This document shows positions 1 through 64,000 of a DNA stretch of 64,000 bases, piece after piece (within the stretch, counting starts at the first letter, position 1; each line of letters begins with the position of its first letter). Source of the DNA: Candidatus Lustribacter sp. (GTDB lineage: Bacteria > Vulcanimicrobiota > Vulcanimicrobiia > Vulcanimicrobiales > Vulcanimicrobiaceae); assembly GCA_965277805.1 (NCBI GenBank), contig OZ255842.1:2944001-3008000 (forward strand), given 5' to 3'. The notes under the pieces were generated by a model. The model was not told the DNA's origin, ran no database searches, and saw only the letters and a program-made list of their open reading frames with translations. Position numbers and translations under genes: made by a program.

Positions 1-1283
1 ACACCGATTCATTCGATCACCTGAGAACCCAGCGCACGACGTCAAACGGTGCGTCGTTCTTCCACCGCGTGATCCAGCGCAGCCGCGACGCATCGAACTC
101 GACGATCTACAGCGGCTCATCGGCCGTGCTGCGCCGCCGGGCACTCGATGCGATCGGGGGCTTTGCCACCGGCACGATCAGCGAGGACGTGCACACCTCG
201 TTCCGACTGCACGCCGCCGGTTGGGGATCCGTTTTCCATCCCGAGATTCTCTCGGCCGGCATGGGACCGCTCAACGCCGCTGCCTACTGCGCGCAGCGTT
301 TGCGCTGGTCGCAAGACACGCTGCAGTTACTGCTGTGCGAAAATCTCTTCGCACATCCGACGCTGACCTGGCGCCAGCGCTTGGCCTACATCATCCACGC
401 CGCAAGCAACCTCGAAGGGTGGCGGCACGTCTTCATCTACGCGCTCCCGATCGCGATCCTGTTCACCGGCATCCTCCCGCTGCAAACGAGCGCGACGAGC
501 TTTCTGCTTCACTTCGTGCCGTACTTTCTGGCCACGAACATCACCCTCAGCGAATTCGCGCGCGGGCATCTGCGCGTTGACGAAAGCGCAATCTTTAACC
601 TCGCCCGCGCACCCGCATCAATTCTAGCGGTCTTCACCGCACACGGTGCGCACCGCTGGCGCGTGACGCCGAAAGCGCTCGGCGCTCCCGAACGCGCCGC
701 AGAGATGCGGTTCGCGGAAGCCGTTTTGGCGCTCTCGTCGGCCGCGATCGCCTTCGCGTGCATCGAAGAGTTCAGCGGCCGCTCGCAACTCAGCCGCGGC
801 GCGCTCGCGCTGGTCATCATATGGGCGGCGTATCACGTCAGCACCGGCGCGCGCCTCTTGGCGCTCGAATGGCGCTGCGCGCACAATCGCCGTGCGACGA
901 CGCGCTTCGGCGAACGGCTTCCGGCGGTGATCCAGCGTACGGACGATCCGCAAACGGCCTATGCGGTCGACATCGTGGCCGCATCGGCCGACGGCCTCAC
1001 GTTGCAAACCCCCGATCGGTCTTCGATACCGGCCGCCGGTACGTATCACGGCGAACTTGCTGTTGGAGCGGCACGTTATGCGTTCACGATCGACCTTGCC
1101 GGCGTCCGCGCCGGCGGTCCCGTACGATGGCCTGACGACGCGACGCGCAGTGCCTTCGATCAATACCTGCACCAAAGGGCGATCGCACGCTTCGGGGCGA
1201 CGGACCGCGGCGACCGCGGCGGCATTTTCCGCGCCGCCGAAGCGCTAGGGCGGAACGACCTGGAAAAACATGCGCGTTCGTGA
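1..1283 (+). CDS. Cellulose synthase BcsA-like GT2 processive glycosyltransferase, 3' part (5' end outside window), with degenerate C-terminal PilZ-like domain
   Basis: Frame is open from base 3. Motifs: GSSAVLRR, ISED (TED-like), QRLRW (QxxRW), several TM helices, then RRATTR and AASADG resembling PilZ RxxxR / xSxxG. Confidence 0.85.
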   Translation, partial: TDSFDHLRTQRTTSNGASFFHRVIQRSRDASNSTIYSGSSAVLRRRALDAIGGFATGTISEDVHTSFRLHAAGWGSVFHPEILSAGMGPLNAAAYCAQRLRWSQDTLQLLLCENLFAHPTLTWRQRLAYIIHAASNLEGWRHVFIYALPIAILFTGILPLQTSATSFLLHFVPYFLATNITLSEFARGHLRVDESAIFNLARAPASILAVFTAHGAHRWRVTPKALGAPERAAEMRFAEAVLALSSAAIAFACIEEFSGRSQLSRGALALVIIWAAYHVSTGARLLALEWRCAHNRRATTRFGERLPAVIQRTDDPQTAYAVDIVAASADGLTLQTPDRSSIPAAGTYHGELAVGAARYAFTIDLAGVRAGGPVRWPDDATRSAFDQYLHQRAIARFGATDRGDRGGIFRAAEALGRNDLEKHARS

Positions 1284-2744
1284 CGTGCTCGACAGACGAT
1301 GCAACCAGTTCGCCGGCACCGATCCGATACGCCTGAACCCTTGCGGGCCGGCGTCTAGGACGACCGGCCGGCAGCGCGCCCAATCCGGATACTCGCGCAC
1401 GTACTGGGCCGGCGAATCGTCGACGATGATCCGCGAGCCGAGCACTTTTTCAACCGCCGCGCCGTAGCCGAGTGAGTGGGAATCGGACCAGCCCGCAACT
1501 ACGATCGCACCGTCCGGGACGGTGCTCAGTACGTCGTCGATGGCGGACTGATTGCTCGGATACGTCCCTCCGAGAGGGAACGCCCGTGGAGAAAACGCCG
1601 CCACCAGCACGACGGCAACGAGAGCGATTGTCGCCGCCGCGGATGTTATCTTCTGCGGCACCTTCGGCAGCGCAAGGCGTGTACTCGTGGCCGCGAGTGC
1701 TGCGATCAGTGCCAACGATCCAAGCAAATAACCATGCACGTTGTCATCGTTGCGGTAGATCTGGGCAAATGCGATACCGCCGATGCTGCCGCAGGCAAGG
1801 ACGCTCAGGGAGCGCCGGTCGCTTCGCGCAAGCGCAACCAATCCGATCGCGCCGAGTACCAGGAGCCCGAATGAAAACTCTTCGCCGGCGGCTCTGAAGA
1901 CAAAGACGCCGGCTTTCGGATAGACGTTGAGATCGAGCATATGCGCAAGCGATGTACTCGCGTGTTCTTTGCGTCCCAAGACTTCATTGAGAAATCCGTC
2001 GAGCGTTCGCGGCTGGTTGGTATCCCAGTCGATCGATTCGACGCCGAACAGCGGTGCGGCCGCCGTCGGATCCAGATGTTGCGCGGCCACGATCGACGAG
2101 CGCAGAGGAAAATAGAGATAGAGCAGCAGAGGCGCGAGGAAGGCGAGCATGACGAAGCCGAGCGTGCGGCGGTCGAAGCGTTGGCGTTGCCACAGCGCGG
2201 ACACGATCACACCCGGCACGGCGAACAGCGCGAGCGGGTGCGCGGCGATCCCCAAGCCCGTGCACGCACACGCCGCAACGAATGTGCGGCGGTCGCCGGA
2301 GCGGGCGAACGAAACGCTCAGCGCCAGCGCGAAAATGATCGCGGGAACCGCGAAGACTTGAACGTTGGCTTGCTCGGCCTGTTGCCACGAGATAAGGCCA
2401 AAGGCAAACGTGAGACCGGAGGCCAGCGCCGCGATTGGTTGACTTTCAAGCGTCAGCGCGAGCACGGTTACACCCGAAGCGCAAAGCGCGACGGCCGCGG
2501 CCGTCAACACGTTTAGCCGCCATGCAACGGTTCCGAATGCCACGACGTGGGTGAATAGCCAACCGAGCAGCGTATATGCCGGAAAACCGGTCGCATGCGC
2601 GATGCCGAGGATGTAAGGAACGGTTTGGGCTTCGGCGTTGTCACCCGCCGAGACGGCCGATGAAAGCGAGGGTAGGTAGCAGATCAGCGCTCCGGCAAAG
2701 GCGACGATCGCCGCCGCGACGGCCTGCCGGCGCGCTTGCGTCAA
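1245..2744 (-). CDS. DUF2723 / TMEM260-like membrane glycosyltransferase (GT-C, putative protein O-mannosyltransferase)
   Basis: GDNAEAQTVPYILGIAHATGFPAYTLLGWLF matches the family GD.GE...LG(V/I)AHPPGYP motif; multiple TM helices. TTG at 2744 overlaps the stop of the upstream gene. Confidence 0.8.
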   Translation of the reverse strand: MTQARRQAVAAAIVAFAGALICYLPSLSSAVSAGDNAEAQTVPYILGIAHATGFPAYTLLGWLFTHVVAFGTVAWRLNVLTAAAVALCASGVTVLALTLESQPIAALASGLTFAFGLISWQQAEQANVQVFAVPAIIFALALSVSFARSGDRRTFVAACACTGLGIAAHPLALFAVPGVIVSALWQRQRFDRRTLGFVMLAFLAPLLLYLYFPLRSSIVAAQHLDPTAAAPLFGVESIDWDTNQPRTLDGFLNEVLGRKEHASTSLAHMLDLNVYPKAGVFVFRAAGEEFSFGLLVLGAIGLVALARSDRRSLSVLACGSIGGIAFAQIYRNDDNVHGYLLGSLALIAALAATSTRLALPKVPQKITSAAATIALVAVVLVAAFSPRAFPLGGTYPSNQSAIDDVLSTVPDGAIVVAGWSDSHSLGYGAAVEKVLGSRIIVDDSPAQYVREYPDWARCRPVVLDAGPQGFRRIGSVPANWLHRLSSTSRTRMFFQVVPP

Positions 2745-3019
2745 TCGACGCCGATATCCCAAACTGCGTCGAGTTCGCGCTTCGCAAAGGCCCGGAACGC
2801 AATCATCGTTTCCGTACTCGTAATCCCGGGCCGATTCGCAATCACCTCGGTCACCAGATCGCTCAACTGGTCGTGTTCACGTACGCGCACGATCGCTATG
2901 AGGTCGAACGGCCCCGCGACACTGTATACCTCGGTCACCCCTTTGACCGAGAGAAGCTCCTCGGCGAGCGATTTGACGCGGCCCGGCTCGACGCTGAGCA
3001 TAACGAAGGCGGTAATCAT
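2741..3019 (-). CDS. Lrp/AsnC ligand-binding (RAM) domain protein, no HTH
   Basis: 92 aa; GVTEVYSVAGPFDLIAIVRV...GITSTETMI is typical of a standalone AsnC ligand-binding domain. Confidence 0.9.
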   Translation of the reverse strand: MITAFVMLSVEPGRVKSLAEELLSVKGVTEVYSVAGPFDLIAIVRVREHDQLSDLVTEVIANRPGITSTETMIAFRAFAKRELDAVWDIGVD

Positions 3020-3262
3020 TTAGCGAATCTTCCGTTCAAGGCGGCTCTTGCGGGCGGCACGCAGCCGCTCGACCTGGTTATAGACATCGGCCGTCCGGGA
3101 TTTCGTCACCTTGACCCGGTGGGAACGGATGCGCATGACGAACAGCAGCAGCACGATCCCGATGGCCCCGAATGCGCACGCCAGGCGCAGTTCCCAAGGC
3201 AGGAGGGCACCGGCCACGAGAAACGCAGCCACGATGGCCAGCGCGTTCTGCCACGGCCGCAT
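3020..3262 (-). CDS. Small hypothetical membrane protein
   Basis: Two hydrophobic segments and a basic tail; stop abuts the Lrp start. Start is 3262 (ATG) or 3277 (GTG). Confidence 0.65.
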   Translation of the reverse strand: MRPWQNALAIVAAFLVAGALLPWELRLACAFGAIGIVLLLFVMRIRSHRVKVTKSRTADVYNQVERLRAARKSRLERKIR

Positions 3263-3582
3263 CGGTGAAACGGTCACCCCGGCCGTGTTCGCCGCCCCTT
3301 GCCCGCCGCTTCTTCCCCGCGCCGGCGCCGTCGTCTGTCAAAATGCTTACTAAGGCTAACAATTTGACTAAGCGTGAAGTCACAGTCTAGCGGCTTGGCC
3401 AGGGCACGGTAAAAGCGGTCCCGTAAGAACGCTCGTCCGGTATGCGGGCAGCCAGTCGATTGCGTCGGCGCTAATGCTGAACGGGCATCGGGACGACTAC
3501 TAGAGTGGGGTGGCGGCTGCTAAGGCGGCCTTCAAAGCATACCCTTTGGGTGTTTTTCGATCGGAGTCGGGACACGAGCACG

Positions 3583-4722
3583 ATGACCAAGGAACGAAAT
3601 CTGATCGCTTTCGCCGTTATAGCGGTCCTTGCCGCGTGTGGCGGGGGCGGCGGCGGCGGCACGGCATCGCTTCCCAGCGGCCCGAGCTCCGTCACCGCGA
3701 CGCCGACGCCGGGCGCGATCGCCACATCCACGCCGGCGCTGCCGGCCGGCTACGCGGTCGACAGCGTCTCGATCACCATGGCGAAGGGCACCTATGTCGC
3801 CGCCTCGACCCGTAATGTCCAGGCTATCGGCACGGGCACGCAGTCGATCGTATTTACGCTCTTGCAGCAGAACGGGGTGCCGCTCACCGGCGCGCCGCAG
3901 ACCTTCGGTTTGACCGGCTCCAGCTCAGGGTGCACGACGAATCCGAACACCCAAGCGTTGACCTGCGTTCTGCCGGTCAACGCTCCCGTCGGACAGGACG
4001 TCTTCCTCGCGCAGACCTACTCGAATGCGAACGGCACGGGAAGCCTGACCGGAAGCGGGGCCGTAGCGCTCAGCGTCGGCATCAATTCCACGAATACCGC
4101 CTCGATCGTGCTCAACGCACAGGTCGCCTCGGTGCTCGTCGTCACCGGCAGCTTCTATCTCGGTAACTACGTGAACTCGCAGGCCATATCGCGACGCGCC
4201 GGCACGTCCGCGCTTCGGCAGATCGCGACTCAAGGAACAGTGTACCCGAACGTGTCGTCGACGCAGGTCTTCGTCGTGGCCGTCGATAGTTCGGGCAACA
4301 CGATTTTGAACCCATCGACCTACAGCTCGCCGGTCTACCTTCAACTCGCGTATGACTACACCGATGGCCTCTCCGGTGGCGTGCCGATGACGGCCGACGT
4401 CACCTTGACGGCGACCTATGCGGCGAACGATCCGGCCCCGTGCACGGGAGGCAGCGCGACGGCCGCGGGCTGGTATACGAGCTTTGCGCTCTGCTCGCCG
4501 AGCGACATCGTTACCGCCAGCATGACGCCGAACGTCCTCGCGAGTCCGTCATGGGACGCCTACGTTCTCGGACAGACCAACTCGAACTTACTGCTTCCGA
4601 CGCCGGCGCCAAACACGACCCCAGCGCCGATAGCCTCGCTCCCGGCAACGAACTCGTTTGCTGATATTTACGTCATCTATCCCACCACCCCGCCCGGCAA
4701 TATCACGGTGATCGGACAATGA
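3583..4722 (+). CDS. Ser/Thr-rich beta-sheet lipoprotein, paralog 1 of a local family
   Basis: MTKERNLIAFAVIAVLAA|CGGGGGG lipobox; Cys pair (GCTT...LTC) followed by APVG; ends in a beta strand GNITVIGQ. Confidence 0.85.
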   Translation: MTKERNLIAFAVIAVLAACGGGGGGGTASLPSGPSSVTATPTPGAIATSTPALPAGYAVDSVSITMAKGTYVAASTRNVQAIGTGTQSIVFTLLQQNGVPLTGAPQTFGLTGSSSGCTTNPNTQALTCVLPVNAPVGQDVFLAQTYSNANGTGSLTGSGAVALSVGINSTNTASIVLNAQVASVLVVTGSFYLGNYVNSQAISRRAGTSALRQIATQGTVYPNVSSTQVFVVAVDSSGNTILNPSTYSSPVYLQLAYDYTDGLSGGVPMTADVTLTATYAANDPAPCTGGSATAAGWYTSFALCSPSDIVTASMTPNVLASPSWDAYVLGQTNSNLLLPTPAPNTTPAPIASLPATNSFADIYVIYPTTPPGNITVIGQ

Positions 4723-6254
4723 GGCGCAGCGGAATGCGAACGACATTCTACACTCTCGGAGCCGCAGCGGTAATCGGCAGCGTCCTGACGGCGTGCGGCG
4801 GCGGTTCGTCATCGTCGTCTCAGTCGACGGTGCCCCTGCCGTCGTCGTCGATCCCGCCGGTCGTGCAAGGCATAACGCCGACCGGACCGACCGCGCCGAT
4901 GACGATCACCATCGCCATCCCGCAACATGTCACGACGACCGCCGCAGCACACGCTTTGGTAAGCAAACGCATCCACGCGCTCTACGGAGCGAAGAGTTCG
5001 GATTCCCGGATCCGCACGATGGCCAACACATCGCCGTCGGCATCGATTCGTCAGGCCGGCGCGCAGTTGGAGAAGTCGGCGAAACAAATCGAGCTAAAGA
5101 CGGGCCGCAGCCCTGAGTACGTTTCGCCCGGCACGTATTATATGGAATTAGTGATGTCGTCCGGCGCGACGAACGTCTCCGATCAAACGGCCTACTGCTC
5201 GGTATCCTCTAACCAGTGCTCGGCAACGTTTAACGTTCCGGTGGGCACAGGTTTCACTGCAGCGCTTTACTTATACGACGATTGCGACTACTTGCTCTCC
5301 GCCGGCGCGGCATCGAACGTGACCATCGTCTCCGGTTCGAACGCGCCGCTCACGATCACGTTAAACCCCGTCGTCGCCTATTTCGACGTCACCGCAACCG
5401 CGACGACTCCGTTCATCGCCGATCCGTCGCAGGCGCAAACGTTCAACGTTTCGGTGACGCCGCTCGATGCAGAGTATTACAATAACAGCCAGCAGAACGT
5501 CGTCACCACGCCCGGCGTTCTGGTTGACTCGACGTTCCATCAAATCACCTCGGTGACGCTGGCGCTCTCATCGGCCTACCCCGACGTCACACCGTCGGGG
5601 CCGCAAACGTTGAACGTGCCGGTGTTGGCGCAAAACTCGATCAACACGTATACGTTCCCGACGACCTCGTACACCTTCGGTGGAACCGGTACCGAGGGGA
5701 GCGTCGTTTGGACGGCGACCCCCAACACCGTCGGAAGCCCGATCGTCCCGACGAACGAGCGCGGCCCTTATTCTGACGGCACGCCGAGTCCCGGCACAAA
5801 CGTCGGCTCCCTCTCCATCACCGACAATCCAGTGGCCCTTAGCTGGACCAATCCGCAGGGATACCCGCAAAGCAGTGGTGATCCGGTGATTGCGTCGCAG
5901 GGCACCGGTACCAACGTCACTTACTGGTCGGCCGAGTTCCCGAACCCGGCCAATACCAGCACGTACACCTTTGGGCTCAACGAGAATATCCCGTTCAGCG
6001 GAAACATCACGCTCAGCGATAACGGCCAGTGCGTATCGAGCGTCGTTTCCTCGTACACCCCAACTCTCGGTACCTATCCCTTCTCCCAGCTCAACACGAG
6101 CCCGTACGTTCTGATCACGATGAACTCCAGCAGTAACACGGCGGCGTGTATCGTCACGGCGACCGATGACGCGGCCACACCGCGCAGTACCCAACTGCAG
6201 ATCTTCGTCGACAGTTCTACACTGACTATTCAGAATAAAGCGAGGGCCCATTAA
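4719..6254 (+). CDS. Ser/Thr-rich lipoprotein, paralog 2
   Basis: VLTA|CGGGSSSS lipobox; GRSPEYVSPGT motif; Cys pair; ATGA overlap with the upstream gene. Confidence 0.85.
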   Translation: MRRSGMRTTFYTLGAAAVIGSVLTACGGGSSSSSQSTVPLPSSSIPPVVQGITPTGPTAPMTITIAIPQHVTTTAAAHALVSKRIHALYGAKSSDSRIRTMANTSPSASIRQAGAQLEKSAKQIELKTGRSPEYVSPGTYYMELVMSSGATNVSDQTAYCSVSSNQCSATFNVPVGTGFTAALYLYDDCDYLLSAGAASNVTIVSGSNAPLTITLNPVVAYFDVTATATTPFIADPSQAQTFNVSVTPLDAEYYNNSQQNVVTTPGVLVDSTFHQITSVTLALSSAYPDVTPSGPQTLNVPVLAQNSINTYTFPTTSYTFGGTGTEGSVVWTATPNTVGSPIVPTNERGPYSDGTPSPGTNVGSLSITDNPVALSWTNPQGYPQSSGDPVIASQGTGTNVTYWSAEFPNPANTSTYTFGLNENIPFSGNITLSDNGQCVSSVVSSYTPTLGTYPFSQLNTSPYVLITMNSSSNTAACIVTATDDAATPRSTQLQIFVDSSTLTIQNKARAH

Positions 6255-7351
6255 TGAGCCGCCTCTCTCGGGCCGGTGCTGCAGCCCTAACGGCAGCGAT
6301 CGTCCTTGCGGGATGCGGCGGCGGCGGCGGCAGCAGTGCCGCGCCGCCGAGCAACGCGCAGTCCGCGCCTACCACCATCACGAAGGTTGCTCCGCCGGCG
6401 GCAGCCGGCCGCACGTCATACGGCACGGCGAAGCTTACCCTCGCCCTGCCGAAGGCGCTCCGCGGTAGCACGACGGCAAACGTGGTACGAGCAATTCCGC
6501 ACGGGAAGGCCACCACGGCGTCAACCGGTCGCCATGCGCAATTCGTCGATCCATCTCCCGCGCCGGGCGTGGGCGTCTGTCAAGGAAACGTCATCGACAT
6601 CTATGTCGACGGCTCACTCATTCCGGCAATCGATGGCCAGGGCGAACAACCCGATTCGCTTTGCGTTCAGAGCTCGATCGACGGAACGCAGACCGTTAAC
6701 GTCCCGCTCTTCTCCAGCAGCAACAACGAAGTCGTCGTGGTTGAGTGGGATCCTTACGTTTCGAGTATCCTGGCATTGGGAGAAACGAACTACGGCAACT
6801 TCAGCCCGGGAAGTGCAGTGAATCTGACGGTGACGATGCAGGAGAACGCGCAGTACATCGGCGTCACCGATCTCAGCTTCAACGGGCCGCAGCTGATGAC
6901 GGGCGGGACGTGGTACGACCTCGTTGGATCCTGTCCGGGAACATCGCAATTCACCGCCTTTACGGCGGACTTCAACGGCGTGTTTATTCCCGTCGCGGGC
7001 TACGGTGGAACCTCGAATCCGGTTCTCACCGGAACGTCGGACAATGGCGGTACGTCCAGGCTCACGCAATCATCTGCAGCCGGCGTTTACGTCGTCTCGT
7101 GGGATTCGAATTGCGACGGCGTCGAGGCATCTGCTACGGCACCGAACCCCGTGTATTCGATCTACGGTGACGTCACTAACACCAATTACTACAACTACTA
7201 TAACGACTACCATTATTACAATGAGGTAGGTTCGCCGAACCAGGGCATTTGGAACCTGGTCTACGTGTTCAACGACACGTTGGGCCAGAATTTCTATCAG
7301 CTCAGCACCCCGACTATCAACGGCACCATCGACATCCAAAACGACGGCTAG
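6254..7351 (+). CDS. Ser/Thr-rich lipoprotein, paralog 3
   Basis: VLAG|CGGGGG lipobox; GRHAQFVDP motif; TAATG coupling to the upstream gene. Confidence 0.85.
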   Translation: MSRLSRAGAAALTAAIVLAGCGGGGGSSAAPPSNAQSAPTTITKVAPPAAAGRTSYGTAKLTLALPKALRGSTTANVVRAIPHGKATTASTGRHAQFVDPSPAPGVGVCQGNVIDIYVDGSLIPAIDGQGEQPDSLCVQSSIDGTQTVNVPLFSSSNNEVVVVEWDPYVSSILALGETNYGNFSPGSAVNLTVTMQENAQYIGVTDLSFNGPQLMTGGTWYDLVGSCPGTSQFTAFTADFNGVFIPVAGYGGTSNPVLTGTSDNGGTSRLTQSSAAGVYVVSWDSNCDGVEASATAPNPVYSIYGDVTNTNYYNYYNDYHYYNEVGSPNQGIWNLVYVFNDTLGQNFYQLSTPTINGTIDIQNDG

Positions 7352-7379
7352 AAACACAACGCTCGTCACCGCCGCCGTC

Positions 7380-8849
7380 GTGGCGGCGGTGGCGCTGGCC
7401 GTATACCTCCCACAGGTACCGGCGGGCGTCGGCGTCGGCGACGAAGCGGAAGCGCAAACGGTTCCCTACATCCTCGGGATCGCGCATACACCCGGCTTTC
7501 CCGTGTTCACGCTCGCGGGCTGGCTCGCTTCACATGCCATACCGTTCGCGAGCGTTGCGTGGCGAATGAACGCTTTCAACGCGGCATGCACGGCTGCGGG
7601 CGCTGCCGGCATCGTTCTGCTCGCGGTTGAACTCGGGGCCGGGATTTTTGCGGCGGCTGCAGCGGCGTTCGTTTTCGCATTCGGCAATACGATTTGGAAC
7701 GGCGCATTGCACGTGAACGTGCAAGTGCTTGCTGCAACGTTGGGGATCTACTCCCTCTGGGCCAGCGTCAGGTTTTCGCGTGACGGCAGCACGCGCACGC
7801 TCGTCGCCGCGTGCGGGTTCTGCGGACTCGGAATCGCGGCGCATCCGGCCGTAATCTGGATCGTCCCCGGCGTGATCGTGGCTGCGCTCATACAATGGCG
7901 GTGCTTATCAGTCAAGGTCGTGGCACTCGGCGTACTGGTACTCATCGTTCCGCTCTCGTTGTATGCCTACGTTCCGCTTCGCGCGCACGTGATCGCAGCG
8001 CATGGGCTCGACCCGCTGGCCGCAGCGCCCTTCGGCGGCTTGGGTTCGTTCGACTGGAGCACAGCCACACTACAGGGTTCCGGGAGCCCCGCGCAACGTT
8101 TTGTGGGACACGGCGATGTTGCGGTCCTCCGCTCACTCGATCCGGGCCCGCTTCCCCAGGCGGCGAACACCTGGATCGCGCTCGCACTCGCGCAATACCG
8201 TCTGCTATTCTTACTGCTCACCGGCGCCGGACTCGTCGCGCTCGCGCAGAGCAATCGTCGTGCGCTGGCCGTTCTCATCGCCGGCACGCTCGGCGGAATT
8301 GCCTTCGCGTACACGTACCGCCTCGACACCCACCTGGACCGTTACCTCATCGTTTCGTTTGCGGTTACCGCAGCGGTCGCCGCGGCGAGCACGCAACTGC
8401 GTATTCCGCGCGTGCCCGATATGGCCGTGCGAACCATTACCCTCATCGCGCTCGCGTTACTTGCGGTCAATGCCGGGACGAATAATGCACCGCTGCCCCC
8501 CAGCCGCCTCGATGTTCCGGGAGAAGCGATTATCGCGGCTGCTCGCCACGACACGCCGGCAAACGCGATCGTCGTCGCGCAGTGGAACGACGCGACCGCC
8601 CTCGGATACGGCACCTTCGTCGAGCATTCGCTGGACGGGCGAACGATCGTCGATGCGTGGCCGAATCAATTCAGCAACCGCTACGAATCCTGGGCGCGCA
8701 CGCGCCCGGTCATCCTCTTCGTCAGTCCGCTAGCGGCACTCCGAATCTATCCGATGTGGGCCAATCTGCGTGAGCTCGACAGCACCCTACCCACGTACCG
8801 CGTCTTTGCGGTAGTGGCGCCGCGCCCGCACCGGCACCGCAGGCGCTAG
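7380..8849 (+). CDS. Second DUF2723 / TMEM260-like membrane glycosyltransferase
   Basis: GDEAEAQTVPYILGIAHTPGFP; collinear paralog of 1245-2744 (WRMNA/WRLNV, GLGIAAHP, LDP.AAAP). True start may lie slightly upstream of 7380. Confidence 0.8.
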   Translation: MAAVALAVYLPQVPAGVGVGDEAEAQTVPYILGIAHTPGFPVFTLAGWLASHAIPFASVAWRMNAFNAACTAAGAAGIVLLAVELGAGIFAAAAAAFVFAFGNTIWNGALHVNVQVLAATLGIYSLWASVRFSRDGSTRTLVAACGFCGLGIAAHPAVIWIVPGVIVAALIQWRCLSVKVVALGVLVLIVPLSLYAYVPLRAHVIAAHGLDPLAAAPFGGLGSFDWSTATLQGSGSPAQRFVGHGDVAVLRSLDPGPLPQAANTWIALALAQYRLLFLLLTGAGLVALAQSNRRALAVLIAGTLGGIAFAYTYRLDTHLDRYLIVSFAVTAAVAAASTQLRIPRVPDMAVRTITLIALALLAVNAGTNNAPLPPSRLDVPGEAIIAAARHDTPANAIVVAQWNDATALGYGTFVEHSLDGRTIVDAWPNQFSNRYESWARTRPVILFVSPLAALRIYPMWANLRELDSTLPTYRVFAVVAPRPHRHRRR

Positions 8850-9241
8850 TCGTCGTCGGATTCGTGCAAGTGCAGATGCGAGCCGTCTTCGGCGTCATCG
8901 AGCACTTCGCGCGCTTCGCTGAGGACGCTCGCGGGTAACGTTCCGCCGCGTTCGACCGTGCCTTCGGGCGCGAGGAAGTCGAGTTCGTCCCAGTCTTCCC
9001 ACGTTTCCAACCGCTCGGTCTCGTCGTCGACTTCGCGACCGTCTTCGTCGGGGAAGCGCACGCAGTAACCCTGGTCGATGTGCAAGCCGGTCACGAGCAC
9101 GCGCGTCCCTTGCGGGTAATACGTCCCGTCTTTCCAGAGGGTGCCGGACGTGGTGTCGTAATAGGTGCCGATGCGTATCGGTTCGATGGTTCGGTTTCTC
9201 CGTTGCGCGACGTCGTGCGCGTTGGCCGAGTGTTTCCGCAT
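8846..9241 (-). CDS. Acidic hypothetical protein
   Basis: Fills the gap between two + strand genes; protein-like composition (GTYYDTTSGTLWKDGTYYP...). Start uncertain. Confidence 0.6.
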   Translation of the reverse strand: MRKHSANAHDVAQRRNRTIEPIRIGTYYDTTSGTLWKDGTYYPQGTRVLVTGLHIDQGYCVRFPDEDGREVDDETERLETWEDWDELDFLAPEGTVERGGTLPASVLSEAREVLDDAEDGSHLHLHESDDD

Positions 9242-9265
9242 CGCGCTCGAAATTCCCCATAACGC

Positions 9266-9817
9266 ATGAGCGATCAACCGCTGCGCCACTGGACCGTACG
9301 CTCGTCAACTTATCGCGTAAACGAGCCGTTTCTGCGCGTTCGCAGCGATACGGTCGAACTACCCGACGGTACAGTCATCGAGAACTACTTCGTGCGGGAG
9401 AGCCGCGGCTTTGCGATTGTGGCCGCGATCACGCCGGACCGCCGGATCGTCTTGGTACGCCAATATAAACACGGTATCGCGCAGATCGTGCTCGAGCTTC
9501 CGGCCGGGATGATCGACCCCGGCGAAGCGCCCGAGGCGTGCGCGATTCGTGAACTCGCCGAGGAAACCGGGTACGCGGGCGAGCCGCCACGGCTACTCCG
9601 AACGCTCTTTGCCGACCCGACCAGTTCCAACGCCAGCTTCCACGTGTTCCTGATCGAGAACGCGGTGCCGAAATTCGCCCAGTCGCTCGACACGACCGAG
9701 GCGATCGTGGTCGAAACGGTGACCATCCAGGAGCTGCACACGGCCGTCCGCGACGGACGGATCGGCTCCGGTTCGCAGGTCGCAGCGGTGTACGTCGCCT
9801 TGGATCACATTCAGTAA
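9266..9817 (+). CDS. NUDIX hydrolase (ADP-ribose pyrophosphatase-like)
   Basis: Nudix box GMIDPGEAPEACAIRELAEETGY; LVRQYKH. Confidence 0.92.
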   Translation: MSDQPLRHWTVRSSTYRVNEPFLRVRSDTVELPDGTVIENYFVRESRGFAIVAAITPDRRIVLVRQYKHGIAQIVLELPAGMIDPGEAPEACAIRELAEETGYAGEPPRLLRTLFADPTSSNASFHVFLIENAVPKFAQSLDTTEAIVVETVTIQELHTAVRDGRIGSGSQVAAVYVALDHIQ

Positions 9818-9874
9818 CGGCCCGCTCCGGCAATACGGGGAAGCGCCCGGAAGCCGTCTAATCGGGATACGGTA

Positions 9875-11872
9875 ATGAATGCCCGGTTGCAGTCGTTGGG
9901 TTTTGCCGTTGGCGGTTCACTCGCGCTGGCCGCCGTAACGGCATGCGGCGGCGGTGGGGGCGGATCCGGCGCGCCAGGCGCGCCCGTGCCCAACGTCACC
10001 AGCACCCCGGGCTCCTTCGCCCAAGGCACTGCCGGGGCGTCGATCACGCTTTCGCTACGGCAATATTCGCCGGTCGACACCTCGGCGACGAAGCGCCGCG
10101 CGGCCTACGTGTCGCCGGCCACCGCGCAGATCTCGCTGACCGTCATCTCGGTGAACGGGACGCGCGTGACCGGGACGCCCACGACGTTTCCGGTCAGCCC
10201 GACCTCGCCCGGCTGCAGCGGAACGAACGGCGTCGTGACGTGCACGCTCAACGCAAACATTCCGATCGGCAACGACGTGCTCACCGCGAGCACGCTCGAT
10301 GCGAACGGACATTCGCTCGGCACGTCGACGATCACGGCGAGCATCCAGCAAAACCTGGCGAACAGCATCGCGCTCTCGGTCGGCGGCACGATCGCGAGCC
10401 TGCAGATGTATCTTTCGCAAACGCAATTCGCATCGGGCACGCCGGGCACGGCCAACGTCATCGTGGTTCCGCTCGATCAATCGGGCGCCGAGATCGTCAA
10501 CCCGGGCAACTACAACCCGTCGATCGCGTTGACGTCGAGCAGTTCCGTGAACGGCCACGTTTCGCTGATCACCGACGGCGTGAACACCGGTCAATCCGGC
10601 ACGATCGTCAGCCCCAACGACCAAATCGTCGTCAACTACGACGGCGTCGCGACGAGCGGCGGCAGCACGATCACCGCGAACGCCGGCGGCGGCATCACCG
10701 CGAGCCGCAACGTCTCCGTGAGCTCGCCCGGACTCGGCGCGAGCCCGTCGGGCGCGCAGTTCGTTTCGTCCTCCTCCTATGTGTTTACGGCGGTCGGACA
10801 GACCGGCACGATCAACGTTTCCGGCGGCACCGCGCCCTACACCGTGGTCTCGAGCGATACCGGCGTCGCGACGATTTCCGGCACCGGACCGTTTACCGTA
10901 ACCGCCGCGGGCTACGGCACGGCGGGGACGTCGACGATCACCGTGACCGATCATGTCGGCGCGCACACCACCATTCCGGTGACGTTCATCGCGCCGGCCA
11001 TTCTACTCACCGCGAGCGTCTGCGGCGGTACGACCTGTTCCGCCGGCGGCGTTTCGTATACGGTGCCGATCGGCGGCCCCACGAGCCCGCTCTCGCCGAC
11101 GACCGTCACGGCCGTCGGCGGCACCGGAACGTACGGCTACTTCTTCATCTCGAGCGGAACGACGACCAGTCAATACGCGACGGTCTCGCAAGGCGGCAAT
11201 ACGTTCACGATCACGCCGAGCGGTTTCGGCAACGACGCGATCATCGTTACCAGCGGCAATCAGACGGCGTACTATGCGATCGTCGCGAGCGCCGACGCGT
11301 TCGGATCGACGCTGCCGGCCGCGATCGGCATGCTCTTCGAGAGCAGCGGCGGCGGCGCGAAATTCTACTCGGCAACGCTGCCCAACGCGGTCACCAATGT
11401 CACGGCTTCTCCGCTGATCAGCGGCTTCATGTTCAACGCCGGCAGCCCGCCGTCGATCGACGCAACGCCGACGAGTCCGGGCAATGGAACGTTCTCGTTT
11501 ACCAGCGGTTTCGGCACGCCGACGACGATTCCGTACACGGTCTTCGGGCTTTCGTTCGGGTCATACCAGGGCAGCGGGTTCACGCAGAGTTCGGAAATGC
11601 CGGTTCCGGCCGACGAAGCGTTCACGGCCACCGGTGAATCCGATCTGCTCACCGTGAGCGGTTTGACGGCGAACTTCAACCTCAGCGCGCAATCGGCAAA
11701 CACCAGCGTCGTAACCGCCTCCGCGGCCGCAAATCACGTCACGGTCACGTCCGTCGGTTCGGGAACGACGACCGTGCTCTTAACCGATACCGGCAACGGC
11801 GCCACCGTGACATTCACCGTGAGCGTAACGAACACGCTGATTCCAATCGCCGGTCACCTGCGGAGCCGATAA
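9875..11872 (+). CDS. Ser/Thr/Gly-rich lipoprotein, paralog 4, with tandem Ig-like repeats
   Basis: AVTA|CGGGGGG lipobox; KRRAAYVSPAT; Cys pair; repeated SS(D/N)T.V(A/V)T...TVT...GT(S/T)T(I/V) Ig-like units. Confidence 0.85.
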   Translation: MNARLQSLGFAVGGSLALAAVTACGGGGGGSGAPGAPVPNVTSTPGSFAQGTAGASITLSLRQYSPVDTSATKRRAAYVSPATAQISLTVISVNGTRVTGTPTTFPVSPTSPGCSGTNGVVTCTLNANIPIGNDVLTASTLDANGHSLGTSTITASIQQNLANSIALSVGGTIASLQMYLSQTQFASGTPGTANVIVVPLDQSGAEIVNPGNYNPSIALTSSSSVNGHVSLITDGVNTGQSGTIVSPNDQIVVNYDGVATSGGSTITANAGGGITASRNVSVSSPGLGASPSGAQFVSSSSYVFTAVGQTGTINVSGGTAPYTVVSSDTGVATISGTGPFTVTAAGYGTAGTSTITVTDHVGAHTTIPVTFIAPAILLTASVCGGTTCSAGGVSYTVPIGGPTSPLSPTTVTAVGGTGTYGYFFISSGTTTSQYATVSQGGNTFTITPSGFGNDAIIVTSGNQTAYYAIVASADAFGSTLPAAIGMLFESSGGGAKFYSATLPNAVTNVTASPLISGFMFNAGSPPSIDATPTSPGNGTFSFTSGFGTPTTIPYTVFGLSFGSYQGSGFTQSSEMPVPADEAFTATGESDLLTVSGLTANFNLSAQSANTSVVTASAAANHVTVTSVGSGTTTVLLTDTGNGATVTFTVSVTNTLIPIAGHLRSR

Positions 11873-13704
11873 TGTACCGCGCACTCGCGCTCGTCGCATC
11901 AATCGGCATTCTCGCCGGTTGCGGCGGCGGTGGGAGCCACGCTCTGCCGAGCCCCGCATCCGGCTCATCCGGTTCGGGCACCAAAGGCGCGCAAGCGACG
12001 GCGCGGTTCAGTTTGACGATCCCGAACGCGAGTGCGGCACCCGCCGGCGCGCGCCGGGCGCAGTTCGTCTCGCCGTCGACGCTCTCCGGAACGATCGCGG
12101 TCAACGCCGGACCGGTAACCGAACTCGACCTCAGCCTCGCGAGCCCGAACTGTACGACGATTATTAACGGACGCAGTTGTTTGATCAGCGTCGCCGCCCC
12201 GATCGGCGCTTCCGACACCTTCACGCTGGTGCTCTACAACGGGTCGTTTACCAGCGGTATGCATACCGGTACCGCGCTATCGGGCGCGTCGAACTTCACC
12301 GCGGCGGTAACCGAAGGCGTCTCGAATATCACGACGCCGCTGATCCTCGGTGGAATTCCGAAATCGGTCGACGTCGTCATCAACGGGACGCTTACTGCGG
12401 GCACGCCCACGACGGTTCCGGTTGTGATCACCGCTTACGACGCGAGCAACAACGTGATCGTCGGCGCCGCGACCTTCGCCGACGCAACCGGCGCTGCCGC
12501 GCCGCTCACCCTCTCGCTAGGGACGCCGCAACAAGTGCTGCTCCACGACGGGGCTCAGGCCGCAACGAGCATCACCGTTGCGGGACCGGCCGATGCCGTC
12601 ACGTTGCAACTCCAAGCGCCGGCCAACGTGCTAGGCACGTATGTGTCGGTGAAGAATAGTTCGAGCCAAACGCTACCTGCGTTCAACCTGACGCGTTTCG
12701 TCGCGCTGAGCGGCACGTTGAACTCGACGCAGCTCGCGGCGTCGCTTACCTTCTTTCCGGATGACGTCTACTTCGCGCCGTCCGACAGCACGCTCGTCTC
12801 CGGCGTGCCGAACGGCTTCGCGTTCTCGTACACGACGGCGAGCGGCGGCGGATATCTCGGCTACTTCAACAGCGCGAACGAGGGTCTCTTATACTGTAGC
12901 GTCGTGAGCGGATTCACGCTCGGTATCGGTTCGATAACGAACGGCATCGTCAGCGCCTTCAATGGGGCCGATAACGTCGCGTCGCCCCCGACGGGGCTCG
13001 TCTATTACCCGCTGGGACAACTCACCAATACCGGGCCTGCGTGCGCGGGCGGCACGCCGTACACGAGCCCGGCGGGAGGTTTCGCCAAATCGCTCGCCTT
13101 CGATCCGAGCGGCAGCCAAGTTTTCGAAGGCGACAACAACGGCGACCTCGACGTCGATACGTTTACCGGACCGTCGACGCTCAGCGGTAACGCCGTCGTG
13201 CAGAACTACGGCGCGAACCACCCGCACGACTTGATCGCGCTCCAGGGAAGCCTCTACTTTCTCACCGGCACCACCAACAACACGCTCGACGGTCTCAACC
13301 CGACGATCGCCGCGACGGCGGGCAGCGACCACCTCACGTCGTTGCGCAACGGGCAAGACGGCCGCATCTATGCCCTCGGCGCTGCCAACAAACAAGTGTG
13401 GGTGTACAACGGCTCGCCTTCGATGCAGCAATACACGGCGGCGAACGCGTTCACGATCACGCCCTCGACGCAGCCGAACAACCTCGCGATCGGTCCGGAC
13501 GGCAGCGCCTACACGACGGACGGAGCCTCAACGATTCAAGGGGTCACGTCCGGCGGCGCCGCTTCGACGCTCGTCATCCCGCCGCCGGGCGGCAACATTG
13601 GATACCTCACGGGAATCTTCGACGGCCGCAACGGCTACTTGTATGCGGCCTACGACGACGGGCTCCACGCCGGTCACGAGTATTTCTATCGTATCTCGTA
13701 CTGA
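11872..13704 (+). CDS. Lipoprotein, paralog 5, with C-terminal beta-propeller-like region
   Basis: ILAG|CGGGG lipobox; ARRAQFVSPST; blade-like motifs SLAFDPSGSQVF, GQDGRIY, LAIGPDGSAY. Confidence 0.85.
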   Translation: MYRALALVASIGILAGCGGGGSHALPSPASGSSGSGTKGAQATARFSLTIPNASAAPAGARRAQFVSPSTLSGTIAVNAGPVTELDLSLASPNCTTIINGRSCLISVAAPIGASDTFTLVLYNGSFTSGMHTGTALSGASNFTAAVTEGVSNITTPLILGGIPKSVDVVINGTLTAGTPTTVPVVITAYDASNNVIVGAATFADATGAAAPLTLSLGTPQQVLLHDGAQAATSITVAGPADAVTLQLQAPANVLGTYVSVKNSSSQTLPAFNLTRFVALSGTLNSTQLAASLTFFPDDVYFAPSDSTLVSGVPNGFAFSYTTASGGGYLGYFNSANEGLLYCSVVSGFTLGIGSITNGIVSAFNGADNVASPPTGLVYYPLGQLTNTGPACAGGTPYTSPAGGFAKSLAFDPSGSQVFEGDNNGDLDVDTFTGPSTLSGNAVVQNYGANHPHDLIALQGSLYFLTGTTNNTLDGLNPTIAATAGSDHLTSLRNGQDGRIYALGAANKQVWVYNGSPSMQQYTAANAFTITPSTQPNNLAIGPDGSAYTTDGASTIQGVTSGGAASTLVIPPPGGNIGYLTGIFDGRNGYLYAAYDDGLHAGHEYFYRISY

Positions 13705-14722
13705 CGCGCCGGCAACGCCGACCGTCTCGGTCGTCATTCCGCTGCGGACGGCCGGGCCGAATCTGCGTGAGTGCCTCGCACACCTCACCCGTCAGACATA
13801 CCGGAACTTCGACATCTACGTTGTGCCGGATGCGCCGCTGACGCTCGGCGATGCACGATTGCACGTCATCGCCTCGGGACCCGTGCTGCCGAATCGTAAG
13901 CGCCAGATCGCCGCGGAAGCGAGTACCGCGGACATTCTCGCCTTCATCGACGACGACGCATACCCCGATCCGAATTGGCTCACCAACGCCGTGCGGCATT
14001 TCGACGACCCGAACGTCGTCGGTGCGGGCGGCCCCGCCGTAACCGCATCCAGCGATTCACCCCGGGAACGCGCGAGCGGTGCGATCTTCTCATCGGCACT
14101 CGTCACCGCTACGACGCGCCACCGCTACGTTGCGGAAGCGCAGCGCGACGTCGGGGCGCTGGCCTCGTGCAATCTGCTCGTGCGACGCGAAGCGTTTCTG
14201 CGCGATGCTGAGGCGAGCGTGCGCTACTGGCCGGGTGAAGACATTTTACTGTGCATGTTCGCCGCGCGTGACGGCGCGCGTATCGTCTACGACCCGACCG
14301 CGCTCGTCTACCACCACCGGCGCGCCGTCTTCGCCGGACATCTGCGCCAGGTGTGGGCCTACGGACGCTTCCGCGGCTTCTTCTTACGGCGTTTGAGCAC
14401 GTCGCGCAGCGATGCCGCGTATGCCGCGCCGGCAACGTTCGTGCTCGGACACGCGTTGCTGCTCGCAGCCCTCAGCCGGCCGCGCTGGCGCTTCGCCGGC
14501 GGCTTCATCGTCGGCGTGTATGCGGCGCTCGTCGCGTGGGAAGCGGTGCGCACGGCGCGTACCGAACGCGCCGATCCGTGGCTCGTCGCCGCCGGCATCT
14601 ACCTCACGCATTTCACCTATGGTCTCGGAACGATCGTCGGGTGGCTGCGCGGCTCGGCGATGTGGCCGCAATCAGCCGCTGTAACGCAAGCGGACGCGCA
14701 AGCCGAACAGCCGCCGGGCTAA
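13682..14722 (+). CDS. GT2 family glycosyltransferase with C-terminal TM helices (start codon unresolved)
   Basis: VSVVIP, AFIDDDA (DxD), PGED, VYHHRR. No canonical start near the domain N-terminus; the 13370 ATG lies deep inside the upstream gene. Confidence 0.8.
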   Translation: MSIVSRTDAPATPTVSVVIPLRTAGPNLRECLAHLTRQTYRNFDIYVVPDAPLTLGDARLHVIASGPVLPNRKRQIAAEASTADILAFIDDDAYPDPNWLTNAVRHFDDPNVVGAGGPAVTASSDSPRERASGAIFSSALVTATTRHRYVAEAQRDVGALASCNLLVRREAFLRDAEASVRYWPGEDILLCMFAARDGARIVYDPTALVYHHRRAVFAGHLRQVWAYGRFRGFFLRRLSTSRSDAAYAAPATFVLGHALLLAALSRPRWRFAGGFIVGVYAALVAWEAVRTARTERADPWLVAAGIYLTHFTYGLGTIVGWLRGSAMWPQSAAVTQADAQAEQPPG

Positions 14723-15631
14723 CGCTCGCAAACGCGCCTTCAGCGGTGACGGAAACGCGTACGGAATACGCGCCCGCTCGAGATGCCCGCGCTCGATCAA
14801 ATCAGCGGCGTAGGCTTCGAGCAGCGCTCGCAACCGCGGATGTTCGCTCGGCCGGATGCGTACGGGCAGCGCGCACAACCGGTCCGGGCGACGCGGATCG
14901 AAACCGCTGAAATGAAAGAACACCACCGGCTCGCCCGTGCGCAGCCGTAGCTCGTCACCGCTGTCGAGCATGCGCGCAGACAGATTCCAATACGCGACGT
15001 TACAACCGCGATGGCGTACGATATGCGTACGCTCGAAAATGCCGGGCACGAGATCGATCCAGCGCTGATCGACAAACAGACCGGACTGCACGTCGACCCG
15101 GCAAAACGCGGCCAGCCGCGCACTCCACCAATCCAACATCGCGCGCGCGTTGGCCGTATTCGCAACGCCGATGCAGCCGAGGTTGTACACGCCGGTCCGC
15201 AAAATCGCAAGCTCGATGCCCACCCGTCCGTCGATCGGGCCGGCATCGGTCGCGTGCGGGGTGAGTACGATGTCGTTGGACGCGAGCGGCTCGATCAGCG
15301 GAGTCAGCGGCGCGAAAACCTGAATGTCGGAGTCGAAATATACGACGCGATCGTAGCCCCGATCGAGTAGGTGCCGCACGAGCGCTGGCTTTATCGCCGT
15401 GGAGAGCTCGTTCGCGTCGTAGCTGCGCACCAACTCGTCGTAGTCTGACGGTGGAAATACAGCGGCCGGTCGCACGATCGTGCCCTCCGAAAGCGTTTCC
15501 ACCCTATCGACGTCATCGACGACGAAAGCAAAACGATCGCAATCCGGTTCGAACGTCGCCACGGACGCGAGCAACAATCGCACTTTCGCGAAATAATTTC
15601 GCGTGGCGATCGTACAGACGGCGATTCGCAT
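14672..15631 (-). CDS. GT-A fold glycosyltransferase (GT8-like / nucleotide-diphospho-sugar transferase)
   Basis: CTIATRNY, STAIKP, YFDSDI (DxD), LTPH, YNLG, DQRW, NVAYWNL, FFHFSG. Confidence 0.8.
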   Translation of the reverse strand: MRIAVCTIATRNYFAKVRLLLASVATFEPDCDRFAFVVDDVDRVETLSEGTIVRPAAVFPPSDYDELVRSYDANELSTAIKPALVRHLLDRGYDRVVYFDSDIQVFAPLTPLIEPLASNDIVLTPHATDAGPIDGRVGIELAILRTGVYNLGCIGVANTANARAMLDWWSARLAAFCRVDVQSGLFVDQRWIDLVPGIFERTHIVRHRGCNVAYWNLSARMLDSGDELRLRTGEPVVFFHFSGFDPRRPDRLCALPVRIRPSEHPRLRALLEAYAADLIERGHLERARIPYAFPSPLKARLRALARRLFGLRVRLRYSG

Positions 15632-15641
15632 CGCCGGTTTA

Positions 15642-15812
15642 TTAGGCTAGGGCGCTGATGTGTCCGCCGAGGCCGATCGAGCTGAACAGCGTCGCCATCT
15701 GCGCCGCTTCGGCGTTCTCGGTTTGGTTGATGATCGAAACGGCGATCGACGCTTGGGGTCCGCCCGCGCTCAATGCGGAAACGGCGGTGTCGATAGCTCC
15801 GGTGCTGCCCAT
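15642..15812 (-). CDS. Small YjfB-like ('putative motility protein') peptide
   Basis: 56 aa Ala/Ser-rich helix ending GLGGHISALA, like the family G..ID..A terminus. Confidence 0.55.
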   Translation of the reverse strand: MGSTGAIDTAVSALSAGGPQASIAVSIINQTENAEAAQMATLFSSIGLGGHISALA

Positions 15813-15818
15813 AGGCAT

Positions 15819-15847
15819 ATTGTGCCCCGCCGGGGCGGGAAAGGCAA
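15819..15847 (-). promoter_or_regulatory. Sigma70-type promoter TTGCCT-N17-CACAAT, probably giving a leaderless mRNA
   Basis: Canonical 17-nt spacing; the ATG at 15812 lies 7 nt after the -10 box. Confidence 0.5.
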
Positions 15848-15894
15848 GCCGGAACGGCATGACGCGCATCACCATCCGGTGAAGGGTCGCCCCG

Positions 15895-16200
15895 ATGAAC
15901 CTGTTCTACGTCGCCGTCGACGTTGCGGTCGCCATCTTAGCGATACGCTCGCTGGCCGTTCTCGGCACGCGAGCGCCGTGGACCAGCATCGGCTGGGTCG
16001 CCACGGCCGGTTACGGCCTCGCCGCCGGCTGGCGGTACGCCCACGACGGCCCGGTGCCGGGCATCGGCCTCGTGACGTCCGGCTGCTTCATCGTCCTGAC
16101 GGCCGCCTTCATCGTTGGGGTGGTGCGCGACGAACCCCAGGCCGAACCGTTGCTGTGGCCGACGCGCGTCGGCCCTACGCGGGCCGAGAAGCGCCGCTGA
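15895..16200 (+). CDS. Small membrane protein (3 TM)
   Basis: Three hydrophobic segments in 101 aa. Confidence 0.7.
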   Translation: MNLFYVAVDVAVAILAIRSLAVLGTRAPWTSIGWVATAGYGLAAGWRYAHDGPVPGIGLVTSGCFIVLTAAFIVGVVRDEPQAEPLLWPTRVGPTRAEKRR

Positions 16201-17248
16201 ACTGACCGAGGAAGTGCTCGAGCTCCGCGGGCGCGACACCGGCCGCGCCGGCCGCCGAACGCAGCCGGGCCAAGTCCGGGTCGACTCGCACGAGCAACGC
16301 GTCAGCCGGGCCGCCGAACGTGACTTGCGTGGCCGCCGCCGGGACGACGGCAGTTTCCCACGCCCGGAGGTCGACGGCGCCCGCTCCGCTTGCAGCCGTG
16401 AGCGGCGTATCCATGGCCATAAGCGCCAGCGGCCGGCCGCCCGTACCGATCGACGCGCCGGCGTTCGAAATGCGCAAGCGTTCCACGACGAAGCGCGGGT
16501 CGGCGATCGCGATGGTACGTTCGACGCCGCGCGCCGTGAAGGTCAACTGCGTCATCGCCCCCGGGAACGTCGCGCGGAAGTCCAGCACGTCACCGGCCTT
16601 GGCGACGTGCAGTTCGCGCGGCTTGCCGTCGGCGCCGGTGCGATTCCAGTCGAAGATGCGGTAGGTCAGATCGCTGGCTTGTTGCGTTTCGAAGAGCTGG
16701 ATCCCGGCGCCGATCGCGTGCAGCGTTCCGGCCGGTAAGTAGTAGGCGTCGCCGGGCTTGACCGGCACGCGGCGCAGGATGTCGCCGAGCGTACCGTCCG
16801 CGACGCGGCGTTCGTATTCCGCGCGGTCGGTGTCGCGCGTCCAGCCGAGCACGAGTTCCGCGCCGGGTTCGGCGGCCAGAATGTACCAGCACTCCGTCTT
16901 TCCGACGGGCTGATGTTCAACGCGCTGCGCATACGCATCGTCCGGATGCACTTGCACCGAGAGCGCCGCATGCGCGTCGATGATCTTCGTCAGCACCGGG
17001 AAGCGTTGCGTGGGATCGGCGGGTCCGGTGAGATCGCGGCCGAGCTGCGCGCGCACCGCGGCCAGTGTTTCACCGCTGTACGCGCCGCCGGTAACGGTGT
17101 TCTCATCCCAGCATTCCCACGACTCACCGAGCAATGCTGAGGCGTCGCCGGGTTTGCCGTAGCGCTTAACGAGCGCATCCCCGCCCCAGATGGCCGAAGC
17201 CATTTTTGGAGCGAGGACGAGCGGGGCCGTTCGTGTTGTGCTGATCAC
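16175..17248 (-). CDS. manA: Mannose-6-phosphate isomerase, type I
   Basis: IWGG, GESWE, KIIDA..LSVQVHPDD, GKTECWYIL, GTLHAIG, ETQQASDLTYRIFDW. Confidence 0.92.
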   Translation of the reverse strand: MISTTRTAPLVLAPKMASAIWGGDALVKRYGKPGDASALLGESWECWDENTVTGGAYSGETLAAVRAQLGRDLTGPADPTQRFPVLTKIIDAHAALSVQVHPDDAYAQRVEHQPVGKTECWYILAAEPGAELVLGWTRDTDRAEYERRVADGTLGDILRRVPVKPGDAYYLPAGTLHAIGAGIQLFETQQASDLTYRIFDWNRTGADGKPRELHVAKAGDVLDFRATFPGAMTQLTFTARGVERTIAIADPRFVVERLRISNAGASIGTGGRPLALMAMDTPLTAASGAGAVDLRAWETAVVPAAATQVTFGGPADALLVRVDPDLARLRSAAGAAGVAPAELEHFLGQFSGASRPA

Positions 17249-17257
17249 CCCTAACGG

Positions 17258-17464
17258 TTAGGGACTCTCGGCGCCGATTCCGCCGTGCAGTTGCGTCTGC
17301 ATCTGCTTTTCGCAGGACGCGTGTCCGCATCCGCAACGGATGTTCGCCGGATCGCGCCCTTCAGGCGAGTCGCAATACGCGCTGCACGTGGCGTCTGCGA
17401 GCGGAACCTCGCAGAGGCACGCTAGGTTATCGCAGCGTTTGCGTTCGCTGCCGGAATCGGTCAT
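17258..17464 (-). CDS. Metallothionein-like Cys-rich small protein
   Basis: CDNLACLC...CSAYC...CGCGHASC resembles the SmtA/BmtA ligand pattern. Confidence 0.65.
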   Translation of the reverse strand: MTDSGSERKRCDNLACLCEVPLADATCSAYCDSPEGRDPANIRCGCGHASCEKQMQTQLHGGIGAESP

Positions 17465-17790
17465 CAGCTCACGATTCGCGTGGTGTTGCGTCCGTTAGCG
17501 GCGATGATCCCGACGATCGCAACCAGCACGACCGCACCGACAACGATCCAGAGCCACGGCACGTTGCTCGTGGTCGTGGTGGTCGTCGTCGTACCATCGG
17601 TGGTCGTCGTCTTATCGGCCGACGAACCCGGTGCGGTTACGGTGGTCGAGGTCCCGGCTGCGGGCGCCGACTGCGTCGTCGTGGTCGAGTTCGTATTCGA
17701 CGTACCCGTGGTTTGCGCGAGCGTCATCGCCGGCGCGATGGCCAGGAATAGGGCTAGAAGAATAAGGCTGAGTCTAAAGATCGGGCGCAT
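17464..17790 (-). CDS. Secreted Thr-rich protein with C-terminal TM anchor
   Basis: RBS GAGGAG; signal peptide; poly-Thr stalk; VPWLWIVVGAVVLVAIVGII followed by basic residues. Confidence 0.75.
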   Translation of the reverse strand: MRPIFRLSLILLALFLAIAPAMTLAQTTGTSNTNSTTTTQSAPAAGTSTTVTAPGSSADKTTTTDGTTTTTTTTSNVPWLWIVVGAVVLVAIVGIIAANGRNTTRIVS

Positions 17791-17885
17791 AGGGTTTCTC
17801 CTCGGTGGTAATCGGCGTTTGCGCTTCCTTGCCCAGGAAAACCCCAGTGCCAAACCTCCCTTTGGTCTCTCCGGCTTGCGCTCGC

Positions 17886-19037
17886 CTACTGCTTGGGCAG
17901 CGTCTCCCACACGCCGTTGTGGTCGATCACGATGCGGATGTCTTGCGCGTTGAACCCGTTGTGGTCGGTCGGGGTAAATTTATACGTGCCGGTGGTTCCG
18001 GTGTACGGCTTCATCGTTTCGAGCGCGCTGACGAGCTTGTCGCCCTCGGTGCTCTTCGCGGTGCGCAGTGCGCCGGCAACCAAATGCACGGCATCCCACG
18101 CAAATGACGCGAAATTATTCGCACCGGCGTTGTACGCCGAACGGTACGCCGCGAGCAGCTTCTTCTGGATTGCGTTGGGAAACGTGCGGTCGAGATCCAT
18201 GTCGGCGTAGACGCCGTCGCCGTCTTTGCCCGTAACCTTGAGGAAGTTGTCGGAGACGATACCGGTCGTACCGATCAGGTGCGTACCGACCGCGAGCTGA
18301 TGCACTTGACGCACGAGAATGCCGGCCGACGGCGCGGCGGTGTAGATCAGGATCGTGTCGGCGCCGGCGCCTTTGACTTTTTGCAGTTGCGGCGTTACGT
18401 CGGTCGCGGTGACGGCGTAGGCTTCTTCATCGACGATCGGTACGTTCTGCGCCTTCGACTCGGCCTCGGCAACTTGTGTGCCCTGCGTTCCGTAGAGCTG
18501 ATCGTCGTGCAGCACCGCGAGCTTCTTCGCATGCAGGGTATTCTTCATGAACGTGAAGAGCTTCGTCACTTCCAGTTCGTTGTGCGGCGTCGCTTCGAAC
18601 GTGTATTTGCGGATGCCGTCTTTCGCTTGCCACACGCTGAGCGTCGGCGTGAGATAGACCTGAAGGATCTTGGCGTCATTGACGGCGCGCGCGATCGCTT
18701 CGCTGGTGGGCGAAATCGAACCGCCGACGATCGCGGCGACCTTCTGCCCGATCAGTTGCGTCGCGAGTTGCTGTGCGACGTCGGCCTTGCTCTCGTCATC
18801 CAGAATCGTAACCTGCAGCGGTCGTCCGTTGATGCCGCCCGACGCGTTGATGTCGGCGACGGCGATCTGGATCGCGTTGCGCTCGGGCTCGCCGAGCGGC
18901 GCGTAAGGCCCGGTGATCGAGAGGATCGCACCGATCGTCACCGGCGCGCCGGACGGCTTCGTCGCGCCGGTCACCGGAGCGGTGAAGAGTGCCAGCAGCA
19001 CCGCGCCGCACGTCAAATTTCGCAGTAAACGCATCAA
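17886..19037 (-). CDS. Branched-chain amino acid-type ABC substrate-binding protein
   Basis: IGAILSITGPYAPLG, INASGGINGRPL, DDES; signal peptide. Confidence 0.9.
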   Translation of the reverse strand: MMRLLRNLTCGAVLLALFTAPVTGATKPSGAPVTIGAILSITGPYAPLGEPERNAIQIAVADINASGGINGRPLQVTILDDESKADVAQQLATQLIGQKVAAIVGGSISPTSEAIARAVNDAKILQVYLTPTLSVWQAKDGIRKYTFEATPHNELEVTKLFTFMKNTLHAKKLAVLHDDQLYGTQGTQVAEAESKAQNVPIVDEEAYAVTATDVTPQLQKVKGAGADTILIYTAAPSAGILVRQVHQLAVGTHLIGTTGIVSDNFLKVTGKDGDGVYADMDLDRTFPNAIQKKLLAAYRSAYNAGANNFASFAWDAVHLVAGALRTAKSTEGDKLVSALETMKPYTGTTGTYKFTPTDHNGFNAQDIRIVIDHNGVWETLPKQ

Positions 19038-19093
19038 GATAAGCCCCTTAGCACACAGGAGAAAGTTTCTTCCATTCGGATTCTAGGCCAGCT

Positions 19094-19978
19094 ATGCTCC
19101 AACTCCTTGTCGCGGGACTGACCGTCGGCAGCGGTTACGCGCTCGTGGCCTTGGGAATTCACATCATCCTTCGGGCCACCCGGATCGTGAATTTCGCCCA
19201 AGGCGAGTTCACGATCGTCGGCGGTTTGCTGGCGCTGACGTTCGTGCAGCTCTTCCACGTCAACACGTGGTTCGCGCTAGCCGGGGCGACGATCGCGGGC
19301 TTCGTGCTCGGCTTGCTCTACGAACGCTTGGTGTTGCGGCCGGCCGGGCGCTCGGGCGAAATTCCGCTCACCATCGCGACGCTGGGGACGGTCTTCATCC
19401 TCTTGTACGGACACGCGCTGATCCCGGGCTGGGGCAGCTTGCCGCAGCCGCTGCCGGCCTTCACCGGCGATGCTTCCGACGCGATCGTCATCGGCGGCGT
19501 CTCGATCCAGGTCCAGTCGATGTGGGTGCTGGCACTGCTGCTGGCGGCGCTGGCCGCGCTCTATCTCTTCTTCGAACGCACGTACTACGGCAAGGCGATT
19601 CGCGCGGCGGCCAACAACCCGACCGGGGCAAAGCTGGTCGGGATCGACGTGACCAGCGCTCGCGCAGTCAGCGTCGGGCTCGCGATCGCGCTTGCAGCGT
19701 ACGGCGGGACGATCATCGGCCCGATCACGCTCGTGGGCGGCGCGGGCGGGACGGCGATTGCGATCAAGGGCTTCGTCGGGGCAATTATCGGCGGACTGGA
19801 GTCGCCGTTGGGCTGCGTCGCCGGCGGTCTGCTCGTGGGCGTGGTCGAGAAACTGATCCAAGGGCTGCCCGGCGTTTCGTACGGCGTGTCCGATCCGGTC
19901 GTCTACTCGCTCTTGCTCGTCGCTCTCTTGCTGCGACCGCAAGGGCTCTTCGGCGCGCGCAGCGCGGTGCGCGATTGA
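19094..19978 (+). CDS. livH: LivH-type ABC permease
   Basis: YALVALG...IVNFAQGEF, GKAIRAAANN...LVGID. Confidence 0.9.
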   Translation: MLQLLVAGLTVGSGYALVALGIHIILRATRIVNFAQGEFTIVGGLLALTFVQLFHVNTWFALAGATIAGFVLGLLYERLVLRPAGRSGEIPLTIATLGTVFILLYGHALIPGWGSLPQPLPAFTGDASDAIVIGGVSIQVQSMWVLALLLAALAALYLFFERTYYGKAIRAAANNPTGAKLVGIDVTSARAVSVGLAIALAAYGGTIIGPITLVGGAGGTAIAIKGFVGAIIGGLESPLGCVAGGLLVGVVEKLIQGLPGVSYGVSDPVVYSLLLVALLLRPQGLFGARSAVRD

Positions 19979-21795
19979 TCGCGCGGCTGCGCGCCGACAC
20001 GCGCACGTTGCCGGTGCTCGCGCTGATCGTCGGCGTCTTCGGCATCTTCGCGGCCGGCAACGCGACCTTCGCCCAAGCCGGAACGTATGCTGCAATATTC
20101 GCGATCGCTGCGATCGGGCTCTCGCTCTTGCTCGGCAACGTCAACCAGATCTCGCTCGGTGCAGCGGGTTTTTTCGGCATCGGCGCCTACGCGGTTGCGT
20201 CGCTGACGACGTGGTGGAATCTGCCCGCGTGGCTCTCGTGGCCGCTCGCGACGCTGATCGGGATCACCGGCGCAATGCTGGTGGGTCTCGGCCTCGGGTT
20301 CATCGCGCTGCGCTTTCGCGGGCACTATCTCGCGATGGCAACGCTCACGTTCGGCTTGATCTGCGCCGGCATTTTTCACGAAACGAAATTCTTCGGCGGC
20401 GCGATCGGCATCGAGGACATCCCGTATCCGCGCTTCGGCGCATTGACGATTTCCGGTTATCCGGCCTATTGGTTCGCGTGGATCATCGCGCTCGGCGTTG
20501 CGCTGCTCACGCTCAATCTGTTGCGCGGCCGTTCCGGACGCGCGTTCGAAGCTATTCGCAACGACGAACTCGCAGCCGAAGTGCTGGGCGTGCCCACGCG
20601 GCGCTACAAAATTCTCGCCTTCGCATACTCGGGCGCGCTCGCGGGACTCGCCGGTGCGGTGTACGCCGCATTTCTCGGGATCGTCGTGCCCGACGCCGTC
20701 GGCCCTCAACTCTCGTTCAGCTTGCTCTTGATGGTTGTGCTCGGCGGCAGCGGCGGTGTGTCCGGCGCGTTGATCGGCGCAGCACTGCTCGGTTTCCTCG
20801 ACATCAGCGGCCATCAGTTCGAAAACACGCGCGAAGTCGTCTACGGTATTCTCGTGATCGGCGTCGTGATCGCCGCCCCCGGCGGAATGTTCGGCCTGAT
20901 CCGCTCCCGCTTCGCAGCGCGCGGCGCCGGCGCGCGCGAAGTTGGTGTCATTCGTCATCCCGAGCTTGTCGAAGGACCGCCACCAAAGTCGGCGATCGAG
21001 GCGGCCCCTCGACAAGCTCGGGGTGACAGCAGCGCCGCGCCGCTCGAGGTATCGCACGTTACCCAGCGGTTCGGCGGACTCGTTGCGGTGAACGACGTCA
21101 GCTTCGCGCTGACGCGCGGCACGCTGACGTCGCTGATCGGCCCCAACGGTGCGGGCAAGACGACGCTGTTCAACGCGATCAGCGGCATCGGCCGCCCGAG
21201 CGAGGGCCGCGTGAGGATCGGCGGCGCCGACGTCACCGGCCGGCAGCCGCATCGCGTCGCCGAGCTCGGCGTCGGACGGACGTTTCAGAACGCGCGCCTC
21301 TTCGGCGAAATGACCGTGCTCGAAAACGTCGTCGCCGGGGCGTTTCGCACCGAACGCACGTCCTTCGGCAGCGACCTGTTCGCGCTGCCGTCGTCACGCC
21401 GTTCCGAACGCGAGGCGACCGACCGCGCCCGCGCCACGCTGGCACGCCTCGGGCTCGAACCGCTCGCAGCGACGCTCGCCAAGGACCTCGCCTTCGGCGA
21501 CCGCCGGCGCGTCGAACTCGCGCGCGCGACCGCCTCGGATCCGTGGCTCTTGCTCGTCGATGAGCCCGCCGCCGGGTTGAACGCCGGCGAACGCGCCAGG
21601 CTCACGGCCGACCTATTGAAGCTGCGCGATGCCGGCATGACGCTGCTCTTGATCGAGCACGACATGCGGCTCGTGATGTCGATCAGCGAGCGTGTGATGG
21701 TCTTGAAGTTCGGCACGATGATCGCCGACGGCACGGCCGATGCCGTGCGCAACGATCCGGCCGTGGTCGCGGCCTATTTGGGAACGGCGAACTGA
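19975..21795 (+). CDS. LivM-LivG fusion (ABC permease + ATPase)
   Basis: LRFRGHYLAMATL permease motif, then GPNGAGKTT, LVDEPAAGL, IEHDM. TTG start overlaps the livH stop. Confidence 0.9.
   Translation: MIARLRADTRTLPVLALIVGVFGIFAAGNATFAQAGTYAAIFAIAAIGLSLLLGNVNQISLGAAGFFGIGAYAVASLTTWWNLPAWLSWPLATLIGITGAMLVGLGLGFIALRFRGHYLAMATLTFGLICAGIFHETKFFGGAIGIEDIPYPRFGALTISGYPAYWFAWIIALGVALLTLNLLRGRSGRAFEAIRNDELAAEVLGVPTRRYKILAFAYSGALAGLAGAVYAAFLGIVVPDAVGPQLSFSLLLMVVLGGSGGVSGALIGAALLGFLDISGHQFENTREVVYGILVIGVVIAAPGGMFGLIRSRFAARGAGAREVGVIRHPELVEGPPPKSAIEAAPRQARGDSSAAPLEVSHVTQRFGGLVAVNDVSFALTRGTLTSLIGPNGAGKTTLFNAISGIGRPSEGRVRIGGADVTGRQPHRVAELGVGRTFQNARLFGEMTVLENVVAGAFRTERTSFGSDLFALPSSRRSEREATDRARATLARLGLEPLAATLAKDLAFGDRRRVELARATASDPWLLLVDEPAAGLNAGERARLTADLLKLRDAGMTLLLIEHDMRLVMSISERVMVLKFGTMIADGTADAVRNDPAVVAAYLGTAN
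20954..21027. repeat. REP/RPE-like palindromic element inserted in-frame in the LivM-LivG linker
   Basis: Arms GTCATCCCGAGCTTGTCGAAGG (20954-20975) and CCCTCGACAAGCTCGGGGTGAC (21006-21027) are 20/22 reverse-complementary, with a 30-nt loop. Confidence 0.85.
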
Positions 21796-22517
21796 TGCTG
21801 CTCGACGTTTCCGGCTTGCACGCGGGCTACGGCGAACTCGAGGTTTTGCGCGGGATCAATCTCAGCGTGGCGGCCGGCGAAATGGTCGCCGTGCTCGGCC
21901 CGAACGGCGCCGGGAAGTCGACGCTGCTGCGCACGATCTCGCGCATTGACACGACCGTACGCTCCGGTGCGATCGTGTTCGACGGTCACGATCTGCTGCG
22001 CGCATCGACCGTGCAAGGCGTCGGTTTCGGCTGCCTCCACGTGCCTGAAGGCCGGCAGCTCTTCACCGAACTCTCCGTGGACGACAACATTCGCCTGGGC
22101 GCCTTCAGCGTCGACCGCAAGACGATCGAGGCCGACGCCGCCGCCGTGTACGCGCAGTTCCCCGTCTTAGCCGAGCGCAAATCGCAAACCGCGTTCTCAC
22201 TTTCGGGCGGCGAACAGCAGATGCTCGCGATCGGCCGCGCGCTGATGGCCAAACCGAAAATGCTGATGCTCGACGAACCGAGCACCGGCCTCGCTCCCCA
22301 AGTCGTCGCAACGATTTTCGACATCCTCGCCGCCCTCAAACGCAGCGGCACCGCCATCCTCATCGTCGAGCAAAACGCCTACCTCACGCTCCAACACGCC
22401 GACCGCGCCTACGTCCTCGAAAACGGCGAGATCGCGTTGTCCGGACCGGCAACAGAACTCAGCGCCGACCCCCGAGTCCGAGCAATCTACCTCGGCGGCT
22501 CACCCGACGAGCAATAA
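21795..22517 (+). CDS. livF: LivF-type ABC ATPase
   Basis: GPNGAGKST, VPEGRQLF, LSGGEQQMLAIGRALM, IVEQN. Confidence 0.92.
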   Translation: MLLDVSGLHAGYGELEVLRGINLSVAAGEMVAVLGPNGAGKSTLLRTISRIDTTVRSGAIVFDGHDLLRASTVQGVGFGCLHVPEGRQLFTELSVDDNIRLGAFSVDRKTIEADAAAVYAQFPVLAERKSQTAFSLSGGEQQMLAIGRALMAKPKMLMLDEPSTGLAPQVVATIFDILAALKRSGTAILIVEQNAYLTLQHADRAYVLENGEIALSGPATELSADPRVRAIYLGGSPDEQ

Positions 22518-22522
22518 GGCAG

Positions 22523-23746
22523 TTAGCCGGTGATGACGGTGGCTTCGTAGCCGCGGGCGGCGATGTTGGTGAGGATTTGTTCGATGTCTTCGGGGCGCTG
22601 CAGCTCGCAGGTCAGATCGAGCTGCGCGTATTTGGCGGGGACGCTGCCGAAGAGGCGATGGTGCAGCACGTCGAGCACGTTGGCGTGGGCGTCGTTGACG
22701 GCGGTCGCGATTGCGACCAGGCCGCCCGGTTTGTCGACCATCAGCACCCGGATCTGGACGACGCGGCCGGCGCGCATGCGCGAGCGCACGATCACCGATG
22801 CAAGCATGCCGAGATCGAGGTTGCCGCCGCAGAGCAGCGTACCGACGCGTTTGCCGCGGAAGCGTTCGATGTTGCTGCGGATCGCCGCGACGCCGGCCGC
22901 GCCCGCGCCTTCGGTGACGAGCTTCTCATCCTCGAGCAGGAACGCGATCGCGCCCTCGATCGCGGGTTCCGAAACGAGCAGCACGTCGCGCACGACATCG
23001 CGCACGATCGAGAGCGGGATGCGGCCGACCTTCTCGACCGCAATGCCTTCGGCGATCGTCACGCCGCCGATGATCGGAATCTGGCCCTTCATTTCGGCGT
23101 AGAGCGCCGGGTAGAACTCGGTCTCGACGCCGATCACTTCAGCCTTCGAGCCGAACAGCTCGACCGCAAGCACGGCGCCCGAGATCAAGCCGCCGCCGCC
23201 GACCGGCACGACGATCGCATCGAGATCGGTGCCCGCGTCCTCGAGCAATTCGAGAGTGGCCGTCGCCTGACCGGCGATGACGTTGAGATCGTCGTAGGGG
23301 TGGATCAGCGTGGCGCCGGTCTTCTCGACCAGCTCGTAACCGTATTTCGACGACTGCTCGAACGTCGCGCCGTGCAGCACGACCTCCGCACCGTAATCGC
23401 GGGTGCGCCGCACTTTGAGAAACGGCGTGCCGTCGGGCATCACGACCGTCGCCTTGATGCCGAGCCGCGCCGCATGGTAGGCCACGCCCTGCGCGTGATT
23501 TCCGGCCGACATCGTCACGACGCCGCGCTGCCGCTGTTCTTCGGTGAGCAGCAAGAGCGCGTTGAGCGCGCCGCGTTCCTTGAACGAACCCGTGACTTGA
23601 CGGGTCTCGAGCTTCAAGTAGCCTTCGCCGTCGATCGCTTGCGAGAGCGCGCGCGAGCGATTGGTCGGCGTCCGGATGACGCCGCCGCGCAGCCGTTCGG
23701 CAGCCGCCTGCACCGCGCCGCGCAATTCGGAATTGGTCGAAATCAC
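22523..23746 (-). CDS. ilvA: Threonine ammonia-lyase with C-terminal ACT domain
   Basis: GSFKERGA (PLP Lys), SAGNHAQG, PVGGGGL, DKPGGL. Confidence 0.92.
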   Translation of the reverse strand: MISTNSELRGAVQAAAERLRGGVIRTPTNRSRALSQAIDGEGYLKLETRQVTGSFKERGALNALLLLTEEQRQRGVVTMSAGNHAQGVAYHAARLGIKATVVMPDGTPFLKVRRTRDYGAEVVLHGATFEQSSKYGYELVEKTGATLIHPYDDLNVIAGQATATLELLEDAGTDLDAIVVPVGGGGLISGAVLAVELFGSKAEVIGVETEFYPALYAEMKGQIPIIGGVTIAEGIAVEKVGRIPLSIVRDVVRDVLLVSEPAIEGAIAFLLEDEKLVTEGAGAAGVAAIRSNIERFRGKRVGTLLCGGNLDLGMLASVIVRSRMRAGRVVQIRVLMVDKPGGLVAIATAVNDAHANVLDVLHHRLFGSVPAKYAQLDLTCELQRPEDIEQILTNIAARGYEATVITG

Positions 23747-23781
23747 CGGGCCTGCTTCGGGTTTTGGACGAAGGGTGCCTC

Positions 23782-25518
23782 GTGACGCTCGTCGATCTCG
23801 TTAGCGCTGCGCTTTCCGGACCCGACCGCCCCGTCTTGTGCGAACGTGCAGCAGACGGCGACTGGAGCGCACTCGGCAGCGCCGACGTTTTGGCCCGTGT
23901 GACGGCGATCGCTGCAACGCTGCGTCATCGCGGGCTCGCGCCCGGCGATCGCGTTGCGCTGATGTCGCCCAACCGCGTCGACTGGATCCTCGCGCACCTC
24001 GGCATCCTCTTCGCGGGCGGTGTGACGGTGCCGATCTACGCGACCCAAGCCATCGACCAAGTGCGCTTCATCATCGCCGATTCCGGCGCGCGCGAACTTT
24101 TCGTCGACACCCCGGCCGTTGCCGGCCGCTTACGCGCCGAGGGGATCGCGCTCGAGCCGATCGTCTTCGACGGCGCCGCCGAAGATCAAAATTCGCTGAG
24201 TGCGGTGATCGCTCACGGCCGCGGAATGCCCGGCGCACAACCGGCGGCCATCACCGCCGGCGACCTCGCGGTCGTCATCTACACCTCAGGCACGACCGGT
24301 TCGCCGAAGGGCGTGATGCTCTCGCACGGCAACCTCAGCTCGAACGCGCACGCGGCCTTCGATCCGATTCCCGACTTGATTCGGCCCGGCGATCCGGTGC
24401 TCTCGATCTTGCCCTACGCGCACATCTACGAAAGCATCAACGTCTTCGGTTACCTGATCCGGGGCGCGCAAATCTACGTCAATCGGCAGATCGAGACGCT
24501 GCTCGACGACCTGCGCTCGGTGCGGCCGGTGATCGTGTTTTGCGTCCCGCGTATCTTCGAACGCACCTTCGCCGGCATCGTCGCGAAAGCGCGCGCAGCC
24601 GGCGGACTCACGGCCAAACTCGTGCCGTGGGCCCTTACGATCGGGCGGCACTACAAGCGCGCCGAACTCAACCGCACCGCGCGCGGCCCCGGCCTGCGGC
24701 TACAGTACGCGCTCGCACGAAAACTCGTGCTGTGCAAACTCCGGCGGCAACTCGGTTGCGACCGGCTGCGCGTTTTCGTCAGCGGAAGCGCGGCGCTGCA
24801 TCTCGATATCGCCCTGACGTTCGAAGCGGCCGGAATGCCGATCATGGAAGGCTACGGGCTCACCGAATGCTCGCCGGTCGTGACGGTGAACCGTCCCGGC
24901 GCGTCACGCCTGGGTACGGTCGGCCGCGCGATTCCCGGCGTCGACGTGCGGATCGCGGAGGACGGCGAGATTCTGGTGCGGGGCCCGAACGTGATGCAGG
25001 GCTACTTCCACAATCCCGACGCGACCGCCGCGCGCATACGTGACGGCTGGCTCGCGACGGGCGACGTCGGCACCCTCGATGCCGACGGCTACCTGCGCGT
25101 CATCGACCGCAAGGACGAGATCTTCAAAACGAGCGGCGGCAAATTTATCTCGCCGACCCGGGTCGAGGCCGCGGTCATGCGTTCCCCGTTCATCGCGCAG
25201 GCGATGGTGTTCGGAAATGGGATGCCGCATCCGGCGGCGCTGATCTCGCCGAACTGGGCGGCGCTCTGCAGTCGCATGGAGATTCCACCCGGCACGCCGG
25301 CCGCGGAACTCGCCGCGCGCGACGACGTCCGGCGATTCGTCGCCGCCGAATGCACCCGCAAAACCGCCGACCTGGCGACGTTCGAACAGATTCGCTGGGC
25401 CGGCGTATTGGTCCGCGATCTTACGATCGAAGACGGCGAACTGACGCCGACACTCAAGTTGAAACGGCGGGTCATCGAAACCCGATACGCATCGCTGGTC
25501 GACACCACGACGGCGTGA
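23782..25518 (+). CDS. Long-chain fatty acid-CoA ligase (AMP-binding)
   Basis: YTSGTTGSPKG, EGYGLTE, TGDVG, ELTPTLKLKRR. Start is 23782 GTG or 23764 TTG. Confidence 0.92.
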   Translation: MTLVDLVSAALSGPDRPVLCERAADGDWSALGSADVLARVTAIAATLRHRGLAPGDRVALMSPNRVDWILAHLGILFAGGVTVPIYATQAIDQVRFIIADSGARELFVDTPAVAGRLRAEGIALEPIVFDGAAEDQNSLSAVIAHGRGMPGAQPAAITAGDLAVVIYTSGTTGSPKGVMLSHGNLSSNAHAAFDPIPDLIRPGDPVLSILPYAHIYESINVFGYLIRGAQIYVNRQIETLLDDLRSVRPVIVFCVPRIFERTFAGIVAKARAAGGLTAKLVPWALTIGRHYKRAELNRTARGPGLRLQYALARKLVLCKLRRQLGCDRLRVFVSGSAALHLDIALTFEAAGMPIMEGYGLTECSPVVTVNRPGASRLGTVGRAIPGVDVRIAEDGEILVRGPNVMQGYFHNPDATAARIRDGWLATGDVGTLDADGYLRVIDRKDEIFKTSGGKFISPTRVEAAVMRSPFIAQAMVFGNGMPHPAALISPNWAALCSRMEIPPGTPAAELAARDDVRRFVAAECTRKTADLATFEQIRWAGVLVRDLTIEDGELTPTLKLKRRVIETRYASLVDTTTA

Positions 25519-25542
25519 AGTGTTCCGCATCACGCGCTCGGG

Positions 25543-25571
25543 TTGCACAAAATCCTCCTGCATGATATAAC
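25543..25571 (+). promoter_or_regulatory. Sigma70-type promoter of the histone-like gene
   Basis: TTGCAC-N17-TATAAC with an extended TGn. Confidence 0.7.
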
Positions 25572-25657
25572 GTGTGCAACACTAGCCGGCGGATGCCCGC
25601 ACGGCCCCGTCGGTAGCACCACTCGCGCAAGCGTTTGGAGAGAGGACTATCGAAACG

Positions 25658-25951
25658 ATGGCAGTTCGTAAGAAAGCCACGCGTAAGAAGTCGACTTCGG
25701 CTAAAAAGACCACGAAGAAGTCGGCCTCACGCAAGAAGGCAGCTCCCCGTAAGAAAGTCGCCAAGAAAAAGGGCGCAAAAAAGACGGCTCGCAAGAAGAC
25801 CACGCGTAAGAAAGCCGCCAAGAAAACCGCTAAGAAAACCACTCGGAAGAAGAAAACGTCGCGCAAGAAGGCGGGGGCCAAGAAGGTCGTCCGCAAGACC
25901 GCTCGCCGGAAGAAATCCGCTCCTCGCCGTAAAAAAGCAGCAGCGGCCTAA
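25658..25951 (+). CDS. Histone H1-like Lys/Arg/Ala/Thr-rich DNA-binding protein
   Basis: 97 aa of (R/K)KK(T/A/S)x repeats; RBS GAGAGGA; own promoter and terminator. Confidence 0.85.
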   Translation: MAVRKKATRKKSTSAKKTTKKSASRKKAAPRKKVAKKKGAKKTARKKTTRKKAAKKTAKKTTRKKKTSRKKAGAKKVVRKTARRKKSAPRRKKAAAA

Positions 25952-25970
25952 CTGCGACCACGGAGGTTAC

Positions 25971-26005
25971 GAGCGAGTCGCTAAAACCGGCTCGCTCTTT
26001 TTTTT
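25971..26005 (+). terminator. Intrinsic terminator
   Basis: 10-bp stem GAGCGAGTCG/CGGCTCGCTC followed by T8. Confidence 0.9.
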
Positions 26006-26009
26006 ATAT

Positions 26010-26717
26010 ATGTATCTCGACGGATTCCCAGAACTCGCCTACGCCCGCCTGGTGCGGAAACGCGCTCGGGGCGTGCCGATTCGCGACGGCGGCCGCGCCG
26101 TCGCCATCGCCTGGATGGCGGACGGCACGATTCATTCCGCCGACACGATGGTGCGGTTCGACGTCACCGAGGGCGAGAAGGCCCCGCGCCGGATGGCGGA
26201 TGCGTTCCAGCAGACCAACGCCGGATCGGTTCGGTACTTCGGCGGCGACGATGTGATCCGCGGCGCCCTGAAAGGGCTCGAACTCGACGTCACGATCGAC
26301 GGCTACGCCTTTGTCTTCCGCCACGCACCGCCGCTGCCGGTCAAGGTGACGCTGCGCGAAGGGTCGATGCGCGACTCCCTGGTGCTCGGCGAAATGGCCC
26401 GGGAGCAATCCGGTGCCATGGACGACCCCAAAATCCTCATCGCCGAAATCGGGCATGAAGCCGTCGGCGTCGCGATCACCGACGTGATCGACAAGAATTG
26501 GTCGGAGCTGCGGATCGCGGTCCACCAGCCGCACCGCGGTAACGGCTACGGCGCGGCGATCGCCGCGACGGCCGCCGATCGGCTCGTTGCGACCGAAGGG
26601 CGCCTCGTGTGCGCCGGCATCCACCTGCTCGACGAACGCGCCCGCCTCTCGCTCGAACGGGGCGGCTTCCGGCTCGTCGACTACTACTTCGTCGCGTCCC
26701 GCAAACTGCACAACTAG
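26010..26717 (+). CDS. GNAT family N-acetyltransferase
   Basis: C-terminal IAVHQPHRGNGYGAA acetyl-CoA motif and SLERGGF. Confidence 0.75.
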   Translation: MYLDGFPELAYARLVRKRARGVPIRDGGRAVAIAWMADGTIHSADTMVRFDVTEGEKAPRRMADAFQQTNAGSVRYFGGDDVIRGALKGLELDVTIDGYAFVFRHAPPLPVKVTLREGSMRDSLVLGEMAREQSGAMDDPKILIAEIGHEAVGVAITDVIDKNWSELRIAVHQPHRGNGYGAAIAATAADRLVATEGRLVCAGIHLLDERARLSLERGGFRLVDYYFVASRKLHN

Positions 26718-28300
26718 TCTAAGAGAAGGCGCGATTCGGCGAGGTCGATGTCGTATTGCATGCGGCGGAAGACCTCGTCGGCGATCTCTCCGGCATGCCG
26801 CATATCATCGAGCGCGGTACGTTCGGCGTCGATGGTTTGGCGGATGAGGTCCCGTTCGAGGTTGTGTTGCGAGTCATCGGCCTGCGCGCTGTAGTGCTCG
26901 ATCGTCTCTTCGAAACGGAACCGCAGCCGTCCGGCGACTTCCCACTGCGCGGCCGTCGCAAAGGTGTCTTCCAGCTCTTTCAGCCGGGCGAGCGCGGCTT
27001 CGGCCACGCGCACCTGCGCGGTCGCGCGCGGCCGCTCGCCGGTGTCGTCATCGACGACGTGAAACCAGCGGATAAACCAGGGTAGCGTGAGGCCCTGTCC
27101 GAGCAACGTGACCAAGATCACCGCGAACGTAATGAACAGGATCAGATCGCGCGCGGGAAACGGTGAGCCGCCGTTCACGTCCTCCGGAATCGACAGCGCC
27201 GCCGCCAGCGAAACGATGCCGCGCATCCCCGACCAGCCCAAAACGAACGCCCACGACCACGGCAGCGTGCCGCCCTCGCGGGCGACGGTGCGGACGTTGA
27301 ACCGCCGCGTCAGCGCGGCCACCGCCACCCATGCGAGCCGCACCGCGATCACCGTGCCGGCGATAGCCCCGGCGTACTGCGCGAGCGTCGCCGCCGGGAA
27401 GATCGCCAACTCCGTAAAGATCGAGCGCAGCTGCAGGCCGAGAATGATGAACAGTGCCCCGTTGAACACGAAGAACAGCGTGTTCCAAACGCTGCGGCCG
27501 ATCAGGCGCGCCTCGGGCGTATACATGCCGCCGCCCTGACGGCTGAGGTACATGCCGCCCGCCGCCGCCGCCAACACACCGGAACCGCCCAGCCGGTCGG
27601 CGGCGAGATAGACGAGGAACGGCGTGATCAGCGTGATCGTCACAGAGATCACGTCGTCAGTGAGGTTGTGATCGTAGAGAAAGCGCGTGACCCGCCGGGC
27701 CACCACGCCGCCGGCGATGCCGATCGCGATCCCGACGATCGCGACGTAGGCGAATTGCGCGACCGCGCTGCCTAACGAGAACGTCCCGATCATCACCGCC
27801 GCGACGGCGAACTTGTAGAGCACGAGCCCGGTCGCATCGTTGATCAAGCTCTCGCCGCCGAGCACGGTGAGCAGACGCAGCGGCATGCCGGTTTCCTCGG
27901 CAATCGCGTCGGTGGCAACCGTATCGGTCGGCGAGAGGATCGCGCCGAGCACGAAGCCCACGTCGAGCGGCAAGCCGATGACCCAGTGGGCAACGAACGC
28001 CACGCTCACCGACGTCAGCACGACGAGCCCGGTCGCGAGCTGCACGATCGGCTTGATGAAACGTTTGAATCGGCGGAAATCAGTGACAAACGCGTCGCCG
28101 AAAATCAGCGGCGGCAAGAACACGAGGAAGACCAGATCCGGCGCCAGCTTGATGACCGGCACGCCGGGCACGAACGCCAGCGCGATGCCGCCCAGTAAGA
28201 ACACGATCGGGTACGGCTGACGCGTCCACTTCGCCACGACCGCCAGCGCCGCGATCAGCGCGAGGATCAGAAAGATCGTGACCTCGCCCGCTCCGCTCAA
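26714..28300 (-). CDS. Na+/H+ antiporter, CPA1 (NhaP/YjcE-like)
   Basis: FLPPLIF, LSPTD, GESLINDA, GMRGIVSLAAAL. Confidence 0.92.
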   Translation of the reverse strand: MSGAGEVTIFLILALIAALAVVAKWTRQPYPIVFLLGGIALAFVPGVPVIKLAPDLVFLVFLPPLIFGDAFVTDFRRFKRFIKPIVQLATGLVVLTSVSVAFVAHWVIGLPLDVGFVLGAILSPTDTVATDAIAEETGMPLRLLTVLGGESLINDATGLVLYKFAVAAVMIGTFSLGSAVAQFAYVAIVGIAIGIAGGVVARRVTRFLYDHNLTDDVISVTITLITPFLVYLAADRLGGSGVLAAAAGGMYLSRQGGGMYTPEARLIGRSVWNTLFFVFNGALFIILGLQLRSIFTELAIFPAATLAQYAGAIAGTVIAVRLAWVAVAALTRRFNVRTVAREGGTLPWSWAFVLGWSGMRGIVSLAAALSIPEDVNGGSPFPARDLILFITFAVILVTLLGQGLTLPWFIRWFHVVDDDTGERPRATAQVRVAEAALARLKELEDTFATAAQWEVAGRLRFRFEETIEHYSAQADDSQHNLERDLIRQTIDAERTALDDMRHAGEIADEVFRRMQYDIDLAESRLLLD

Positions 28301-29562
28301 CTGGCGCGCAACTTCGGATGGGCGCTAAACGTCCACACCCCCACGGCCGTGCAGATGATCCCCGCCACGATGAAGACCAGCCGCAAGTCGGTGAAGCGCG
28401 CGAGCGTCCCGATCACGAGCGCTCCGCCGGGAACCAGGCCGAGCGCGATCATCGAGTAGACCGAGATCACGCGTCCGCGCATCTCGTCGGGCGCCAGCGT
28501 CTGCACCAGCACGTTCGAGGAACCGATGAAGCTCTGCGTGCCGAGCCCGACGAAGCCGAGCACGAGCGAGCCCCACAGGACGCTGTCGGTAACGCCGAGC
28601 GTCGCGACGCCGAGCGAGGCGATGCAGCCCGAAACGAACCACAGCACCGCGCGCTTGCGCACGTTGAACGCCGCGATCAGGAGCGCGCCGACGACCGCCC
28701 CGATTCCGGACGCCGCCATCAACGCACCCAATCCGCGCGCGTCCGTGTGCAGCACGTGCACGGCGTACGCCGGCAGCAGAAACGTATACGAGCGCACGGA
28801 AAGCGCGGTGACGATCATCATCAAGTAGATCCAGCGCAACGCCGAATGCGCGTAGATGAAGCGCACGCTCTCGAGAAAGGCCGGCCAAAACGGCGTACGT
28901 TTGGTGGAACTCGGCGGCGAGGGCCGCATGAAGATCAGCGCCAGCACCACCGCGAACTTCACGATCGCGTTGACGATCATGCACGGTGCGATGCCGGCCG
29001 CGAAGATCAGGATTCCGGCCAGCGGCGGGCCCGCGACCGCCGGCGTGTTAAACGCGAACGAGTTCAGCCCAATCGCATTTCCCACCAGCTCGCGCGGCAC
29101 GAGGATCGAGACCCAGCTCTGCCGCGCCGGCGCATCGAACGATTGCGTCGCGGCCTGCATCGCGCTGATCGCTAAGATCACCGGCAGCGACGCGGTGTTG
29201 GTCAGCAGCGTCCCGGCGAGGATCACGGCCAAGATCATCGTCATGATGTTGGTGCTGAGCAAGATCGGACGGCGCGAGTAGCGATCGGCGAGAACACCTG
29301 CATAGGGCGAGGCGAGCAGGACCGGGATCATGCGCGATGCCCCGAGCAGCCCGATGTAGAACGAGCCGAGGCCGGCGTTCGGCGCGAGCCGCGCAACGTA
29401 GTAGCCGAGCGCGGTGAACTGGATCCACGTCCCGATGTTGCCGACGAACAGCCCGCTCCAGAGCAGCGAGAAGTCGCGGTAACGGAACGGTCCGAGCAGG
29501 CTTCCCTGGATGTTGGGGACGGGGCGTTCGCCCGCGCCGATCGCTTTTTCGGCCGCCGTCAT
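28297..29562 (-). CDS. MFS transporter
   Basis: FRYRDFSLLWSG, GVLADRYSRR, DEMRGRV; about 12 TM. Confidence 0.9.
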   Translation of the reverse strand: MTAAEKAIGAGERPVPNIQGSLLGPFRYRDFSLLWSGLFVGNIGTWIQFTALGYYVARLAPNAGLGSFYIGLLGASRMIPVLLASPYAGVLADRYSRRPILLSTNIMTMILAVILAGTLLTNTASLPVILAISAMQAATQSFDAPARQSWVSILVPRELVGNAIGLNSFAFNTPAVAGPPLAGILIFAAGIAPCMIVNAIVKFAVVLALIFMRPSPPSSTKRTPFWPAFLESVRFIYAHSALRWIYLMMIVTALSVRSYTFLLPAYAVHVLHTDARGLGALMAASGIGAVVGALLIAAFNVRKRAVLWFVSGCIASLGVATLGVTDSVLWGSLVLGFVGLGTQSFIGSSNVLVQTLAPDEMRGRVISVYSMIALGLVPGGALVIGTLARFTDLRLVFIVAGIICTAVGVWTFSAHPKLRAS

Positions 29563-30170
29563 CCGATCGTGCCGCGCGCGGCATCGATCAGCGCGATTGC
29601 CCCCGCGACACCGAAGCGCGCGACGTCCAAGACCAAATCGTAGTAGTGCGGATCGCCCCAGTCGAAATCGTACTGCTCGCGCGCGTAATTGCGCCGGCCG
29701 CCGTCGACGCGCGCGATCTCGGTGCGCGCCGCAGCCGGGGTCATGCCGAGCGATTCCGCGATGTGCGCGATGCGCCACTCGAGCGGCGCGGTGAGAAACA
29801 CGCGCAGCACGTCCGAGCGTTCGCGCAGCACGACGTTGCCCAGCCGCCCGACGACGATCACGTTGCCGCCGTCGGCCGCTTCGTGGATGAGGCGCTCGAT
29901 CTCGCGCTGGGTGATCGCCTCGAGGTCTTCGACCTCCGGGGCCGGCTGAAACGCTTCGGGCATCGCGACGCTGAGCGAGCGCAAGAGGCGCCGTCCGAAA
30001 CCGGTATTCTGGTACTCGATGCCCTCGACGGCTTCGGGCGAGGTGCCCAGCCGCGCGGCCACGACGACCGGCAGATCCTCGTCGAGCAAGCGATACCCGA
30101 GCAGCTCGGCGAGCCCGTGGATGACGGCCCGGCCGGCTGCCCCGTACTCGCGCGAAATCGTGATGATCAC
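29559..30170 (-). CDS. Cytidylate kinase-like family protein
   Basis: IITISREYGAAG, VIVVGR, RVFLTAPLEWRI, YDLVLD. Confidence 0.85.
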   Translation of the reverse strand: MIITISREYGAAGRAVIHGLAELLGYRLLDEDLPVVVAARLGTSPEAVEGIEYQNTGFGRRLLRSLSVAMPEAFQPAPEVEDLEAITQREIERLIHEAADGGNVIVVGRLGNVVLRERSDVLRVFLTAPLEWRIAHIAESLGMTPAAARTEIARVDGGRRNYAREQYDFDWGDPHYYDLVLDVARFGVAGAIALIDAARGTIG

Positions 30171-30222
30171 GAGCCCCTGCTTCCGCGGATGGACCGGCAG
30201 GTCCGGGTCGAAACGCAAACCC

Positions 30223-31236
30223 ATGCCGATCATCGAGACGCGCGAGCTGCGGAAGGTCTTCCGCTCCGTCAAGCGGACTCCGGGGGCCGGCGGCGCGCTC
30301 AAAACGCTCTTCTCCCGCGAGTACGTCGACAAGGTCGCCGTCACCGGCGTGACGATGTCGCTGGACGCGGGCGAACTGGTCGGCTACATCGGGCCGAACG
30401 GCGCGGGCAAATCCACCACGATCAAGATGCTCACCGGCATCCTCGTCCCGACCTCGGGAGAGGTGCGTGTCGCGGGCATCGTGCCGTATGAAAAGCGCAG
30501 CGAGAACGCGCGCAACATCGGGGTCGTGTTCGGGCAGCGCTCGCAGCTCTACTGGGATCTGCCGCTCGTCGAGTCGTTCGAACTTCTGCGCGCGATCTAC
30601 GACGTTTCGGCGCAGCGCTATCGCGAAAACATGGACTACTTTACCAAGCTGCTGGAAATGGACGACTTCCTCAACACGCCCGTGCGGCAGCTCTCGCTCG
30701 GTCAGCGCATGCGCGGGGATTTTGCGGCGGCGATGCTGCACGACCCGCGCGTCGTTTTCCTCGACGAACCGACGATCGGGCTCGACGTGGTGGCCAAGGA
30801 AGCGATTCGCACCTTCATCGCCGACATCAACCGCGAACGCGGCACCACGTTCATCCTCACGACGCACGACTTGGCCGACGTCGAGCGCTTGTGCCGGCGC
30901 ATCGTGCTGATCGACCGCGGCACGCTGATCTTCGACGGCGCCGTCGAGACGCTGCGCGATGAGTACGGCACGCACCGCACGCTGGTGGTCGAGCTTTGCG
31001 AACCCCAAACGCACGTCGAGATCGAAGGCACGGAGGCCGAACTCACGACGCCGACGATCGCGCGCTTCCGCTTCGACCGGCGCACGATGTCGGCCGAGGC
31101 GCTGGTCCGCCGCGTCACCGAATGCTACGCGGTCAGCGACATCTCGATCGAGGAGCCCGAACTCGAGTCGATCATTCGCCGCATCTACCGCGACGGGTAC
31201 GTCATCGAGCCCGACGGAGAACCAGCCGCCACGTGA
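30223..31236 (+). CDS. ABC-2 type exporter ATPase
   Basis: GPNGAGKST, VFGQRSQLYWDLP, LSLGQRMR, LDEPTIGLD. Confidence 0.92.
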   Translation: MPIIETRELRKVFRSVKRTPGAGGALKTLFSREYVDKVAVTGVTMSLDAGELVGYIGPNGAGKSTTIKMLTGILVPTSGEVRVAGIVPYEKRSENARNIGVVFGQRSQLYWDLPLVESFELLRAIYDVSAQRYRENMDYFTKLLEMDDFLNTPVRQLSLGQRMRGDFAAAMLHDPRVVFLDEPTIGLDVVAKEAIRTFIADINRERGTTFILTTHDLADVERLCRRIVLIDRGTLIFDGAVETLRDEYGTHRTLVVELCEPQTHVEIEGTEAELTTPTIARFRFDRRTMSAEALVRRVTECYAVSDISIEEPELESIIRRIYRDGYVIEPDGEPAAT

Positions 31237-32030
31237 AGTTCCGCGCCGCCCCGTATCTCGAGTTTGCCAAAAAGGCGTTCGCGCGTGAAGCAACCTACCG
31301 CATGGAGGTCTTCACCAATGTCGGTTCGCTGCTCGCACGTCTCTATTTAATGAAGATGGTGTGGGTTGCGCTCTACGCGCAGAACGTCGCGCCGGCGGGC
31401 GTACCGTTGCACGCTATCCTGACGTACACCTCGATCGCGCTCTTGATGTCGCTGGTACTCGAGATCGACGGCACCCGCATCATTCGCGACCGCGTGCGCG
31501 AAGGCTCGATCGCGACCGACTTGATGAAACCGATCAACCTGCCGCTCTACTTCTTCAGCGACGGCTTCGGCCAAACGCTGCTGCACGCGGTGCTGATCGT
31601 GCCCTCGCTACTGCTCGCGCTCTTTATCGTGCACATCGACGTGCCCTCAGCGCCGGTGCTGCTCGCGTTCGCCGTGAGTTTTGCGCTCGGCTACATTGTG
31701 AACTTCTTGATGAACTTCCTGATGAACTCGATCGCGTTCTGGACGCTCGAGACGTTTGCCATTCAGCTGATCATCCGCTGGGTGAGCGATCTGCTCGGCG
31801 GCCAGATCGTACCGCTGATCTTCTTCCCGGGCTTTCTGCAGCAAATCGTGCTCGCGCTGCCGTTCGCAGCCGTGTACTCAACGCCGCTGCTGATCTATCT
31901 CGGAAACATTCCCCCGAGCGCGTACCCCGCCGCCTTCGCAACGCAGCTCGCCTGGACCGCCGGCTTCGCGATCCTGGCGATGTTCGTGTGGCGCGGCGCG
32001 CTCCGGCGCGTCGTCGTGCAAGGCGGCTAG
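31233..32030 (+). CDS. ABC-2 family permease
   Basis: VREGSIATDLMKP, RRVVVQGG end; GTGA coupling to the ATPase. Confidence 0.88.
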   Translation: MKFRAAPYLEFAKKAFAREATYRMEVFTNVGSLLARLYLMKMVWVALYAQNVAPAGVPLHAILTYTSIALLMSLVLEIDGTRIIRDRVREGSIATDLMKPINLPLYFFSDGFGQTLLHAVLIVPSLLLALFIVHIDVPSAPVLLAFAVSFALGYIVNFLMNFLMNSIAFWTLETFAIQLIIRWVSDLLGGQIVPLIFFPGFLQQIVLALPFAAVYSTPLLIYLGNIPPSAYPAAFATQLAWTAGFAILAMFVWRGALRRVVVQGG

Positions 32031-33613
32031 ATCGACCAGCTGCGGATATCCCACGTTTCGACGACGGGGTTGGGGTCGAAGCCGTGCAGGTCAGGATTCA
32101 GGACTTGGATGTTGCGGAACCACCACAAGAAATCGATCGGCGCGTCGTGGATGACCAATGCTTCGATCGTTGCGTAGGCGCGTTTCCGCTCGGGGATGTC
32201 GTAGTTGGTGAGCGCCTCCGCCTGCGCGGCATCCATCGCAGGCGAGCAGTAGTATGACTGATTGTAGCCGCCGGGAGGACGGCTCGAGCACAAGAGCGTT
32301 GCCGAGTTGTCCGGGTCGATGCCCGAGTACCATTGGTAAATCGCGATTTGGTAGTTGCCGCGTGTGAGCGTCCCGCCCGCGGCGTAGCCGGCGTACATTT
32401 GCGTGCTCAGTTGCGCGCGCGCGTGGACCTCAACGCCGATACCGTGCAGTGCCTCTTGGATCTGCACGGCCAGCGAGCGCGAAACGGCCTGACTCTGCTC
32501 GTACACCATATCGAGCACGAGCGGCTTCGCCGCGGTATAGCCGAGCGCGGCGAGCTGCCGGCGTGCTTCGTCGGGCGCATAGGGCAAGTTGCGCAGTTGC
32601 GGATCGTATGCCCACATGAAGGCGGGCAGGTCGCCGGTGGCAACGGTGCCGGCGCCATACGTGAGATCGCTCGTGAGCCGGACCTTGTCGAGCGCCATCA
32701 CGAGCGCGCGGCGCAGTCGCGGATCCGCGGTCGGCCCGCGGCCCGAATTGATCATCAACCCTTCGTAGCCGTTGACGTTCGGCAACACGACGGCGACGTC
32801 GGGGATCGCGCGGATCGCGTTATAGGCACCGACCGAGGCCTCGTACATCCAGTCGGCTTCGTGCGCCCGCATCTGCTGCATCTCGGTATTCTCATCCGGT
32901 ACGAACCGCCAAATGAGATGTTTGATCTTCGGCGCGCCGAGATAGTACTGCTCGTTGCTGACGAACTCGATGCGGTCGCCGCGCACCCAACGCACGAACT
33001 TGAACGGACCCGTCCCGATCGGCGCCGAGTTGAACGGCACGTCGTTGAGGCTCGCGAATTTCACCAGGACGTGGGCGGGCAGAACGCCGTACGGGCTATC
33101 GCTCTCGCCGAACACCACCGAAACGAATGGCGCGAACCGTTTGCGCAAATGGAAGCGCACGGTTAGCGGATCGGGCGTGTCGACGCTACGCACGATGTCG
33201 TATCCGTGGCGAGAGATCACGTCATTGGCCGGATTCATGATTGCGTCGTAGGTGAACTTCACATCCCGGCTCGTGAACGGAACGCCGTCCTGCCAGCGCA
33301 CGCCCGGCCGAAGATGATACGTGATCGCCAGCCCATCCGCACTGATCCCGCCGTTCGCGCGCGACGGAATCTCGCGCGCCAGCCGCGGCACCAACGTACC
33401 GTGCGCATCGGCGGAAACCAGAATATCGGTCGTCAACCGCCCGATCGATGCTTCAACCGTCTGCGTCGCCAGAATCGGATTGAGCGTACGCGGAATATTC
33501 GCCGAGATAACCCGCAGCGTATCCGGAATCGTCCACGTATGCCGCACCGCCGCGGCGCCCTCCGGCGCAACCCGCGTACACCCCGCCAACGCCGCGAAGA
33601 GCAGCGCTGCCAA
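32027..33613 (-). CDS. Peptide/nickel ABC substrate-binding lipoprotein (SBP family 5)
   Basis: LAG|C lipobox; LRPGVRWQDGVPFTSRDVKFT; PIGTGPFKF. Confidence 0.9.
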   Translation of the reverse strand: MAALLFAALAGCTRVAPEGAAAVRHTWTIPDTLRVISANIPRTLNPILATQTVEASIGRLTTDILVSADAHGTLVPRLAREIPSRANGGISADGLAITYHLRPGVRWQDGVPFTSRDVKFTYDAIMNPANDVISRHGYDIVRSVDTPDPLTVRFHLRKRFAPFVSVVFGESDSPYGVLPAHVLVKFASLNDVPFNSAPIGTGPFKFVRWVRGDRIEFVSNEQYYLGAPKIKHLIWRFVPDENTEMQQMRAHEADWMYEASVGAYNAIRAIPDVAVVLPNVNGYEGLMINSGRGPTADPRLRRALVMALDKVRLTSDLTYGAGTVATGDLPAFMWAYDPQLRNLPYAPDEARRQLAALGYTAAKPLVLDMVYEQSQAVSRSLAVQIQEALHGIGVEVHARAQLSTQMYAGYAAGGTLTRGNYQIAIYQWYSGIDPDNSATLLCSSRPPGGYNQSYYCSPAMDAAQAEALTNYDIPERKRAYATIEALVIHDAPIDFLWWFRNIQVLNPDLHGFDPNPVVETWDIRSWSI

Positions 33614-33627
33614 GACCCGCGCGGTGC

Positions 33628-33897
33628 TTATTCCCAGCCGACCTTATCGACGAAGCACCACTTCCAGTTTTCGCCCGGCTCGAGGGATCGGATGATCGGG
33701 TGTTCGGTGATGCGGAAGTGTTTTGTGGCGTGTTTGTTCTTTGAATCGTCGCAGCAGCCGACATGGCCGCACTCGAGGCACAAGCGCAAGTGCACCCACG
33801 TGTCGCCCATCTTGAGACACTCTTCGCAGCCGTGCGTCTTCGGGTGCACCGGACGGATGGTGTCCAAGTGCGTGCATGGAACCGGATCGTTGAGCAT
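33628..33897 (-). CDS. UBP-type zinc finger protein
   Basis: CTH...CEEC...WVHLRLCLECGHVGCCDDS..KHATKHF...WKWCFVD. Confidence 0.9.
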   Translation of the reverse strand: MLNDPVPCTHLDTIRPVHPKTHGCEECLKMGDTWVHLRLCLECGHVGCCDDSKNKHATKHFRITEHPIIRSLEPGENWKWCFVDKVGWE

Positions 33898-33902
33898 GCT
33901 GC

Positions 33903-34808
33903 CTAGGACACCGGCGGTATTGGGGCGAGTTCCACGTCGCCGCGCGCGACGAGGCGGCCGAGCAGCAAGTGGTAGTAGAGCATGCCGCGCTGATCGCCGA
34001 GGCGGCCGAGGAGTTCCTCGACGTCGACGTTGGTGCTGCCGGAGAGGTCTTTCACGCTGCGCGCAACGCCGGAATCGTTCATGGGGAAGAGATCGAGGCG
34101 GCCGAAACCGCGTAAGGCGATCACGGCGGCGGTCCACGGGCCGATGCCGCGGTGGGCGGCCAGCGACGCCATCAGTTCGCCGGTCGGTAGCAACGTCAGC
34201 GCCGCTTCGTCGATCTCACCATCGAGGATCGCGCGCGCGACCGCACGCAGCGATGTGACCTTGTTGATGCTCAACCCTTGCTTGCGCAATTCCACGGCAT
34301 CCGCGTCGATGATGATTTGCGGACCGGGAAAAACGTAGAGCGCTGCGTCGCCGAGCGGCACGGGCGCAGCGAAACGCTCGATCGTACGGCGCAGGATCGC
34401 GCCGGCCGCGTGAATGCTGATCTGCTGGTAGACGATCGCGTTGACGCACGCTTCCCAGACCGTGGGGTAGCGCGGCGGCTTTACACCGCGCGCGCCCGCA
34501 ACGAGCGGCGCGAGCCACGCGATGCTCTTGGCGGCGCGGTAGAACGGCTCGAGATCGACGTCGATCCCGAGCATGCGTTCGACCAGCACCCGCGCATCGT
34601 ACGCCGCACCGGAGCTTTCGATCTCGGCCGTGAGTTCGGCCGGGCCGGTTTGCGAGACGCTCAGCAGCGCCGGTGACGTGGCATCGCCGATGAGCCGCCG
34701 GTACGTCGTACCGTCGAAGTGGTCGACCACGTTGGTCGAGAGCCGGCGCAGCACGTTGGCGGTGAGATCGAGCCGGTACGGCTCGCGCACGCCGATGCGA
34801 ATGGACAC
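33903..34808 (-). CDS. alkA: DNA-3-methyladenine glycosylase II (AlkA family)
   Basis: AIVYQQIS, HhH motif RGIGPWTA, FPMND. Confidence 0.85.
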   Translation of the reverse strand: MSIRIGVREPYRLDLTANVLRRLSTNVVDHFDGTTYRRLIGDATSPALLSVSQTGPAELTAEIESSGAAYDARVLVERMLGIDVDLEPFYRAAKSIAWLAPLVAGARGVKPPRYPTVWEACVNAIVYQQISIHAAGAILRRTIERFAAPVPLGDAALYVFPGPQIIIDADAVELRKQGLSINKVTSLRAVARAILDGEIDEAALTLLPTGELMASLAAHRGIGPWTAAVIALRGFGRLDLFPMNDSGVARSVKDLSGSTNVDVEELLGRLGDQRGMLYYHLLLGRLVARGDVELAPIPPVS

Positions 34809-34862
34809 GGTGAGGCCTTCGGGTCCCAGGGATGCCTTTCCGGCGCAGACAACCGGGAAGCG

Positions 34863-35675
34863 GTGGTACACCGGCGATCCTATTTGACCACGTACGCACG
34901 ATACTGGCGCATCAACCTGCTCACCATGCTCGAGTATCGCGCCAACTTCCTGATGTGGGGCGGGTTCACGGTGATCTACCACGCGACGGCGATCGTCGCG
35001 CTGTGGGTGACGCTGCGCAACTTTCCCTCGATCAACGGTTGGAATTTCCGCCAGACGGCGTTCATGTATGGGCTGTGGTTTCTCGGCCACGCCGTGCACA
35101 ACACGTTCTTCTTCTCGGTCGGCAATGTGCCCGAGTTCATCCGCGAGGGGCGCTTCGATCGCTTCCTCGTGCGCCCGCTCGATACGCTGTTTCAAGCGAT
35201 GACGGTGCCCCAGCAGATCTGGCCCGACGAGCTGATCCTCTCGTTCGTCTACTTTGCCGTGGTCGTGCCGTTCAGCGGCGTGCACGTCGACGCGCTCTTC
35301 CTGGCGTACGTGCCGCTGGTGGCGATCGGCGGCGCGCTGATCGACTTCGGCATCAACCTCGTGATCGCGACGATCTCGTTCTGGTTCATCCGCATCGATT
35401 CGCTGCGCTGGGTCATCATGTCGCTCGAACAGGACTTCTCGCGCTATCCGATCTCCGTCTACCAGCGCGGCGTGCGCGTCGCGCTCGCCTTCGTCTTGCC
35501 GTTTGCGTTCATGAACTACTTTCCGGCAACGTTTCTCTTACACAAGTCTGAGACCGGGCTGAATCTCAATCCGGCGGTTGGGCTGCTCACGCCGCTCGTC
35601 GGCATCGTGAGCCTCGGCATCGCGTACGCGTTTTGGCGCATCGGTCTCGACCGGTATCAAGGCACCGGGAGTTGA
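34863..35675 (+). CDS. ABC-2 family permease (second subunit)
   Basis: LEYRANF, IREGRFDRFLVRP, YPISVY, RYQGTGS end. Confidence 0.88.
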   Translation: MVHRRSYLTTYARYWRINLLTMLEYRANFLMWGGFTVIYHATAIVALWVTLRNFPSINGWNFRQTAFMYGLWFLGHAVHNTFFFSVGNVPEFIREGRFDRFLVRPLDTLFQAMTVPQQIWPDELILSFVYFAVVVPFSGVHVDALFLAYVPLVAIGGALIDFGINLVIATISFWFIRIDSLRWVIMSLEQDFSRYPISVYQRGVRVALAFVLPFAFMNYFPATFLLHKSETGLNLNPAVGLLTPLVGIVSLGIAYAFWRIGLDRYQGTGS

Positions 35676-35685
35676 AGGAAGGTGC

Positions 35686-36288
35686 ATGAAGCGCTTTCTC
35701 GTCGCCGTCATTGCCGCATGGCTTTCCGCCGCGGCGATGGCCCGCGCGGAGGCGGTCGACGTGGTCGTCCAAGCCGGTCATGAAGGCCGGCCCGCCTCAT
35801 GTGCCCCCAATCACGTGCACGCCTGCAACATCGGCGCAAGTTCGGCGGCCGGGCGCGAAATCGCGTGGACCCCGATCGTTGCGGACGCGATGACCGCGAC
35901 GTTGCGCGCAGCCGGATTGCGCGTCGCGCGGCGCCCGGCCGACTACCCGCAGCACGATAGCGCGCGGGTCGCGATCTTCATCCACTTCGACGGCGCCGAG
36001 CCGCCGTGCGCGAGCGGGACGTCGGTCGGCTTCCCCGCCACGACCGCGCATAGCTTCGTCGCCGCGTGGGAACGCGCGTATCGCGGCTACTTCCCCTTCC
36101 ATGTTGCGGGCGAGAACATCAGTTCGAATGAAGAGCACTACTACGGTTTTCGCAAGGTCGATGCGCCGCAAAAGATGCTGATCGAGTACGGCGAGCTGAC
36201 GTGTCCCGCGCAGGCCGCGTGGCTGAAGCCGCGCCTGCGCGAGCTGGGGGAATTCACCGCCCACTTCATCATCGGGCAGTTGCGCTGA
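35686..36288 (+). CDS. Secreted N-acetylmuramoyl-L-alanine amidase-like protein (Amidase_3)
   Basis: Signal peptide; VVQAGHEG, REI, IFIHFD, MLIEYG fit the H/E/H/E Zn-amidase pattern. Confidence 0.65.
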   Translation: MKRFLVAVIAAWLSAAAMARAEAVDVVVQAGHEGRPASCAPNHVHACNIGASSAAGREIAWTPIVADAMTATLRAAGLRVARRPADYPQHDSARVAIFIHFDGAEPPCASGTSVGFPATTAHSFVAAWERAYRGYFPFHVAGENISSNEEHYYGFRKVDAPQKMLIEYGELTCPAQAAWLKPRLRELGEFTAHFIIGQLR

Positions 36289-37157
36289 TGCAGCGCAGCG
36301 CATTCATGGCCGGCAGCGCGGCTGCCCTGGCCGCACCGCGGCCCGTTCGCGCGCAGACGATTCCGGTGGCCGATCTCGTCGACCGCTTTCCGGGCGTCAT
36401 CGGCATCTACTGCCGCACGCTTACGCCCGCGCCGCCGCTCGTCTCCGTGCGCGCGAACGAAGTCTTTGCCGCAGCCTCGATCATCAAGCTGCCGATCATG
36501 CTGACGGTCTATCGCGCCTACGAACGCAAGACCGCCTCGCCCGACGAGTACGTCACGCTGCTGCCCGGCGACATTACGGAAGGTGCACCGGTTCTCGGCG
36601 ACGCGCATTCGGGCCAGCGCTGGCCGATCGGCGTGCTCGTCAACGCGATGATCAAGTACAGCGACAACATCGCCTCCAACGCCCTGATCAGCCACTTCGG
36701 GTTCACCGCGATCAACGAGACGATCCGCAAGGCCGGGATGACCAAAACGGTCCTGGCACGCCACTTTGCCGGCGAAGTTCCGCCCGGACGGCGCAACCTC
36801 AACGTGACGACGCCGCACGACATCGGCGTGCTGCTCTACGAGATCGAGCGCGGCGCACACGAAGGTATTCCGACCGTCGCCTCGCCGGCTTCATGCCGCG
36901 CGATGGTGCAGACGATGCTCGGGCAGCAGTATCGCGAGATGATTCCGGCCGGCGTGAAGCGGCACGTGCCGATCGCGAACAAAACGGGCGAGCTCGACAA
37001 TGTGCGCAGCGATGCGGCGATCGTCGACCCGCTGAGCGAGGCACCGTACATCCTGGTGCTGCTCACTCGCGACCTCGATTACCCGGGCTTAGCCTACGGC
37101 GAGGTCGCCGAGTTTGCGCAGCGCATCGACAACGCAATGCGCCGCATCAGCCACTAG
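36288..37157 (+). CDS. Class A beta-lactamase-like serine hydrolase
   Basis: SIIK (SxxK), SDN, KTG; Tat-like N-terminus; TGATG coupling. Confidence 0.85.
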   Translation: MQRSAFMAGSAAALAAPRPVRAQTIPVADLVDRFPGVIGIYCRTLTPAPPLVSVRANEVFAAASIIKLPIMLTVYRAYERKTASPDEYVTLLPGDITEGAPVLGDAHSGQRWPIGVLVNAMIKYSDNIASNALISHFGFTAINETIRKAGMTKTVLARHFAGEVPPGRRNLNVTTPHDIGVLLYEIERGAHEGIPTVASPASCRAMVQTMLGQQYREMIPAGVKRHVPIANKTGELDNVRSDAAIVDPLSEAPYILVLLTRDLDYPGLAYGEVAEFAQRIDNAMRRISH

Positions 37158-37645
37158 GGTTTTTCTTCGATCGTGACGGTCGTCATGACGTCGCCCTTGC
37201 GGATCGCATCGACGACGGACTGCCCTTCGACCACGTGGCCGAAGACCGTGTACTGCTTGTTGAGAAACGGCGCGTCGCCGAGACAGATGTAGAACTGCGA
37301 GCCGGCCGAGTTCGGGTTCGAACTGCGCGCCATTGCGACCGTTCCGGTGATGTGCGGGTTGTCGCTGAATTCCGCATCGAGGTTATAGCCGGGTCCGCCC
37401 GTGCCGTTGCCGTCGGGGCAGCCGCCTTGGATCACAAAGCCGGGCTCGACACGGTGGAAGGTGAGGCCGTCGTAAAAGCCGGCCCGCGCCAGCTTGATGA
37501 ACGCCGCCGAATGTTGCGGAGCGGCATCGGGATAGAACGTGAAGACGATGTCACCTTTCTCGGTCGTGATGCGAGCGCGAGCGCTTGCTGCCTCTTTTGC
37601 GAGTTCGGTCAGTTCATCGCCGGTTGGTTTACTGTAGGTCGCCAT
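37154..37645 (-). CDS. Cyclophilin-type peptidyl-prolyl isomerase
   Basis: FYDGLTFHRVEPGFVIQGG, AMARS..NSAGSQFYI, YTVFG. Confidence 0.95.
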   Translation of the reverse strand: MATYSKPTGDELTELAKEAASARARITTEKGDIVFTFYPDAAPQHSAAFIKLARAGFYDGLTFHRVEPGFVIQGGCPDGNGTGGPGYNLDAEFSDNPHITGTVAMARSSNPNSAGSQFYICLGDAPFLNKQYTVFGHVVEGQSVVDAIRKGDVMTTVTIEEKP

Positions 37646-37685
37646 ATAGCGGCGTTCTACGGCGCGGAAGATGAGGGTGCCCGCC

Positions 37686-37711
37686 GTTATAGGTCCCTTC
37701 TAACAGGGTAT
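37686..37711 (+). promoter_or_regulatory. SigB/SigF-like promoter candidate
   Basis: GTTATA-N14-GGGTAT upstream of the RsbW-like gene. Confidence 0.4.
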
Positions 37712-37773
37712 TGTAAGGATCGACGCGTTCAGGCGGCATCCCGGCGGGCGCGGGATCGGAAGCGGTGCAAAGA

Positions 37774-38244
37774 ATGACGGACAACGAGCGACGGCACACG
37801 GCGCGGGGGGCGCAGCTGCGCCTATCCGTACCCCCGGACCCGCGTCTCGGCGCGTACGTTCGCCAAGAGCTCCTGACGTTCGCCGAGGCCAACGGGATCG
37901 GCGACGCAGACCTGACCGATTTCATGACGGCGGTGGGCGAAGCGCTCGCCAACGCCATCGAGCACGCGCACAGCATCGAGCCCATCGAAGTGACCGCCTG
38001 GCTGCTCGACGACCGGCTGTTCGCCGCGGTACGCGACCACGGCGTCGGGTTCCCGGTGAACGACCGTTCACTTGCGAAGGCGCTGCCGGATGCCTTCGCC
38101 GAACGCGGACGGGGCCTGCCGATCATGCAGCGATGCGCCGACCTGTGCAGCGTCCGCAGCATCCCCGGCGAGGGAACGCGCGTCACGCTCGGCCTGCAAG
38201 TCAACCGCCAGTCGGAGCACGATTTTCAGCGCTGCGTGGGGTAG
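37774..38244 (+). CDS. RsbW-like anti-sigma factor / HATPase_c_2 protein
   Basis: VGEALANAIEHA, VRDHGVGF, ERGRGLPIM, GTRVTL. Confidence 0.88.
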   Translation: MTDNERRHTARGAQLRLSVPPDPRLGAYVRQELLTFAEANGIGDADLTDFMTAVGEALANAIEHAHSIEPIEVTAWLLDDRLFAAVRDHGVGFPVNDRSLAKALPDAFAERGRGLPIMQRCADLCSVRSIPGEGTRVTLGLQVNRQSEHDFQRCVG

Positions 38245-38245
38245 C

Positions 38246-39439
38246 TCAAGCCGCCGTCAGGCGTAACGGGATCCGGGCGAAGCTGCGCAGCGAGTTGTTG
38301 AGATGAAGCACGGGCTCGCCCGCGGGCGCGATCGTGCGCACGCGGCGCGCGAGTTCGGTGAGGATGATCTCCCCTTCTATTTCCGCGAGTGCCTCGCCGA
38401 CGCAGCGGTGAATGCCTACGCCGAACGCGACGTGACCGCCGCTCTTGCGCCGGATGTCGAAGACGTCCGGGTCATCCCAGCGCCGTGGATCGCGGTTTGC
38501 CGCGGCGAAAAACACGAGCACCTTCTCGCCCTCCGTTAACGGTACGCCCGCGAGTTCGGTCGCGCGCGACGTCGTCCGGAAGAACGCTTGGACCGGCGAT
38601 TCCAGCCGCATCGCTTCATCGAACGCCGAGCGTGCAAGCGACGGCGTTTCGCGGAGCAGCGCCCATTGCTCCGGAAAGCGCGCGAACGCAACGAGCGCGT
38701 TCCCGATCGCCGCGATCGTCGTATCCAGGCCTGCCGAAAGCAGGGAACGCACGAGCATCCCGGCTTCTTCTTCGGTCGCCTCGCCCGCGTCGACCGCAGC
38801 GTAGACCTCCGCTCCGAGCCCATCCGTGGTGAGGCCGGCACGCGAGCACGATTGCATGATCCACGGGATCACCGTTCCGGCGCTCGCCATCGACTGCTCG
38901 ACTAGCGCGTTGCGCGGACCGACGGCGTTGAACACCATGTCGCCGTAGGGAGCGAGGTTCTCGCGGCCTTCGCTCGGCAAGCCGACGGCGTCGGGGAAGA
39001 CTTTCTCCGGAAACGCGCGCGCGATGTCGGCCATACCGTCGACATCGCGCCGCTCGAGCAGCGTTTCGACGAGCCGCTTCGCCTCGGCCTCGAAGACCGG
39101 CCGGAAATCGCGCAGCACTTGCGGCGTCATGACGCGCGCGAGGATCTTGTGCGTGCGCGTGTGCAACGGCGGATCCGCTTCGAGGATGATGCTCGGCACG
39201 CGCCATGGTTTTTCGTTGCGGAAATTCGCGAGGCCGACGCCCGCGCCCGATGCGAACGTTTCCCAGTCGAGGAGCACGGCGTTGACGTCTTCGTAACGCG
39301 CGACCGCCCAGCAATCGTACTGGCTGAGGCGCACGACCGGACCCAAATCGCGCAGCACCGCGTGCAGCGGATACGGATCGGTCATCGCGTCCGTCGAGTA
39401 CGGATCCACGTCGGAAACCGGAAACGTAACAGCGCTCAT
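38246..39439 (-). CDS. Cytochrome P450, CYP199A-like
   Basis: FGVGIHRCVG heme Cys. EKPWRVPSIILEADPP, LVRSLLSAGLDTT and ESPVQAFFRTT closely resemble CYP199A as I recall it. Confidence 0.9.
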   Translation of the reverse strand: MSAVTFPVSDVDPYSTDAMTDPYPLHAVLRDLGPVVRLSQYDCWAVARYEDVNAVLLDWETFASGAGVGLANFRNEKPWRVPSIILEADPPLHTRTHKILARVMTPQVLRDFRPVFEAEAKRLVETLLERRDVDGMADIARAFPEKVFPDAVGLPSEGRENLAPYGDMVFNAVGPRNALVEQSMASAGTVIPWIMQSCSRAGLTTDGLGAEVYAAVDAGEATEEEAGMLVRSLLSAGLDTTIAAIGNALVAFARFPEQWALLRETPSLARSAFDEAMRLESPVQAFFRTTSRATELAGVPLTEGEKVLVFFAAANRDPRRWDDPDVFDIRRKSGGHVAFGVGIHRCVGEALAEIEGEIILTELARRVRTIAPAGEPVLHLNNSLRSFARIPLRLTAA

Positions 39440-39466
39440 TTGCGCAACGCTTCCGTTCGCGGCAGT

Positions 39467-40402
39467 TCAGTCCTCCGGATGCTCCACCACGTCGATCATC
39501 GCTTCGACGACCAGCGGATCGAACTGCGTTTCGCGGTGTTTGACCAATTGGTCGAGGGCAAGCGAGGGTGACATCGCCTGACGATACGGCCTGCGCCCGA
39601 TCATGGCATTGAAGCAATCAGCGACGCTGACGATGCGCACATCCACTGTAATTTCGTCGCCGGCGAGGCGGTCGGGATAGCCCTTGCCGTCTGGCCGTTC
39701 GTGGTGGCTCGCAACCAGCGGGGCGAAGGGCCGCAGGCGTTCGACCTCGCGAACCATCGCGGCGCCGGCTGTCGTATGATCGCGCATGGTCGCGAACTCC
39801 GCCTCGGTCAACATACGCGGAGCGAGCAAGATCTCGCGCGGAGTCAGCGTTTTTCCCACGTCGTGGAGCAGCCCGCCACGCGCCACAAACAAACGCTGTT
39901 CCTCGGGAAGTCCCAACCGGAGCGCAAGCCGGCGGCACCACAGTGAAACGGCTCGCGAATGTTCGGCACTCAGCGGATCCGTATCATCGAGGCGCACCAA
40001 AAACGCCCCGATGGACTCGTCGATGCCGTCCGACATGACGTGTGTTTGCGGGTCGCCGGCGGCTTTCAGTTCAGAAAGTTTGGTTGCTATCGCGCGCTCG
40101 AGTGCCTGCAAGTCGCTCTCGAGTGAGTCACTGCCTAGCTTCCGGCGCCGCAATTCACGTTGCGCAACAGGGCACGCCGCCCGCAACAACGCTGCGATAT
40201 TCGGAAAGGCACCGTAGCGCTCGCACGCACCCTGTGCCCACTGCGCCAACTGCAATGAGCCGGAACCACTGCGGGCGTCGTCGAGACGCTCCGCAAACGC
40301 CATCGCCACGAGATGCACCATGACGGTCGGTTGGGCGTCAGTTTCCGCCACAAAGGCTGCCGCGAATTCTCGTCGCAGCGGTAGATCTGCCGCTACCATC
40401 AC
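39467..40402 (-). CDS. HD-GYP domain protein with helical N-terminal domain
   Basis: EHSRAV, LLHDVGK, HHERPDGKGYPD, VADCFNAM..RRPYR. GTG 40402 / ATG 40399 overlap the stop of the upstream gene. Confidence 0.9.
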   Translation of the reverse strand: MMVAADLPLRREFAAAFVAETDAQPTVMVHLVAMAFAERLDDARSGSGSLQLAQWAQGACERYGAFPNIAALLRAACPVAQRELRRRKLGSDSLESDLQALERAIATKLSELKAAGDPQTHVMSDGIDESIGAFLVRLDDTDPLSAEHSRAVSLWCRRLALRLGLPEEQRLFVARGGLLHDVGKTLTPREILLAPRMLTEAEFATMRDHTTAGAAMVREVERLRPFAPLVASHHERPDGKGYPDRLAGDEITVDVRIVSVADCFNAMIGRRPYRQAMSPSLALDQLVKHRETQFDPLVVEAMIDVVEHPED

Positions 40403-42522
40403 GTGGCGCTCCACGGCATGGCAAGCCGCCCGTATGGAATGGTCGCGATCATGCGAGCCCAGCCACCGAGCCCATTCGCGTGCATCTGTTCGAGAAGCGT
40501 CAGCAAAGACTCGCTGCGGCACTCCTGTTTTGATCCCGCAATCGCCGCCAGAACGTCGTGAAACGGGGCGAAACGCGGCCAGCGCACGATCTCCGTTGCG
40601 GTCGCATCCAGGAGTTCCCGCGCGCCGGTGATCCGCCCCAGCACGAGTGCCGCCAGTGCCAGAAGCAGTTCCGCGCGCAATGTTTCGACACTGTGCCTGC
40701 TTTCAACCGCCGCAAGTTCGCCATGCGCACATGCGAGCGCGTCGGGGGCGCCGGTCATGCCGGCGATCGCGCCGTACAGACCGATTTCCGCCCACCGAAG
40801 AGCGCGCGTCTCCGGCGAACTCTGCCTTCCCCCGCTTGCAACGAGCAGCGCATAGGCGTTGTCGAACGCACCCGACCACGTACTTTGGAGTGCCCGAGCG
40901 GGCATCAAGCCTTCCTCGACGTGCTGCAGGCTTGCTTCGATTTCTTCACCCGCAAGCTGAGCATCCAACTTCGCCAATGCAGGAGCGTTGCAGCGCTCCG
41001 CTTCGATCAGATATGTGCCGATCAGCGCGAAGCGACGAAAAATTGCGTTGCCGAGGCGCGCTGCGGCCTTGCCGATGTCGGTTAGCGCCTCGAGAGCTTG
41101 CAGCTGGTCGTCATTATATGAAAAAGCAACAACGTACGAGACGCTGCGAGCGACCGCGATGAGATCGTCGTTTCCGTGTTCCTGGGCAAGGGACGCCGCC
41201 AGTTGCGCGTGCTTCTGGGCTCGCTCAGGGTCGGCCGCGCTCAGGGCCACGAACGCCGCCCGCTGATGCACGGTCGCCCGTACGGCAACGTCGTCGATGA
41301 GCTCAAGCGCGGCAACGGCTTGGCCGACGCAGGCTTCGGCTTGCGCCTGCCGTCCGGCGCTTGCATGAGCCGTCGCGAGTGATGCCAAGATCGACACGGC
41401 GTGAGTGCCGCCCGCATGCCGCGAGAGCGCTTCAAGACGGTCGAATGCGTCGGTTCGCCCGCGCCGCAGCAGTTCGACCGCAAATGCGATGTCGATTCGC
41501 AAGCGTTGCGCTTCATCTCGCGCCAGCCGGAGAGCGTTCTCGAACCATGCCTCGGAAACGTCGTAGCGGCCGCGATAGGATTCATCGATCGCCTCGAGCA
41601 TGAGGGCGATCGGGATCTCGCGGCGTGTTTCCGGCGGAAGTGCGCTTATCGCAGCAAAGACGATGTCTGCTGCGTCACCATCGTGAAGATCGAATCCGTA
41701 ACAATCGAGGATCCGCTTCACGTCGATATGTGCTCGAGCCGCCACGTACCATTGCAATGCCGCGCCGAAATTGCCCGCCGCCTCCAATGATCGTGCGGCC
41801 GCCTCCCAGTTGCCGGCAGGAGCGCCGGGGTCTTCGCGCGGCGCGCTTACGTCGCCGGCGCCGGCGACGATCGCTCCGATGCAGCCGTCGTTGCGCTCCC
41901 GGAGCCATTCGATCAGCGCGGCGTCGGTCTCCAGTGACGCCGCAAGGTCGGGCACATCGCCGGCTTCGAACCGCAGTGCGAACTCGTCCACCGAAGCGTC
42001 CGCAAGTCCGGACGCCAGCCACCGCGGTAACGGCAACGCCGCCGTCGAACGGGTTCCGAGGATCCAGCGAACGTAGCCGCCGCTGGCTTCAGCCATGGCG
42101 ACGAGAAATCCAAACGCGGCGTCGCTTTCATCGATCCGATGTAACTGGTCGACCGCGATGACGACCGGCCTCTCGAGTTGTTCGGCCAACCACGTCGCGA
42201 TACTCCGCCACGAATTCGATTGGCGCCGCGCGCTGGAAACGGCTGCCGGCAAAAGCTTGAGCGCCCGGGGGGCTACGGGCGCCAACGCCTCCGTTAACCC
42301 GCGCGCAAACGCGGCGACGCCGGCGTGTTCCGCACCAACCGCGAACGTCACGACCGGTTCCTTGAGCATCGCGAGGTGCTGCTCGATGGCCACGCTCTTA
42401 CCGCATCCCGCGCGTCCATGAACCACCACGATGCGGCGGCGCGCCGACACGCGCAACCGCCGCGTGACGCGCGGCCGTGCAACTCGAGCCGGGGCCACAC
42501 TGCCCGGCGCTGCGGAGGTCAT
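40399..42522 (-). CDS. MalT-like STAND NTPase with TPR-like helical region, no C-terminal HTH
   Basis: VARPRV, Walker A GRAGCGKS, Walker B variant IAVDQLH, LGTRS, LRF; Ala/Leu-rich helical repeats. Confidence 0.7.
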   Translation of the reverse strand: MTSAAPGSVAPARVARPRVTRRLRVSARRRIVVVHGRAGCGKSVAIEQHLAMLKEPVVTFAVGAEHAGVAAFARGLTEALAPVAPRALKLLPAAVSSARRQSNSWRSIATWLAEQLERPVVIAVDQLHRIDESDAAFGFLVAMAEASGGYVRWILGTRSTAALPLPRWLASGLADASVDEFALRFEAGDVPDLAASLETDAALIEWLRERNDGCIGAIVAGAGDVSAPREDPGAPAGNWEAAARSLEAAGNFGAALQWYVAARAHIDVKRILDCYGFDLHDGDAADIVFAAISALPPETRREIPIALMLEAIDESYRGRYDVSEAWFENALRLARDEAQRLRIDIAFAVELLRRGRTDAFDRLEALSRHAGGTHAVSILASLATAHASAGRQAQAEACVGQAVAALELIDDVAVRATVHQRAAFVALSAADPERAQKHAQLAASLAQEHGNDDLIAVARSVSYVVAFSYNDDQLQALEALTDIGKAAARLGNAIFRRFALIGTYLIEAERCNAPALAKLDAQLAGEEIEASLQHVEEGLMPARALQSTWSGAFDNAYALLVASGGRQSSPETRALRWAEIGLYGAIAGMTGAPDALACAHGELAAVESRHSVETLRAELLLALAALVLGRITGARELLDATATEIVRWPRFAPFHDVLAAIAGSKQECRSESLLTLLEQMHANGLGGWARMIATIPYGRLAMPWSAT

Positions 42523-43892
42523 GAGTTGAAGGCTTGATTACCGTTCGGCGCGCCGATCCCGGTGGGTCCGTCGTAGCCGGGCTGGGACTGGCAAAAGTAC
42601 GCTATTGCGCACGTGCCGTTGCTTCCCGACGTGATCGAAAAGAACGTGTTTGCATGATTGTAGAGTTGCTGCGCGCCGGCGTAGTGTTCCGGATGCGGTC
42701 CCATGGCAATGATCGCTGAAACGATCGGAGACCCGATACTCGTTCCCCCAATGACAGTCCAGCCGCCGCTCGAACCATTTAAGATACTGTCGTACACGGC
42801 CATCCCGGTCGACGGGTCGGCGACGACGGCGAGATCGTTCATCACTCGCATCTTGCATCCGGGATCGTGCTGCCAATTCGGCTTCTTGATGAACGCGCTG
42901 CACCCACTGTTCGTCAACGGCCAAACGACTTCAGAGAGCCCGCCCGCTGACTCATACAGTGTCGTTCCGCCGACCGCAATGACGTACTCCGAGGAAGCGG
43001 GGAACATGGCCCCATAGCCGCGGTCTCCGGCAGAAGCGACCACTGCGACGCCCGGGTGATTGTAATGCGAGTCGTATTGGACGTTGTCCGAGGCTTCGGG
43101 AACACCGTAGCTGTTACTGATCACCTTCGCGCCGGCGGCTGCTGCACGGTCGACAGCCGCTGCGAGATCGGGAATGTTCGAGCTCGACGCTTCAACCAGC
43201 ATGATATTGCAGGCCGGGCAGACCGCAGAAACCGTCTCAATGTCGGTGGCGGCCTCGACGGCCCAGCCAACGTTCAGCGCCGGATAATTCGTGCTACCGT
43301 CCTGAGCTATTTTCTTAAAGCATCCATTCGCGGTAGTGCATGGCGGCAACCCGAAGGTGTTGCGATAGACGGCGAGGTCGGCTTCGGCCGCCGGATCGTC
43401 GAAGGCTACCACGACGGCCACCGTTACGTGTGCGCCGTCGTTGAGATTGAGCGGGGGTAAGTTGTAGATCTGCTGGATCCAGCCCGGCAACATACCGCTG
43501 AGCAGTTCGGCCGGCGTAGAAGAGGGCTGAATAGGCACATCGGTGCGAACCTTCGCGTGACAGCCAGCCGGGCCGGGCGTGTTTCCCGCGAGGGTACATA
43601 GAGCGCTGCTGGTCGTTCCGTTGACTTGACCGATGGCCGGAAACGCGCTTAAAGGTGCCGGAAATGCACTCAACGGCGCGGGAAACGCGCTCAACGGCGC
43701 GGGGAAAGCGCTTAGTGCTGCAGTATCCCGGCGATCGATCGTTTGGGTGGAGACCGATGCGAGCGGCCGGTGTGCCGATAGGGCGGCGGATTCGAAAGCG
43801 GACGTCGTCGCAGTCGTCGTGGGTAATCCGCCGGCGCATCCTGCGCACATCACGACAAAAACGAGGCCCGACATTGGCCAGCGAAAACGCAT
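42519..43892 (-). CDS. S53 (sedolisin-family) serine peptidase, probable lipoprotein, with heptapeptide repeats
   Basis: RBS GAGGAG; CAG|C lipobox; WAVEAATD (ExxxD), SAGD oxyanion Asp, GGTSIGSP, GYDGPTGIGAPNG Ca-binding motif. Confidence 0.9.
   Translation of the reverse strand: MRFRWPMSGLVFVVMCAGCAGGLPTTTATTSAFESAALSAHRPLASVSTQTIDRRDTAALSAFPAPLSAFPAPLSAFPAPLSAFPAIGQVNGTTSSALCTLAGNTPGPAGCHAKVRTDVPIQPSSTPAELLSGMLPGWIQQIYNLPPLNLNDGAHVTVAVVVAFDDPAAEADLAVYRNTFGLPPCTTANGCFKKIAQDGSTNYPALNVGWAVEAATDIETVSAVCPACNIMLVEASSSNIPDLAAAVDRAAAAGAKVISNSYGVPEASDNVQYDSHYNHPGVAVVASAGDRGYGAMFPASSEYVIAVGGTTLYESAGGLSEVVWPLTNSGCSAFIKKPNWQHDPGCKMRVMNDLAVVADPSTGMAVYDSILNGSSGGWTVIGGTSIGSPIVSAIIAMGPHPEHYAGAQQLYNHANTFFSITSGSNGTCAIAYFCQSQPGYDGPTGIGAPNGNQAFNS
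43635..43718 (-). repeat. 4 x 21-bp coding tandem repeat, (A/P)LSAFPA
   Basis: GCACTAAGCGCTTTCCCCGCG / CCGTTGAGCGCGTTTCCCGCG / CCGTTGAGTGCATTTCCGGCA / CCTTTAAGCGCGTTTCCGGCC. Confidence 0.95.
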
Positions 43893-43965
43893 AGTCTCCT
43901 CTGCATTTGTACGTTGGGAATCAGGTAAACGCCCAACCCTCATGGTCAAGCGATGGGTTGAGTTA

Positions 43966-43990
43966 TTACCCCCCTGCTTGCCGCATAAAC
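43966..43990 (-). promoter_or_regulatory. SigB/SigF-like promoter candidate for the S53 operon
   Basis: GTTTAT-N13-GGGTAA on the minus strand. Confidence 0.5.
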
Positions 43991-44019
43991 CGCCTAAACA
44001 TTTTCGCGATGTTCAAAGA

Positions 44020-44047
44020 TTGCAATGCGACACGCGTCACATTGTAA
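44020..44047. promoter_or_regulatory. CRP/FNR-family-like palindromic site
   Basis: TTGCAATGCGA-CACGCG-TCACATTGTAA; core TGCGA-N6-TCACA is 9/10 to TGTGA-N6-TCACA. Confidence 0.55.
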
Positions 44048-44075
44048 AGCTCGCTTTAAAAAACTCTGCGGACCC

Positions 44076-45056
44076 CTATAGATGGACCGGCACGAATTTA
44101 CGCGTGATCAGCGTCTCGGGATCGGGCTTCTTGTCGAGAATCCCGAGATCGACGAACGAAGCGGCGAGCACTTGGAGCGCGGCGTTATCCCAGGCGCCGT
44201 TGCTCGACATCATGTTCATGATCGCATCGTACGATTGCCCCATCGACGCCTCGCTGACTTCCTCGTATTTTGCCGCGATGCTGATCGTCTGGGCGCGGTG
44301 GCTTTTCATGTAGCCAACCGAACGGAACCAGCCATCGAGGAACTTCTTGACCTGATCGGGGTGCGCCGCCACGAAATCATTGCGCGCGAAGATGACATGC
44401 GTGATGAAATGCGGCACGGTCGAGCCGAAGTTCATCAGAATGCGGCCCTGCTGATGCTCTTGCATGTCGTAACCGAGTTCGGTGGCCGCGATGAAGCCGT
44501 CGACCTCGCCCGTCTTCAGCGCGGCCGTCTGGGCTTTCGTGTCGCCGAGCGCGACGGTCGCAATGCCCGTCGGACCCCATTGATTCTTCACCGCAATCTG
44601 TTTCGCGAGCCAGTCCGTCAGCGAGCCGGCCGTGGTCACGCCGATGCGTTTCCCCTTCAGATCGGCGGCGCTCTTGATCGGGGAGTCGCTCGAAACCATC
44701 AGCGCCATGTTGTACGGCGAAGCGGCCAGTTCGGCGACGCCGATCGCCGGCACGCCTTTGGCGAGAAACCCGAGTCCGGGTCCCGACCCCAGACCGATCT
44801 CGATGTTCCCGGACGTCAGAGCCTGCTGCACTTGACCGTCTCCGCGCAGCGCGGATGACTGCACCTGAATGCCTTCGCGCTGCCAGATGCCGGCCGCTTC
44901 GCCGACCTGGATCGCGAGAAACGCGAGCGACACCGCTTGCGCCGTACCGACGCGAATGACCGGCAGATCGGCGCCCGGCAGCCGCGCCGGCACGAGTGCG
45001 AGGCTGAGCGCGCACACGGCGATCACCGCGGCGATGGTTGGACGAAGAGCACGCAT
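44076..45056 (-). CDS. NitT/TauT (NMT1-like) ABC substrate-binding protein
   Basis: Signal peptide; DLKGKRIGVTTAGSLTD; FVAAHPDQVKKFL. Confidence 0.88.
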   Translation of the reverse strand: MRALRPTIAAVIAVCALSLALVPARLPGADLPVIRVGTAQAVSLAFLAIQVGEAAGIWQREGIQVQSSALRGDGQVQQALTSGNIEIGLGSGPGLGFLAKGVPAIGVAELAASPYNMALMVSSDSPIKSAADLKGKRIGVTTAGSLTDWLAKQIAVKNQWGPTGIATVALGDTKAQTAALKTGEVDGFIAATELGYDMQEHQQGRILMNFGSTVPHFITHVIFARNDFVAAHPDQVKKFLDGWFRSVGYMKSHRAQTISIAAKYEEVSEASMGQSYDAIMNMMSSNGAWDNAALQVLAASFVDLGILDKKPDPETLITRKFVPVHL

Positions 45057-45066
45057 ACGAATCTCC

Positions 45067-46005
45067 TTAGCGGGGTGCAGCGGCGTTTTCGCGGGGCACG
45101 GCGTGGAGATCGGCGCTTTTTCCGGCCTTCATCACCATCCCCGATATGGTATGTCCAACGATTTCTTCGGCGAGCTTCGCGCACGCGATCAGCGCGTCGA
45201 TGTCCGCGTCTATCGAATATCCCATCTGGACCGCCATGTGCGCGAAGTCCTCCGTCGAGATATTCCCGACCGCGCGCGGCGCGAACGGGCAGCCGCCGAG
45301 CCCGCCGATCGAGCTTTCGAAATCACGCACCCCGAGTTCGAGTCCGGTCAGCGCGTTGGCGATGCCCAGACCGCGTGTGTTGTGCAGATGCAAACCGAAC
45401 GTCATCTGCGGGAAACGCGGCTTCAGCATTTCGAGCGCCGCCCGGATCTCGCGCGGGCTCGCCATGCCCGTCGTATCCGCGAGGTACGTGAGCTCGATGC
45501 CGAGCTCGCCGTAAACTTCGACGATGTAAGCAACGCGCTCGACGTCGACCGGCCCCGAATATGGGCAGCCGAAGGCCGTGCCGACCACACCCACTAACCG
45601 GCTCTTGCTGCCGGCGGCAAGCGATGCGATGTCGCGCAAGACGGCGAGGTTTTTCTCCAGCGGCATGCGCACGTTCAGCTCGTTGAATGCATCGCTCGCC
45701 GCGCTGCCGACTTTGAGATCGTTGACCTCGGCGGCGAGGGCTGCTTCGGCACCTTTGGCGTTGGGAACGAACGCGCCGAAGCGCGTGCCCGGACGGCGCG
45801 CGATCCCGCGCATCACCTCGATCGCGTCGCTCATCTGCGGTACGACCTTCGGATGAACGAAGCTCGCGGCTTCGACCCGCTTGAGGCCGGTCGCACTCAA
45901 GGCGTCGATCAGTTCGATCTTGCGCTCCGTCGGAATAAAGGCGGCTTCGGTTTGGATCCCGTCGCGCGCGCCGACCTCGCTGATCGTGATGTGCTCAAAC
46001 GGCAT
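45067..46005 (-). CDS. Hydroxymethylglutaryl-CoA lyase-like (DRE-TIM) acyl-CoA lyase
   Basis: EVGARDGIQTE, SFVHPKVVPQM, LADTTG, HLHNTRG, GGLGGCPFAP..GNISTED. Confidence 0.9.
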   Translation of the reverse strand: MPFEHITISEVGARDGIQTEAAFIPTERKIELIDALSATGLKRVEAASFVHPKVVPQMSDAIEVMRGIARRPGTRFGAFVPNAKGAEAALAAEVNDLKVGSAASDAFNELNVRMPLEKNLAVLRDIASLAAGSKSRLVGVVGTAFGCPYSGPVDVERVAYIVEVYGELGIELTYLADTTGMASPREIRAALEMLKPRFPQMTFGLHLHNTRGLGIANALTGLELGVRDFESSIGGLGGCPFAPRAVGNISTEDFAHMAVQMGYSIDADIDALIACAKLAEEIVGHTISGMVMKAGKSADLHAVPRENAAAPR

Positions 46006-46909
46006 GCGACGCTCCTCCGGGAAGCGCGGCGGCAACGGCCGTCGCGATATCGTCGAAGTGGTCGACCACGATCGCACCCGCATCGCGCAAATCGGCGCGC
46101 TTGTCTTCCGCCGATCCGCGGCCGGCCGAGATCACGGCGCCCGCGTGGCCGAAGCGCATGCCTTCGCGCGCGTAGCGACCGCCGATGTAGGCGATCAGCG
46201 GCTTCGTGAATCCGCCGCGGCGCAGCAAGTCGGCCGCACCTTCCTCGTTGCTGCCGCCGATCTCGCCGTAGCACACGACGGCCTTGGTCTCCGGATCGGC
46301 CTCAAACTTCTCGAGCAACGTCGCCCAGGTCGTGCCGATGAATCCGTCACCGCCGACGCCGACGGCCGTGCTCGTGCCGTAGCCCGCCTTCGTGAGATAA
46401 TACGCGATCGTCATCGTATTGCCGCCGCTGCGCGAGATGATGCCGATCGGACCGGGTTTGAACGCGGTGTTCATCATCTCGAGGCGTCCGCCGAGCCCGC
46501 CGAGCGTCGCCTTTCCGGGACTCAGCACCCCGGGACTATTCGGGCCGATGAAAAGACAGCCGCGTTCGCGCGCGAACGCGATCACGGCCATCGTATCTTG
46601 TTGCGGCACGCGCTCGGGCATGAAGTGGATCATTTTCACGCCCGCATCGATCGCTTCGAACGCGGCCTCCTTGGCCAACCGGGCCGGCACGAGAATGAAG
46701 CTCGCGTTGATCTCAGGATGATGTTCGCACGCTTCGCGCACCGTGTCGTACACCGGGATGCCCTGAAAGGATTCGCCGCGGCGTCCGGGCGTGACGCCCG
46801 CGCACACGACCGTGCCGGCTTGGACCATGAGCGCCGTGCGCAGGCGGCCTTCGCGCCCCGTCATGCCCTGCACGCAGACGCGCGTGTTCTCATCGATGAG
46901 GATCGCCAT
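45995..46909 (-). CDS. Succinyl-CoA synthetase alpha-like subunit (ADP-forming CoA ligase)
   Basis: VQGMTGREG, IGPNSPG, ISRSGG, GEIGG, MRFGHAGA (phospho-His). Confidence 0.9.
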   Translation of the reverse strand: MAILIDENTRVCVQGMTGREGRLRTALMVQAGTVVCAGVTPGRRGESFQGIPVYDTVREACEHHPEINASFILVPARLAKEAAFEAIDAGVKMIHFMPERVPQQDTMAVIAFARERGCLFIGPNSPGVLSPGKATLGGLGGRLEMMNTAFKPGPIGIISRSGGNTMTIAYYLTKAGYGTSTAVGVGGDGFIGTTWATLLEKFEADPETKAVVCYGEIGGSNEEGAADLLRRGGFTKPLIAYIGGRYAREGMRFGHAGAVISAGRGSAEDKRADLRDAGAIVVDHFDDIATAVAAALPGGASHAV

Positions 46910-46910
46910 G

Positions 46911-47240
46911 TTACCAGCCCCTTCCGGGCGCGTCGCCGGCGGCGCGCAGCGCGTCCAGGTAGGCATCGGTTTCCGGTGTCGGCAACACGAACGAAAGCGC
47001 GCCGAGGCCATCGGCTGCACACGCTAAGTCGCAAGCCAGGCACTCGATGCAGCCGCCCTTGGCGGCCCGGTCGGGCGAGATCGCCAACGCCGGCAAACCG
47101 TCTTCTCCGAGCTTGAGGGCCGAACCGAGATTCGGCACGTTGCATGCGCTCACGCACGCCTTCGTCGTGCAGCCGGTGCAGACGTCGAGATCGATCGTGA
47201 CGGTGCCGCCGGAAAAGACGTTCCACGCCAACGCGTTCAT
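46911..47240 (-). CDS. 4Fe-4S dicluster ferredoxin-like protein
   Basis: CTGCTTKACVSAC and CIECLACDLAC. Confidence 0.8.
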   Translation of the reverse strand: MNALAWNVFSGGTVTIDLDVCTGCTTKACVSACNVPNLGSALKLGEDGLPALAISPDRAAKGGCIECLACDLACAADGLGALSFVLPTPETDAYLDALRAAGDAPGRGW

Positions 47241-48511
47241 GCGACCGCCGTTCCGCGCTGCGAACGCCAGCACGCATGTAAGTCTTTGAAGGCTTCGGCG
47301 AGCTCCCGCTCGGTGGAATCCCGTCCCAACACGCGCACCCACGGATGCGCGCTCAGACCGTGCACGCGGAACAGCTCGATCGCCACGTCATCCCAGGCGC
47401 CGCGAAACGAAAAGACGCACGGGATCGTCGGCGCACCGCCGTGCGGCGCGAAGATCTCCTTGAACGCTTTGATCAGTCCGCGCGCCGTCACATCCAGTTG
47501 CTGGCTCGAAAGGCACGATGCGAAAACGTACCCTTCGATCAACGGCTGCGCCAGGATCGCCTTGGTGATGCGGTACAGCTTCGAGGCAGTCGGATTGCCG
47601 GAAGTATCGCAGAAGTTCATCGGCAGAAAACCCAGCGGCACGAGTTCGTCCATCACCGCCATGCTGACGCCGGTGCCGATGCCGTCGAATCCGATCGACA
47701 CCTTGCCCTGCGCTTTCGCGAGCGAACCATCCGGATCGATCTGCACGAAATGCGCCGAGCCGCGATGATCGTTCTCATCGATCTTCGCCGCCGCGAGTTC
47801 GAGCGCCGTCGGCAGCCGGTCACCGACCTCTTGGCTGCTCTCGATATTCAGCTCCGGATGACGAAACAGCGCGTCGTCGTCGACGGCGATGCGTGCGTCG
47901 AGCGCAACGAGTCCGTCCGCAGTTACAGCCAACGGATTGATTTCGGCCAACGTGCAATCGTAGCCGCTGTACACGTCGTAGAGCTTCGAGAGCACGCCCG
48001 CCAACGCGACCAGCACGGGCTCCGGGAGCGTCAGCGAACGCACGAGATCGAGGCACCAGTACACCGGCGCGCCGCGGCGCATGTCCACCGCGCCGCTGAC
48101 GGTCTCGCCTATGCCGGCAGCCGCCGCTTCTTCGATTTCAACGCCGCCGCTCGTCGACACGACCATGAGCGGCGCCCGCGCCATCGTATCCGATACGACT
48201 GCCACGTAGAGCTCGCGCTCGATCGTGCACTTCGCTTCGACGAGCAGCGTCTCGACGGTGCGTCCGTAGAGCGTACTGCCCAGCAGCGCAGCCGCTTTCG
48301 CTTCTGCCTCGGACGGATCATCGGCGAAGACGACGCCGCCCGCAAGTCCGCGTTTACCGGCCAAAATCTGGGCCTTCAGCACCACCGGTCCGCCGATCGT
48401 GCGAGCGGCTGCAGCAGCGCCGCTCGCGCCATCAACGGTTTGCCCCGCAGGCGTAACGATGCCCGCTCGCCGCAGGAGTTCTTTGCCCTGGTGCTCGGGT
48501 AGTTTTGCCAC
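47237..48511 (-). CDS. Succinyl-CoA synthetase beta-like subunit (ATP-grasp), divergent
   Basis: EHQGKELL, KAQILAGKRGLAGG, GGVEIEE, EINPL, DDDALFRHP. Confidence 0.88.
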   Translation of the reverse strand: MAKLPEHQGKELLRRAGIVTPAGQTVDGASGAAAAARTIGGPVVLKAQILAGKRGLAGGVVFADDPSEAEAKAAALLGSTLYGRTVETLLVEAKCTIERELYVAVVSDTMARAPLMVVSTSGGVEIEEAAAAGIGETVSGAVDMRRGAPVYWCLDLVRSLTLPEPVLVALAGVLSKLYDVYSGYDCTLAEINPLAVTADGLVALDARIAVDDDALFRHPELNIESSQEVGDRLPTALELAAAKIDENDHRGSAHFVQIDPDGSLAKAQGKVSIGFDGIGTGVSMAVMDELVPLGFLPMNFCDTSGNPTASKLYRITKAILAQPLIEGYVFASCLSSQQLDVTARGLIKAFKEIFAPHGGAPTIPCVFSFRGAWDDVAIELFRVHGLSAHPWVRVLGRDSTERELAEAFKDLHACWRSQRGTAVA

Positions 48512-48559
48512 GATGGCGCAAGCATACGAACATGGCCCCGGATCGGCCTTGCGTAGGCC

Positions 48560-48988
48560 TTAGCCGGCCTCGGCGAGGGCGAGAATTGCAGCCGCCTGCT
48601 CTGAAGTGAGCCGTTCGGTCAGGTGACGGCGAACGGCGACCGCATGAACCGGCCGTGCACGGTCGACCGCCTTGCGGCCGGCCGGGGAAATGACAACCCG
48701 CGAACCGCCTTCCGGCGTCTTCGAACGAGTCAACAGATTACGTGCTTGCATGCGCGTGAGTTGATGCGAGATGCGGCTCTTGTCCCAACCCATGGCGATC
48801 GCCAACTCGCGCTGGCGCAATTGCCCATTGCCGAGATCGATAAGGCGCGAAAGCACCCCGTAATCGGCGGCAGAAAGACCGGTCGCTTCGGCAACGTCGT
48901 GACCGACCTGGGAGAAAACGGTTTCGCTAAAACGCTCCCAGGCGTGCCAGAGCCGGAGTTCGCGTGGTGTCAGCGGCTTGGTTGACAT
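48560..48988 (-). CDS. MarR family transcriptional regulator
   Basis: GLSAADYGVLSRL, ELAIAMGWDKSRISHQLTRM, ISPAGR. Confidence 0.9.
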   Translation of the reverse strand: MSTKPLTPRELRLWHAWERFSETVFSQVGHDVAEATGLSAADYGVLSRLIDLGNGQLRQRELAIAMGWDKSRISHQLTRMQARNLLTRSKTPEGGSRVVISPAGRKAVDRARPVHAVAVRRHLTERLTSEQAAAILALAEAG

Positions 48989-49028
48989 GACAACCGCAGT
49001 ATGACACAATGAAGTTGACATGACAACC
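48981..49028. promoter_or_regulatory. Two identical near-palindromic operators with nested divergent sigma70 promoters
   Basis: GTTGACATGACAACC at 48981-48995 and 49014-49028. Plus strand TTGACA-N17-CACAAT; minus strand TTGTCA-N17-CATACT. Confidence 0.8.
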
Positions 49029-49733
49029 CCCACGGTAACCACTGTCCAGAAAGACGTCCTCATTCTCGGAGCTTCGCGCGGGCTCGGCCTGGCAATCGCG
49101 GAGAACTATCTCGAGCGTGGAGCGCACGTCGTCGCTACCGAGCGCGCCGGATCGCACTCGAAGCTGCACGACCTCCTCACGCATTCGGAAGGACGGCTCG
49201 AAATCGAGACCGTCGACGTTACCGTGCCGGAGCAAGTGACGGCGTTGCGCACGCGCCTGCAAGGCCGCACCTTCGACCTCGTCTTCGTGAACGCCGGCGT
49301 CAAAAACGACGATCGCGAGACGATTGCGGACGTCTCGACCGAAGAGTTCGTCCGCGTCATGGTAACCAATGCGTTGAGCCCGTTACGCGTAATTGAGACC
49401 TTCCAGGATCTCGTGCGTCCCAATGGGACGATCGGTGTGATGACGTCGGGTCAAGGGAGCGTGTCCAATAATACCAACGGCGGCTATGAAGTGTATCGCG
49501 CGAGCAAAGCCGCGTTGAACACGCTGATGCGCAGTTTTGCCGCCCGTCATGCCGGCGACGGGCGCACGCTGCTCCTGATGGCGCCGGGCTGGGTGAAAAC
49601 CGATATGGGCGGGGCGGAAGCGACGTTCACCGTCGATGAGAGCATTCCGAAGCTCGTCAGCACGATCGACGCGCAGCACGGAAAGCCGGGGCTGCAGTAT
49701 CTCGACTATCAGGGACGTACGGTTCCGTGGTGA
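49020..49733 (+). CDS. SDR oxidoreductase (CsgA-like)
   Basis: GASRGLG, NAG, YRASK, PGWVKTDMGG. Confidence 0.92.
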   Translation: MTTPTVTTVQKDVLILGASRGLGLAIAENYLERGAHVVATERAGSHSKLHDLLTHSEGRLEIETVDVTVPEQVTALRTRLQGRTFDLVFVNAGVKNDDRETIADVSTEEFVRVMVTNALSPLRVIETFQDLVRPNGTIGVMTSGQGSVSNNTNGGYEVYRASKAALNTLMRSFAARHAGDGRTLLLMAPGWVKTDMGGAEATFTVDESIPKLVSTIDAQHGKPGLQYLDYQGRTVPW

Positions 49734-49738
49734 TAACA

Positions 49739-50290
49739 TTATGGGATCATTGCGGCTAGTTCGGCGGCCATAGTGGTGATGTCGGCGACGAACGGGGCTA
49801 GGGCTTCTTCGATCGCGATGAACTTTTTCTCGCTGTCGAGTTGGGTGACGTTGGTGTTTAGGGCCGGGTTCGTGGTGGTGTTGCGCATGTGGAGGCCCTG
49901 CAGCACGGTTTGCATCTGAGCCGCGGCACGGCCGCCGCCTTTCGTACCGTAGGTGACGAGCGCCGCCGGCTTGTTCGCCCATTCGGCGTATAAGAAGTCG
50001 AGCGCGTTCTTCAATACGGCCGGGTAACCCCAGTTGTACTGGGGGAACACGAACACGAACGCATCGTAGGAAGCGACGAGGCGGCTCCAGCGCTTCGTGT
50101 GTTCGTGCACGTAAACGCCGCGGGCTGCGAGTTCCGGTTCGTCGAGGAACGGCAGCGCGATTTCGCGCAGGTCCACGATCTCGAACGTCAGCGCGCTATC
50201 GCGTTGTGCGTTCTCGCGCACCCATTCGGCGATCTCGGGACAAATGCGCTGCGGGCGGTTGCTGCCGACCACGACGGCGACGCGAGGCAT
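49739..50290 (-). CDS. NADPH-dependent FMN reductase
   Basis: VVGSNRP, PQYNWGYPAVLKNALD, WANKP. Confidence 0.9.
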   Translation of the reverse strand: MPRVAVVVGSNRPQRICPEIAEWVRENAQRDSALTFEIVDLREIALPFLDEPELAARGVYVHEHTKRWSRLVASYDAFVFVFPQYNWGYPAVLKNALDFLYAEWANKPAALVTYGTKGGGRAAAQMQTVLQGLHMRNTTTNPALNTNVTQLDSEKKFIAIEEALAPFVADITTMAAELAAMIP

Positions 50291-50302
50291 ACGATCCAAT
50301 CG

Positions 50303-50587
50303 CTAGCCGGCGAGCCCGTCGATCGTTTGCGCGAGGGCGAAGTCGCGGTCGGTCAGACCCTTGGCGTCGTGCGAGGAGAGGCGCACGGTGACGCTGTTCC
50401 ACGAGATCGCGATGTCGGGGTGATGGTCGGCGGCGTTGGCGGCACCAGCGACCGCGTTGACGAACGCGATCGACCCGTTGAAGTTGCCGCGATCGAACAC
50501 GCGCACGATCTCCTCGCCTTCGCGCTTCCAGCCCGGCAGCGCGGCGAGTTTGCGCACGATGGCATCTTCAGGTAAGGGCTGCGGCAT
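50303..50587 (-). CDS. phhB: 4a-hydroxytetrahydrobiopterin dehydratase
   Basis: LPGW, ADHHPDI, SHDAKGLTDRDFALA. Confidence 0.9.
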   Translation of the reverse strand: MPQPLPEDAIVRKLAALPGWKREGEEIVRVFDRGNFNGSIAFVNAVAGAANAADHHPDIAISWNSVTVRLSSHDAKGLTDRDFALAQTIDGLAG

Positions 50588-51866
50588 GAGCGACCTCCAG
50601 GAGCCCGCGCGATTCGAGGGCTTCGAACGACTCGCCGATCGCGGCGACGGTCTCGTCGATGTCGGCATCGCTGTGTTCGGTGCAGAGGAACATGACCTCG
50701 TTTTGCGAGGGCGGCAAAAGGATGCCGCGTTCGCGCATCTCGTGATAGTAGGCCGCATACGTGGTCCGGTTTGCCGCCCGCGCGTCGTCGTAGTTGCGGT
50801 TCGGGCCGCCGCGGCGAAACTTGAAGTCGACGATGCTTTCGAGCTGCGTGACGGCGATGTCGCAGCCGCGCTCGCCGACCACGGCACGAATGCCGTTCGC
50901 GAGGCGCTGTGCGCGGCGGTCCATGGCCGAGTACGCGTCGGGATGCTGTTCGAGCCGGTCGAGCACGCGCAGCCCCAGCGCGACGGCGAAAGGATTGCCG
51001 GCGTGCGTTCCGCCGGTGAAGCACGGTCCATCGGGCGCCAGCACCGCCATCACGTCGGCGCGGCCGCCGAACGCCGCGATCGGAAAGCCGCCGCCGAGGA
51101 TCTTGCCGATCGTCGTGAGATCCGGAACGATTCCGTTGCGTCCTTGCGCGCCGCCGAGACCCAGCCGCAGCCACGTGATCACCTCATCGAAGATCAGCAG
51201 CGCCTTGTGCTCGCGCGCGCGCCTCTGCAAGCCTTCCAGAAAGCCGGCGTCGGGAACGACCAGACCCATGTTGCCGACCACCGGTTCGACCACGATCGCC
51301 GCGAGACGATCGCCGCAACGCGCGAGGTGCGCGTCGACGTCGTCGAGATCGTTGTAGCGCGCGACGGCGAGATCGTGCGTGACGGCGCGCGGGATCCCCG
51401 ACCGTTGCGGCGTGTCGGTGTGCGCCGAGGCCCCGGCGTCTTGGAGCGCGAGATCGAAGTGGCCGTGGTAATTTCCGGCAAACTTTAAGATCACATCGCG
51501 CCCGGTGAACGCGCGCGCGACCCGGATCGCGCTTTGCACGGCTTCGCTGCCGGTCGTCGTGAAACGCAGCCGTTCCATCGACGGCAGATGGCCGCGGATG
51601 CGCTCGGCCAGCAGCAGCTCGTCCGGATGCGTCGAGCCGGTAACGGCTCCGCGCTGCGCGATGACGTCGAGGCCGGTCGAAAGCGCCGGATGGCCGTGCC
51701 CGAACAAGAGCGGGCCGTACGCCATCACGTAGTCGATCGTCCTCGTTCCGGCGGCGTCGTAACTGTACGCCCCCGCGCCGCGCACCGCAACGTACGGCGC
51801 GCCGCCGACGGCCCAGCCCGTGCGGACCGGCGAACTCGCACCGCCGGCCAGAGCCGGGGCTGTCAC
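50568..51866 (-). CDS. hemL: Glutamate-1-semialdehyde aminomutase-like class III aminotransferase
   Basis: GGASSPVR, YHGHFD, EPVVGNMG, IFDEVIT, GKILGGGFP, GTHAGNP. N-terminal helix is missing, so it may be a paralog. Confidence 0.75.
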   Translation of the reverse strand: MTAPALAGGASSPVRTGWAVGGAPYVAVRGAGAYSYDAAGTRTIDYVMAYGPLLFGHGHPALSTGLDVIAQRGAVTGSTHPDELLLAERIRGHLPSMERLRFTTTGSEAVQSAIRVARAFTGRDVILKFAGNYHGHFDLALQDAGASAHTDTPQRSGIPRAVTHDLAVARYNDLDDVDAHLARCGDRLAAIVVEPVVGNMGLVVPDAGFLEGLQRRAREHKALLIFDEVITWLRLGLGGAQGRNGIVPDLTTIGKILGGGFPIAAFGGRADVMAVLAPDGPCFTGGTHAGNPFAVALGLRVLDRLEQHPDAYSAMDRRAQRLANGIRAVVGERGCDIAVTQLESIVDFKFRRGGPNRNYDDARAANRTTYAAYYHEMRERGILLPPSQNEVMFLCTEHSDADIDETVAAIGESFEALESRGLLEVAHAAALT

Positions 51867-53044
51867 TTCACGTGGCCGCCGCGTTTGCTGACGTCGTTGA
51901 ACGTGTCTTTGGCCGGATCGTAGCGCACCATCACGACGCCGTTTTCACCGATACCGTGTTGCGTGCCGTCGCGGAAGTCATAGATGCCGTTGATCCCGGC
52001 GAATCCGTGCAGCGCGTTGATGTACTCGCGAAATTGCGCCGCGGTCGCGTTGTTGCCGAGGTGGCGATACGCATCGATGATGATCATCGCGGGATCCCAT
52101 GACAGCGTGTTCGGGAAGTTCGGGATTAAGTTGGCTTCTTTGAAGGCGCTGTAGAATACGTCGATCGCATCTTTCACCGGGCCCTTGGACAAACCGCCGC
52201 GACCGAACGCCAGCACCGCGCTGAACAGCAGTTCTTTGGGCATGAAGCCCTTATAGCCGTTGAGTTGCTCGACGATCATGTCGCCGTTGCTCGCATAGAC
52301 CGGGACGTCGAGCCCGGAGTCGACGATGCCGTGGAGTTCCGTACCGAAGCCCGAACCGACCGAGAACGTCAAGAGCGCCTGCGGATTGGCCGCCTTGATG
52401 CGCGACATTTGCGCACCGATGCTGACGTCGGTGAGGCCGAAGTGTTCCTGCGCAACGAAATCGACGTCGCGGTTCTCCGGCAGCGTCTTCGCGTGCGCCC
52501 AATCCCGGTCGGCTTCTTGGCCCGTTGCATCGGTCGACGATAGGATCGCCAAACGCTTGAAACCCCGTTCGCGCAAGTAACGCACGGCAACGTCGTTGAG
52601 ATCCTTGGCGCTGATGCTCGTCGACCAGATGTAGCCGCCGGCCGGCGGATTGATCGCGGGGCTCAGGCAGTAGTCGGCGGGACCGTTCGCTTGAAAGAGC
52701 GGCGCGACGGCCAGACACTGCTGCGTGAGCGTCGGCCCGATGACGATCGGGGCCTTCGAGGCGATAACTTGGTTCGCGAGCTGGACGACGGTCTGCGGAT
52801 TCGTTCCATCATCCAGATATTCGAAATGCAAGGGACGGTGGTTGATCCCGCCGTGCTGGTTGACGAGCTTCTCGATGAGCACGAGCGACTGCTGATCGCT
52901 CTTGCCGATGAACGAGGCGGCACCGGTAAGGGAGATGAGGACCGGGATGACCACCGGCGCCTGCGCCTGCGCGCGCAGCGGCACGGGCAGCGTTGCCAGC
53001 AGAACGGCTGCAGCCGCGAGCGAGATCACGGAACGGATACGCAC
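51863..53044 (-). CDS. Branched-chain-type ABC substrate-binding protein
   Basis: Signal peptide; SLTGAASFIG, NQHGGINHRPL, DDGTNP. Confidence 0.88.
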   Translation of the reverse strand: MRIRSVISLAAAAVLLATLPVPLRAQAQAPVVIPVLISLTGAASFIGKSDQQSLVLIEKLVNQHGGINHRPLHFEYLDDGTNPQTVVQLANQVIASKAPIVIGPTLTQQCLAVAPLFQANGPADYCLSPAINPPAGGYIWSTSISAKDLNDVAVRYLRERGFKRLAILSSTDATGQEADRDWAHAKTLPENRDVDFVAQEHFGLTDVSIGAQMSRIKAANPQALLTFSVGSGFGTELHGIVDSGLDVPVYASNGDMIVEQLNGYKGFMPKELLFSAVLAFGRGGLSKGPVKDAIDVFYSAFKEANLIPNFPNTLSWDPAMIIIDAYRHLGNNATAAQFREYINALHGFAGINGIYDFRDGTQHGIGENGVVMVRYDPAKDTFNDVSKRGGHVK

Positions 53045-53072
53045 GGATACCTCCAGCTTCAGAGTTCGACGG

Positions 53073-54248
53073 TTAGACGCGCTCGAAAATCGTCGCTATC
53101 CCTTGACCGACCCCGATACACATCGTCGCGAGGGCGTATCGTCCCTTGCGGCGGCGCAATTCATGCAGCACCGTTCCGGCGAGCCGCGCGCCGCTGCACC
53201 CGAGCGGGTGCCCGAGCGCGATCGCGCCGCCGTTGACGTTGGTCTTGGCCGGGTCCATCTTCAGATCGCGCATGCACGCGATGCTCTGCGACGCAAACGC
53301 CTCGTTGATCTCGTAGAGGTCGATGTCGCCGATCGTGAGACCAGCCCGCGCGAGCGCCTTTTGCGTCGCCGGAATCGGCCCCAGGCCCATGTACGCCGGA
53401 TCGACGCCGGCCACGGCCGAGGTCACCACGCGCCCCAGCGGCTCCCAACCGTTCTTCGCCGCCACATCGGCCGAACACAACAGCAGTGCCGCCGCGCCGT
53501 CGTTGATACCCGACGAATTACCGGCCGTCACGGTGCCCGTTTTCTTGAAGGCCGGCTTGAGCTTCGCGAGATCTTCGATCGTCGTTTGCGGACGCGGATG
53601 TTCGTCGGCGGCGAGCTGCGGCAATACGACGATCTCCGCCGCGAACGCGCCGCGCTCGACCGCCGACTTCGTTTTCTGCTGCGAGGCCAGCGCAAACGCG
53701 TCTTGCTCTTCGCGCGTGATCTTATATTGATCGGCGACGTTCTCGGCCGTCTCGCCCATCGAAACCGTGTACTCCACCGGCATGTTGGGGTTGACCATGC
53801 GCCACCCGAGCGTGGTGTCGAACATCTTGGGCGAGCGGTCGTAGACCTTGTCGGCCTTCGGCATCACGTACGGCGCGCGGGTCATCGATTCGACGCCGCC
53901 GGCGATCATGATGTCGCCGCAGCCGCTCGCGATCGCCTGTGCCGCCGAGTTGACGGCTTGCAAACCGCTCGCGCACAAGCGAGTGACCGTGGTCCCGGGA
54001 ACCGTGATCGGCAACCCCGCCAAGAGCGAGGCCATACGGGCGACGTTGCGGTTGTCTTCGCCGGCTTGATTCGCCGCGCCCCAGAACACGTCGTCGATGC
54101 GGTCGGGGTCGACCTTCGTGCGCGCGACGAGTTCGCGAATCGTGAACGCGGCGAGGTCGTCGGCGCGGACCGTGGCCAGCGCGCCGCCCCAGCGACCGAT
54201 CGGGGTTCGTAACGCGTCGACGACGACGACTTCACGCAATTCTGCCAT
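53073..54248 (-). CDS. Acetyl-CoA C-acyltransferase (PcaF/PaaJ-like thiolase)
   Basis: NQAGEDNRNVARM, RLCASG, NEAFA, GHPLGCSG, CIGVGQG. Confidence 0.93.
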   Translation of the reverse strand: MAELREVVVVDALRTPIGRWGGALATVRADDLAAFTIRELVARTKVDPDRIDDVFWGAANQAGEDNRNVARMASLLAGLPITVPGTTVTRLCASGLQAVNSAAQAIASGCGDIMIAGGVESMTRAPYVMPKADKVYDRSPKMFDTTLGWRMVNPNMPVEYTVSMGETAENVADQYKITREEQDAFALASQQKTKSAVERGAFAAEIVVLPQLAADEHPRPQTTIEDLAKLKPAFKKTGTVTAGNSSGINDGAAALLLCSADVAAKNGWEPLGRVVTSAVAGVDPAYMGLGPIPATQKALARAGLTIGDIDLYEINEAFASQSIACMRDLKMDPAKTNVNGGAIALGHPLGCSGARLAGTVLHELRRRKGRYALATMCIGVGQGIATIFERV

Positions 54249-54256
54249 GCTGGATG

Positions 54257-55099
54257 CTACAACCCTAAAACGCGCTCGGCGTTGCCGTGAAAGATGCCTT
54301 CCATGACCTCATCCTTGTAGCCGAGTTCGGTCCACTCGCGCAGGATGCGCTCGTACGGCAGACTTGGGTAATCGCTGCCGAACATCACCTTGTCTTTGAG
54401 GCGCGCGCGAATGTCGACTTTGAGCTGCGCCGGAAAATACTTGGGCGCCCAGCCGGAGAGTTCCCAATAGACGTTGCCCTTGTGCAACGCCACCGCCGTC
54501 ATTTCGTCGACCCACGGATACCCGGGATGCGCGGCCAAAATGGTGAGGTTCGGAAAATCAGCGGCCAGCTCGTCGATCGCGGCGGGATGTGCGTGCCGGA
54601 TTTTCGCGCCCATGCCGCCCGGCATGCCGGCGCCCATGCCGGTGGTGCCGACGTCGATCATCACCGGCACCTTGAGCGCATCGATCGTCTCGAAGAGCGG
54701 ATAGAGCGCGCGATCGTTGACCGCATAGTGGCCCATGATCGGATGGAAGTGGAAGCCGAGCATGCCGAGGTCTTCGATCGCGTGTTTGGCTTCGCGAATC
54801 GCCTCCTCGCCCTTGAACGGATCGACCGACGCCCAGGCTTGGATGATCCGTTCGGGATGACGCTTTTGCATCGCCGACACGTAGTCGTTGGAACACGGCG
54901 GGGTGTGCACGGTCGTTTCCAAATCGAGCGCGACGAGCACCGACTCGACGCCGGCGTCGGTGAAATCTTGCACGACGGCCGCTTCGTCTTTGGCCACCCA
55001 GCCGCGGCCCCAGTACTTCGCGAGCGCATCGACGTAGGGTTGCTGACACGCAATCCACTCTTGGGTGTTGGGATAGGTGTGCAGGTCGATGATCCGCAC
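54257..55099 (-). CDS. Amidohydro_2 protein, CouO-like beta-ketoacyl-CoA hydrolase candidate
   Basis: IDLHT, AAHPGYPW, ELSGWAPKYFP, FGSDYP. Confidence 0.8.
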   Translation of the reverse strand: MRIIDLHTYPNTQEWIACQQPYVDALAKYWGRGWVAKDEAAVVQDFTDAGVESVLVALDLETTVHTPPCSNDYVSAMQKRHPERIIQAWASVDPFKGEEAIREAKHAIEDLGMLGFHFHPIMGHYAVNDRALYPLFETIDALKVPVMIDVGTTGMGAGMPGGMGAKIRHAHPAAIDELAADFPNLTILAAHPGYPWVDEMTAVALHKGNVYWELSGWAPKYFPAQLKVDIRARLKDKVMFGSDYPSLPYERILREWTELGYKDEVMEGIFHGNAERVLGL

Positions 55100-55100
55100 G

Positions 55101-56744
55101 CTACCCCGCCGCAGCCATCTTCGCGGAAACCGTCGCGACCAGATCTTTCTTCGAGACTTTGCCGAACGTCGAGAGCGGGAAGTCGTCCATGATCTCCATA
55201 CGTTCGGGCAGCTTGTACTTAGCGATCTCTTTGCCGGCCAGGAACGTCTTGAGCTCGTCGAACGTCAGCGTTTGGTTGTCGCGCAAGATGATGCACGCGC
55301 ACATCCGCTCGCCCAGATCCTTATCGGGGACCGCGATACAGGCGACGTTTTTCACCGCCGGATGCGAGAGGATGAGATTCTCGATCTCCTCGGCGCTGAT
55401 CTTCTCGCCGCCGCGGTTGATCAGGTCTTTTTTGCGACCCTCGACCATATAGTTGCCCGACGGATGCTGTTTGAACAAGTCGCCGGAACGATAGAATCCG
55501 TCGGCCGTGAACTGGCGCGCATTATACTCGGGGACACCGTAGTAGCCGCGCAGCGTGTAGGGCCCGCGGCAGCACATCTCACCGACTTCGCCGGGTTTGA
55601 CGATGTTGTCGTCCTCGTCGAGAATCATCACTTCGTCGTCGGGGCAGACGGGCCGCCCGACCGTTTCGAGCCGCACGTCTTCGGGATCATCGCGCCGCAC
55701 GAACGTCAAAAGACCCTCGGACATGCCGAAGTTCTCTTGCACGAACGCGCTCGGGATGAGCTTGCGCGCGAGCAGCCGCACTTCGGGCTGCATCCGCTGG
55801 CCGCCGCTCTGAATCGTCGTGAGCGACGAGAGGTCGTGTTTCGTCACGGCCGGATCGTTGAGCAGCCGGATCAGCAGCGCCGGCACGACCTTGAGGTGCG
55901 TGACCTTATGGCGTTCGATCAGCGAGCACATGTCCTCGGGCTTCGTGCTGGCGCTGATCACGACGCGCGCGCCGTTGAGCATGTACCCCTGAATGCCCGG
56001 GCACGCGAGCGGCAGGTTGTGCGCGATCGGAAGAACGACGAGCAGCACGCCGTCCTGATCGACGCCGCACACTTGGGCCGCGACTTTCGAGTTGTACGCG
56101 TAGTCGTTGTGCGTGCGCGGAATGAGTTTCGGAATGCCCGTCGTTCCGCCGGAGAGTTGAAATACCGCCGGGTCGGTGGGATCGATGACGATCGATTCGA
56201 GTTCGTGCCGCGCGAGGGTGGCCGGCCGCTCGATCAGATCGACGAGCGAGGCCGAACCGGCCGGTGCCTCGCCGAGGACGATTGCGTGCTTCAAAGCCGG
56301 CGTCGCTGCTTGAATGCGCGCCACCATGGCGGTGTAGTCGAAGTCGCGCGACTTATCGGGCGTCACCACGGTCGTGGCGCCGGAGAGTTCCGCGAACTGG
56401 GTGATCTCAGCAAAACGGTGGGTGACGAGCGCGGCAATCGGGATCGCGCCGATCTTCTGCAGCGCGAAATACAAGATCACGAATTCGGCGACGTTCGGCA
56501 ATTGCACGACGACGCGGTCGAGCGGCTTCAGGCCCAACTCGAGCAAGTTCAGCGCGAGGTTGGTCGAGAGCCGGTTGATGTCGGCGTATTCGTAGGTGCG
56601 CTCGCCGTCGATCAGCGCAACGCGCTCCGCGAAGCGCGCAAACATCGCCCCGAACTCCTCGCGCAGCGCACGGTCTTCCCAATACCCGGCGGCGCGATAG
56701 CGCGCGGCGAACTCGGGCGGGAACTTAACGACCCCTTCTAACAT
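55101..56744 (-). CDS. Aryl-acid adenylating enzyme (EntE/DhbE-like), probably an aryl-CoA ligase
   Basis: YRAAGYW, FQLSGGTTGIPKLIPRTHNDY, HNLPLACPG, FGMSEGL. Confidence 0.88.
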   Translation of the reverse strand: MLEGVVKFPPEFAARYRAAGYWEDRALREEFGAMFARFAERVALIDGERTYEYADINRLSTNLALNLLELGLKPLDRVVVQLPNVAEFVILYFALQKIGAIPIAALVTHRFAEITQFAELSGATTVVTPDKSRDFDYTAMVARIQAATPALKHAIVLGEAPAGSASLVDLIERPATLARHELESIVIDPTDPAVFQLSGGTTGIPKLIPRTHNDYAYNSKVAAQVCGVDQDGVLLVVLPIAHNLPLACPGIQGYMLNGARVVISASTKPEDMCSLIERHKVTHLKVVPALLIRLLNDPAVTKHDLSSLTTIQSGGQRMQPEVRLLARKLIPSAFVQENFGMSEGLLTFVRRDDPEDVRLETVGRPVCPDDEVMILDEDDNIVKPGEVGEMCCRGPYTLRGYYGVPEYNARQFTADGFYRSGDLFKQHPSGNYMVEGRKKDLINRGGEKISAEEIENLILSHPAVKNVACIAVPDKDLGERMCACIILRDNQTLTFDELKTFLAGKEIAKYKLPERMEIMDDFPLSTFGKVSKKDLVATVSAKMAAAG

Positions 56745-56754
56745 GCGGCGATCC

Positions 56755-57522
56755 TCACGTCGACGAGGCGAAGCCGCCGTCCACGACGACGATCTCCCCG
56801 TTGACCATTTTGTTGGAGACGAGCAGGTTTACGATGACTTCCGCAACGTCGTCGGCATCGATCACTCGTTTGAGCGGCGTGGCCTTCGCGCGGCGCGTCA
56901 TCAGATCGTCATAGCGATCGGCGAGCGTCCGCTGCATCCAGTCGCCCTCCATCCAGCCCGGCGCAACCGCGTTGACGCGGATCTCGGGCCCGAGGTTGAT
57001 GGCAAAAAGTTTCGTCAGGCTGACCACCGCGGCTTTGCTCGCGGCATATGGGAGCGGCTGCAGGCCCGGCCGCAGGCCGACGATGCTGGCCGTGTTCACG
57101 ATGCTGCCGCGCGCAGCTTTGAGCATCGGCACCGCGGCCCGCGTGACCTGAAACATGCCGCGCACGTTGACGGCGAACACGCGATCCCACTCTTCCGGCG
57201 TCATCGCGTCCATGTCTTTGGGACCGATCTCGCTCGTGATCCCGGCGTTGTTGACGAGCGCGTCGAGGCGTCCGAACGTCGATTCGACTGCGGCAAGCAT
57301 CGCCTTCACGCCCGGATCGTCGCTCACGTCGCACTTGAGGAGCAGCGTCTTCGCACCCTTGGCCTCGGCGAGGCGCACGGTCTCGAGCGCGCTCTTCTCG
57401 CTCGAACTGTAGTTGATGGCCACGTCAAAGCCATGGGCGGCCAGGGCGACGGCCGCGGCCCGGCCAATGCCGCTCGAGGCGCCCGTCACCAGCGCGATGG
57501 GTTTCGTATCGGTCGTGCTCAC
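56755..57522 (-). CDS. SDR oxidoreductase
   Basis: TGASSGIG, NNAG, YAASK, VDGG. Confidence 0.92.
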   Translation of the reverse strand: MSTTDTKPIALVTGASSGIGRAAAVALAAHGFDVAINYSSSEKSALETVRLAEAKGAKTLLLKCDVSDDPGVKAMLAAVESTFGRLDALVNNAGITSEIGPKDMDAMTPEEWDRVFAVNVRGMFQVTRAAVPMLKAARGSIVNTASIVGLRPGLQPLPYAASKAAVVSLTKLFAINLGPEIRVNAVAPGWMEGDWMQRTLADRYDDLMTRRAKATPLKRVIDADDVAEVIVNLLVSNKMVNGEIVVVDGGFASST

Positions 57523-57531
57523 GTGAGCGAG

Positions 57532-57552
57532 ATAGTAACGCAAGGAAACTAT
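57532..57552. promoter_or_regulatory. Possible operator between the divergent catabolic arms
   Basis: ATAGT-N11-ACTAT inverted repeat in an AT-rich spacer; a MarR gene lies at 58516. Confidence 0.35.
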
Positions 57553-57603
57553 TTCCTTCACGGGAAGCCCGTGACCACTCTCAGCACGGTATTAGGAGCA
57601 AGC

Positions 57604-58515
57604 ATGGGCTATAAAATCGTTACGTATGACGCCGGCAAAGGCTCGCGAGCCGGAATCGTCGCCGGCGACCGGTTGATCGATGCCGCCGAAGCGAGCGGCA
57701 ACGCCGCCTACGCAACGACGCTCGGCATCTTCGCCGACTGGGAGGCCGCCGAGGCGAAGCTGGCCGCGCTCGCCGCCGACACGAACACTAAAAGCACGGT
57801 GCTCGACTGGTCTCAGCTTCAAGCGCCCGTTCGGCCCGCCGCGATCTACTGCGCCGGTGCCAATTACAGCGACCACGTGACGGAGATGAATGCCGCGCAA
57901 GGCAAGGGTCCCGAGCCCGACCCTCACACGCTCGGCCTGAAGCCCTGGCACTTCATCAAGTCTGCGCATGCGATCGTCGGGCCCGGCGTCGCGGTCAAAA
58001 TTCCGCCCGAAACGCAAAAGATGGACTGGGAAGTCGAGCTGGGCGCGATCATCGGCAAGACGGCGAAGCGCGTCTCCGAAGCGGACGCGCTCAAGTACGT
58101 CGCGGGCTACACGGTCACCAACGACCTCTCCGCACGCGATCTCGGCTGGCGCCCGCCGGTGCCGAACACCTCGCCCTTCTACAGCGATTGGCTCGCGCAC
58201 AAGAGCTTCGACGGCTCGGCACCGATCGGTCCCTGGATCGTTCCCGCAAGCGAGATCGGCGATCCGCAGAACCTCGGTATCCGGCTATCCGTGAACGGCG
58301 TGGTCAAGCAAGACTCCAACACCAAGAACATGATCTACAACCTGGCCGAGCAGATCGCGCAACTCTCGCTGCGCATCACGCTGCACCCCGGCGACCTGAT
58401 CATGACCGGCACGCCCGCGGGCGTCGGCGCGGGCCGCAACGAGTTTCTCAAACCCGGCGACAGCCTCGAACTCTGGTGTGAAAAGGTCGGCACGCTCAAA
58501 CACACGATGGCATAG
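57604..58515 (+). CDS. Fumarylacetoacetate hydrolase family protein
   Basis: RBS AGGAG; GANYSDH, DWEVELG, NDLSARD, KSFD, TGTPAGVG. Confidence 0.92.
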   Translation: MGYKIVTYDAGKGSRAGIVAGDRLIDAAEASGNAAYATTLGIFADWEAAEAKLAALAADTNTKSTVLDWSQLQAPVRPAAIYCAGANYSDHVTEMNAAQGKGPEPDPHTLGLKPWHFIKSAHAIVGPGVAVKIPPETQKMDWEVELGAIIGKTAKRVSEADALKYVAGYTVTNDLSARDLGWRPPVPNTSPFYSDWLAHKSFDGSAPIGPWIVPASEIGDPQNLGIRLSVNGVVKQDSNTKNMIYNLAEQIAQLSLRITLHPGDLIMTGTPAGVGAGRNEFLKPGDSLELWCEKVGTLKHTMA

Positions 58516-59016
58516 ATGCCTGGGCGACACCGCCTGCGCACCCCGACCCTCGTAACGAAGCGGCCGAAGGCCTCGAACATCGATCGGGAGCGTCACGAGC
58601 ATCTTGGGTGGCTGCTCGGACGCGTCGATTTGCTGTTTGCCGAAGGGGTGACGCGCCGGATGCACGCGCGCGGCTTCGCCGGCATCCGGCTCGTGCACAT
58701 CGCGCTGATTCGCAACGTCGACGAGAACGGCACGCGCATCAGCGAAATCGCGCGCCGCGCCGGCATGACGAAACAAGCGACGGGGCAACTCGTCGCCGAG
58801 TTCGTCGACCTCGGTTTCATCCGGCTCGTCAACGATCCGAGCGACGGACGCGTGAAGATCGCACGCTACACTGCCAAAGGCCGGCGGCTGCTGATCGCAA
58901 TCGTCGGCTCGATCGAGGAGACCGAGACGGCGGTGGCCACAACGATCGGCGCTTCCAAACTCGCGACGCTCAAGAAGACGCTCGGGCTCGTCCTCGCGCA
59001 CGAGCACGACGGCTGA
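58516..59016 (+). CDS. MarR family transcriptional regulator
   Basis: ISEIARRAGMTKQA, DPSDGRVK..TAKG. Start uncertain. Confidence 0.85.
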   Translation: MPGRHRLRTPTLVTKRPKASNIDRERHEHLGWLLGRVDLLFAEGVTRRMHARGFAGIRLVHIALIRNVDENGTRISEIARRAGMTKQATGQLVAEFVDLGFIRLVNDPSDGRVKIARYTAKGRRLLIAIVGSIEETETAVATTIGASKLATLKKTLGLVLAHEHDG

Positions 59017-59605
59017 ACCACACCGTCCAGAGCGCCAGCAAACCCATGATGCCGTAGCCGACGAACGGGCTAACCAGCAGATACGTTTTGATCGGCAGCG
59101 CGAACACGAGCACGCAGGCGACGGCAGTGGCGGCCAGCAGGCCGAATCCCCACACCAGCGTCATGAACGTCATCGTGCGGCGAAAAGACACGTTGTCTTT
59201 GAGGTTCACCAGTTCGGCTGCCGCGGCGGACGATTGCCGCGCCGCGCCGGCCACCGCGAGCTGATAGATGACCGGTTTGCCGATCGCCGCCGAGCCGAGG
59301 AACACGAGCCCGATCGCACCGGTGACGAGGTTCTCGCGCAACTGCAAAAACTTCACCGAACCGCCGCCGATGAACGCCACGAGCGAGAGCGCGATCCCGA
59401 GCAGCACGAACAGCGAGACCGCATCGACGCGCCGCTTGCGCGCGAACTCGGCCAGGCTCCACAGGATCGGCGGCGCCGACGATGCGAGCAGCGCGCGCAC
59501 GTCGCCGTAGCGCGGCTGCAGCAGGCTGTACACGCCGTACGGTAACGCGACGTTGACGACGATCTCAACGAGAAAGCCGCCGCCGTGTTTGCGGACCGCA
59601 TTCAC
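58970..59605 (-). CDS. VC0807-family membrane protein
   Basis: NVALPYGVY, RENLVTG, FLGS..IGKP, MTLVWG; GTGA coupling. Confidence 0.75.
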   Translation of the reverse strand: MNAVRKHGGGFLVEIVVNVALPYGVYSLLQPRYGDVRALLASSAPPILWSLAEFARKRRVDAVSLFVLLGIALSLVAFIGGGSVKFLQLRENLVTGAIGLVFLGSAAIGKPVIYQLAVAGAARQSSAAAAELVNLKDNVSFRRTMTFMTLVWGFGLLAATAVACVLVFALPIKTYLLVSPFVGYGIMGLLALWTVWFSRRARARGRARASS

Positions 59606-61293
59606 GGCAGTTCGGCTTCGGTCATCCCATAGTCGCGCAGCGCTGCCGCGCGCGTCACGTAGCCGTTCTGCACGTCTTCCGCCACGGTTGCCCGCGGGCG
59701 TTCGTGCGGATCGCCGTAACCGCCGCCGCCGCCGCTTTCGATCACCAGCACGTCGCCCGGCTTGAGCGGCTCGCCCTCGAGTTTGCCGTTGCCGTTCGAG
59801 AACGATTCGCCGCCGGCGCGTTCGAGATGCACGCGGTTGGGCAGCGCTTCGCTCCCGCCGTTGAGTCCCCACGGCGCGCACTTGGTGCGCTCGACGTGAA
59901 CGTTCGTGCGCATCGGCGCTGCCGCGCGCACGCGCAGCTCCAACCCAAGTCCGCCGCGTCGTTCGCCCGGGCCGCCGGAGTCGGGCCGCAGCGCGTACCG
60001 CTCGATCACGATCGGGTTCTTGGCCTCCAGCGCCTCGAGCACCGCATTGTGCGTGTCGCCGTCGTTGATGCACACGACCGCGCTCATGCCGTCGCCGCCG
60101 GCCGTTGCGCCCCAGCCGCCGCCGGGCGGATTCGTCGATCCGACGTAAAAGCGGCCGGTGCGCGGGTTGATCCCGTACATCGTGCCGACGCAGAGATCGG
60201 CGTGGTGACCGGCCGCCACGCGCTCCGGAATCGCCGGCGCGAGCGCGCGGAAGATCGTATCGACAACGGTCATCGGAATCGTCATCCACCAGCGCATCGC
60301 CGCGGGTTTGGTGGCGCTGACCACGCGCCCGGGCGGCAAGATGATGTCGAGATTACGAAACGCGCCGTCGTTGATCGGGTACTGCGTCGGCGTCGTGACG
60401 CATTTGAACGCGACTTGCGCGGCCGACCGCCCCGCCGTCGCACCGGAGTTAAAGTAGCCTTGCACTTGCGGGCTGACGTCGCTCAGATCGATCGTCATCC
60501 GGTCGCCCGCGACGATCACCTTCACCTTGATCGGAATGCGCGCGTCGGTGATGCCGTCGTCGTCCATGTACGATTCGGCTTCGTAGGTGCCGTCGGGAAT
60601 GGCGGCCACGGAGGCCCGCGCGAGGCGTTCGGTCAGCGCGTAGACCCCGGCGATGCTGCCGTTCACCGCGGCCAGTCCGTACTTGTTCAAGAGCGCGCCG
60701 TAGCGCTGTTCGCCGGTGCGGATCGCCGCGATCTGCGCGCGGAAATCACCCATGGCGAGTTCGGGCACGCGCACGTTGGTGCGGATGATCCGCGTCAGCT
60801 CGTCGTCCTGAACGCCGCGCTTGAAGATCTTGACGATCGGCAGCTGCAGGCCTTCGGAGTAGATGTCTTGCGTGCGCGCGCCGAGCGTGCCGCCGATGTC
60901 GATCCAGTGCGCCATCGACGACGAGAACGCCACGATCTTGCCTTCGTGAAAGATCGGCACCGTGAAGATCATGTGATTGAGATGGCTGCCCATGATGTAG
61001 GCATCGTTGGTCAGCAAGATGTCGCCCGGTTCGATGCCGTCGCGGCCGTAGAACTCGAGTTTCGCCTTGATCGCATCCGAGAGGCCCCGGATGAACATCG
61101 GCAAGCCGAGGCCGATCGACACCGTGTCGCCGTTGGCATCGAAGAGCCCGACCGTGTAATCGAGCGCTTCGTAGATGATCGGGTTATAGGCGGTCCGCAT
61201 GAGATTGGTCTTCATCTCATCGGTGATTGCGATCAGCGCGTTGCGGATGATCTCGGCGGTAATGGGGTCGTGGTCGTTGCGCGCGGTCGTCAT
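59602..61293 (-). CDS. Hydantoinase B / oxoprolinase family protein
   Basis: DPITAEII, NDAY..GSHLN, HWIDIGG, EGLQLP, SGGPGERRGG, GGGGGYGDP. Confidence 0.93.
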   Translation of the reverse strand: MTTARNDHDPITAEIIRNALIAITDEMKTNLMRTAYNPIIYEALDYTVGLFDANGDTVSIGLGLPMFIRGLSDAIKAKLEFYGRDGIEPGDILLTNDAYIMGSHLNHMIFTVPIFHEGKIVAFSSSMAHWIDIGGTLGARTQDIYSEGLQLPIVKIFKRGVQDDELTRIIRTNVRVPELAMGDFRAQIAAIRTGEQRYGALLNKYGLAAVNGSIAGVYALTERLARASVAAIPDGTYEAESYMDDDGITDARIPIKVKVIVAGDRMTIDLSDVSPQVQGYFNSGATAGRSAAQVAFKCVTTPTQYPINDGAFRNLDIILPPGRVVSATKPAAMRWWMTIPMTVVDTIFRALAPAIPERVAAGHHADLCVGTMYGINPRTGRFYVGSTNPPGGGWGATAGGDGMSAVVCINDGDTHNAVLEALEAKNPIVIERYALRPDSGGPGERRGGLGLELRVRAAAPMRTNVHVERTKCAPWGLNGGSEALPNRVHLERAGGESFSNGNGKLEGEPLKPGDVLVIESGGGGGYGDPHERPRATVAEDVQNGYVTRAAALRDYGMTEAELP

Positions 61294-63344
61294 GCGTCCA
61301 CCGTGAGGATCATGTGGCCGGAAGATTGTACGTCGACGCGCACGTTGGGCGGGATGACGGTGGCCGAACCGTCTTCCTGTACGATCGCCGGGCCGTCGAA
61401 TGAATCGCCGCCGAGCAGGTGCTGCCGGTCGTAGACCTGCGCTTCGATCTCGGTGCGCGGATCGAAGCGTACGCGCCGCTTGCCGATCAGCGCCTTTTCT
61501 CCCGGGATGCCGTTGCCGTCAGCCAGCCCCGCCAGCACGGGTTTGCTGAGCCGGCCGACGATCGAGACGCGCGCCGCGATGATCTCCGCCGGCTCTTCCG
61601 GCGCGTTGTGGCTGTACCGTAACTGGTGCGCTGCGTCGAAGGCGCTCTTCACGGCTGCGTGAGCGCTTCCCGGCGCGAGCGGAATCGTCACCGAGTAGTT
61701 CTGGCCGACGTACCGCACGTCGATCGCGTGCTCGAGCAGCGTGTGTTCGCTCGGCACGCCGGCCGAGCGCAGCCAGGCCGACGCTTCGGTTTCCAGTGTC
61801 TTGAAGAATTCGGTCGTGCCGCGCAAGCCCTCATCGGTCAACGGCGCGCGATAAGTTTGCGCGTACTCGCGCCGCAGGTCGGCCGTGAGCATGCCGTAGG
61901 CCGAGAACGTGCCCGGCGCTTGCGGAATCACGACCGTGCGGATCGCCAACTCGCGCGCCACGTCGACGGCGTGCAGCGGCCCCGCTCCGCCGTAGGCGAT
62001 CAAGGCGAAATCGCGCGGATCGAGCCCGCGCTCGGTCGTCACCGCTCGTACCGCGTTCGCCATGGCAGCCGTCGCGATCGCCACGATGCCGCCGGCGGCC
62101 AGCGGCACGTCCAGACCAAGCGGCGCCGCGATGTGCTCCTGCACTGCGCGCGTTGCGGCGCCGACGTCGAGCGCCATACGGCCGCCGAGAAATCGTTCCG
62201 CCGCGAGATGTCCGAGCAGCAGATGCGCGTCGGTGACGGTCGGCAGCGTGCCGCCGTTGCCGTACGCCGCCGGCCCCGGACTCGCGCCCGCGCTTTCCGG
62301 GCCCACGTGCAAACCGCCGGCTTCATCGACCGACGCGATGCTGCCGCCGCCGGTGCCGATCTCCTTGATGTCGAGCACCGGAATGCGGATCGCCAGACCT
62401 TCGTTGTAGCCGCCGATGAAGTAATCGCTCGAAAGCGCGGCCGCGCCGGCTTGCAAAACGCACGCCTTAGCGGTTGTGCCACCCATGTCGAAGCAAATCA
62501 CGTTCTCGAGCCCCATAACCGCGCTAACCGCCTGTGAGGCCACTACACCGCCGGCCGGTCCCGACTCGAGCATCTGAATGCATTGCTCGCGCGCGGTTCC
62601 GACGTCGCACAATCCGCCGCTGGATTGCATGATCAAAAGGTTACCGTTGAAGCCGTCATCCGCGAGATGCTTTTCGAGGCGAGCGAGATACGTGCTGACG
62701 CGCGGGCCGACGTAGGCGTTGGCGGCGACGGTCGAGGTCCGTTCGTACTCGCGCTGTTCGCGCGAGACGTGGTGCGACGCCGTAATGAACGCATCGGGTA
62801 GCGCCTCGCGCAGCAGCTCGACCATGCGCTGCTCGTGCGCGACGTTGACGTAGGAGTGCAAGAACAGCACCGCCACCGCCTCGATGTCCTGCGCCTTGAC
62901 GGCTTGCGCCACGCTGCGCGCATCGGCTTCATCGATCGGCTTCTCCACCGATCCGTCGTAGAGCATCCGCTCCGCGACTTCGAACCGCAGCGCGCGCGGG
63001 ATCAGCGGCACGTGCTTGCGGAAGGCGAGGTTGAACGAATCGGGCCGGTTGACGCGCCCGATCTCGTACACGTCGCGAAAGCCCTGCGTCGTGACCAGGG
63101 CGGTCTTCGCGCCCTTGCGCTCGAGGATCGCGTTGATCGCGACGGTCGAGCCGTGAATGATGAACTCCGCATCGCGCGGCGGCCGGCCGGTTACGCCGAT
63201 CGCATCGAGGATGCCGCGCACGAGATCGTCGGGCGTGCTCAAGGACTTGCCGAAGGTCACCGAACCGTCGCTCGTATCCATCACGGTCACGTCGGTAAAC
63301 GTGCCGCCGATGTCGACGCCGATCCGGAGGGCTTTACCGCTCAC
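61290..63344 (-). CDS. Hydantoinase A / oxoprolinase family protein
   Basis: DIGGTFTD, HGSTVAINA, REYERTST, SGPAGG, DMGGTT, GPESAGASPGP. Confidence 0.93.
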   Translation of the reverse strand: MSGKALRIGVDIGGTFTDVTVMDTSDGSVTFGKSLSTPDDLVRGILDAIGVTGRPPRDAEFIIHGSTVAINAILERKGAKTALVTTQGFRDVYEIGRVNRPDSFNLAFRKHVPLIPRALRFEVAERMLYDGSVEKPIDEADARSVAQAVKAQDIEAVAVLFLHSYVNVAHEQRMVELLREALPDAFITASHHVSREQREYERTSTVAANAYVGPRVSTYLARLEKHLADDGFNGNLLIMQSSGGLCDVGTAREQCIQMLESGPAGGVVASQAVSAVMGLENVICFDMGGTTAKACVLQAGAAALSSDYFIGGYNEGLAIRIPVLDIKEIGTGGGSIASVDEAGGLHVGPESAGASPGPAAYGNGGTLPTVTDAHLLLGHLAAERFLGGRMALDVGAATRAVQEHIAAPLGLDVPLAAGGIVAIATAAMANAVRAVTTERGLDPRDFALIAYGGAGPLHAVDVARELAIRTVVIPQAPGTFSAYGMLTADLRREYAQTYRAPLTDEGLRGTTEFFKTLETEASAWLRSAGVPSEHTLLEHAIDVRYVGQNYSVTIPLAPGSAHAAVKSAFDAAHQLRYSHNAPEEPAEIIAARVSIVGRLSKPVLAGLADGNGIPGEKALIGKRRVRFDPRTEIEAQVYDRQHLLGGDSFDGPAIVQEDGSATVIPPNVRVDVQSSGHMILTVDA

Positions 63345-63640
63345 GAACAGCGATGGGTGGAGAGAAAGTCGCGCAGCCAGCCGTTCCAGGCAGCTTCGAT
63401 CGCGGCCTCGGCATCCGGCGCCGGGCGCGTGACGATGCGCAAGTCGGCGTCGGCAAGATGAATATCGGGAGCGGGTTTGGTGACGATGATGATCTCTCCA
63501 CGTTCGACGAGCCGCTCCAGCGCGGCGGCGAATTCCACGGGGTCGCGCTGCGGCGAAATCCCGTATTGCACTTCGGTCACAAACAGCGCGGTTTCCGAAC
63601 GGCGTTCGAAGACGTCGACGATCGCCTCTTCCGCAGTCAT
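63341..63640 (-). CDS. Small hypothetical protein coupled to hydantoinase A
   Basis: 99 aa ending WLRDFLSTHRCS; GTGA overlap with the downstream start. Confidence 0.7.
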   Translation of the reverse strand: MTAEEAIVDVFERRSETALFVTEVQYGISPQRDPVEFAAALERLVERGEIIIVTKPAPDIHLADADLRIVTRPAPDAEAAIEAAWNGWLRDFLSTHRCS

Positions 63641-63647
63641 GCGCAGC

Positions 63648-64000
63648 CTACCGGTAGAAATACTCGGGCGCAGGAAACGTTTTCGGCAACACGCCGTACT
63701 TCGCGGCCACGTCGATGACCGGCTGGTAATCCGAAACGAGCAGCGTCTCGGCGAATTGCCCATGCTTGATCCGGTCGACGACAGCCTGCGGAAGCTTGGT
63801 GTATTTCGCCAGGATGACTCCGGCCGCGGCGGGATTGGCGTTGGCCCATTGCGCCGTCTCTTTGATCGCGGCGATGAATTTTGCGGCCGCCGCCGGATTT
63901 TTTGCCGCCCAGTCCTTGGTCGTGAAGAATCCCGAGAGGATGTAGCGCGGCGCGATGGCGTTCTTGTCCATAAATATCGCGCGCAGCCCCTTGTCGGCAC
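63648..64000 (-). CDS. NitT/TauT-type ABC substrate-binding protein, 3' part
   Basis: Frame open to the window edge; FFTTKDWAAKNPAAAAKFIAAI. Confidence 0.8.
   Translation of the reverse strand, partial: ADKGLRAIFMDKNAIAPRYILSGFFTTKDWAAKNPAAAAKFIAAIKETAQWANANPAAAGVILAKYTKLPQAVVDRIKHGQFAETLLVSDYQPVIDVAAKYGVLPKTFPAPEYFYR

Follow-up and report, generated by a model that had tools for sequence, protein, structure and literature searches.

A large, apparently undescribed lipoprotein family with an Ig-like N-terminal module in Eremiobacterota, and a cluster of five probably glycosylated envelope proteins

Five lipoprotein genes and their surroundings

Five neighbouring lipoprotein genes are located within positions 3583-13704 of a 64,000-nucleotide stretch of DNA (the window) from a soil bacterium of the phylum Eremiobacterota. 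The question raised by this locus is whether their products are subunits of a surface polymer resembling the type V pili of Bacteroidia, as put forward in the original prediction, or whether they serve another role in the cell envelope. The explanation that we favour, with modest confidence, is that they are lipid-anchored envelope proteins made up of a stalk of two Ig-like domains and a variable C-terminal part, which are putatively O-glycosylated. The genes of this region are as follows.

1245..2762, - strand: TMEM260-like GT-C glycosyltransferase, the second of this region, oriented divergently to the P1 operon (PF11028, E=2.7e-14, 53.8 bits)
3583..4722, + strand: P1 lipoprotein, 379 aa (ORF call); lipobox Cys19 (nt 3637-3639), strand 1 SVSITMA (nt 3763-3783), Arg loop R77-S88 (nt 3811-3846), two predicted Ig-like domains, Pro-rich loop, C-terminal tail PPGNITVIGQ (nt 4690-4719)
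4719..6254, + strand: P2 lipoprotein, 511 aa (ORF call); Cys26 (nt 4794-4796), strand 1 MTITIAIP (nt 4899-4922), helical insert rich in K/R, Arg loop R130-Y141 (nt 5106-5141), three predicted Ig-like domains, tail SSTLTIQNKARAH (nt 6213-6251)
6254..7351, + strand: P3 lipoprotein, 365 aa (ORF call); Cys21 (nt 6314-6316), strand 1 AKLTLALP (nt 6428-6451), Arg loop R93 (nt 6530-6565), C-terminal region rich in Tyr/Asn, tail NGTIDIQNDG (nt 7319-7348)
7380..8849, + strand: TMEM260-like GT-C membrane glycosyltransferase (PF11028, E=1.9e-13; score 51 bits, cut-off 24.2)
8846..9289, - strand (opposite to the lipoprotein genes): acidic conserved ORF, 147 aa
9266..9817, + strand: Nudix hydrolase, upstream of P4 (PF00293, E=8.8e-17)
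9875..11872, + strand: P4 lipoprotein, 665 aa (ORF call); Cys24 (nt 9944-9946), strand 1 ASITLSLR (nt 10037-10060), Arg loop R74 (nt 10094-10129), long C-terminal part rich in Ser/Thr/Gly, tail NTLIPIAGHLRSR (nt 11831-11869)
11872..13704, + strand: P5 lipoprotein, 610 aa (ORF call); Cys17 (nt 11920-11922), strand 1 ARFSLTIP (nt 12001-12024), Arg loop R61 (nt 12052-12087), C-terminal ~360 aa with repeated G-x-h-Y-h motifs, no free tail strand
13643..14722, + strand: GT2 glycosyltransferase (PF00535, E=1.2e-14); start uncertain, overlaps the end of P5
16175..17248, - strand: phosphomannose isomerase-like gene (PF20511, E=6.8e-7), part of the sugar-related surroundings

Most of the sequence features upon which the polymer had been proposed are borne out by these ORFs. 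In all five, a lipobox (LAAC, LTAC, LAGC, VTAC, and LAGC in P1-P5, respectively) leads into C-GGG, and the amphipathic strand quoted for each is present, being a beta-strand in the AF2 models of both proteins that were modelled (P1 and P2). The Arg motif is likewise found in every protein (R77, R130, R93, R74, and R61), four residues ahead of [FYA][VI], and a Cys pair followed by P[VI]G occurs in P1, P2, P4, and P5, whereas P3 keeps the first Cys and has Gly at the position of the second. Other features hold only in part. The variable loop ahead of the Arg is long and basic in P2 and P3 but not in P1, P4, or P5. Translational coupling applies to P1/P2 (ATGA) and to P2/P3 and P4/P5 (TAATG), but P3 and P4 are 2.5 kb apart with three other ORFs between them. 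The reported scarcity of Lys and Arg after the Arg motif agrees with our counts (R348 and R489 before the tail of P2, only R269 in P3); however, it is not specific for this part of the proteins, as it extends to the whole family and to other CGGG-type lipoproteins of the genome.

The similarity of the five proteins is above chance, since P1 and P4 (E=7e-10) and P4 and P5 (E=9e-6) match each other in BLASTP searches, although the remaining pairs are weak (E>=0.066), and since a profile built from the five recovers each of them at E<=5e-53 together with further paralogs. No Pfam family was matched by any of them at E<=0.1, or by P4 even at E<=5, and the sole match for P5 was a weak one to SSL_N (E=0.29). 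By their sequences, P1-P5 are all predicted lipoproteins, their signal peptides ending in the pattern [LVI][ASTVI][GAS]C that was used as the criterion. The genome encodes Lgt (PF01790, E=2.3e-58) and the signal peptidase II LspA (PF01252, E=2.0e-33), and an Omp85 protein is also present; LolA (PF03548) was unmatched in the genome, although the same search was also silent in several control diderms. Lys plus Arg account for 2.3% of residues in the family, as against 11.5% for the proteome and 8.4% for the other lipobox candidates, and Asp plus Glu for 4.9% versus 10.7% in the proteome. The very low content of these four residues is consistent with an exposed, protease-rich or acidic site.

Family and predicted structure of the N-terminal module

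The N-terminal module of about 200 aa that P1-P5 share is present in 20 ORFs of the host genome, 18 of which have a lipobox directly upstream of it by regular expression, the other two showing C-GGGG in the alignment. At E<=1e-3 the module matches 4,467 representative protein clusters, of which 822 remain at E<=1e-30; nearly all of the best 150 matches have its start among their first ~50 residues, and a canonical N-terminal lipobox is found in 135 of the best 150 relatives. The genomes bearing this module belong, in 70 of 71 cases, to one Eremiobacterota family. Counting with a profile, which had been suggested as a check, indicates by these numbers that the five genes do not form a closed set, and based upon these comparisons P1-P5 appear to be members of a large, undescribed and lineage-restricted lipoprotein family. 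For P1, 49 relatives were found at E<=1e-3.

The AF2 model of mature P1 (pLDDT 80.8) contains two Ig-like domains by VIA and that of P2 (pLDDT 84.8, pTM 0.80) contains three, with helices at mature residues 50-103. In these models the module is predicted to consist of two Ig-like beta-sandwich domains, of which domain 1 holds a disulfide hairpin and domain 2 is invasin/Big_1-like with an invariant Asp. The Pfam family Big_1 (PF02369) was matched by none of the five proteins and by one of 70 relatives. Strand 1 forms the first strand of domain 1 (pLDDT ~84-89 in P1 and P2), and in the P1 model the last strand of domain 2 comes back only after a Pro-rich loop of 27 residues.

Beta-propeller heads of the Vgb-lyase, NHL or SGL type are present in most of the module relatives; among 70 representatives, the Pfam heads were Vgb_lyase (14), Reg_prop (14), NHL (13), SGL (10), and Peptidase_S8 (1). 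In one paralog an entire Vgb-lyase propeller (E=1.4e-49) is inserted between both Cys of domain 1, which identifies the Cys hairpin as a surface loop of a scaffold. At 15 loci of other module copies, the neighbouring genes included NMT1-like binding proteins (9 of 15), Rieske/LigXa proteins (6), luciferase-like monooxygenases (5), MFS transporters (4), and esterases (4). Because of these propeller heads and the transport and oxygenase neighbours, the module is interpreted as the stalk of anchored envelope proteins.

The proposed explanation is as follows. Sec would export each protein, Lgt and LspA would lipidate it at the lipobox Cys, and a Gly/Ser/Pro/Thr tether would hold it. The module would act as a stalk that, judging from the family architecture, presents the variable C-terminal part. 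In this cluster the variable part would consist of extra Ig-like domains in P1-P4 and of a probable propeller in P5. The long C-terminal part of P4 seems to resemble Ig repeats, and the C-terminal region of P5, the end of which is common to P0176, is probably a beta-propeller. P1, P2, and P3, whose genes form a coupled and conserved triad, would probably be produced in fixed proportions, and the proteins may be part of an exposed envelope coat or adhesive layer.

The Arg loop, the C-terminal tails and alternative explanations

A plain stalk leaves unaccounted for an Arg and Y-V-S-P-S-T-x-S loop that is conserved yet of low pLDDT, the Lys/Arg enrichment of the last ten residues, and the conservation of the P1, P2, and P4 tails. 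In 157 aligned module stretches the Arg column is occupied by Arg in 89% and by Lys or Arg in 93%, in comparison to a module-wide Lys/Arg mean of 3.1%, and the Y-V-S-P-S-T-x-S that follows is strongly conserved (S 99%, S 94%). The loop lies between strands 1 and 2, with pLDDT<50 at residues 60-62 of P1 and 107-112 of P2. The presence of this Arg across family types, including the propeller enzymes, favours a family-wide release switch, in which a trypsin-like envelope protease would cut the loop and free the stalk and head with no polymerisation. Export as lipoproteins would then be a way to secrete or shed enzymes and adhesins. The low pLDDT of so conserved a loop is as for a linear recognition motif, the Lys/Arg-poor body would shield the freed protein from the same protease, and the basic C-terminal tails could be trimmed likewise. 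However, conservation is higher in the Y-V-S-P-S-T-x-S than at the Arg, and a simple cleavage loop would not usually show this; strand 1 is integral to domain 1 in the models, and its loss would leave an open sheet with no filler; no protease candidate was identified; and the low overall charge, with Asp and Glu also halved, suits acid or surface adaptation without any cleavage. We consider release by such a cut to be unlikely.

The polymer that was originally proposed differs in that the cut after the Arg would remove strand 1 and the lipid, and the tail of the next subunit would fill the groove, P1-P4 being the subunits and P5 the tip. The parallel in layout is real as regards strand 1, the Arg in the loop between strands 1 and 2, and the conserved, unplaced tails of P1 and P2. 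Close P1 orthologs retain a G-x-h-x-V-h-G-[QS] end, P2 orthologs both the insert and the tail, and P4 orthologs (28, with 49-92% identity) a T-T-I-P-[IV]-[AST]-x-x-x-R end. A buried C-terminal strand, which was to count against the polymer, is absent from the monomer models of P1 and P2, where residues 351-361 (pLDDT 44-56) and the coil at 473-486, respectively, are unplaced. Type V pilins of Bacteroidia (FimA/Mfa1; Mfa4 5dhm, FimA 4q98, 3liu) are, like P1-P5, lipoprotein precursors in which the loop from strand 1 to strand 2 carries a conserved, exposed Arg/Lys; they too have beta-sandwich domains and clusters of about five related genes, and, like the P1 and P2 models, C-terminal strand(s) outside the compact fold. 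The literature describes an exposed Arg in the beta1-beta2 loop of the precursors (PMC4789730), and the spacing of 44-104 residues from lipobox Cys to Arg in P1-P5, with strand 1 between, resembles the Cys19 and Arg 43-55 layout given there (PMC4789730, PMC8512630). The late return of the last domain-2 strand in P1, the contrast between a body poor in Lys/Arg and a C-terminal end five-fold enriched in these residues over its last ten positions, the low model confidence of the conserved Arg loop, and the translationally coupled P1-P2-P3 triad are also in agreement with such assembly.

Several observations argue against it, and the context speaks against a polymer as what the module does in general: the 20 host proteins and 4,467 clusters are mostly propeller-headed and tail-less, other copies adjoin genes for solute-binding proteins, oxygenases, and esterases, and propeller proteins with the same Arg are scattered over catabolic loci. 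The free tail strands are of 5-6 residues versus 9-10 for strand 1, the donor region of type V pilins being much longer than the tails of P1-P4, and tails are absent from P5 as well as from the propeller relatives. As the Arg is present in all five proteins, none of them resembles an uncleaved anchor subunit. Further, unlike type V pilins, P1-P5 belong to a different phylum and have a domain 2 that is invasin-like in the models. The FimA/Mfa Pfam families were unmatched in the five proteins and in the genome (PF06321, with a positive control in B. thetaiotaomicron), and among the 70 relatives they were absent from the 25 families most often matched. A gingipain was not found in the host genome, although the control search for Peptidase_C25 was silent too. 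In one review, structural homologs of type V pilins are reported only from Bacteroidia (PMC8512630). We regard the polymer as distinctly improbable for P1-P5. Slightly less probable still is a fixed hetero-oligomer of P1, P2, and P3, which might form a coat or adhesin complex by edge-strand pairing of the tails, with all subunits remaining lipid-anchored. In all four metagenome loci long enough to show it, P1, P2, and P3 have kept their order across 38-65% identity, and two further loci retain P1-P2; stop and start codons of these genes overlap, and the tail is specific to each orthogroup and kept. Nevertheless, this family often has paralogs in tandem without such tails, an example being six consecutive module paralogs in the genome G101.

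Other known systems also differ from the anchored, Ig-stalked envelope proteins that we favour. The invasin, intimin, and FdeC adhesins with Big_1 domains are anchored by an outer-membrane beta-barrel rather than by a lipid. Surface lipoproteins of Bacteroidetes consisting of Ig-like domains plus a head (BT_0210, 4ecn; BT_1938, DUF4876, 4q1z) are from a different phylum, have no sequence similarity to P1-P5, and are without counterparts of the Arg loop, the Cys hairpin, and the poly-Gly start.

Glycosyltransferases and other neighbouring genes

As the cluster is interleaved with two TMEM260-like enzymes of the O-mannosyltransferase type and a GT2 enzyme, we infer that the Ser/Thr/Pro-rich linkers may be O-glycosylated, and P1-P5 are probably glycosylated envelope proteins. 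The O-mannosylated lipoglycoproteins of Actinobacteria, which are substrates of Pmt/GT39 enzymes, similarly combine a lipid anchor followed by a tether rich in Ser/Thr/Pro with nearby genes of the GT-C mannosyltransferase type. In contrast to that system, the enzymes here are TMEM260-like (PF11028) and not GT39, the glycosylation is putative, and the gene link is local. The gene at 7380..8849, of a protein O-mannosyltransferase-like family, starts 29 bases downstream of P3, and two of the three TMEM260-like genes of the genome are at the lipoprotein cluster. Such a gene follows P3 in two of the four triad loci (L035 and L037). Within the phylum, 112 of 151 genomes have TMEM260-like genes, some of them in families that lack the module, and the search for such genes came up empty in five genomes rich in the module (G101, G115, G129, G137, and G138). 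In a further set of five complete genomes, TMEM260-like genes lie close to a module gene in G144 alone, where one is its direct neighbour and another is 8 kb off. The link of TMEM260-like enzymes with these lipoproteins is thus local to the cluster and not family-wide.

The acidic ORF at 8846..9289, which had no match in a Pfam search, is 70-97% identical in L035, L037, L042, and L021, and the best NCBIfam match of the Nudix gene was NudE (ADP compounds hydrolase, E=1.6e-18), below the cut-off. The GT2 gene comes after P5 in L021 and after a P5 remnant in L035, and in both of these loci the phosphomannose isomerase-like gene also adjoins the cluster.

The lipoprotein genes and the family to which they belong

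The cluster contains five genes (P1–P5) whose products have a common N-terminal region of ~200 aa, which we will refer to as the module.

3583-4722, + strand: P1, ORF with a lipoprotein signal peptide
4719-6254, + strand: P2, ORF with a lipoprotein signal peptide
6254-7351, + strand: P3, ORF with a lipoprotein signal peptide
9875-11872, + strand: P4, ORF with a lipoprotein signal peptide
11872-13704, + strand: P5, ORF with a lipoprotein signal peptide

The sequence features that the original prediction ascribed to these proteins were recovered. The genes overlap in the manner claimed for translational coupling (ATGA for P1/P2, and TAATG for both P2/P3 and P4/P5), and in each of the five proteins the lipobox Cys is followed by GGG and the quoted amphipathic strand is present. 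The Arg motif was similarly located, with an Arg four residues ahead of [FYA][VI] (R77, R130, R93, R74, and R61), and four of the five proteins have a Cys pair with P[VI]G after it. Each of them additionally contains a Ser/Thr/Pro-rich tether. In BLASTP comparisons among the five, the only significant pairs are P1–P4 (7e-10) and P4–P5 (9e-6), and a profile built from P1–P5 finds all five again with E≤5e-53. Pfam and NCBIfam searches at E≤0.1 provided no family for P1–P5 apart from one meaningless low-complexity match, with NCBIfam giving no match for any of them, and Pfam searches at E≤5 with the C-terminal parts of P2–P5 gave two sub-threshold matches and nothing else.

When the P1–P5 profile was iterated against every ORF of the 5.53-Mb genome, the set of matches stabilized at 20 ORFs, distributed over 15 loci. 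A lipobox detected by regular expression lies directly upstream of the module in 18 of these paralogs, and in the remaining two a C-GGGG start is visible in the alignment. The original prediction had proposed that the core be counted by profile, and a profile of 19 modules (alignment A2), searched against 1.84 billion representatives, yielded 4,467 proteins at E≤1e-3, 3,469 at ≤1e-10, and 822 at ≤1e-30, with total lengths of 217–1,036 aa. Among the 150 best matches, nearly all have the module beginning no later than residue ~50, and a canonical lipobox is found at the N-terminus of 135. Across 151 sampled genomes of the phylum, 70 of the 71 other genomes of the same family contain the module, as do the single genome of a sister family, two of the nine genomes of a third family (one of the two, G128, being flagged as unpublished), and the single genome of family f7; it was found in no sampled genome from the remaining families. 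The family is strongly expanded in some relatives: the highest copy number, 66 module genes, is seen in the complete 4.5-Mb genome G144, and six copies lie head-to-tail, ~1.8 kb apart, on one contig of another genome (G101:C27:3177-12904).

Acidic soils and peat are rich in Eremiobacterota, few of which have been cultured, and to our knowledge almost nothing is known of their envelope. The module family is the largest lipoprotein expansion from this phylum met in this analysis; it has neither a Pfam nor an NCBIfam model nor a solved relative that is detectable by sequence, and a limited literature search on Eremiobacterota lipoproteins, judged by the listing, found nothing related. The definition of the module offers a starting point for the annotation of thousands of proteins now labeled "hypothetical", and we file P1–P5 as members of an undescribed family of modular Ig-stalk lipoproteins.

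Fold of the module and the heads that it carries

Models of the mature proteins were constructed with AF2 using 92 alignment rows for P1 and 51 for P2, and both consist of beta-sandwich domains only (pLDDT 80.8 for P1; pLDDT 84.8 and pTM 0.80 for P2). In the P1 model, domain 1 spans residues ~37–160 and domain 2 residues ~161–350, and the P2 model has a third Ig-like domain (346–478) whose shape is MSP/PapD-like. Every structural match to the two models is an Ig-like domain. Foldseek searches of PDB produced generic tandem-Ig matches only (best E 2.3e-5 with TM≤0.23 for P1, best 5.6e-7 for P2), and the module profile found nothing meaningful among the PDB sequences (best E 0.56). Conservation of ≥80% is seen in 23 columns of the family consensus; among them are the Arg (89%), a pair of Ser residues (99 and 94%), both Cys (99% each), and the invariant Asp of domain 2. 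One paralog (locus L016; G000:C1:4616895-4618520, minus strand) contains an entire beta-propeller of the Vgb-lyase type (~275 aa; PF24684, E=1.4e-49). It is inserted as a domain into a loop of domain 1, flanked by the conserved Cys pair, whereas heads are usually C-terminal. As a whole propeller is accommodated between the Cys pair in this paralog, the Cys hairpin is an exposed loop of the scaffold.

Among 70 representatives scanned with Pfam, the heads comprised 14 Vgb_lyase, 14 Reg_prop, 13 NHL, and 10 SGL domains and one subtilase, and a pilin family was found in none of them. The recurrent neighbors at the 15 loci of the genome are NMT1/THI5-like solute-binding proteins (16 genes at nine loci), Rieske/LigXa oxygenases (six loci), luciferase-like monooxygenases (five loci), MFS transporters (four loci), and esterases (four loci). 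These observations are explained most simply if the module serves as a lipid-anchored stalk carrying diverse heads; we read P1–P4 as Ig-only variants and P5 as a probable propeller variant.

Charge distribution and the question of a type V-like fiber

Lys and Arg account for 2.3% of residues in the 20 paralogs, vs. 11.5% proteome-wide and 8.4% among the other lipobox candidates, and Asp and Glu for 4.9% in the family vs. 10.7%. A mature start of the form C-GGG is also found in 14 of the 111 lipobox candidates of the whole genome that lie outside the family. Due to the low Asp and Glu content and these 14 non-family CGGG lipoprotein candidates, low charge is a trait of an exported class rather than of a pilin body. 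Most of these 14 candidates are themselves poor in Lys and Arg (0.5–5%, vs. a mean of about 8% for other lipoprotein candidates). The poly-Gly start may mark one lipoprotein class for a separate destination, e.g., the surface.

Two papers state that type V pilins, the FimA/Mfa superfamily of Bacteroidia, start as lipoprotein precursors, that their N-terminal strand is removed by cutting after an exposed Arg or Lys at position 43–55 in the beta1-beta2 loop, and that the groove so opened receives a C-terminal donor strand (PMC8512630; PMC4789730). By analogy, P1–P4 would be lipoprotein precursors of a protease-primed, strand-donating surface fiber, an independent and non-homologous equivalent of type V pili in Eremiobacterota, with the family-wide Arg loop (the segment after strand 1, in which the conserved Arg is followed by Y-V-S-P-S-T-x-S) as priming site and the propeller relatives as alternative tips or released cargo. 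The layout part of this proposal stands. Strand 1 is modeled within domain 1 with pLDDT of about 84–89, whereas the segment just past the invariant Arg, although no linear motif of the family is better conserved, falls below 50 in the P1 and P2 models. The C-terminal tails were left unplaced in both monomer models. These tails are conserved as G-x-h-x-V-h-G-[QS]-end in nearly all P1 orthologs, as S-[ST]-L-T-I-Q-N-K-A-R-x-H in the P2 orthogroup, and as T-T-I-P-[IV]-[AST]-x-x-x-R in the P4 orthogroup. Additionally, although Lys and Arg are scarce overall, across 170 family proteins they make up 13.5% of the last ten residues and 2.7% of the body, and 103 of the 170 have at least one of them among the last ten residues (39.5 expected). 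The invariant Arg loop and the conserved basic tails on Lys/Arg-poor bodies hint at proteolytic maturation.

The assembly part of the proposal, however, did not hold. The FimA/Mfa sequence family is absent, the tail strands are short, propeller enzymes without tails carry the same module and Arg, and the low charge extends to Asp and Glu and to lipoprotein candidates outside the family. The Arg is also present in all five proteins, so that there is no apparent uncleaved anchor. A complex prediction for two P1 copies lacking the pre-Arg segment (mature residues 60–361, with alignment A3) scored 0.00 in both of its runs, which were made without controls, and is neutral on binding, and searches for Peptidase_C25 and LolA were negative, each with a weak control. 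A strand-exchanging fiber, which would be the first type V-like one outside Bacteroidia, is improbable. Shedding by cleavage at the Arg loop without polymerization, which would constitute a lipoprotein-based secretion route, is unlikely, and that P1, P2, and P3 form a hetero-oligomeric coat is very doubtful. We give somewhat better than even credence to P1–P5 being anchored, probably glycosylated proteins of the envelope. Many relatives have a long basic tail with runs of Arg, Lys, or His over 10–30 residues on a body with <3% Lys and Arg; such tails may act as a sorting signal, bind the envelope, or be trimmed.

Gene order and the sugar-related island

Gene order was compared among metagenome contigs with P1 relatives at 41–65% identity. 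The order P1-P2-P3 is conserved in all four loci of sufficient length (L035, L036, L037, and L042), in two of which a TMEM260-like gene lies 3' of P3, and P1-P2 is conserved in two further, shorter loci. This triad is narrow in distribution, as a search of 60 other genera belonging to the family gave no P1-type ortholog at E≤1e-20. P4 and P5 are both present in L042 and in L021, a near-identical locus with 96% identity to the cluster. In L035, P4 is absent and a P5-like remnant of the last ~111 residues (15346-15672) lies between the Nudix and GT2 genes; therefore, the P4–P5 pair is dispensable or was recently lost there. The genes in and around the cluster are as follows.

3-1283, + strand: GT2 enzyme, part of the sugar-related island
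1245-2762, - strand: TMEM260-like GT-C enzyme, part of the island
2741-3019, - strand: 92-aa ORF resembling, by eye, a stand-alone AsnC/Lrp-type ligand-binding (RAM) domain
3020-3277, - strand: 85-aa ORF resembling, by eye, a small membrane protein
7380-8849, + strand: TMEM260-like GT-C glycosyltransferase (PF11028, E=1.9e-13), between P3 and P4
8846-9289, - strand: conserved acidic ORF of 147 aa without a family, between P3 and P4, overlapping the Nudix start
9266-9817, + strand: Nudix hydrolase, between P3 and P4
13643-14722, + strand: GT2 enzyme, overlapping the end of P5
14672-15631, - strand: 319-aa ORF without a Pfam match, between the GT2 and phosphomannose isomerase genes
16175-17248, - strand: phosphomannose isomerase, part of the island

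Because the TMEM260-like pair, the GT2 enzymes (one of which is cellulose-synthase-like), and the phosphomannose isomerase are encoded nearby, we infer that the Ser/Thr/Pro-rich tethers are O-glycosylated. The genome has three TMEM260-like genes, and two of them are located in the P1–P5 cluster. Human TMEM260 acts on Ig-like IPT domains, and the operon link seen here offers a bacterial system for studying this O-mannosyltransferase family on Ig-like substrates. The link of these genes to the module is a local one: of the 151 genomes of the phylum, 112 encode TMEM260-like enzymes irrespective of the module, and searches of five genomes rich in the module found none. Of five other complete genomes, G144 is the only one with such genes in the vicinity of the module (one directly beside a module gene, the other at a distance of 8 kb). 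Y-V-S-P-S-T as a family-wide sequon for these enzymes was rejected on these grounds.

Some minor features of the region were also noted. The region 2741-3277 upstream of P1 is conserved in relatives, and a candidate 5' of P1, "orf2576", which appeared conserved by tblastn in the + frame 2576-3268, was rejected as a shadow of the two small opposite-strand genes. The acidic ORF between P3 and P4 shows 70–97% identity in L035, L037, L042, and L021 and is better conserved than the adjoining lipoproteins. Lastly, the 319-aa ORF is 74% conserved in L021, and its N-terminus suggests, as an impression only, a nucleotide-sugar transferase.

Follow-up and report, generated by a model that had tools for sequence, protein, structure and literature searches.

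A MalT-type STAND protein paired with an HD-GYP phosphodiesterase and an S53 lipoprotein: a proposed lineage-specific signalling cassette of Eremiobacterota

Introduction

Known STAND regulators act through fused DNA-binding or killing domains. MalT-family proteins normally end in a helix-turn-helix (HTH) output, and MalT itself senses maltotriose. In the RRNPP systems (Rap-Phr, NprR, PlcR-PapR, PrgX and Rgg), a TPR-type receptor is encoded beside the gene of an exported precursor, and the output is an HTH domain or an enzyme. HD-GYP domains hydrolyse c-di-GMP or cGAMP.

Here we describe an operon that recalls each of these systems. It lies within the window, i.e., the whole stretch of 64,000 nucleotides that was analysed, and encodes an S53 protease, a STAND protein and an HD-GYP protein. 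As in MalT and other LAL proteins, the STAND protein consists of a STAND-class P-loop NTPase followed by a helical-repeat sensor, and its sister proteins end in a GerE/LuxR HTH. It differs in having neither the HTH nor a segment of 86-112 residues found in its relatives, in a Walker B motif that reads DQ rather than DD or DE, and in its output, which is predicted to be a separate, docked HD-GYP enzyme. The likeness to RRNPP systems would be one of logic only; that is, a receptor gene lies beside that of an exported precursor with a short motif, sometimes in several copies, and the outputs are HTH domains or an enzyme. The receptor here is, however, a STAND ATPase, in which a Pfam scan found no RRNPP family at E <= 1; the place of the precursor would be taken by a lipoprotein tether, which forms part of the presumed processing protease or has its gene beside that of the protease; a phosphodiesterase of second messengers would serve as output; and the host phylum is Eremiobacterota. 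With RpfG, PmGH (4mcw), PA4781 (4r8z) and V-cGAP3 (5z7c) the HD-GYP protein shares a complete HD-GYP domain, whose signatures are invariant in the family, but instead of a REC, GAF or other known sensor it carries a rare adaptor of about 125 residues that is predicted to bind the STAND protein. Finally, the protease resembles the sedolisins (MEROPS S53: kumamolisin, sedolisin and TPP1) in its Ser-Glu-Asp triad, its oxyanion Asp and its kumamolisin-like fold, and differs from them in that it has no Pro-kumamolisin-type prodomain, is a predicted lipoprotein, and has a tether with repeated motifs and a conserved Cys pair. Neither the STAND/HD-GYP pair nor the motif tether of the S53 protein is described in the portion of the literature that our search returned, and the terms MalT, TPR, ATPase and AAA are absent, by term look-up, from a census preprint of HD-GYP architectures.

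Results and Discussion

Organization of the operon

Reading of the open reading frames places the three genes on the minus strand, where they form one operon with the following features.

43893..44075, minus strand: upstream spacer, presumed promoter region of the operon; no ORF assigned, ends in a GAGGAG ribosome-binding site
42519..43892, minus strand: serine protease of family S53 (sedolisin/kumamolisin type), 457 aa, a predicted lipoprotein lacking a prodomain (kumamolisin matches)
43836..43892, minus strand: signal peptide up to the lipobox Cys19 (VVMCAGC; translation)
43636..43715, minus strand: four tandem LSAFPA(P/I) units in the disordered tether between lipobox and protease domain (TRF at 43636-43712, repeat scans)
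40399..42522, minus strand: STAND NTPase of the MalT type, 707 aa, lacking both the LuxR HTH and the winged-helix segment (Pfam AAA_16 and AAA_22)
42394..42417, minus strand: Walker A motif GRAGCGKS, residues 36-43 (translation and family alignment)
42145..42165, minus strand: Walker B motif VVIAVDQ, residues 120-126, with Q in the second acidic position
40444..41814, minus strand: TPR-like helical solenoid, residues 237-693, presumed ligand sensor (AlphaFold2 secondary structure)
40411..40518, minus strand: C-terminal helix and tail of the STAND protein, residues 669-704 (...GLGGWARMIATIPYGRL), predicted HD-GYP docking site (predicted interface)
39467..40399, minus strand: HD-GYP phosphodiesterase, 310 aa from the ATG (Pfam HD_5, 8e-37; PDB matches 5z7c, 4mcw and 4r8z)
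40016..40399, minus strand: N-terminal adaptor domain of the HD-GYP protein, residues 1-128, no Pfam family (predicted interface and profile search)
39512..39991, minus strand: catalytic domain of the HD-GYP protein (Pfam HD_5, 178-337 of P0003, i.e., residues 137-296 from the ATG)

The stop/start overlaps claimed in the initial annotation are indeed there. The S53 stop is overlapped by the STAND start in ATGA (42522..42519), and GTGATG (40402..40397) contains both the STAND stop TGA (40401-40399) and the HD-GYP ATG (40399-40397), the GTG at 40402 being an alternative HD-GYP start. The S53 start, ATG 43892, is preceded by GAGGAG 5 nt upstream; the longest S53 ORF begins at TTG 43949. A promoter scan gave no match to the sigma-70 consensus and 0 promoter-like sites, and an Rfam scan of 38000-45200, covering for instance the c-di-GMP riboswitch, gave three unrelated matches, each under its gathering score; the operon promoter is thus a presumed one. 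Terminator-like sites were no commoner than in shuffled sequences.

The same annotation had judged the block to be less GC-biased than its flanks. At third codon positions it is, with GC3 values of 0.70 (S53), 0.72 (STAND) and 0.71 (HD-GYP) against 0.80-0.81 in the flanking genes on either side, but not in bulk GC, which drops, to 0.58-0.61, only over the S53 gene and its upstream spacer. GC3 values of 0.70-0.74 occur in other genes of the window as well. Whether the low GC3 marks a mobile cassette was also considered, and the idea was rejected: the module lies below its neighbours in 23 of 58 related loci, so that the family as a whole does not share the trait, and the window locus shows synteny with that of the orthologue L001.

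The STAND protein is a stripped-down copy

A Walker A motif, a D-to-Q variant of Walker B, long helical repeats and the absence of a LuxR HTH had been read from the sequence at the outset, and each of these points is borne out. In Walker A, residues G39, G41 and K42 vary little or not at all among the relatives. In Walker B, D125 is retained and position 126 is Q instead of a second acidic residue; across 64 relatives this pair reads DD in 24, DE in 12, DS in 11, DQ in 5, DA in 3, DN in 2 and otherwise in 7, i.e., DD or DE in only 36. The AlphaFold2 model (pLDDT 91.7) shows an all-helical solenoid over residues 237-693, with its helices above 90, joined to the preceding helical domain by a disordered link of 10 residues (225-234). 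Scans with Pfam and NCBIfam found no HTH in the protein, and the NCBIfam MalT model matches residues 12-133 only, with a score of 29.6, far under its cut-off of 537. A sequence search of the PDB returned nothing at E <= 1, and a structure search was used instead. The top Foldseek matches are 6mfv, a STAND-TPR protein, and 8bob, which is MalT; for the solenoid, repeat proteins of the TPR, LGN and APC types are also returned. By its likeness to MalT, the solenoid may well be the ligand sensor.

Between window residues 220 and 238, the relatives have 86-112 extra residues, a segment that is absent only from the window copy, L001, L053 and L073, and that is presumably a winged-helix region. At its C terminus, the protein stops 11 residues past a conserved IP motif, and the HD-GYP gene begins at this stop. 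Most relatives terminate at this motif, ...GG.A....(I/L)P, among them L001, an orthologue with 77% identity and the same neighbours on the chromosome, and the GerE domain of the HTH-bearing relatives is added exactly after it; GerE is found in 12 of the 44 relatives whose C-terminal tails are long enough to test. Loss of the HTH through a local frameshift, which the initial annotation had considered, can therefore be dismissed, because the STAND stop overlaps the HD-GYP start and because L001 and most relatives end at the same motif. Thus, the window STAND is a stripped-down copy, with neither HTH nor winged-helix segment and with DQ in Walker B, in which ATP binding is probably retained and hydrolysis probably poor.

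The HD-GYP protein has a complete catalytic domain and a rare adaptor

Pfam HD_5 matches the HD-GYP protein with 127 bits against a cut-off of 27, and both signatures, LLHDVGK and HHERPDGKGYP, are present. Residues H179, D180, H208, H232, H233, E234, D237, G238, G240, Y241 and P242 are invariant in all 66 HD-GYP relatives. The best-scoring solved relative of the domain is 5z7c, a cGAMP-specific enzyme. The window holds no GGDEF, EAL or PilZ gene; in nine related loci, GGDEF or GGDEF-EAL genes lie within or adjoin the cassette, three of which (L002, L016 and L075) are confirmed by Pfam. Judged by these neighbours, the substrate would more probably be c-di-GMP than cGAMP.

The adaptor is rare: in a set of 1.84 billion proteins, a profile search returned no more than 70 representative clusters that carry it. 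Adaptor-bearing proteins are mostly of about 315 aa, with the adaptor at the N terminus. Three proteins of 941-1100 aa carry it immediately before a C-terminal HD-GYP domain; their N-terminal parts gave no Pfam match, and it is thus by their length that they may be taken for STAND fusions.

The STAND and HD-GYP genes are conserved as a pair

Related loci were collected by STAND alignment; 80 were fetched, 74 of them labelled Eremiobacterota-type, and they contain 81 STAND copies. The coupling of three genes that had been proposed from the window alone holds up in this set. An HD-GYP gene lies directly downstream, on the same strand, in 70 of the 81 copies. Of the 11 copies without one, four are cut off by a contig end; in the other seven, at least 5.6 kb follows downstream, and every one of these copies carries a GerE HTH. 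Four copies (L058, L061, L064 and L070) combine an HTH with an HD-GYP neighbour. The S53 gene adjoins 57 of the 81 copies, directly upstream in 22 and downstream in 35. It is not obligatory, since 13 STAND copies lack it although 2 kb or more is available on either side of them.

In some loci the pair is covalent. A single ORF for STAND and HD-GYP was flagged in eight loci, and the in-frame junction was read in L015, L045, L051, L065, L076 and L078; the fusions flagged in L026 and L062 were not counted, as they adjoin apparently frameshifted stretches. For the separate proteins of the window, complex prediction gave a median score of 0.65, compared with 0.00 for the best of three controls. The score mark is reached by 116 of 157 solved complexes and by 2 of 215 mismatched pairs, rates that hold only roughly here because our prediction used its own alignments. 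At least 41% of contacts are shared between runs, the partner pLDDT is at least 80, and the predicted interface places the C-terminal helix and tail of the STAND protein on residues 6-38, 54 and 61 at the N terminus of the HD-GYP protein. Together with the gene fusions, the prediction supports an interaction of the two proteins. The docking motif is also conserved in HTH-only STAND relatives that have no HD-GYP partner, and so it is not specific to HD-GYP.

The three families diverged together. Pairwise distances correlate at 0.95 for STAND and HD-GYP (51 loci), at 0.91 for STAND and S53 (41 loci) and at 0.89 for HD-GYP and S53 (37 loci; Mantel p = 0.001 in each case), values that are inflated by shared descent. 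Clustering of neighbouring genes found no peptide importer or other transporter conserved with the cassette, nor any further neighbour family in more than 15 of the 80 loci.

The S53 protease and its tether motif

A comparison of the protease with PDB sequences gave kumamolisin at E 3e-14, with the catalytic E/D/D/S residues aligned. Residues E213, D217, D290 and S385, which we take to correspond to kumamolisin E78, D82, D164 and S278, are invariant in 46 of 46 S53 relatives. The best Foldseek match is 1t1e (E 2.6e-22), and the kumamolisin chains 1t1g, 1sn7, 1zvj, 1sio, 1gt9 and 1siu match at TMt 0.74-0.78 and about 29% identity. No Pfam prodomain family was found in the protein, and the kumamolisin alignments start at the mature domain. 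Cys19 is kept in at least 90% of the 46 relatives, whose lipoboxes read LAAC or LAGC, and it is from this motif that the protease is predicted to be a lipoprotein. The catalytic family extends beyond the cassette, with at least 6844 matches at E <= 1e-10 among 8000 scored candidates; it includes proteins, about 400 aa long, whose names point to Thermomicrobiales and Dehalococcoidia, and the repeated tether motif is absent from the 10 distant members that were inspected.

The PLSAFPA repeat noticed at the outset is real, TRF reporting 3.7 copies of a 21-nucleotide period. The AlphaFold2 model is confident only from about residue 105 on; residues 1-104 are disordered, with pLDDT below 50 over the tether repeats. 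The motif is not placed in the protease cleft in the model of the full protein, which is uninformative on this point because it leaves the tether disordered. Across the S53 proteins, the tether motif is a short x-[R/S]-A-Φ-P, and the motif proline P78 is conserved in at least 90% of the 46 relatives. Of 45 tethers, 43 contain the pattern [RSGHKT]A[ILMFV]P, whereas 1000 shuffles gave 4.8 on average and never more than 14, a contrast that shared descent likewise inflates. Its variants differ among cassettes (LSAFPAP, TLRAIPI, SRALPA, GASALPG, ARAIPIG and others), and the motif classes track the STAND clades. Tandem copies carrying the motif are present in 12 of 55 tethers, with units of 7, 8, 9, 14 or 21 residues; that is, tandem amplification arose in several separate clades with different unit lengths.

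The motif also occurs apart from the protease. Six related loci contain small lipoprotein ORFs, of 66-99 aa as called, which bear one or two motif copies and no protease, and are little more than a signal peptide and the motif. In L025, L026, L039 and L042 this gene lies between the HD-GYP and S53 genes; in L057 (82 aa from the second Met) it is found in a locus without S53, and L061 also encodes one. Among the 24 copies scanned in S53-less loci, such ORFs are confined to L057 and L061. Five conserved database proteins of 60-82 aa match these small lipoproteins.

A model for the cassette

We consider it very probable that the STAND and HD-GYP proteins are a functional pair. The initial annotation had read the HD-GYP protein as the output, in trans, of the STAND protein; conserved pairing, gene fusions, complex prediction and the absence of a frameshifted HTH all support this reading on computational grounds. 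In our model, a cytoplasmic MalT-type STAND receptor, i.e., a P-loop ATPase with a TPR-like solenoid, would hold the HD-GYP phosphodiesterase, with the last helix and tail of the receptor bound to the dedicated N-terminal adaptor of the enzyme. Docking would thereby convert the ligand and ATP state of the receptor into a change of cyclic-dinucleotide hydrolysis, with c-di-GMP as the most likely substrate. The receptor of sister cassettes carries a terminal LuxR HTH instead or in addition, so that HD-GYP and HTH would be alternative outputs; the HD-GYP partner is the sole output domain seen in the window operon.

Outside the cytoplasm, the S53 lipoprotein would most likely cut the motif-bearing tether and free short peptides; in some relatives, the separate small lipoprotein may be its substrate. 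The peptides would then be imported and bound by the STAND solenoid, in a loop analogous to Rap-Phr or PlcR-PapR. We infer the direction of signalling, the substrate, and the release, uptake and binding of the peptide. That a tether-derived signal peptide is sensed by the STAND protein is a tentative proposal, though the circumstantial case for it is now stronger than in the initial annotation, and the whole model, i.e., a lineage-specific cassette with STAND/HD-GYP coupling plus the S53 peptide loop, is one that we hold with moderate confidence. Somewhat more speculative is peptide communication outside the Firmicutes, in which S53 would free pro-peptides from tandem tethers or small lipoproteins, with motif variants private to each cassette, for re-import and binding by the cognate STAND protein, which would then switch its docked HD-GYP enzyme, and so c-di-GMP turnover, or an HTH.

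It is possible, though somewhat unlikely, that the cassette serves nutrient or product sensing instead. S53 would then be an ordinary degradative protease outside the cytoplasm, the STAND protein would sense a cytoplasmic metabolite, as MalT does maltotriose, or generic imported products of proteolysis and adjust c-di-GMP, or transcription in the HTH forms, and the motif would be an anchor, a linker or a site of self-release. The reach of the S53 family beyond the cassette (at least 6844 matches among the 8000 scored candidates), the 10 distant members without the repeated motif, the want of a conserved importer and the 13 cassettes without S53 all fit this explanation, as does the position of HTH-bearing MalT-type relatives directly upstream of S53, like a regulator beside its target. 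It leaves unexplained, however, why the motif was amplified in separate clades with different unit lengths, why small motif lipoproteins are conserved, some of them beside an intact S53, and why the motif class tracks the receptor clade.

A second question is that of direction, for the HD-GYP protein could act on the STAND protein rather than downstream of it, as a 'trigger enzyme' that restrains or releases the receptor according to the c-di-GMP level, in the manner of MalY, Aes and MalK on MalT. In favour of this view, an HTH and an HD-GYP partner coexist in four relatives, so that the latter does not just stand in for the former; HTH-only relatives share the docking motif; and 8bob, the second structural match of the STAND protein, is MalT with its negative regulators. 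In the window STAND and most relatives, however, such regulation would lack a downstream consequence, because they have no other output domain, and the covalent fusions of at least six loci are more in keeping with a sensor and its effector than with an anti-activator that acts reversibly. We regard this direction as improbable. An Avs-like anti-phage or conflict system, with the protease and HD domain as effectors, appears highly improbable, even though defence systems commonly pair STAND NTPases with effectors, the cassette is multi-copy within genomes (two assemblies, for example, contribute three loci each) and the Avs3 structure 8dgc is among the weak Foldseek matches (E 2.4e-3). PADLOC returned nothing for the STAND or S53 protein and only weak, generic Cas3-HD matches for the HD domain, which is a complete HD-GYP with all signalling-type residues; S53, as a predicted exported lipoprotein, is unlikely to be an intracellular effector; housekeeping genes surround the cassette, and synteny is kept between the window locus and L001; and a term look-up in two large STAND surveys met no mention of HD-GYP or S53.

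If the pairing of STAND and HD-GYP is as proposed, one receptor lineage alternates between a LuxR HTH, a docked HD-GYP and a fused HD-GYP, a natural experiment in output exchange, and c-di-GMP signalling would gain a new kind of input, namely an ATP-gated receptor that presumably oligomerises like other STAND proteins. The motif-bearing tethers and mini-lipoproteins are a concrete lead to the ligand. Should the peptide loop also prove true, Eremiobacterota would join the bacteria that use peptide quorum sensing, here with orthogonal channels, and cell-cell signals would be read directly as c-di-GMP turnover. Several cassette copies occur per genome, e.g., L023, L053 and L074 in one assembly and L026, L050 and L080 in another, and because it is multi-copy in a poorly understood, rarely cultured soil phylum, the cassette may be a major signalling device there.

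Genomic surroundings

The genes next to the cassette are housekeeping genes, in the window as in the syntenic locus of L001. Among the related loci, the recurrent neighbours (Nramp, MgtE, a PucR-like regulator, glutamine synthetase and a decarboxylase) reflect synteny at the level of clades. The window also contains an OppA-like SBP_bac_5 gene at 32030-33613, about 6 kb from the cassette.

Organization of the cassette

The three overlapping genes and their products were confirmed. All lie on the minus strand, and both overlaps agree to the nucleotide with the initial annotation: at ATGA (42522..42519) the S53 stop overlaps the STAND start, and GTGATG (40402..40397) contains the STAND stop together with the HD-GYP start. 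Extended mechanically, the S53 reading frame reaches a TTG at 43949, beyond the ATG preceded by GAGGAG.

The cassette and the following gene in the window
42519-43892, minus strand: S53 protease gene, 457 aa, GAGGAG 5 nt before the ATG
40399-42522, minus strand: MalT-type STAND gene, 707 aa
39467-40399, minus strand: HD-GYP gene, 310 aa
38246-39439, minus strand: cytochrome P450 gene, 27 nt downstream of the HD-GYP gene

An NMT1-like binding-protein gene lies upstream, across a 183-nt spacer. The P450 gene may be co-transcribed with the cassette; a P450 gene follows the HD-GYP gene in the window and at the closest orthologous locus (L001, 9160-10191), not in other cassettes. The impression that the block is less GC-biased than its flanks proved right at third codon positions, where GC3 is 0.70-0.72 in the three genes versus 0.80-0.81 in their neighbors. 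Other window genes share this GC3 value, and low GC3 is inconsistent among related cassettes, with 23 of 58 below their own neighbors.

A minimal STAND protein

The window STAND carries the Walker A sequence GRAGCGKS and matches Pfam AAA_16 and AAA_22. In its AF2 model (pLDDT 91.7, pTM 0.88), a nucleotide-binding domain (residues ~17-160) is followed by a small helical domain (165-223), which a disordered link of 10 residues joins to a helical solenoid (237-693). The top structural matches are 6mfv, a STAND-TPR protein, and 8bob, MalT. The variant Walker B (VVIAVDQ) was read as described, and no HTH is detectable in the protein.

In most STAND relatives the NTPase and solenoid are separated by 86-112 additional residues, which are missing only from the window, L001, L053 and L073 proteins. 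Judged by position, this segment would be the winged-helix region of STAND proteins. At Walker B, DQ occurs in 5/64 copies, and 22/64 in all have S, Q, A, N or G after the D. Lacking the segment and carrying DQ, the window STAND is thus a minimal form, which probably binds ATP without efficient hydrolysis. The L001 orthologue (77-82% identity) has the same reduced STAND features and the same neighbors, including the P450 gene. The sole output domain seen in the window operon is the HD-GYP partner.

Conservation of the cassette

A word-indexed STAND search gave few matches, 16 in all, one of them named Eremiobacteraeota. An alignment-driven scan of reference genomes, one per species, yielded 80 loci, which is an undercount because one peptide pattern was used. 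Labels at 74/80 were Eremiobacterota, Vulcanimicrobiota, Baltobacteraceae, Elarobacter or Velthaea; the other six, all MAGs, comprise three 'uncultured bacterium', two Limnocylindrales and one Janthinobacterium. Several assemblies hold two or three cassettes of different clades. Since L009 has two tandem cassettes, the loci provide 81 STAND copies; this locus (1422-8210) reads STAND, HD-GYP and an apparently frameshifted S53, followed by another STAND, shorter at its N-terminus, and another HD-GYP.

The synteny search bore out the triad. An HD-GYP homologue directly follows STAND on the same strand in 70/81 copies. S53 homologues are found immediately upstream in 22 copies; in a further 35 they are downstream, mostly beyond the HD-GYP gene. 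Thirteen copies flanked by 2 kb or more of sequence on either side have no S53. Apart from the cassette, every neighbor family is limited to 15 or fewer of the 80 loci, the recurrent ones being housekeeping. Among the 11 STAND copies without a directly following HD-GYP, 4 end at a contig edge; each of the 7 remaining copies is followed by 5.6 kb or more of sequence and bears a GerE HTH. Thus, no sufficiently covered copy is without both outputs. HTH and HD-GYP neighbor occur together in four copies.

Coupling of STAND and HD-GYP

The window HD-GYP protein matches Pfam HD_5 (8e-37), with its HD and HHERPDGKGYP motifs intact. Its N-terminal ~125 residues, here called the adaptor, matched no family. 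A profile of the adaptor, searched against 1.84 billion proteins, retrieved only 70 representative clusters (33 at E <= 1e-10). These proteins are mostly ~315 aa, with the adaptor at the start; in three of 941-1100 aa it directly precedes a C-terminal HD-GYP domain.

Single-ORF STAND/HD-GYP forms were flagged at eight loci. At six (L015, L045, L051, L065, L076, L078), the STAND end, ...ALP, runs in frame into the HD-GYP protein. Fused forms fall at three or more positions on a quick-search STAND tree of 64 rows, from which eighteen partial or frameshifted rows were excluded.

The complex prediction, a co-folding of STAND 230-707 with the HD-GYP protein, gave a median score of 0.65, versus 0.00 for the best of 3 controls. 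This mark is attained by 116/157 solved complexes and 2/215 mismatched pairs, counts that calibrate only roughly because custom alignments were supplied. At least 41% of contacts agree between runs, and partner pLDDT is at least 80. The predicted interface, which expresses the model's confidence and is not a measurement, pairs STAND 669-704 (its final helix plus the ATIPYGR tail) with HD-GYP 6-38, 54 and 61, a stretch that takes in the adaptor's most conserved region. The three proteins have correlated pairwise distances (r = 0.95, 0.91, 0.89; Mantel p = 0.001), with shared descent contributing.

The proposal that the HD-GYP protein is the output of the HTH-less STAND is supported by independent computational evidence. 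The best-supported reading is a sensor-effector pair of STAND receptor and HD-GYP enzyme, with the HTH as an alternative output. A rival reading reverses the direction, with HD-GYP as a regulator of STAND.

Two unusual reading frames were also seen. Database protein P0150 (529 aa) contains a GerE HTH (35-79), an adaptor (160-285) and HD-GYP (294-438), and could be either a piece of a STAND-HTH-HD-GYP fusion or the product of faulty gene calling. At L003 (8343-10649), in the MAG labelled Janthinobacterium, no stop codon separates the HD-GYP frame from an OprB-type porin domain (769 aa in total); read-through, a join made in assembly or mis-binning of the contig may account for this.

Probable cyclic-dinucleotide substrate

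The window contains no GGDEF, EAL or PilZ genes. GGDEF or GGDEF-EAL genes, including GAF-GGDEF-EAL, lie in or beside 9 related cassettes, which makes c-di-GMP the likelier HD-GYP substrate. Counter to this, the solved protein that best matches HD-GYP in sequence is a cGAMP enzyme. At L002, a 63% relative, the GGDEF-type gene directly overlaps the HD-GYP stop.

GGDEF or GAF-GGDEF-EAL genes beside related cassettes
L002: 9232-10140
L016: 4712-5989
L075: 4227-5993
Further loci: L027, L040, L045, L052, L056, L077

At L016, L040, L052, L075 and L077 the GGDEF-type gene is directly upstream of STAND, the S53 slot of other clades; S53 had no match at these five loci.

The S53 protease and its tether motif

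The window S53 matches kumamolisin (down to E 3e-14), with the catalytic Glu, Asp, Asp and Ser aligned, and has no prodomain. Its AF2 model is confident from residue ~105, with TMt 0.74-0.78 to the kumamolisin chains listed. A signal peptide leads to lipobox Cys19 and a disordered tether holding four copies of LSAFPA(P/I). The catalytic tetrad is kept in 46/46 aligned S53s, and 90% or more of these share the lipobox Cys and one tether Pro.

A motif, x-[R/S/G]-A-[L/I/F/M/V]-P, lies a median of 21 residues past the Cys; it occurs in 43/45 tethers versus a shuffled mean of 4.8, figures from related sequences that hence carry no probability. The variant tracks the STAND clade.

Tether motif variants
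LSAFPAP: window clade
TLRAIPIYSPSPTP: S53-downstream clade
NISRALPA.SPTP: S53-upstream clade
GASALPG, SLSAMPGD, DSPEGLPG: HTH-only clade
ARAIPIG: L068, L072, L079

Tandem copies bearing the motif occur in 12/55 tethers, with units of 7, 8, 9, 14 and 21 residues; this count omits two further repeat calls, at L042 and L058, that do not repeat the motif. Unit lengths differ between separate clades, which points to independent amplifications of the motif. Close database relatives repeat likewise (e.g., GLGALPAPLGAFPAPLGAFPA and PLTAVPW x 4). No such repeat was seen by eye in ten S53s of ~390-490 aa that are more distant and come from other lineages, although they do have signal peptides.

Most telling for the S53 arm are small ORFs, 66-99 aa as called, that encode a signal peptide, lipobox and one or two copies of the motif but lack a protease domain.

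Small lipoprotein ORFs
L025, 9306-9563: between HD-GYP and S53 genes
L026, 8774-8962: between HD-GYP and S53 genes
L039, 9321-9587: between HD-GYP and S53 genes
L042, 9146-9364: between HD-GYP and S53 genes
L057, 8774-9022: in place of the missing S53 gene; 82 aa counted from the second Met
L061, 3703-3903: DASSPLFAA x 2, between STAND-HTH and HD-GYP genes

Because five database homologues of 60-82 aa on different contigs (P0209-P0213) share this architecture, including a short C-terminal tail, the motif-bearing peptide seems to be under selection as a separate unit.

Proposed mechanism and relation to known systems

With this specific support, a peptide arm is plausible, if unproven: S53 would cut motif-bearing tethers or mini-lipoproteins, and the cut peptides would be imported and bound by the STAND solenoid. 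Counting against it are the 13 S53-less cassettes, the lack of any peptide importer linked to the cassette, and an AF2 model that did not dock the motif in the protease. STAND might instead sense generic products rather than a dedicated peptide signal. A phage defence system is disfavoured, as the protease is predicted to be exported, PADLOC gives no match for STAND or S53 and weak generic Cas3-HD matches for the HD domain, and the genomic context is housekeeping.

The window STAND is akin to MalT/LAL regulators but lacks their HTH, winged-helix segment and acidic Walker B pair. Catalytic residues and fold place the HD-GYP protein and the protease in their families; the protease lacks the S53 prodomain. 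In its overall logic the cassette is similar to RRNPP peptide signalling, with no homology. In open-access papers and preprints, we found no description of the cassette and no paper combining 'STAND NTPase' with 'HD-GYP'; term look-ups in a preprint census of HD-GYP architectures and two STAND surveys returned no mention of the combination.

Other features of the window

The remaining genes are those of an ordinary metabolic chromosome. An OppA-like solute-binding protein gene (SBP_bac_5; 32030-33613, minus strand) lies ~6 kb from the cassette. A 998-aa ORF (28300-31293, minus strand; GC3 0.70, like the triad) ends in a 400-residue MFS_3/MFS_1 transporter, its N-terminal ~600 residues matching no family. 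On the plus strand, five successive large ORFs without a Pfam match (405, 511, 365, 665 and 610 aa; 3505-7348 and 9875-13701) have odd codon-position GC (GC1 0.49-0.57, GC2 0.52-0.61) and lie between two TMEM260-like O-mannosyltransferase genes (1248-2762 and 7380-8846).
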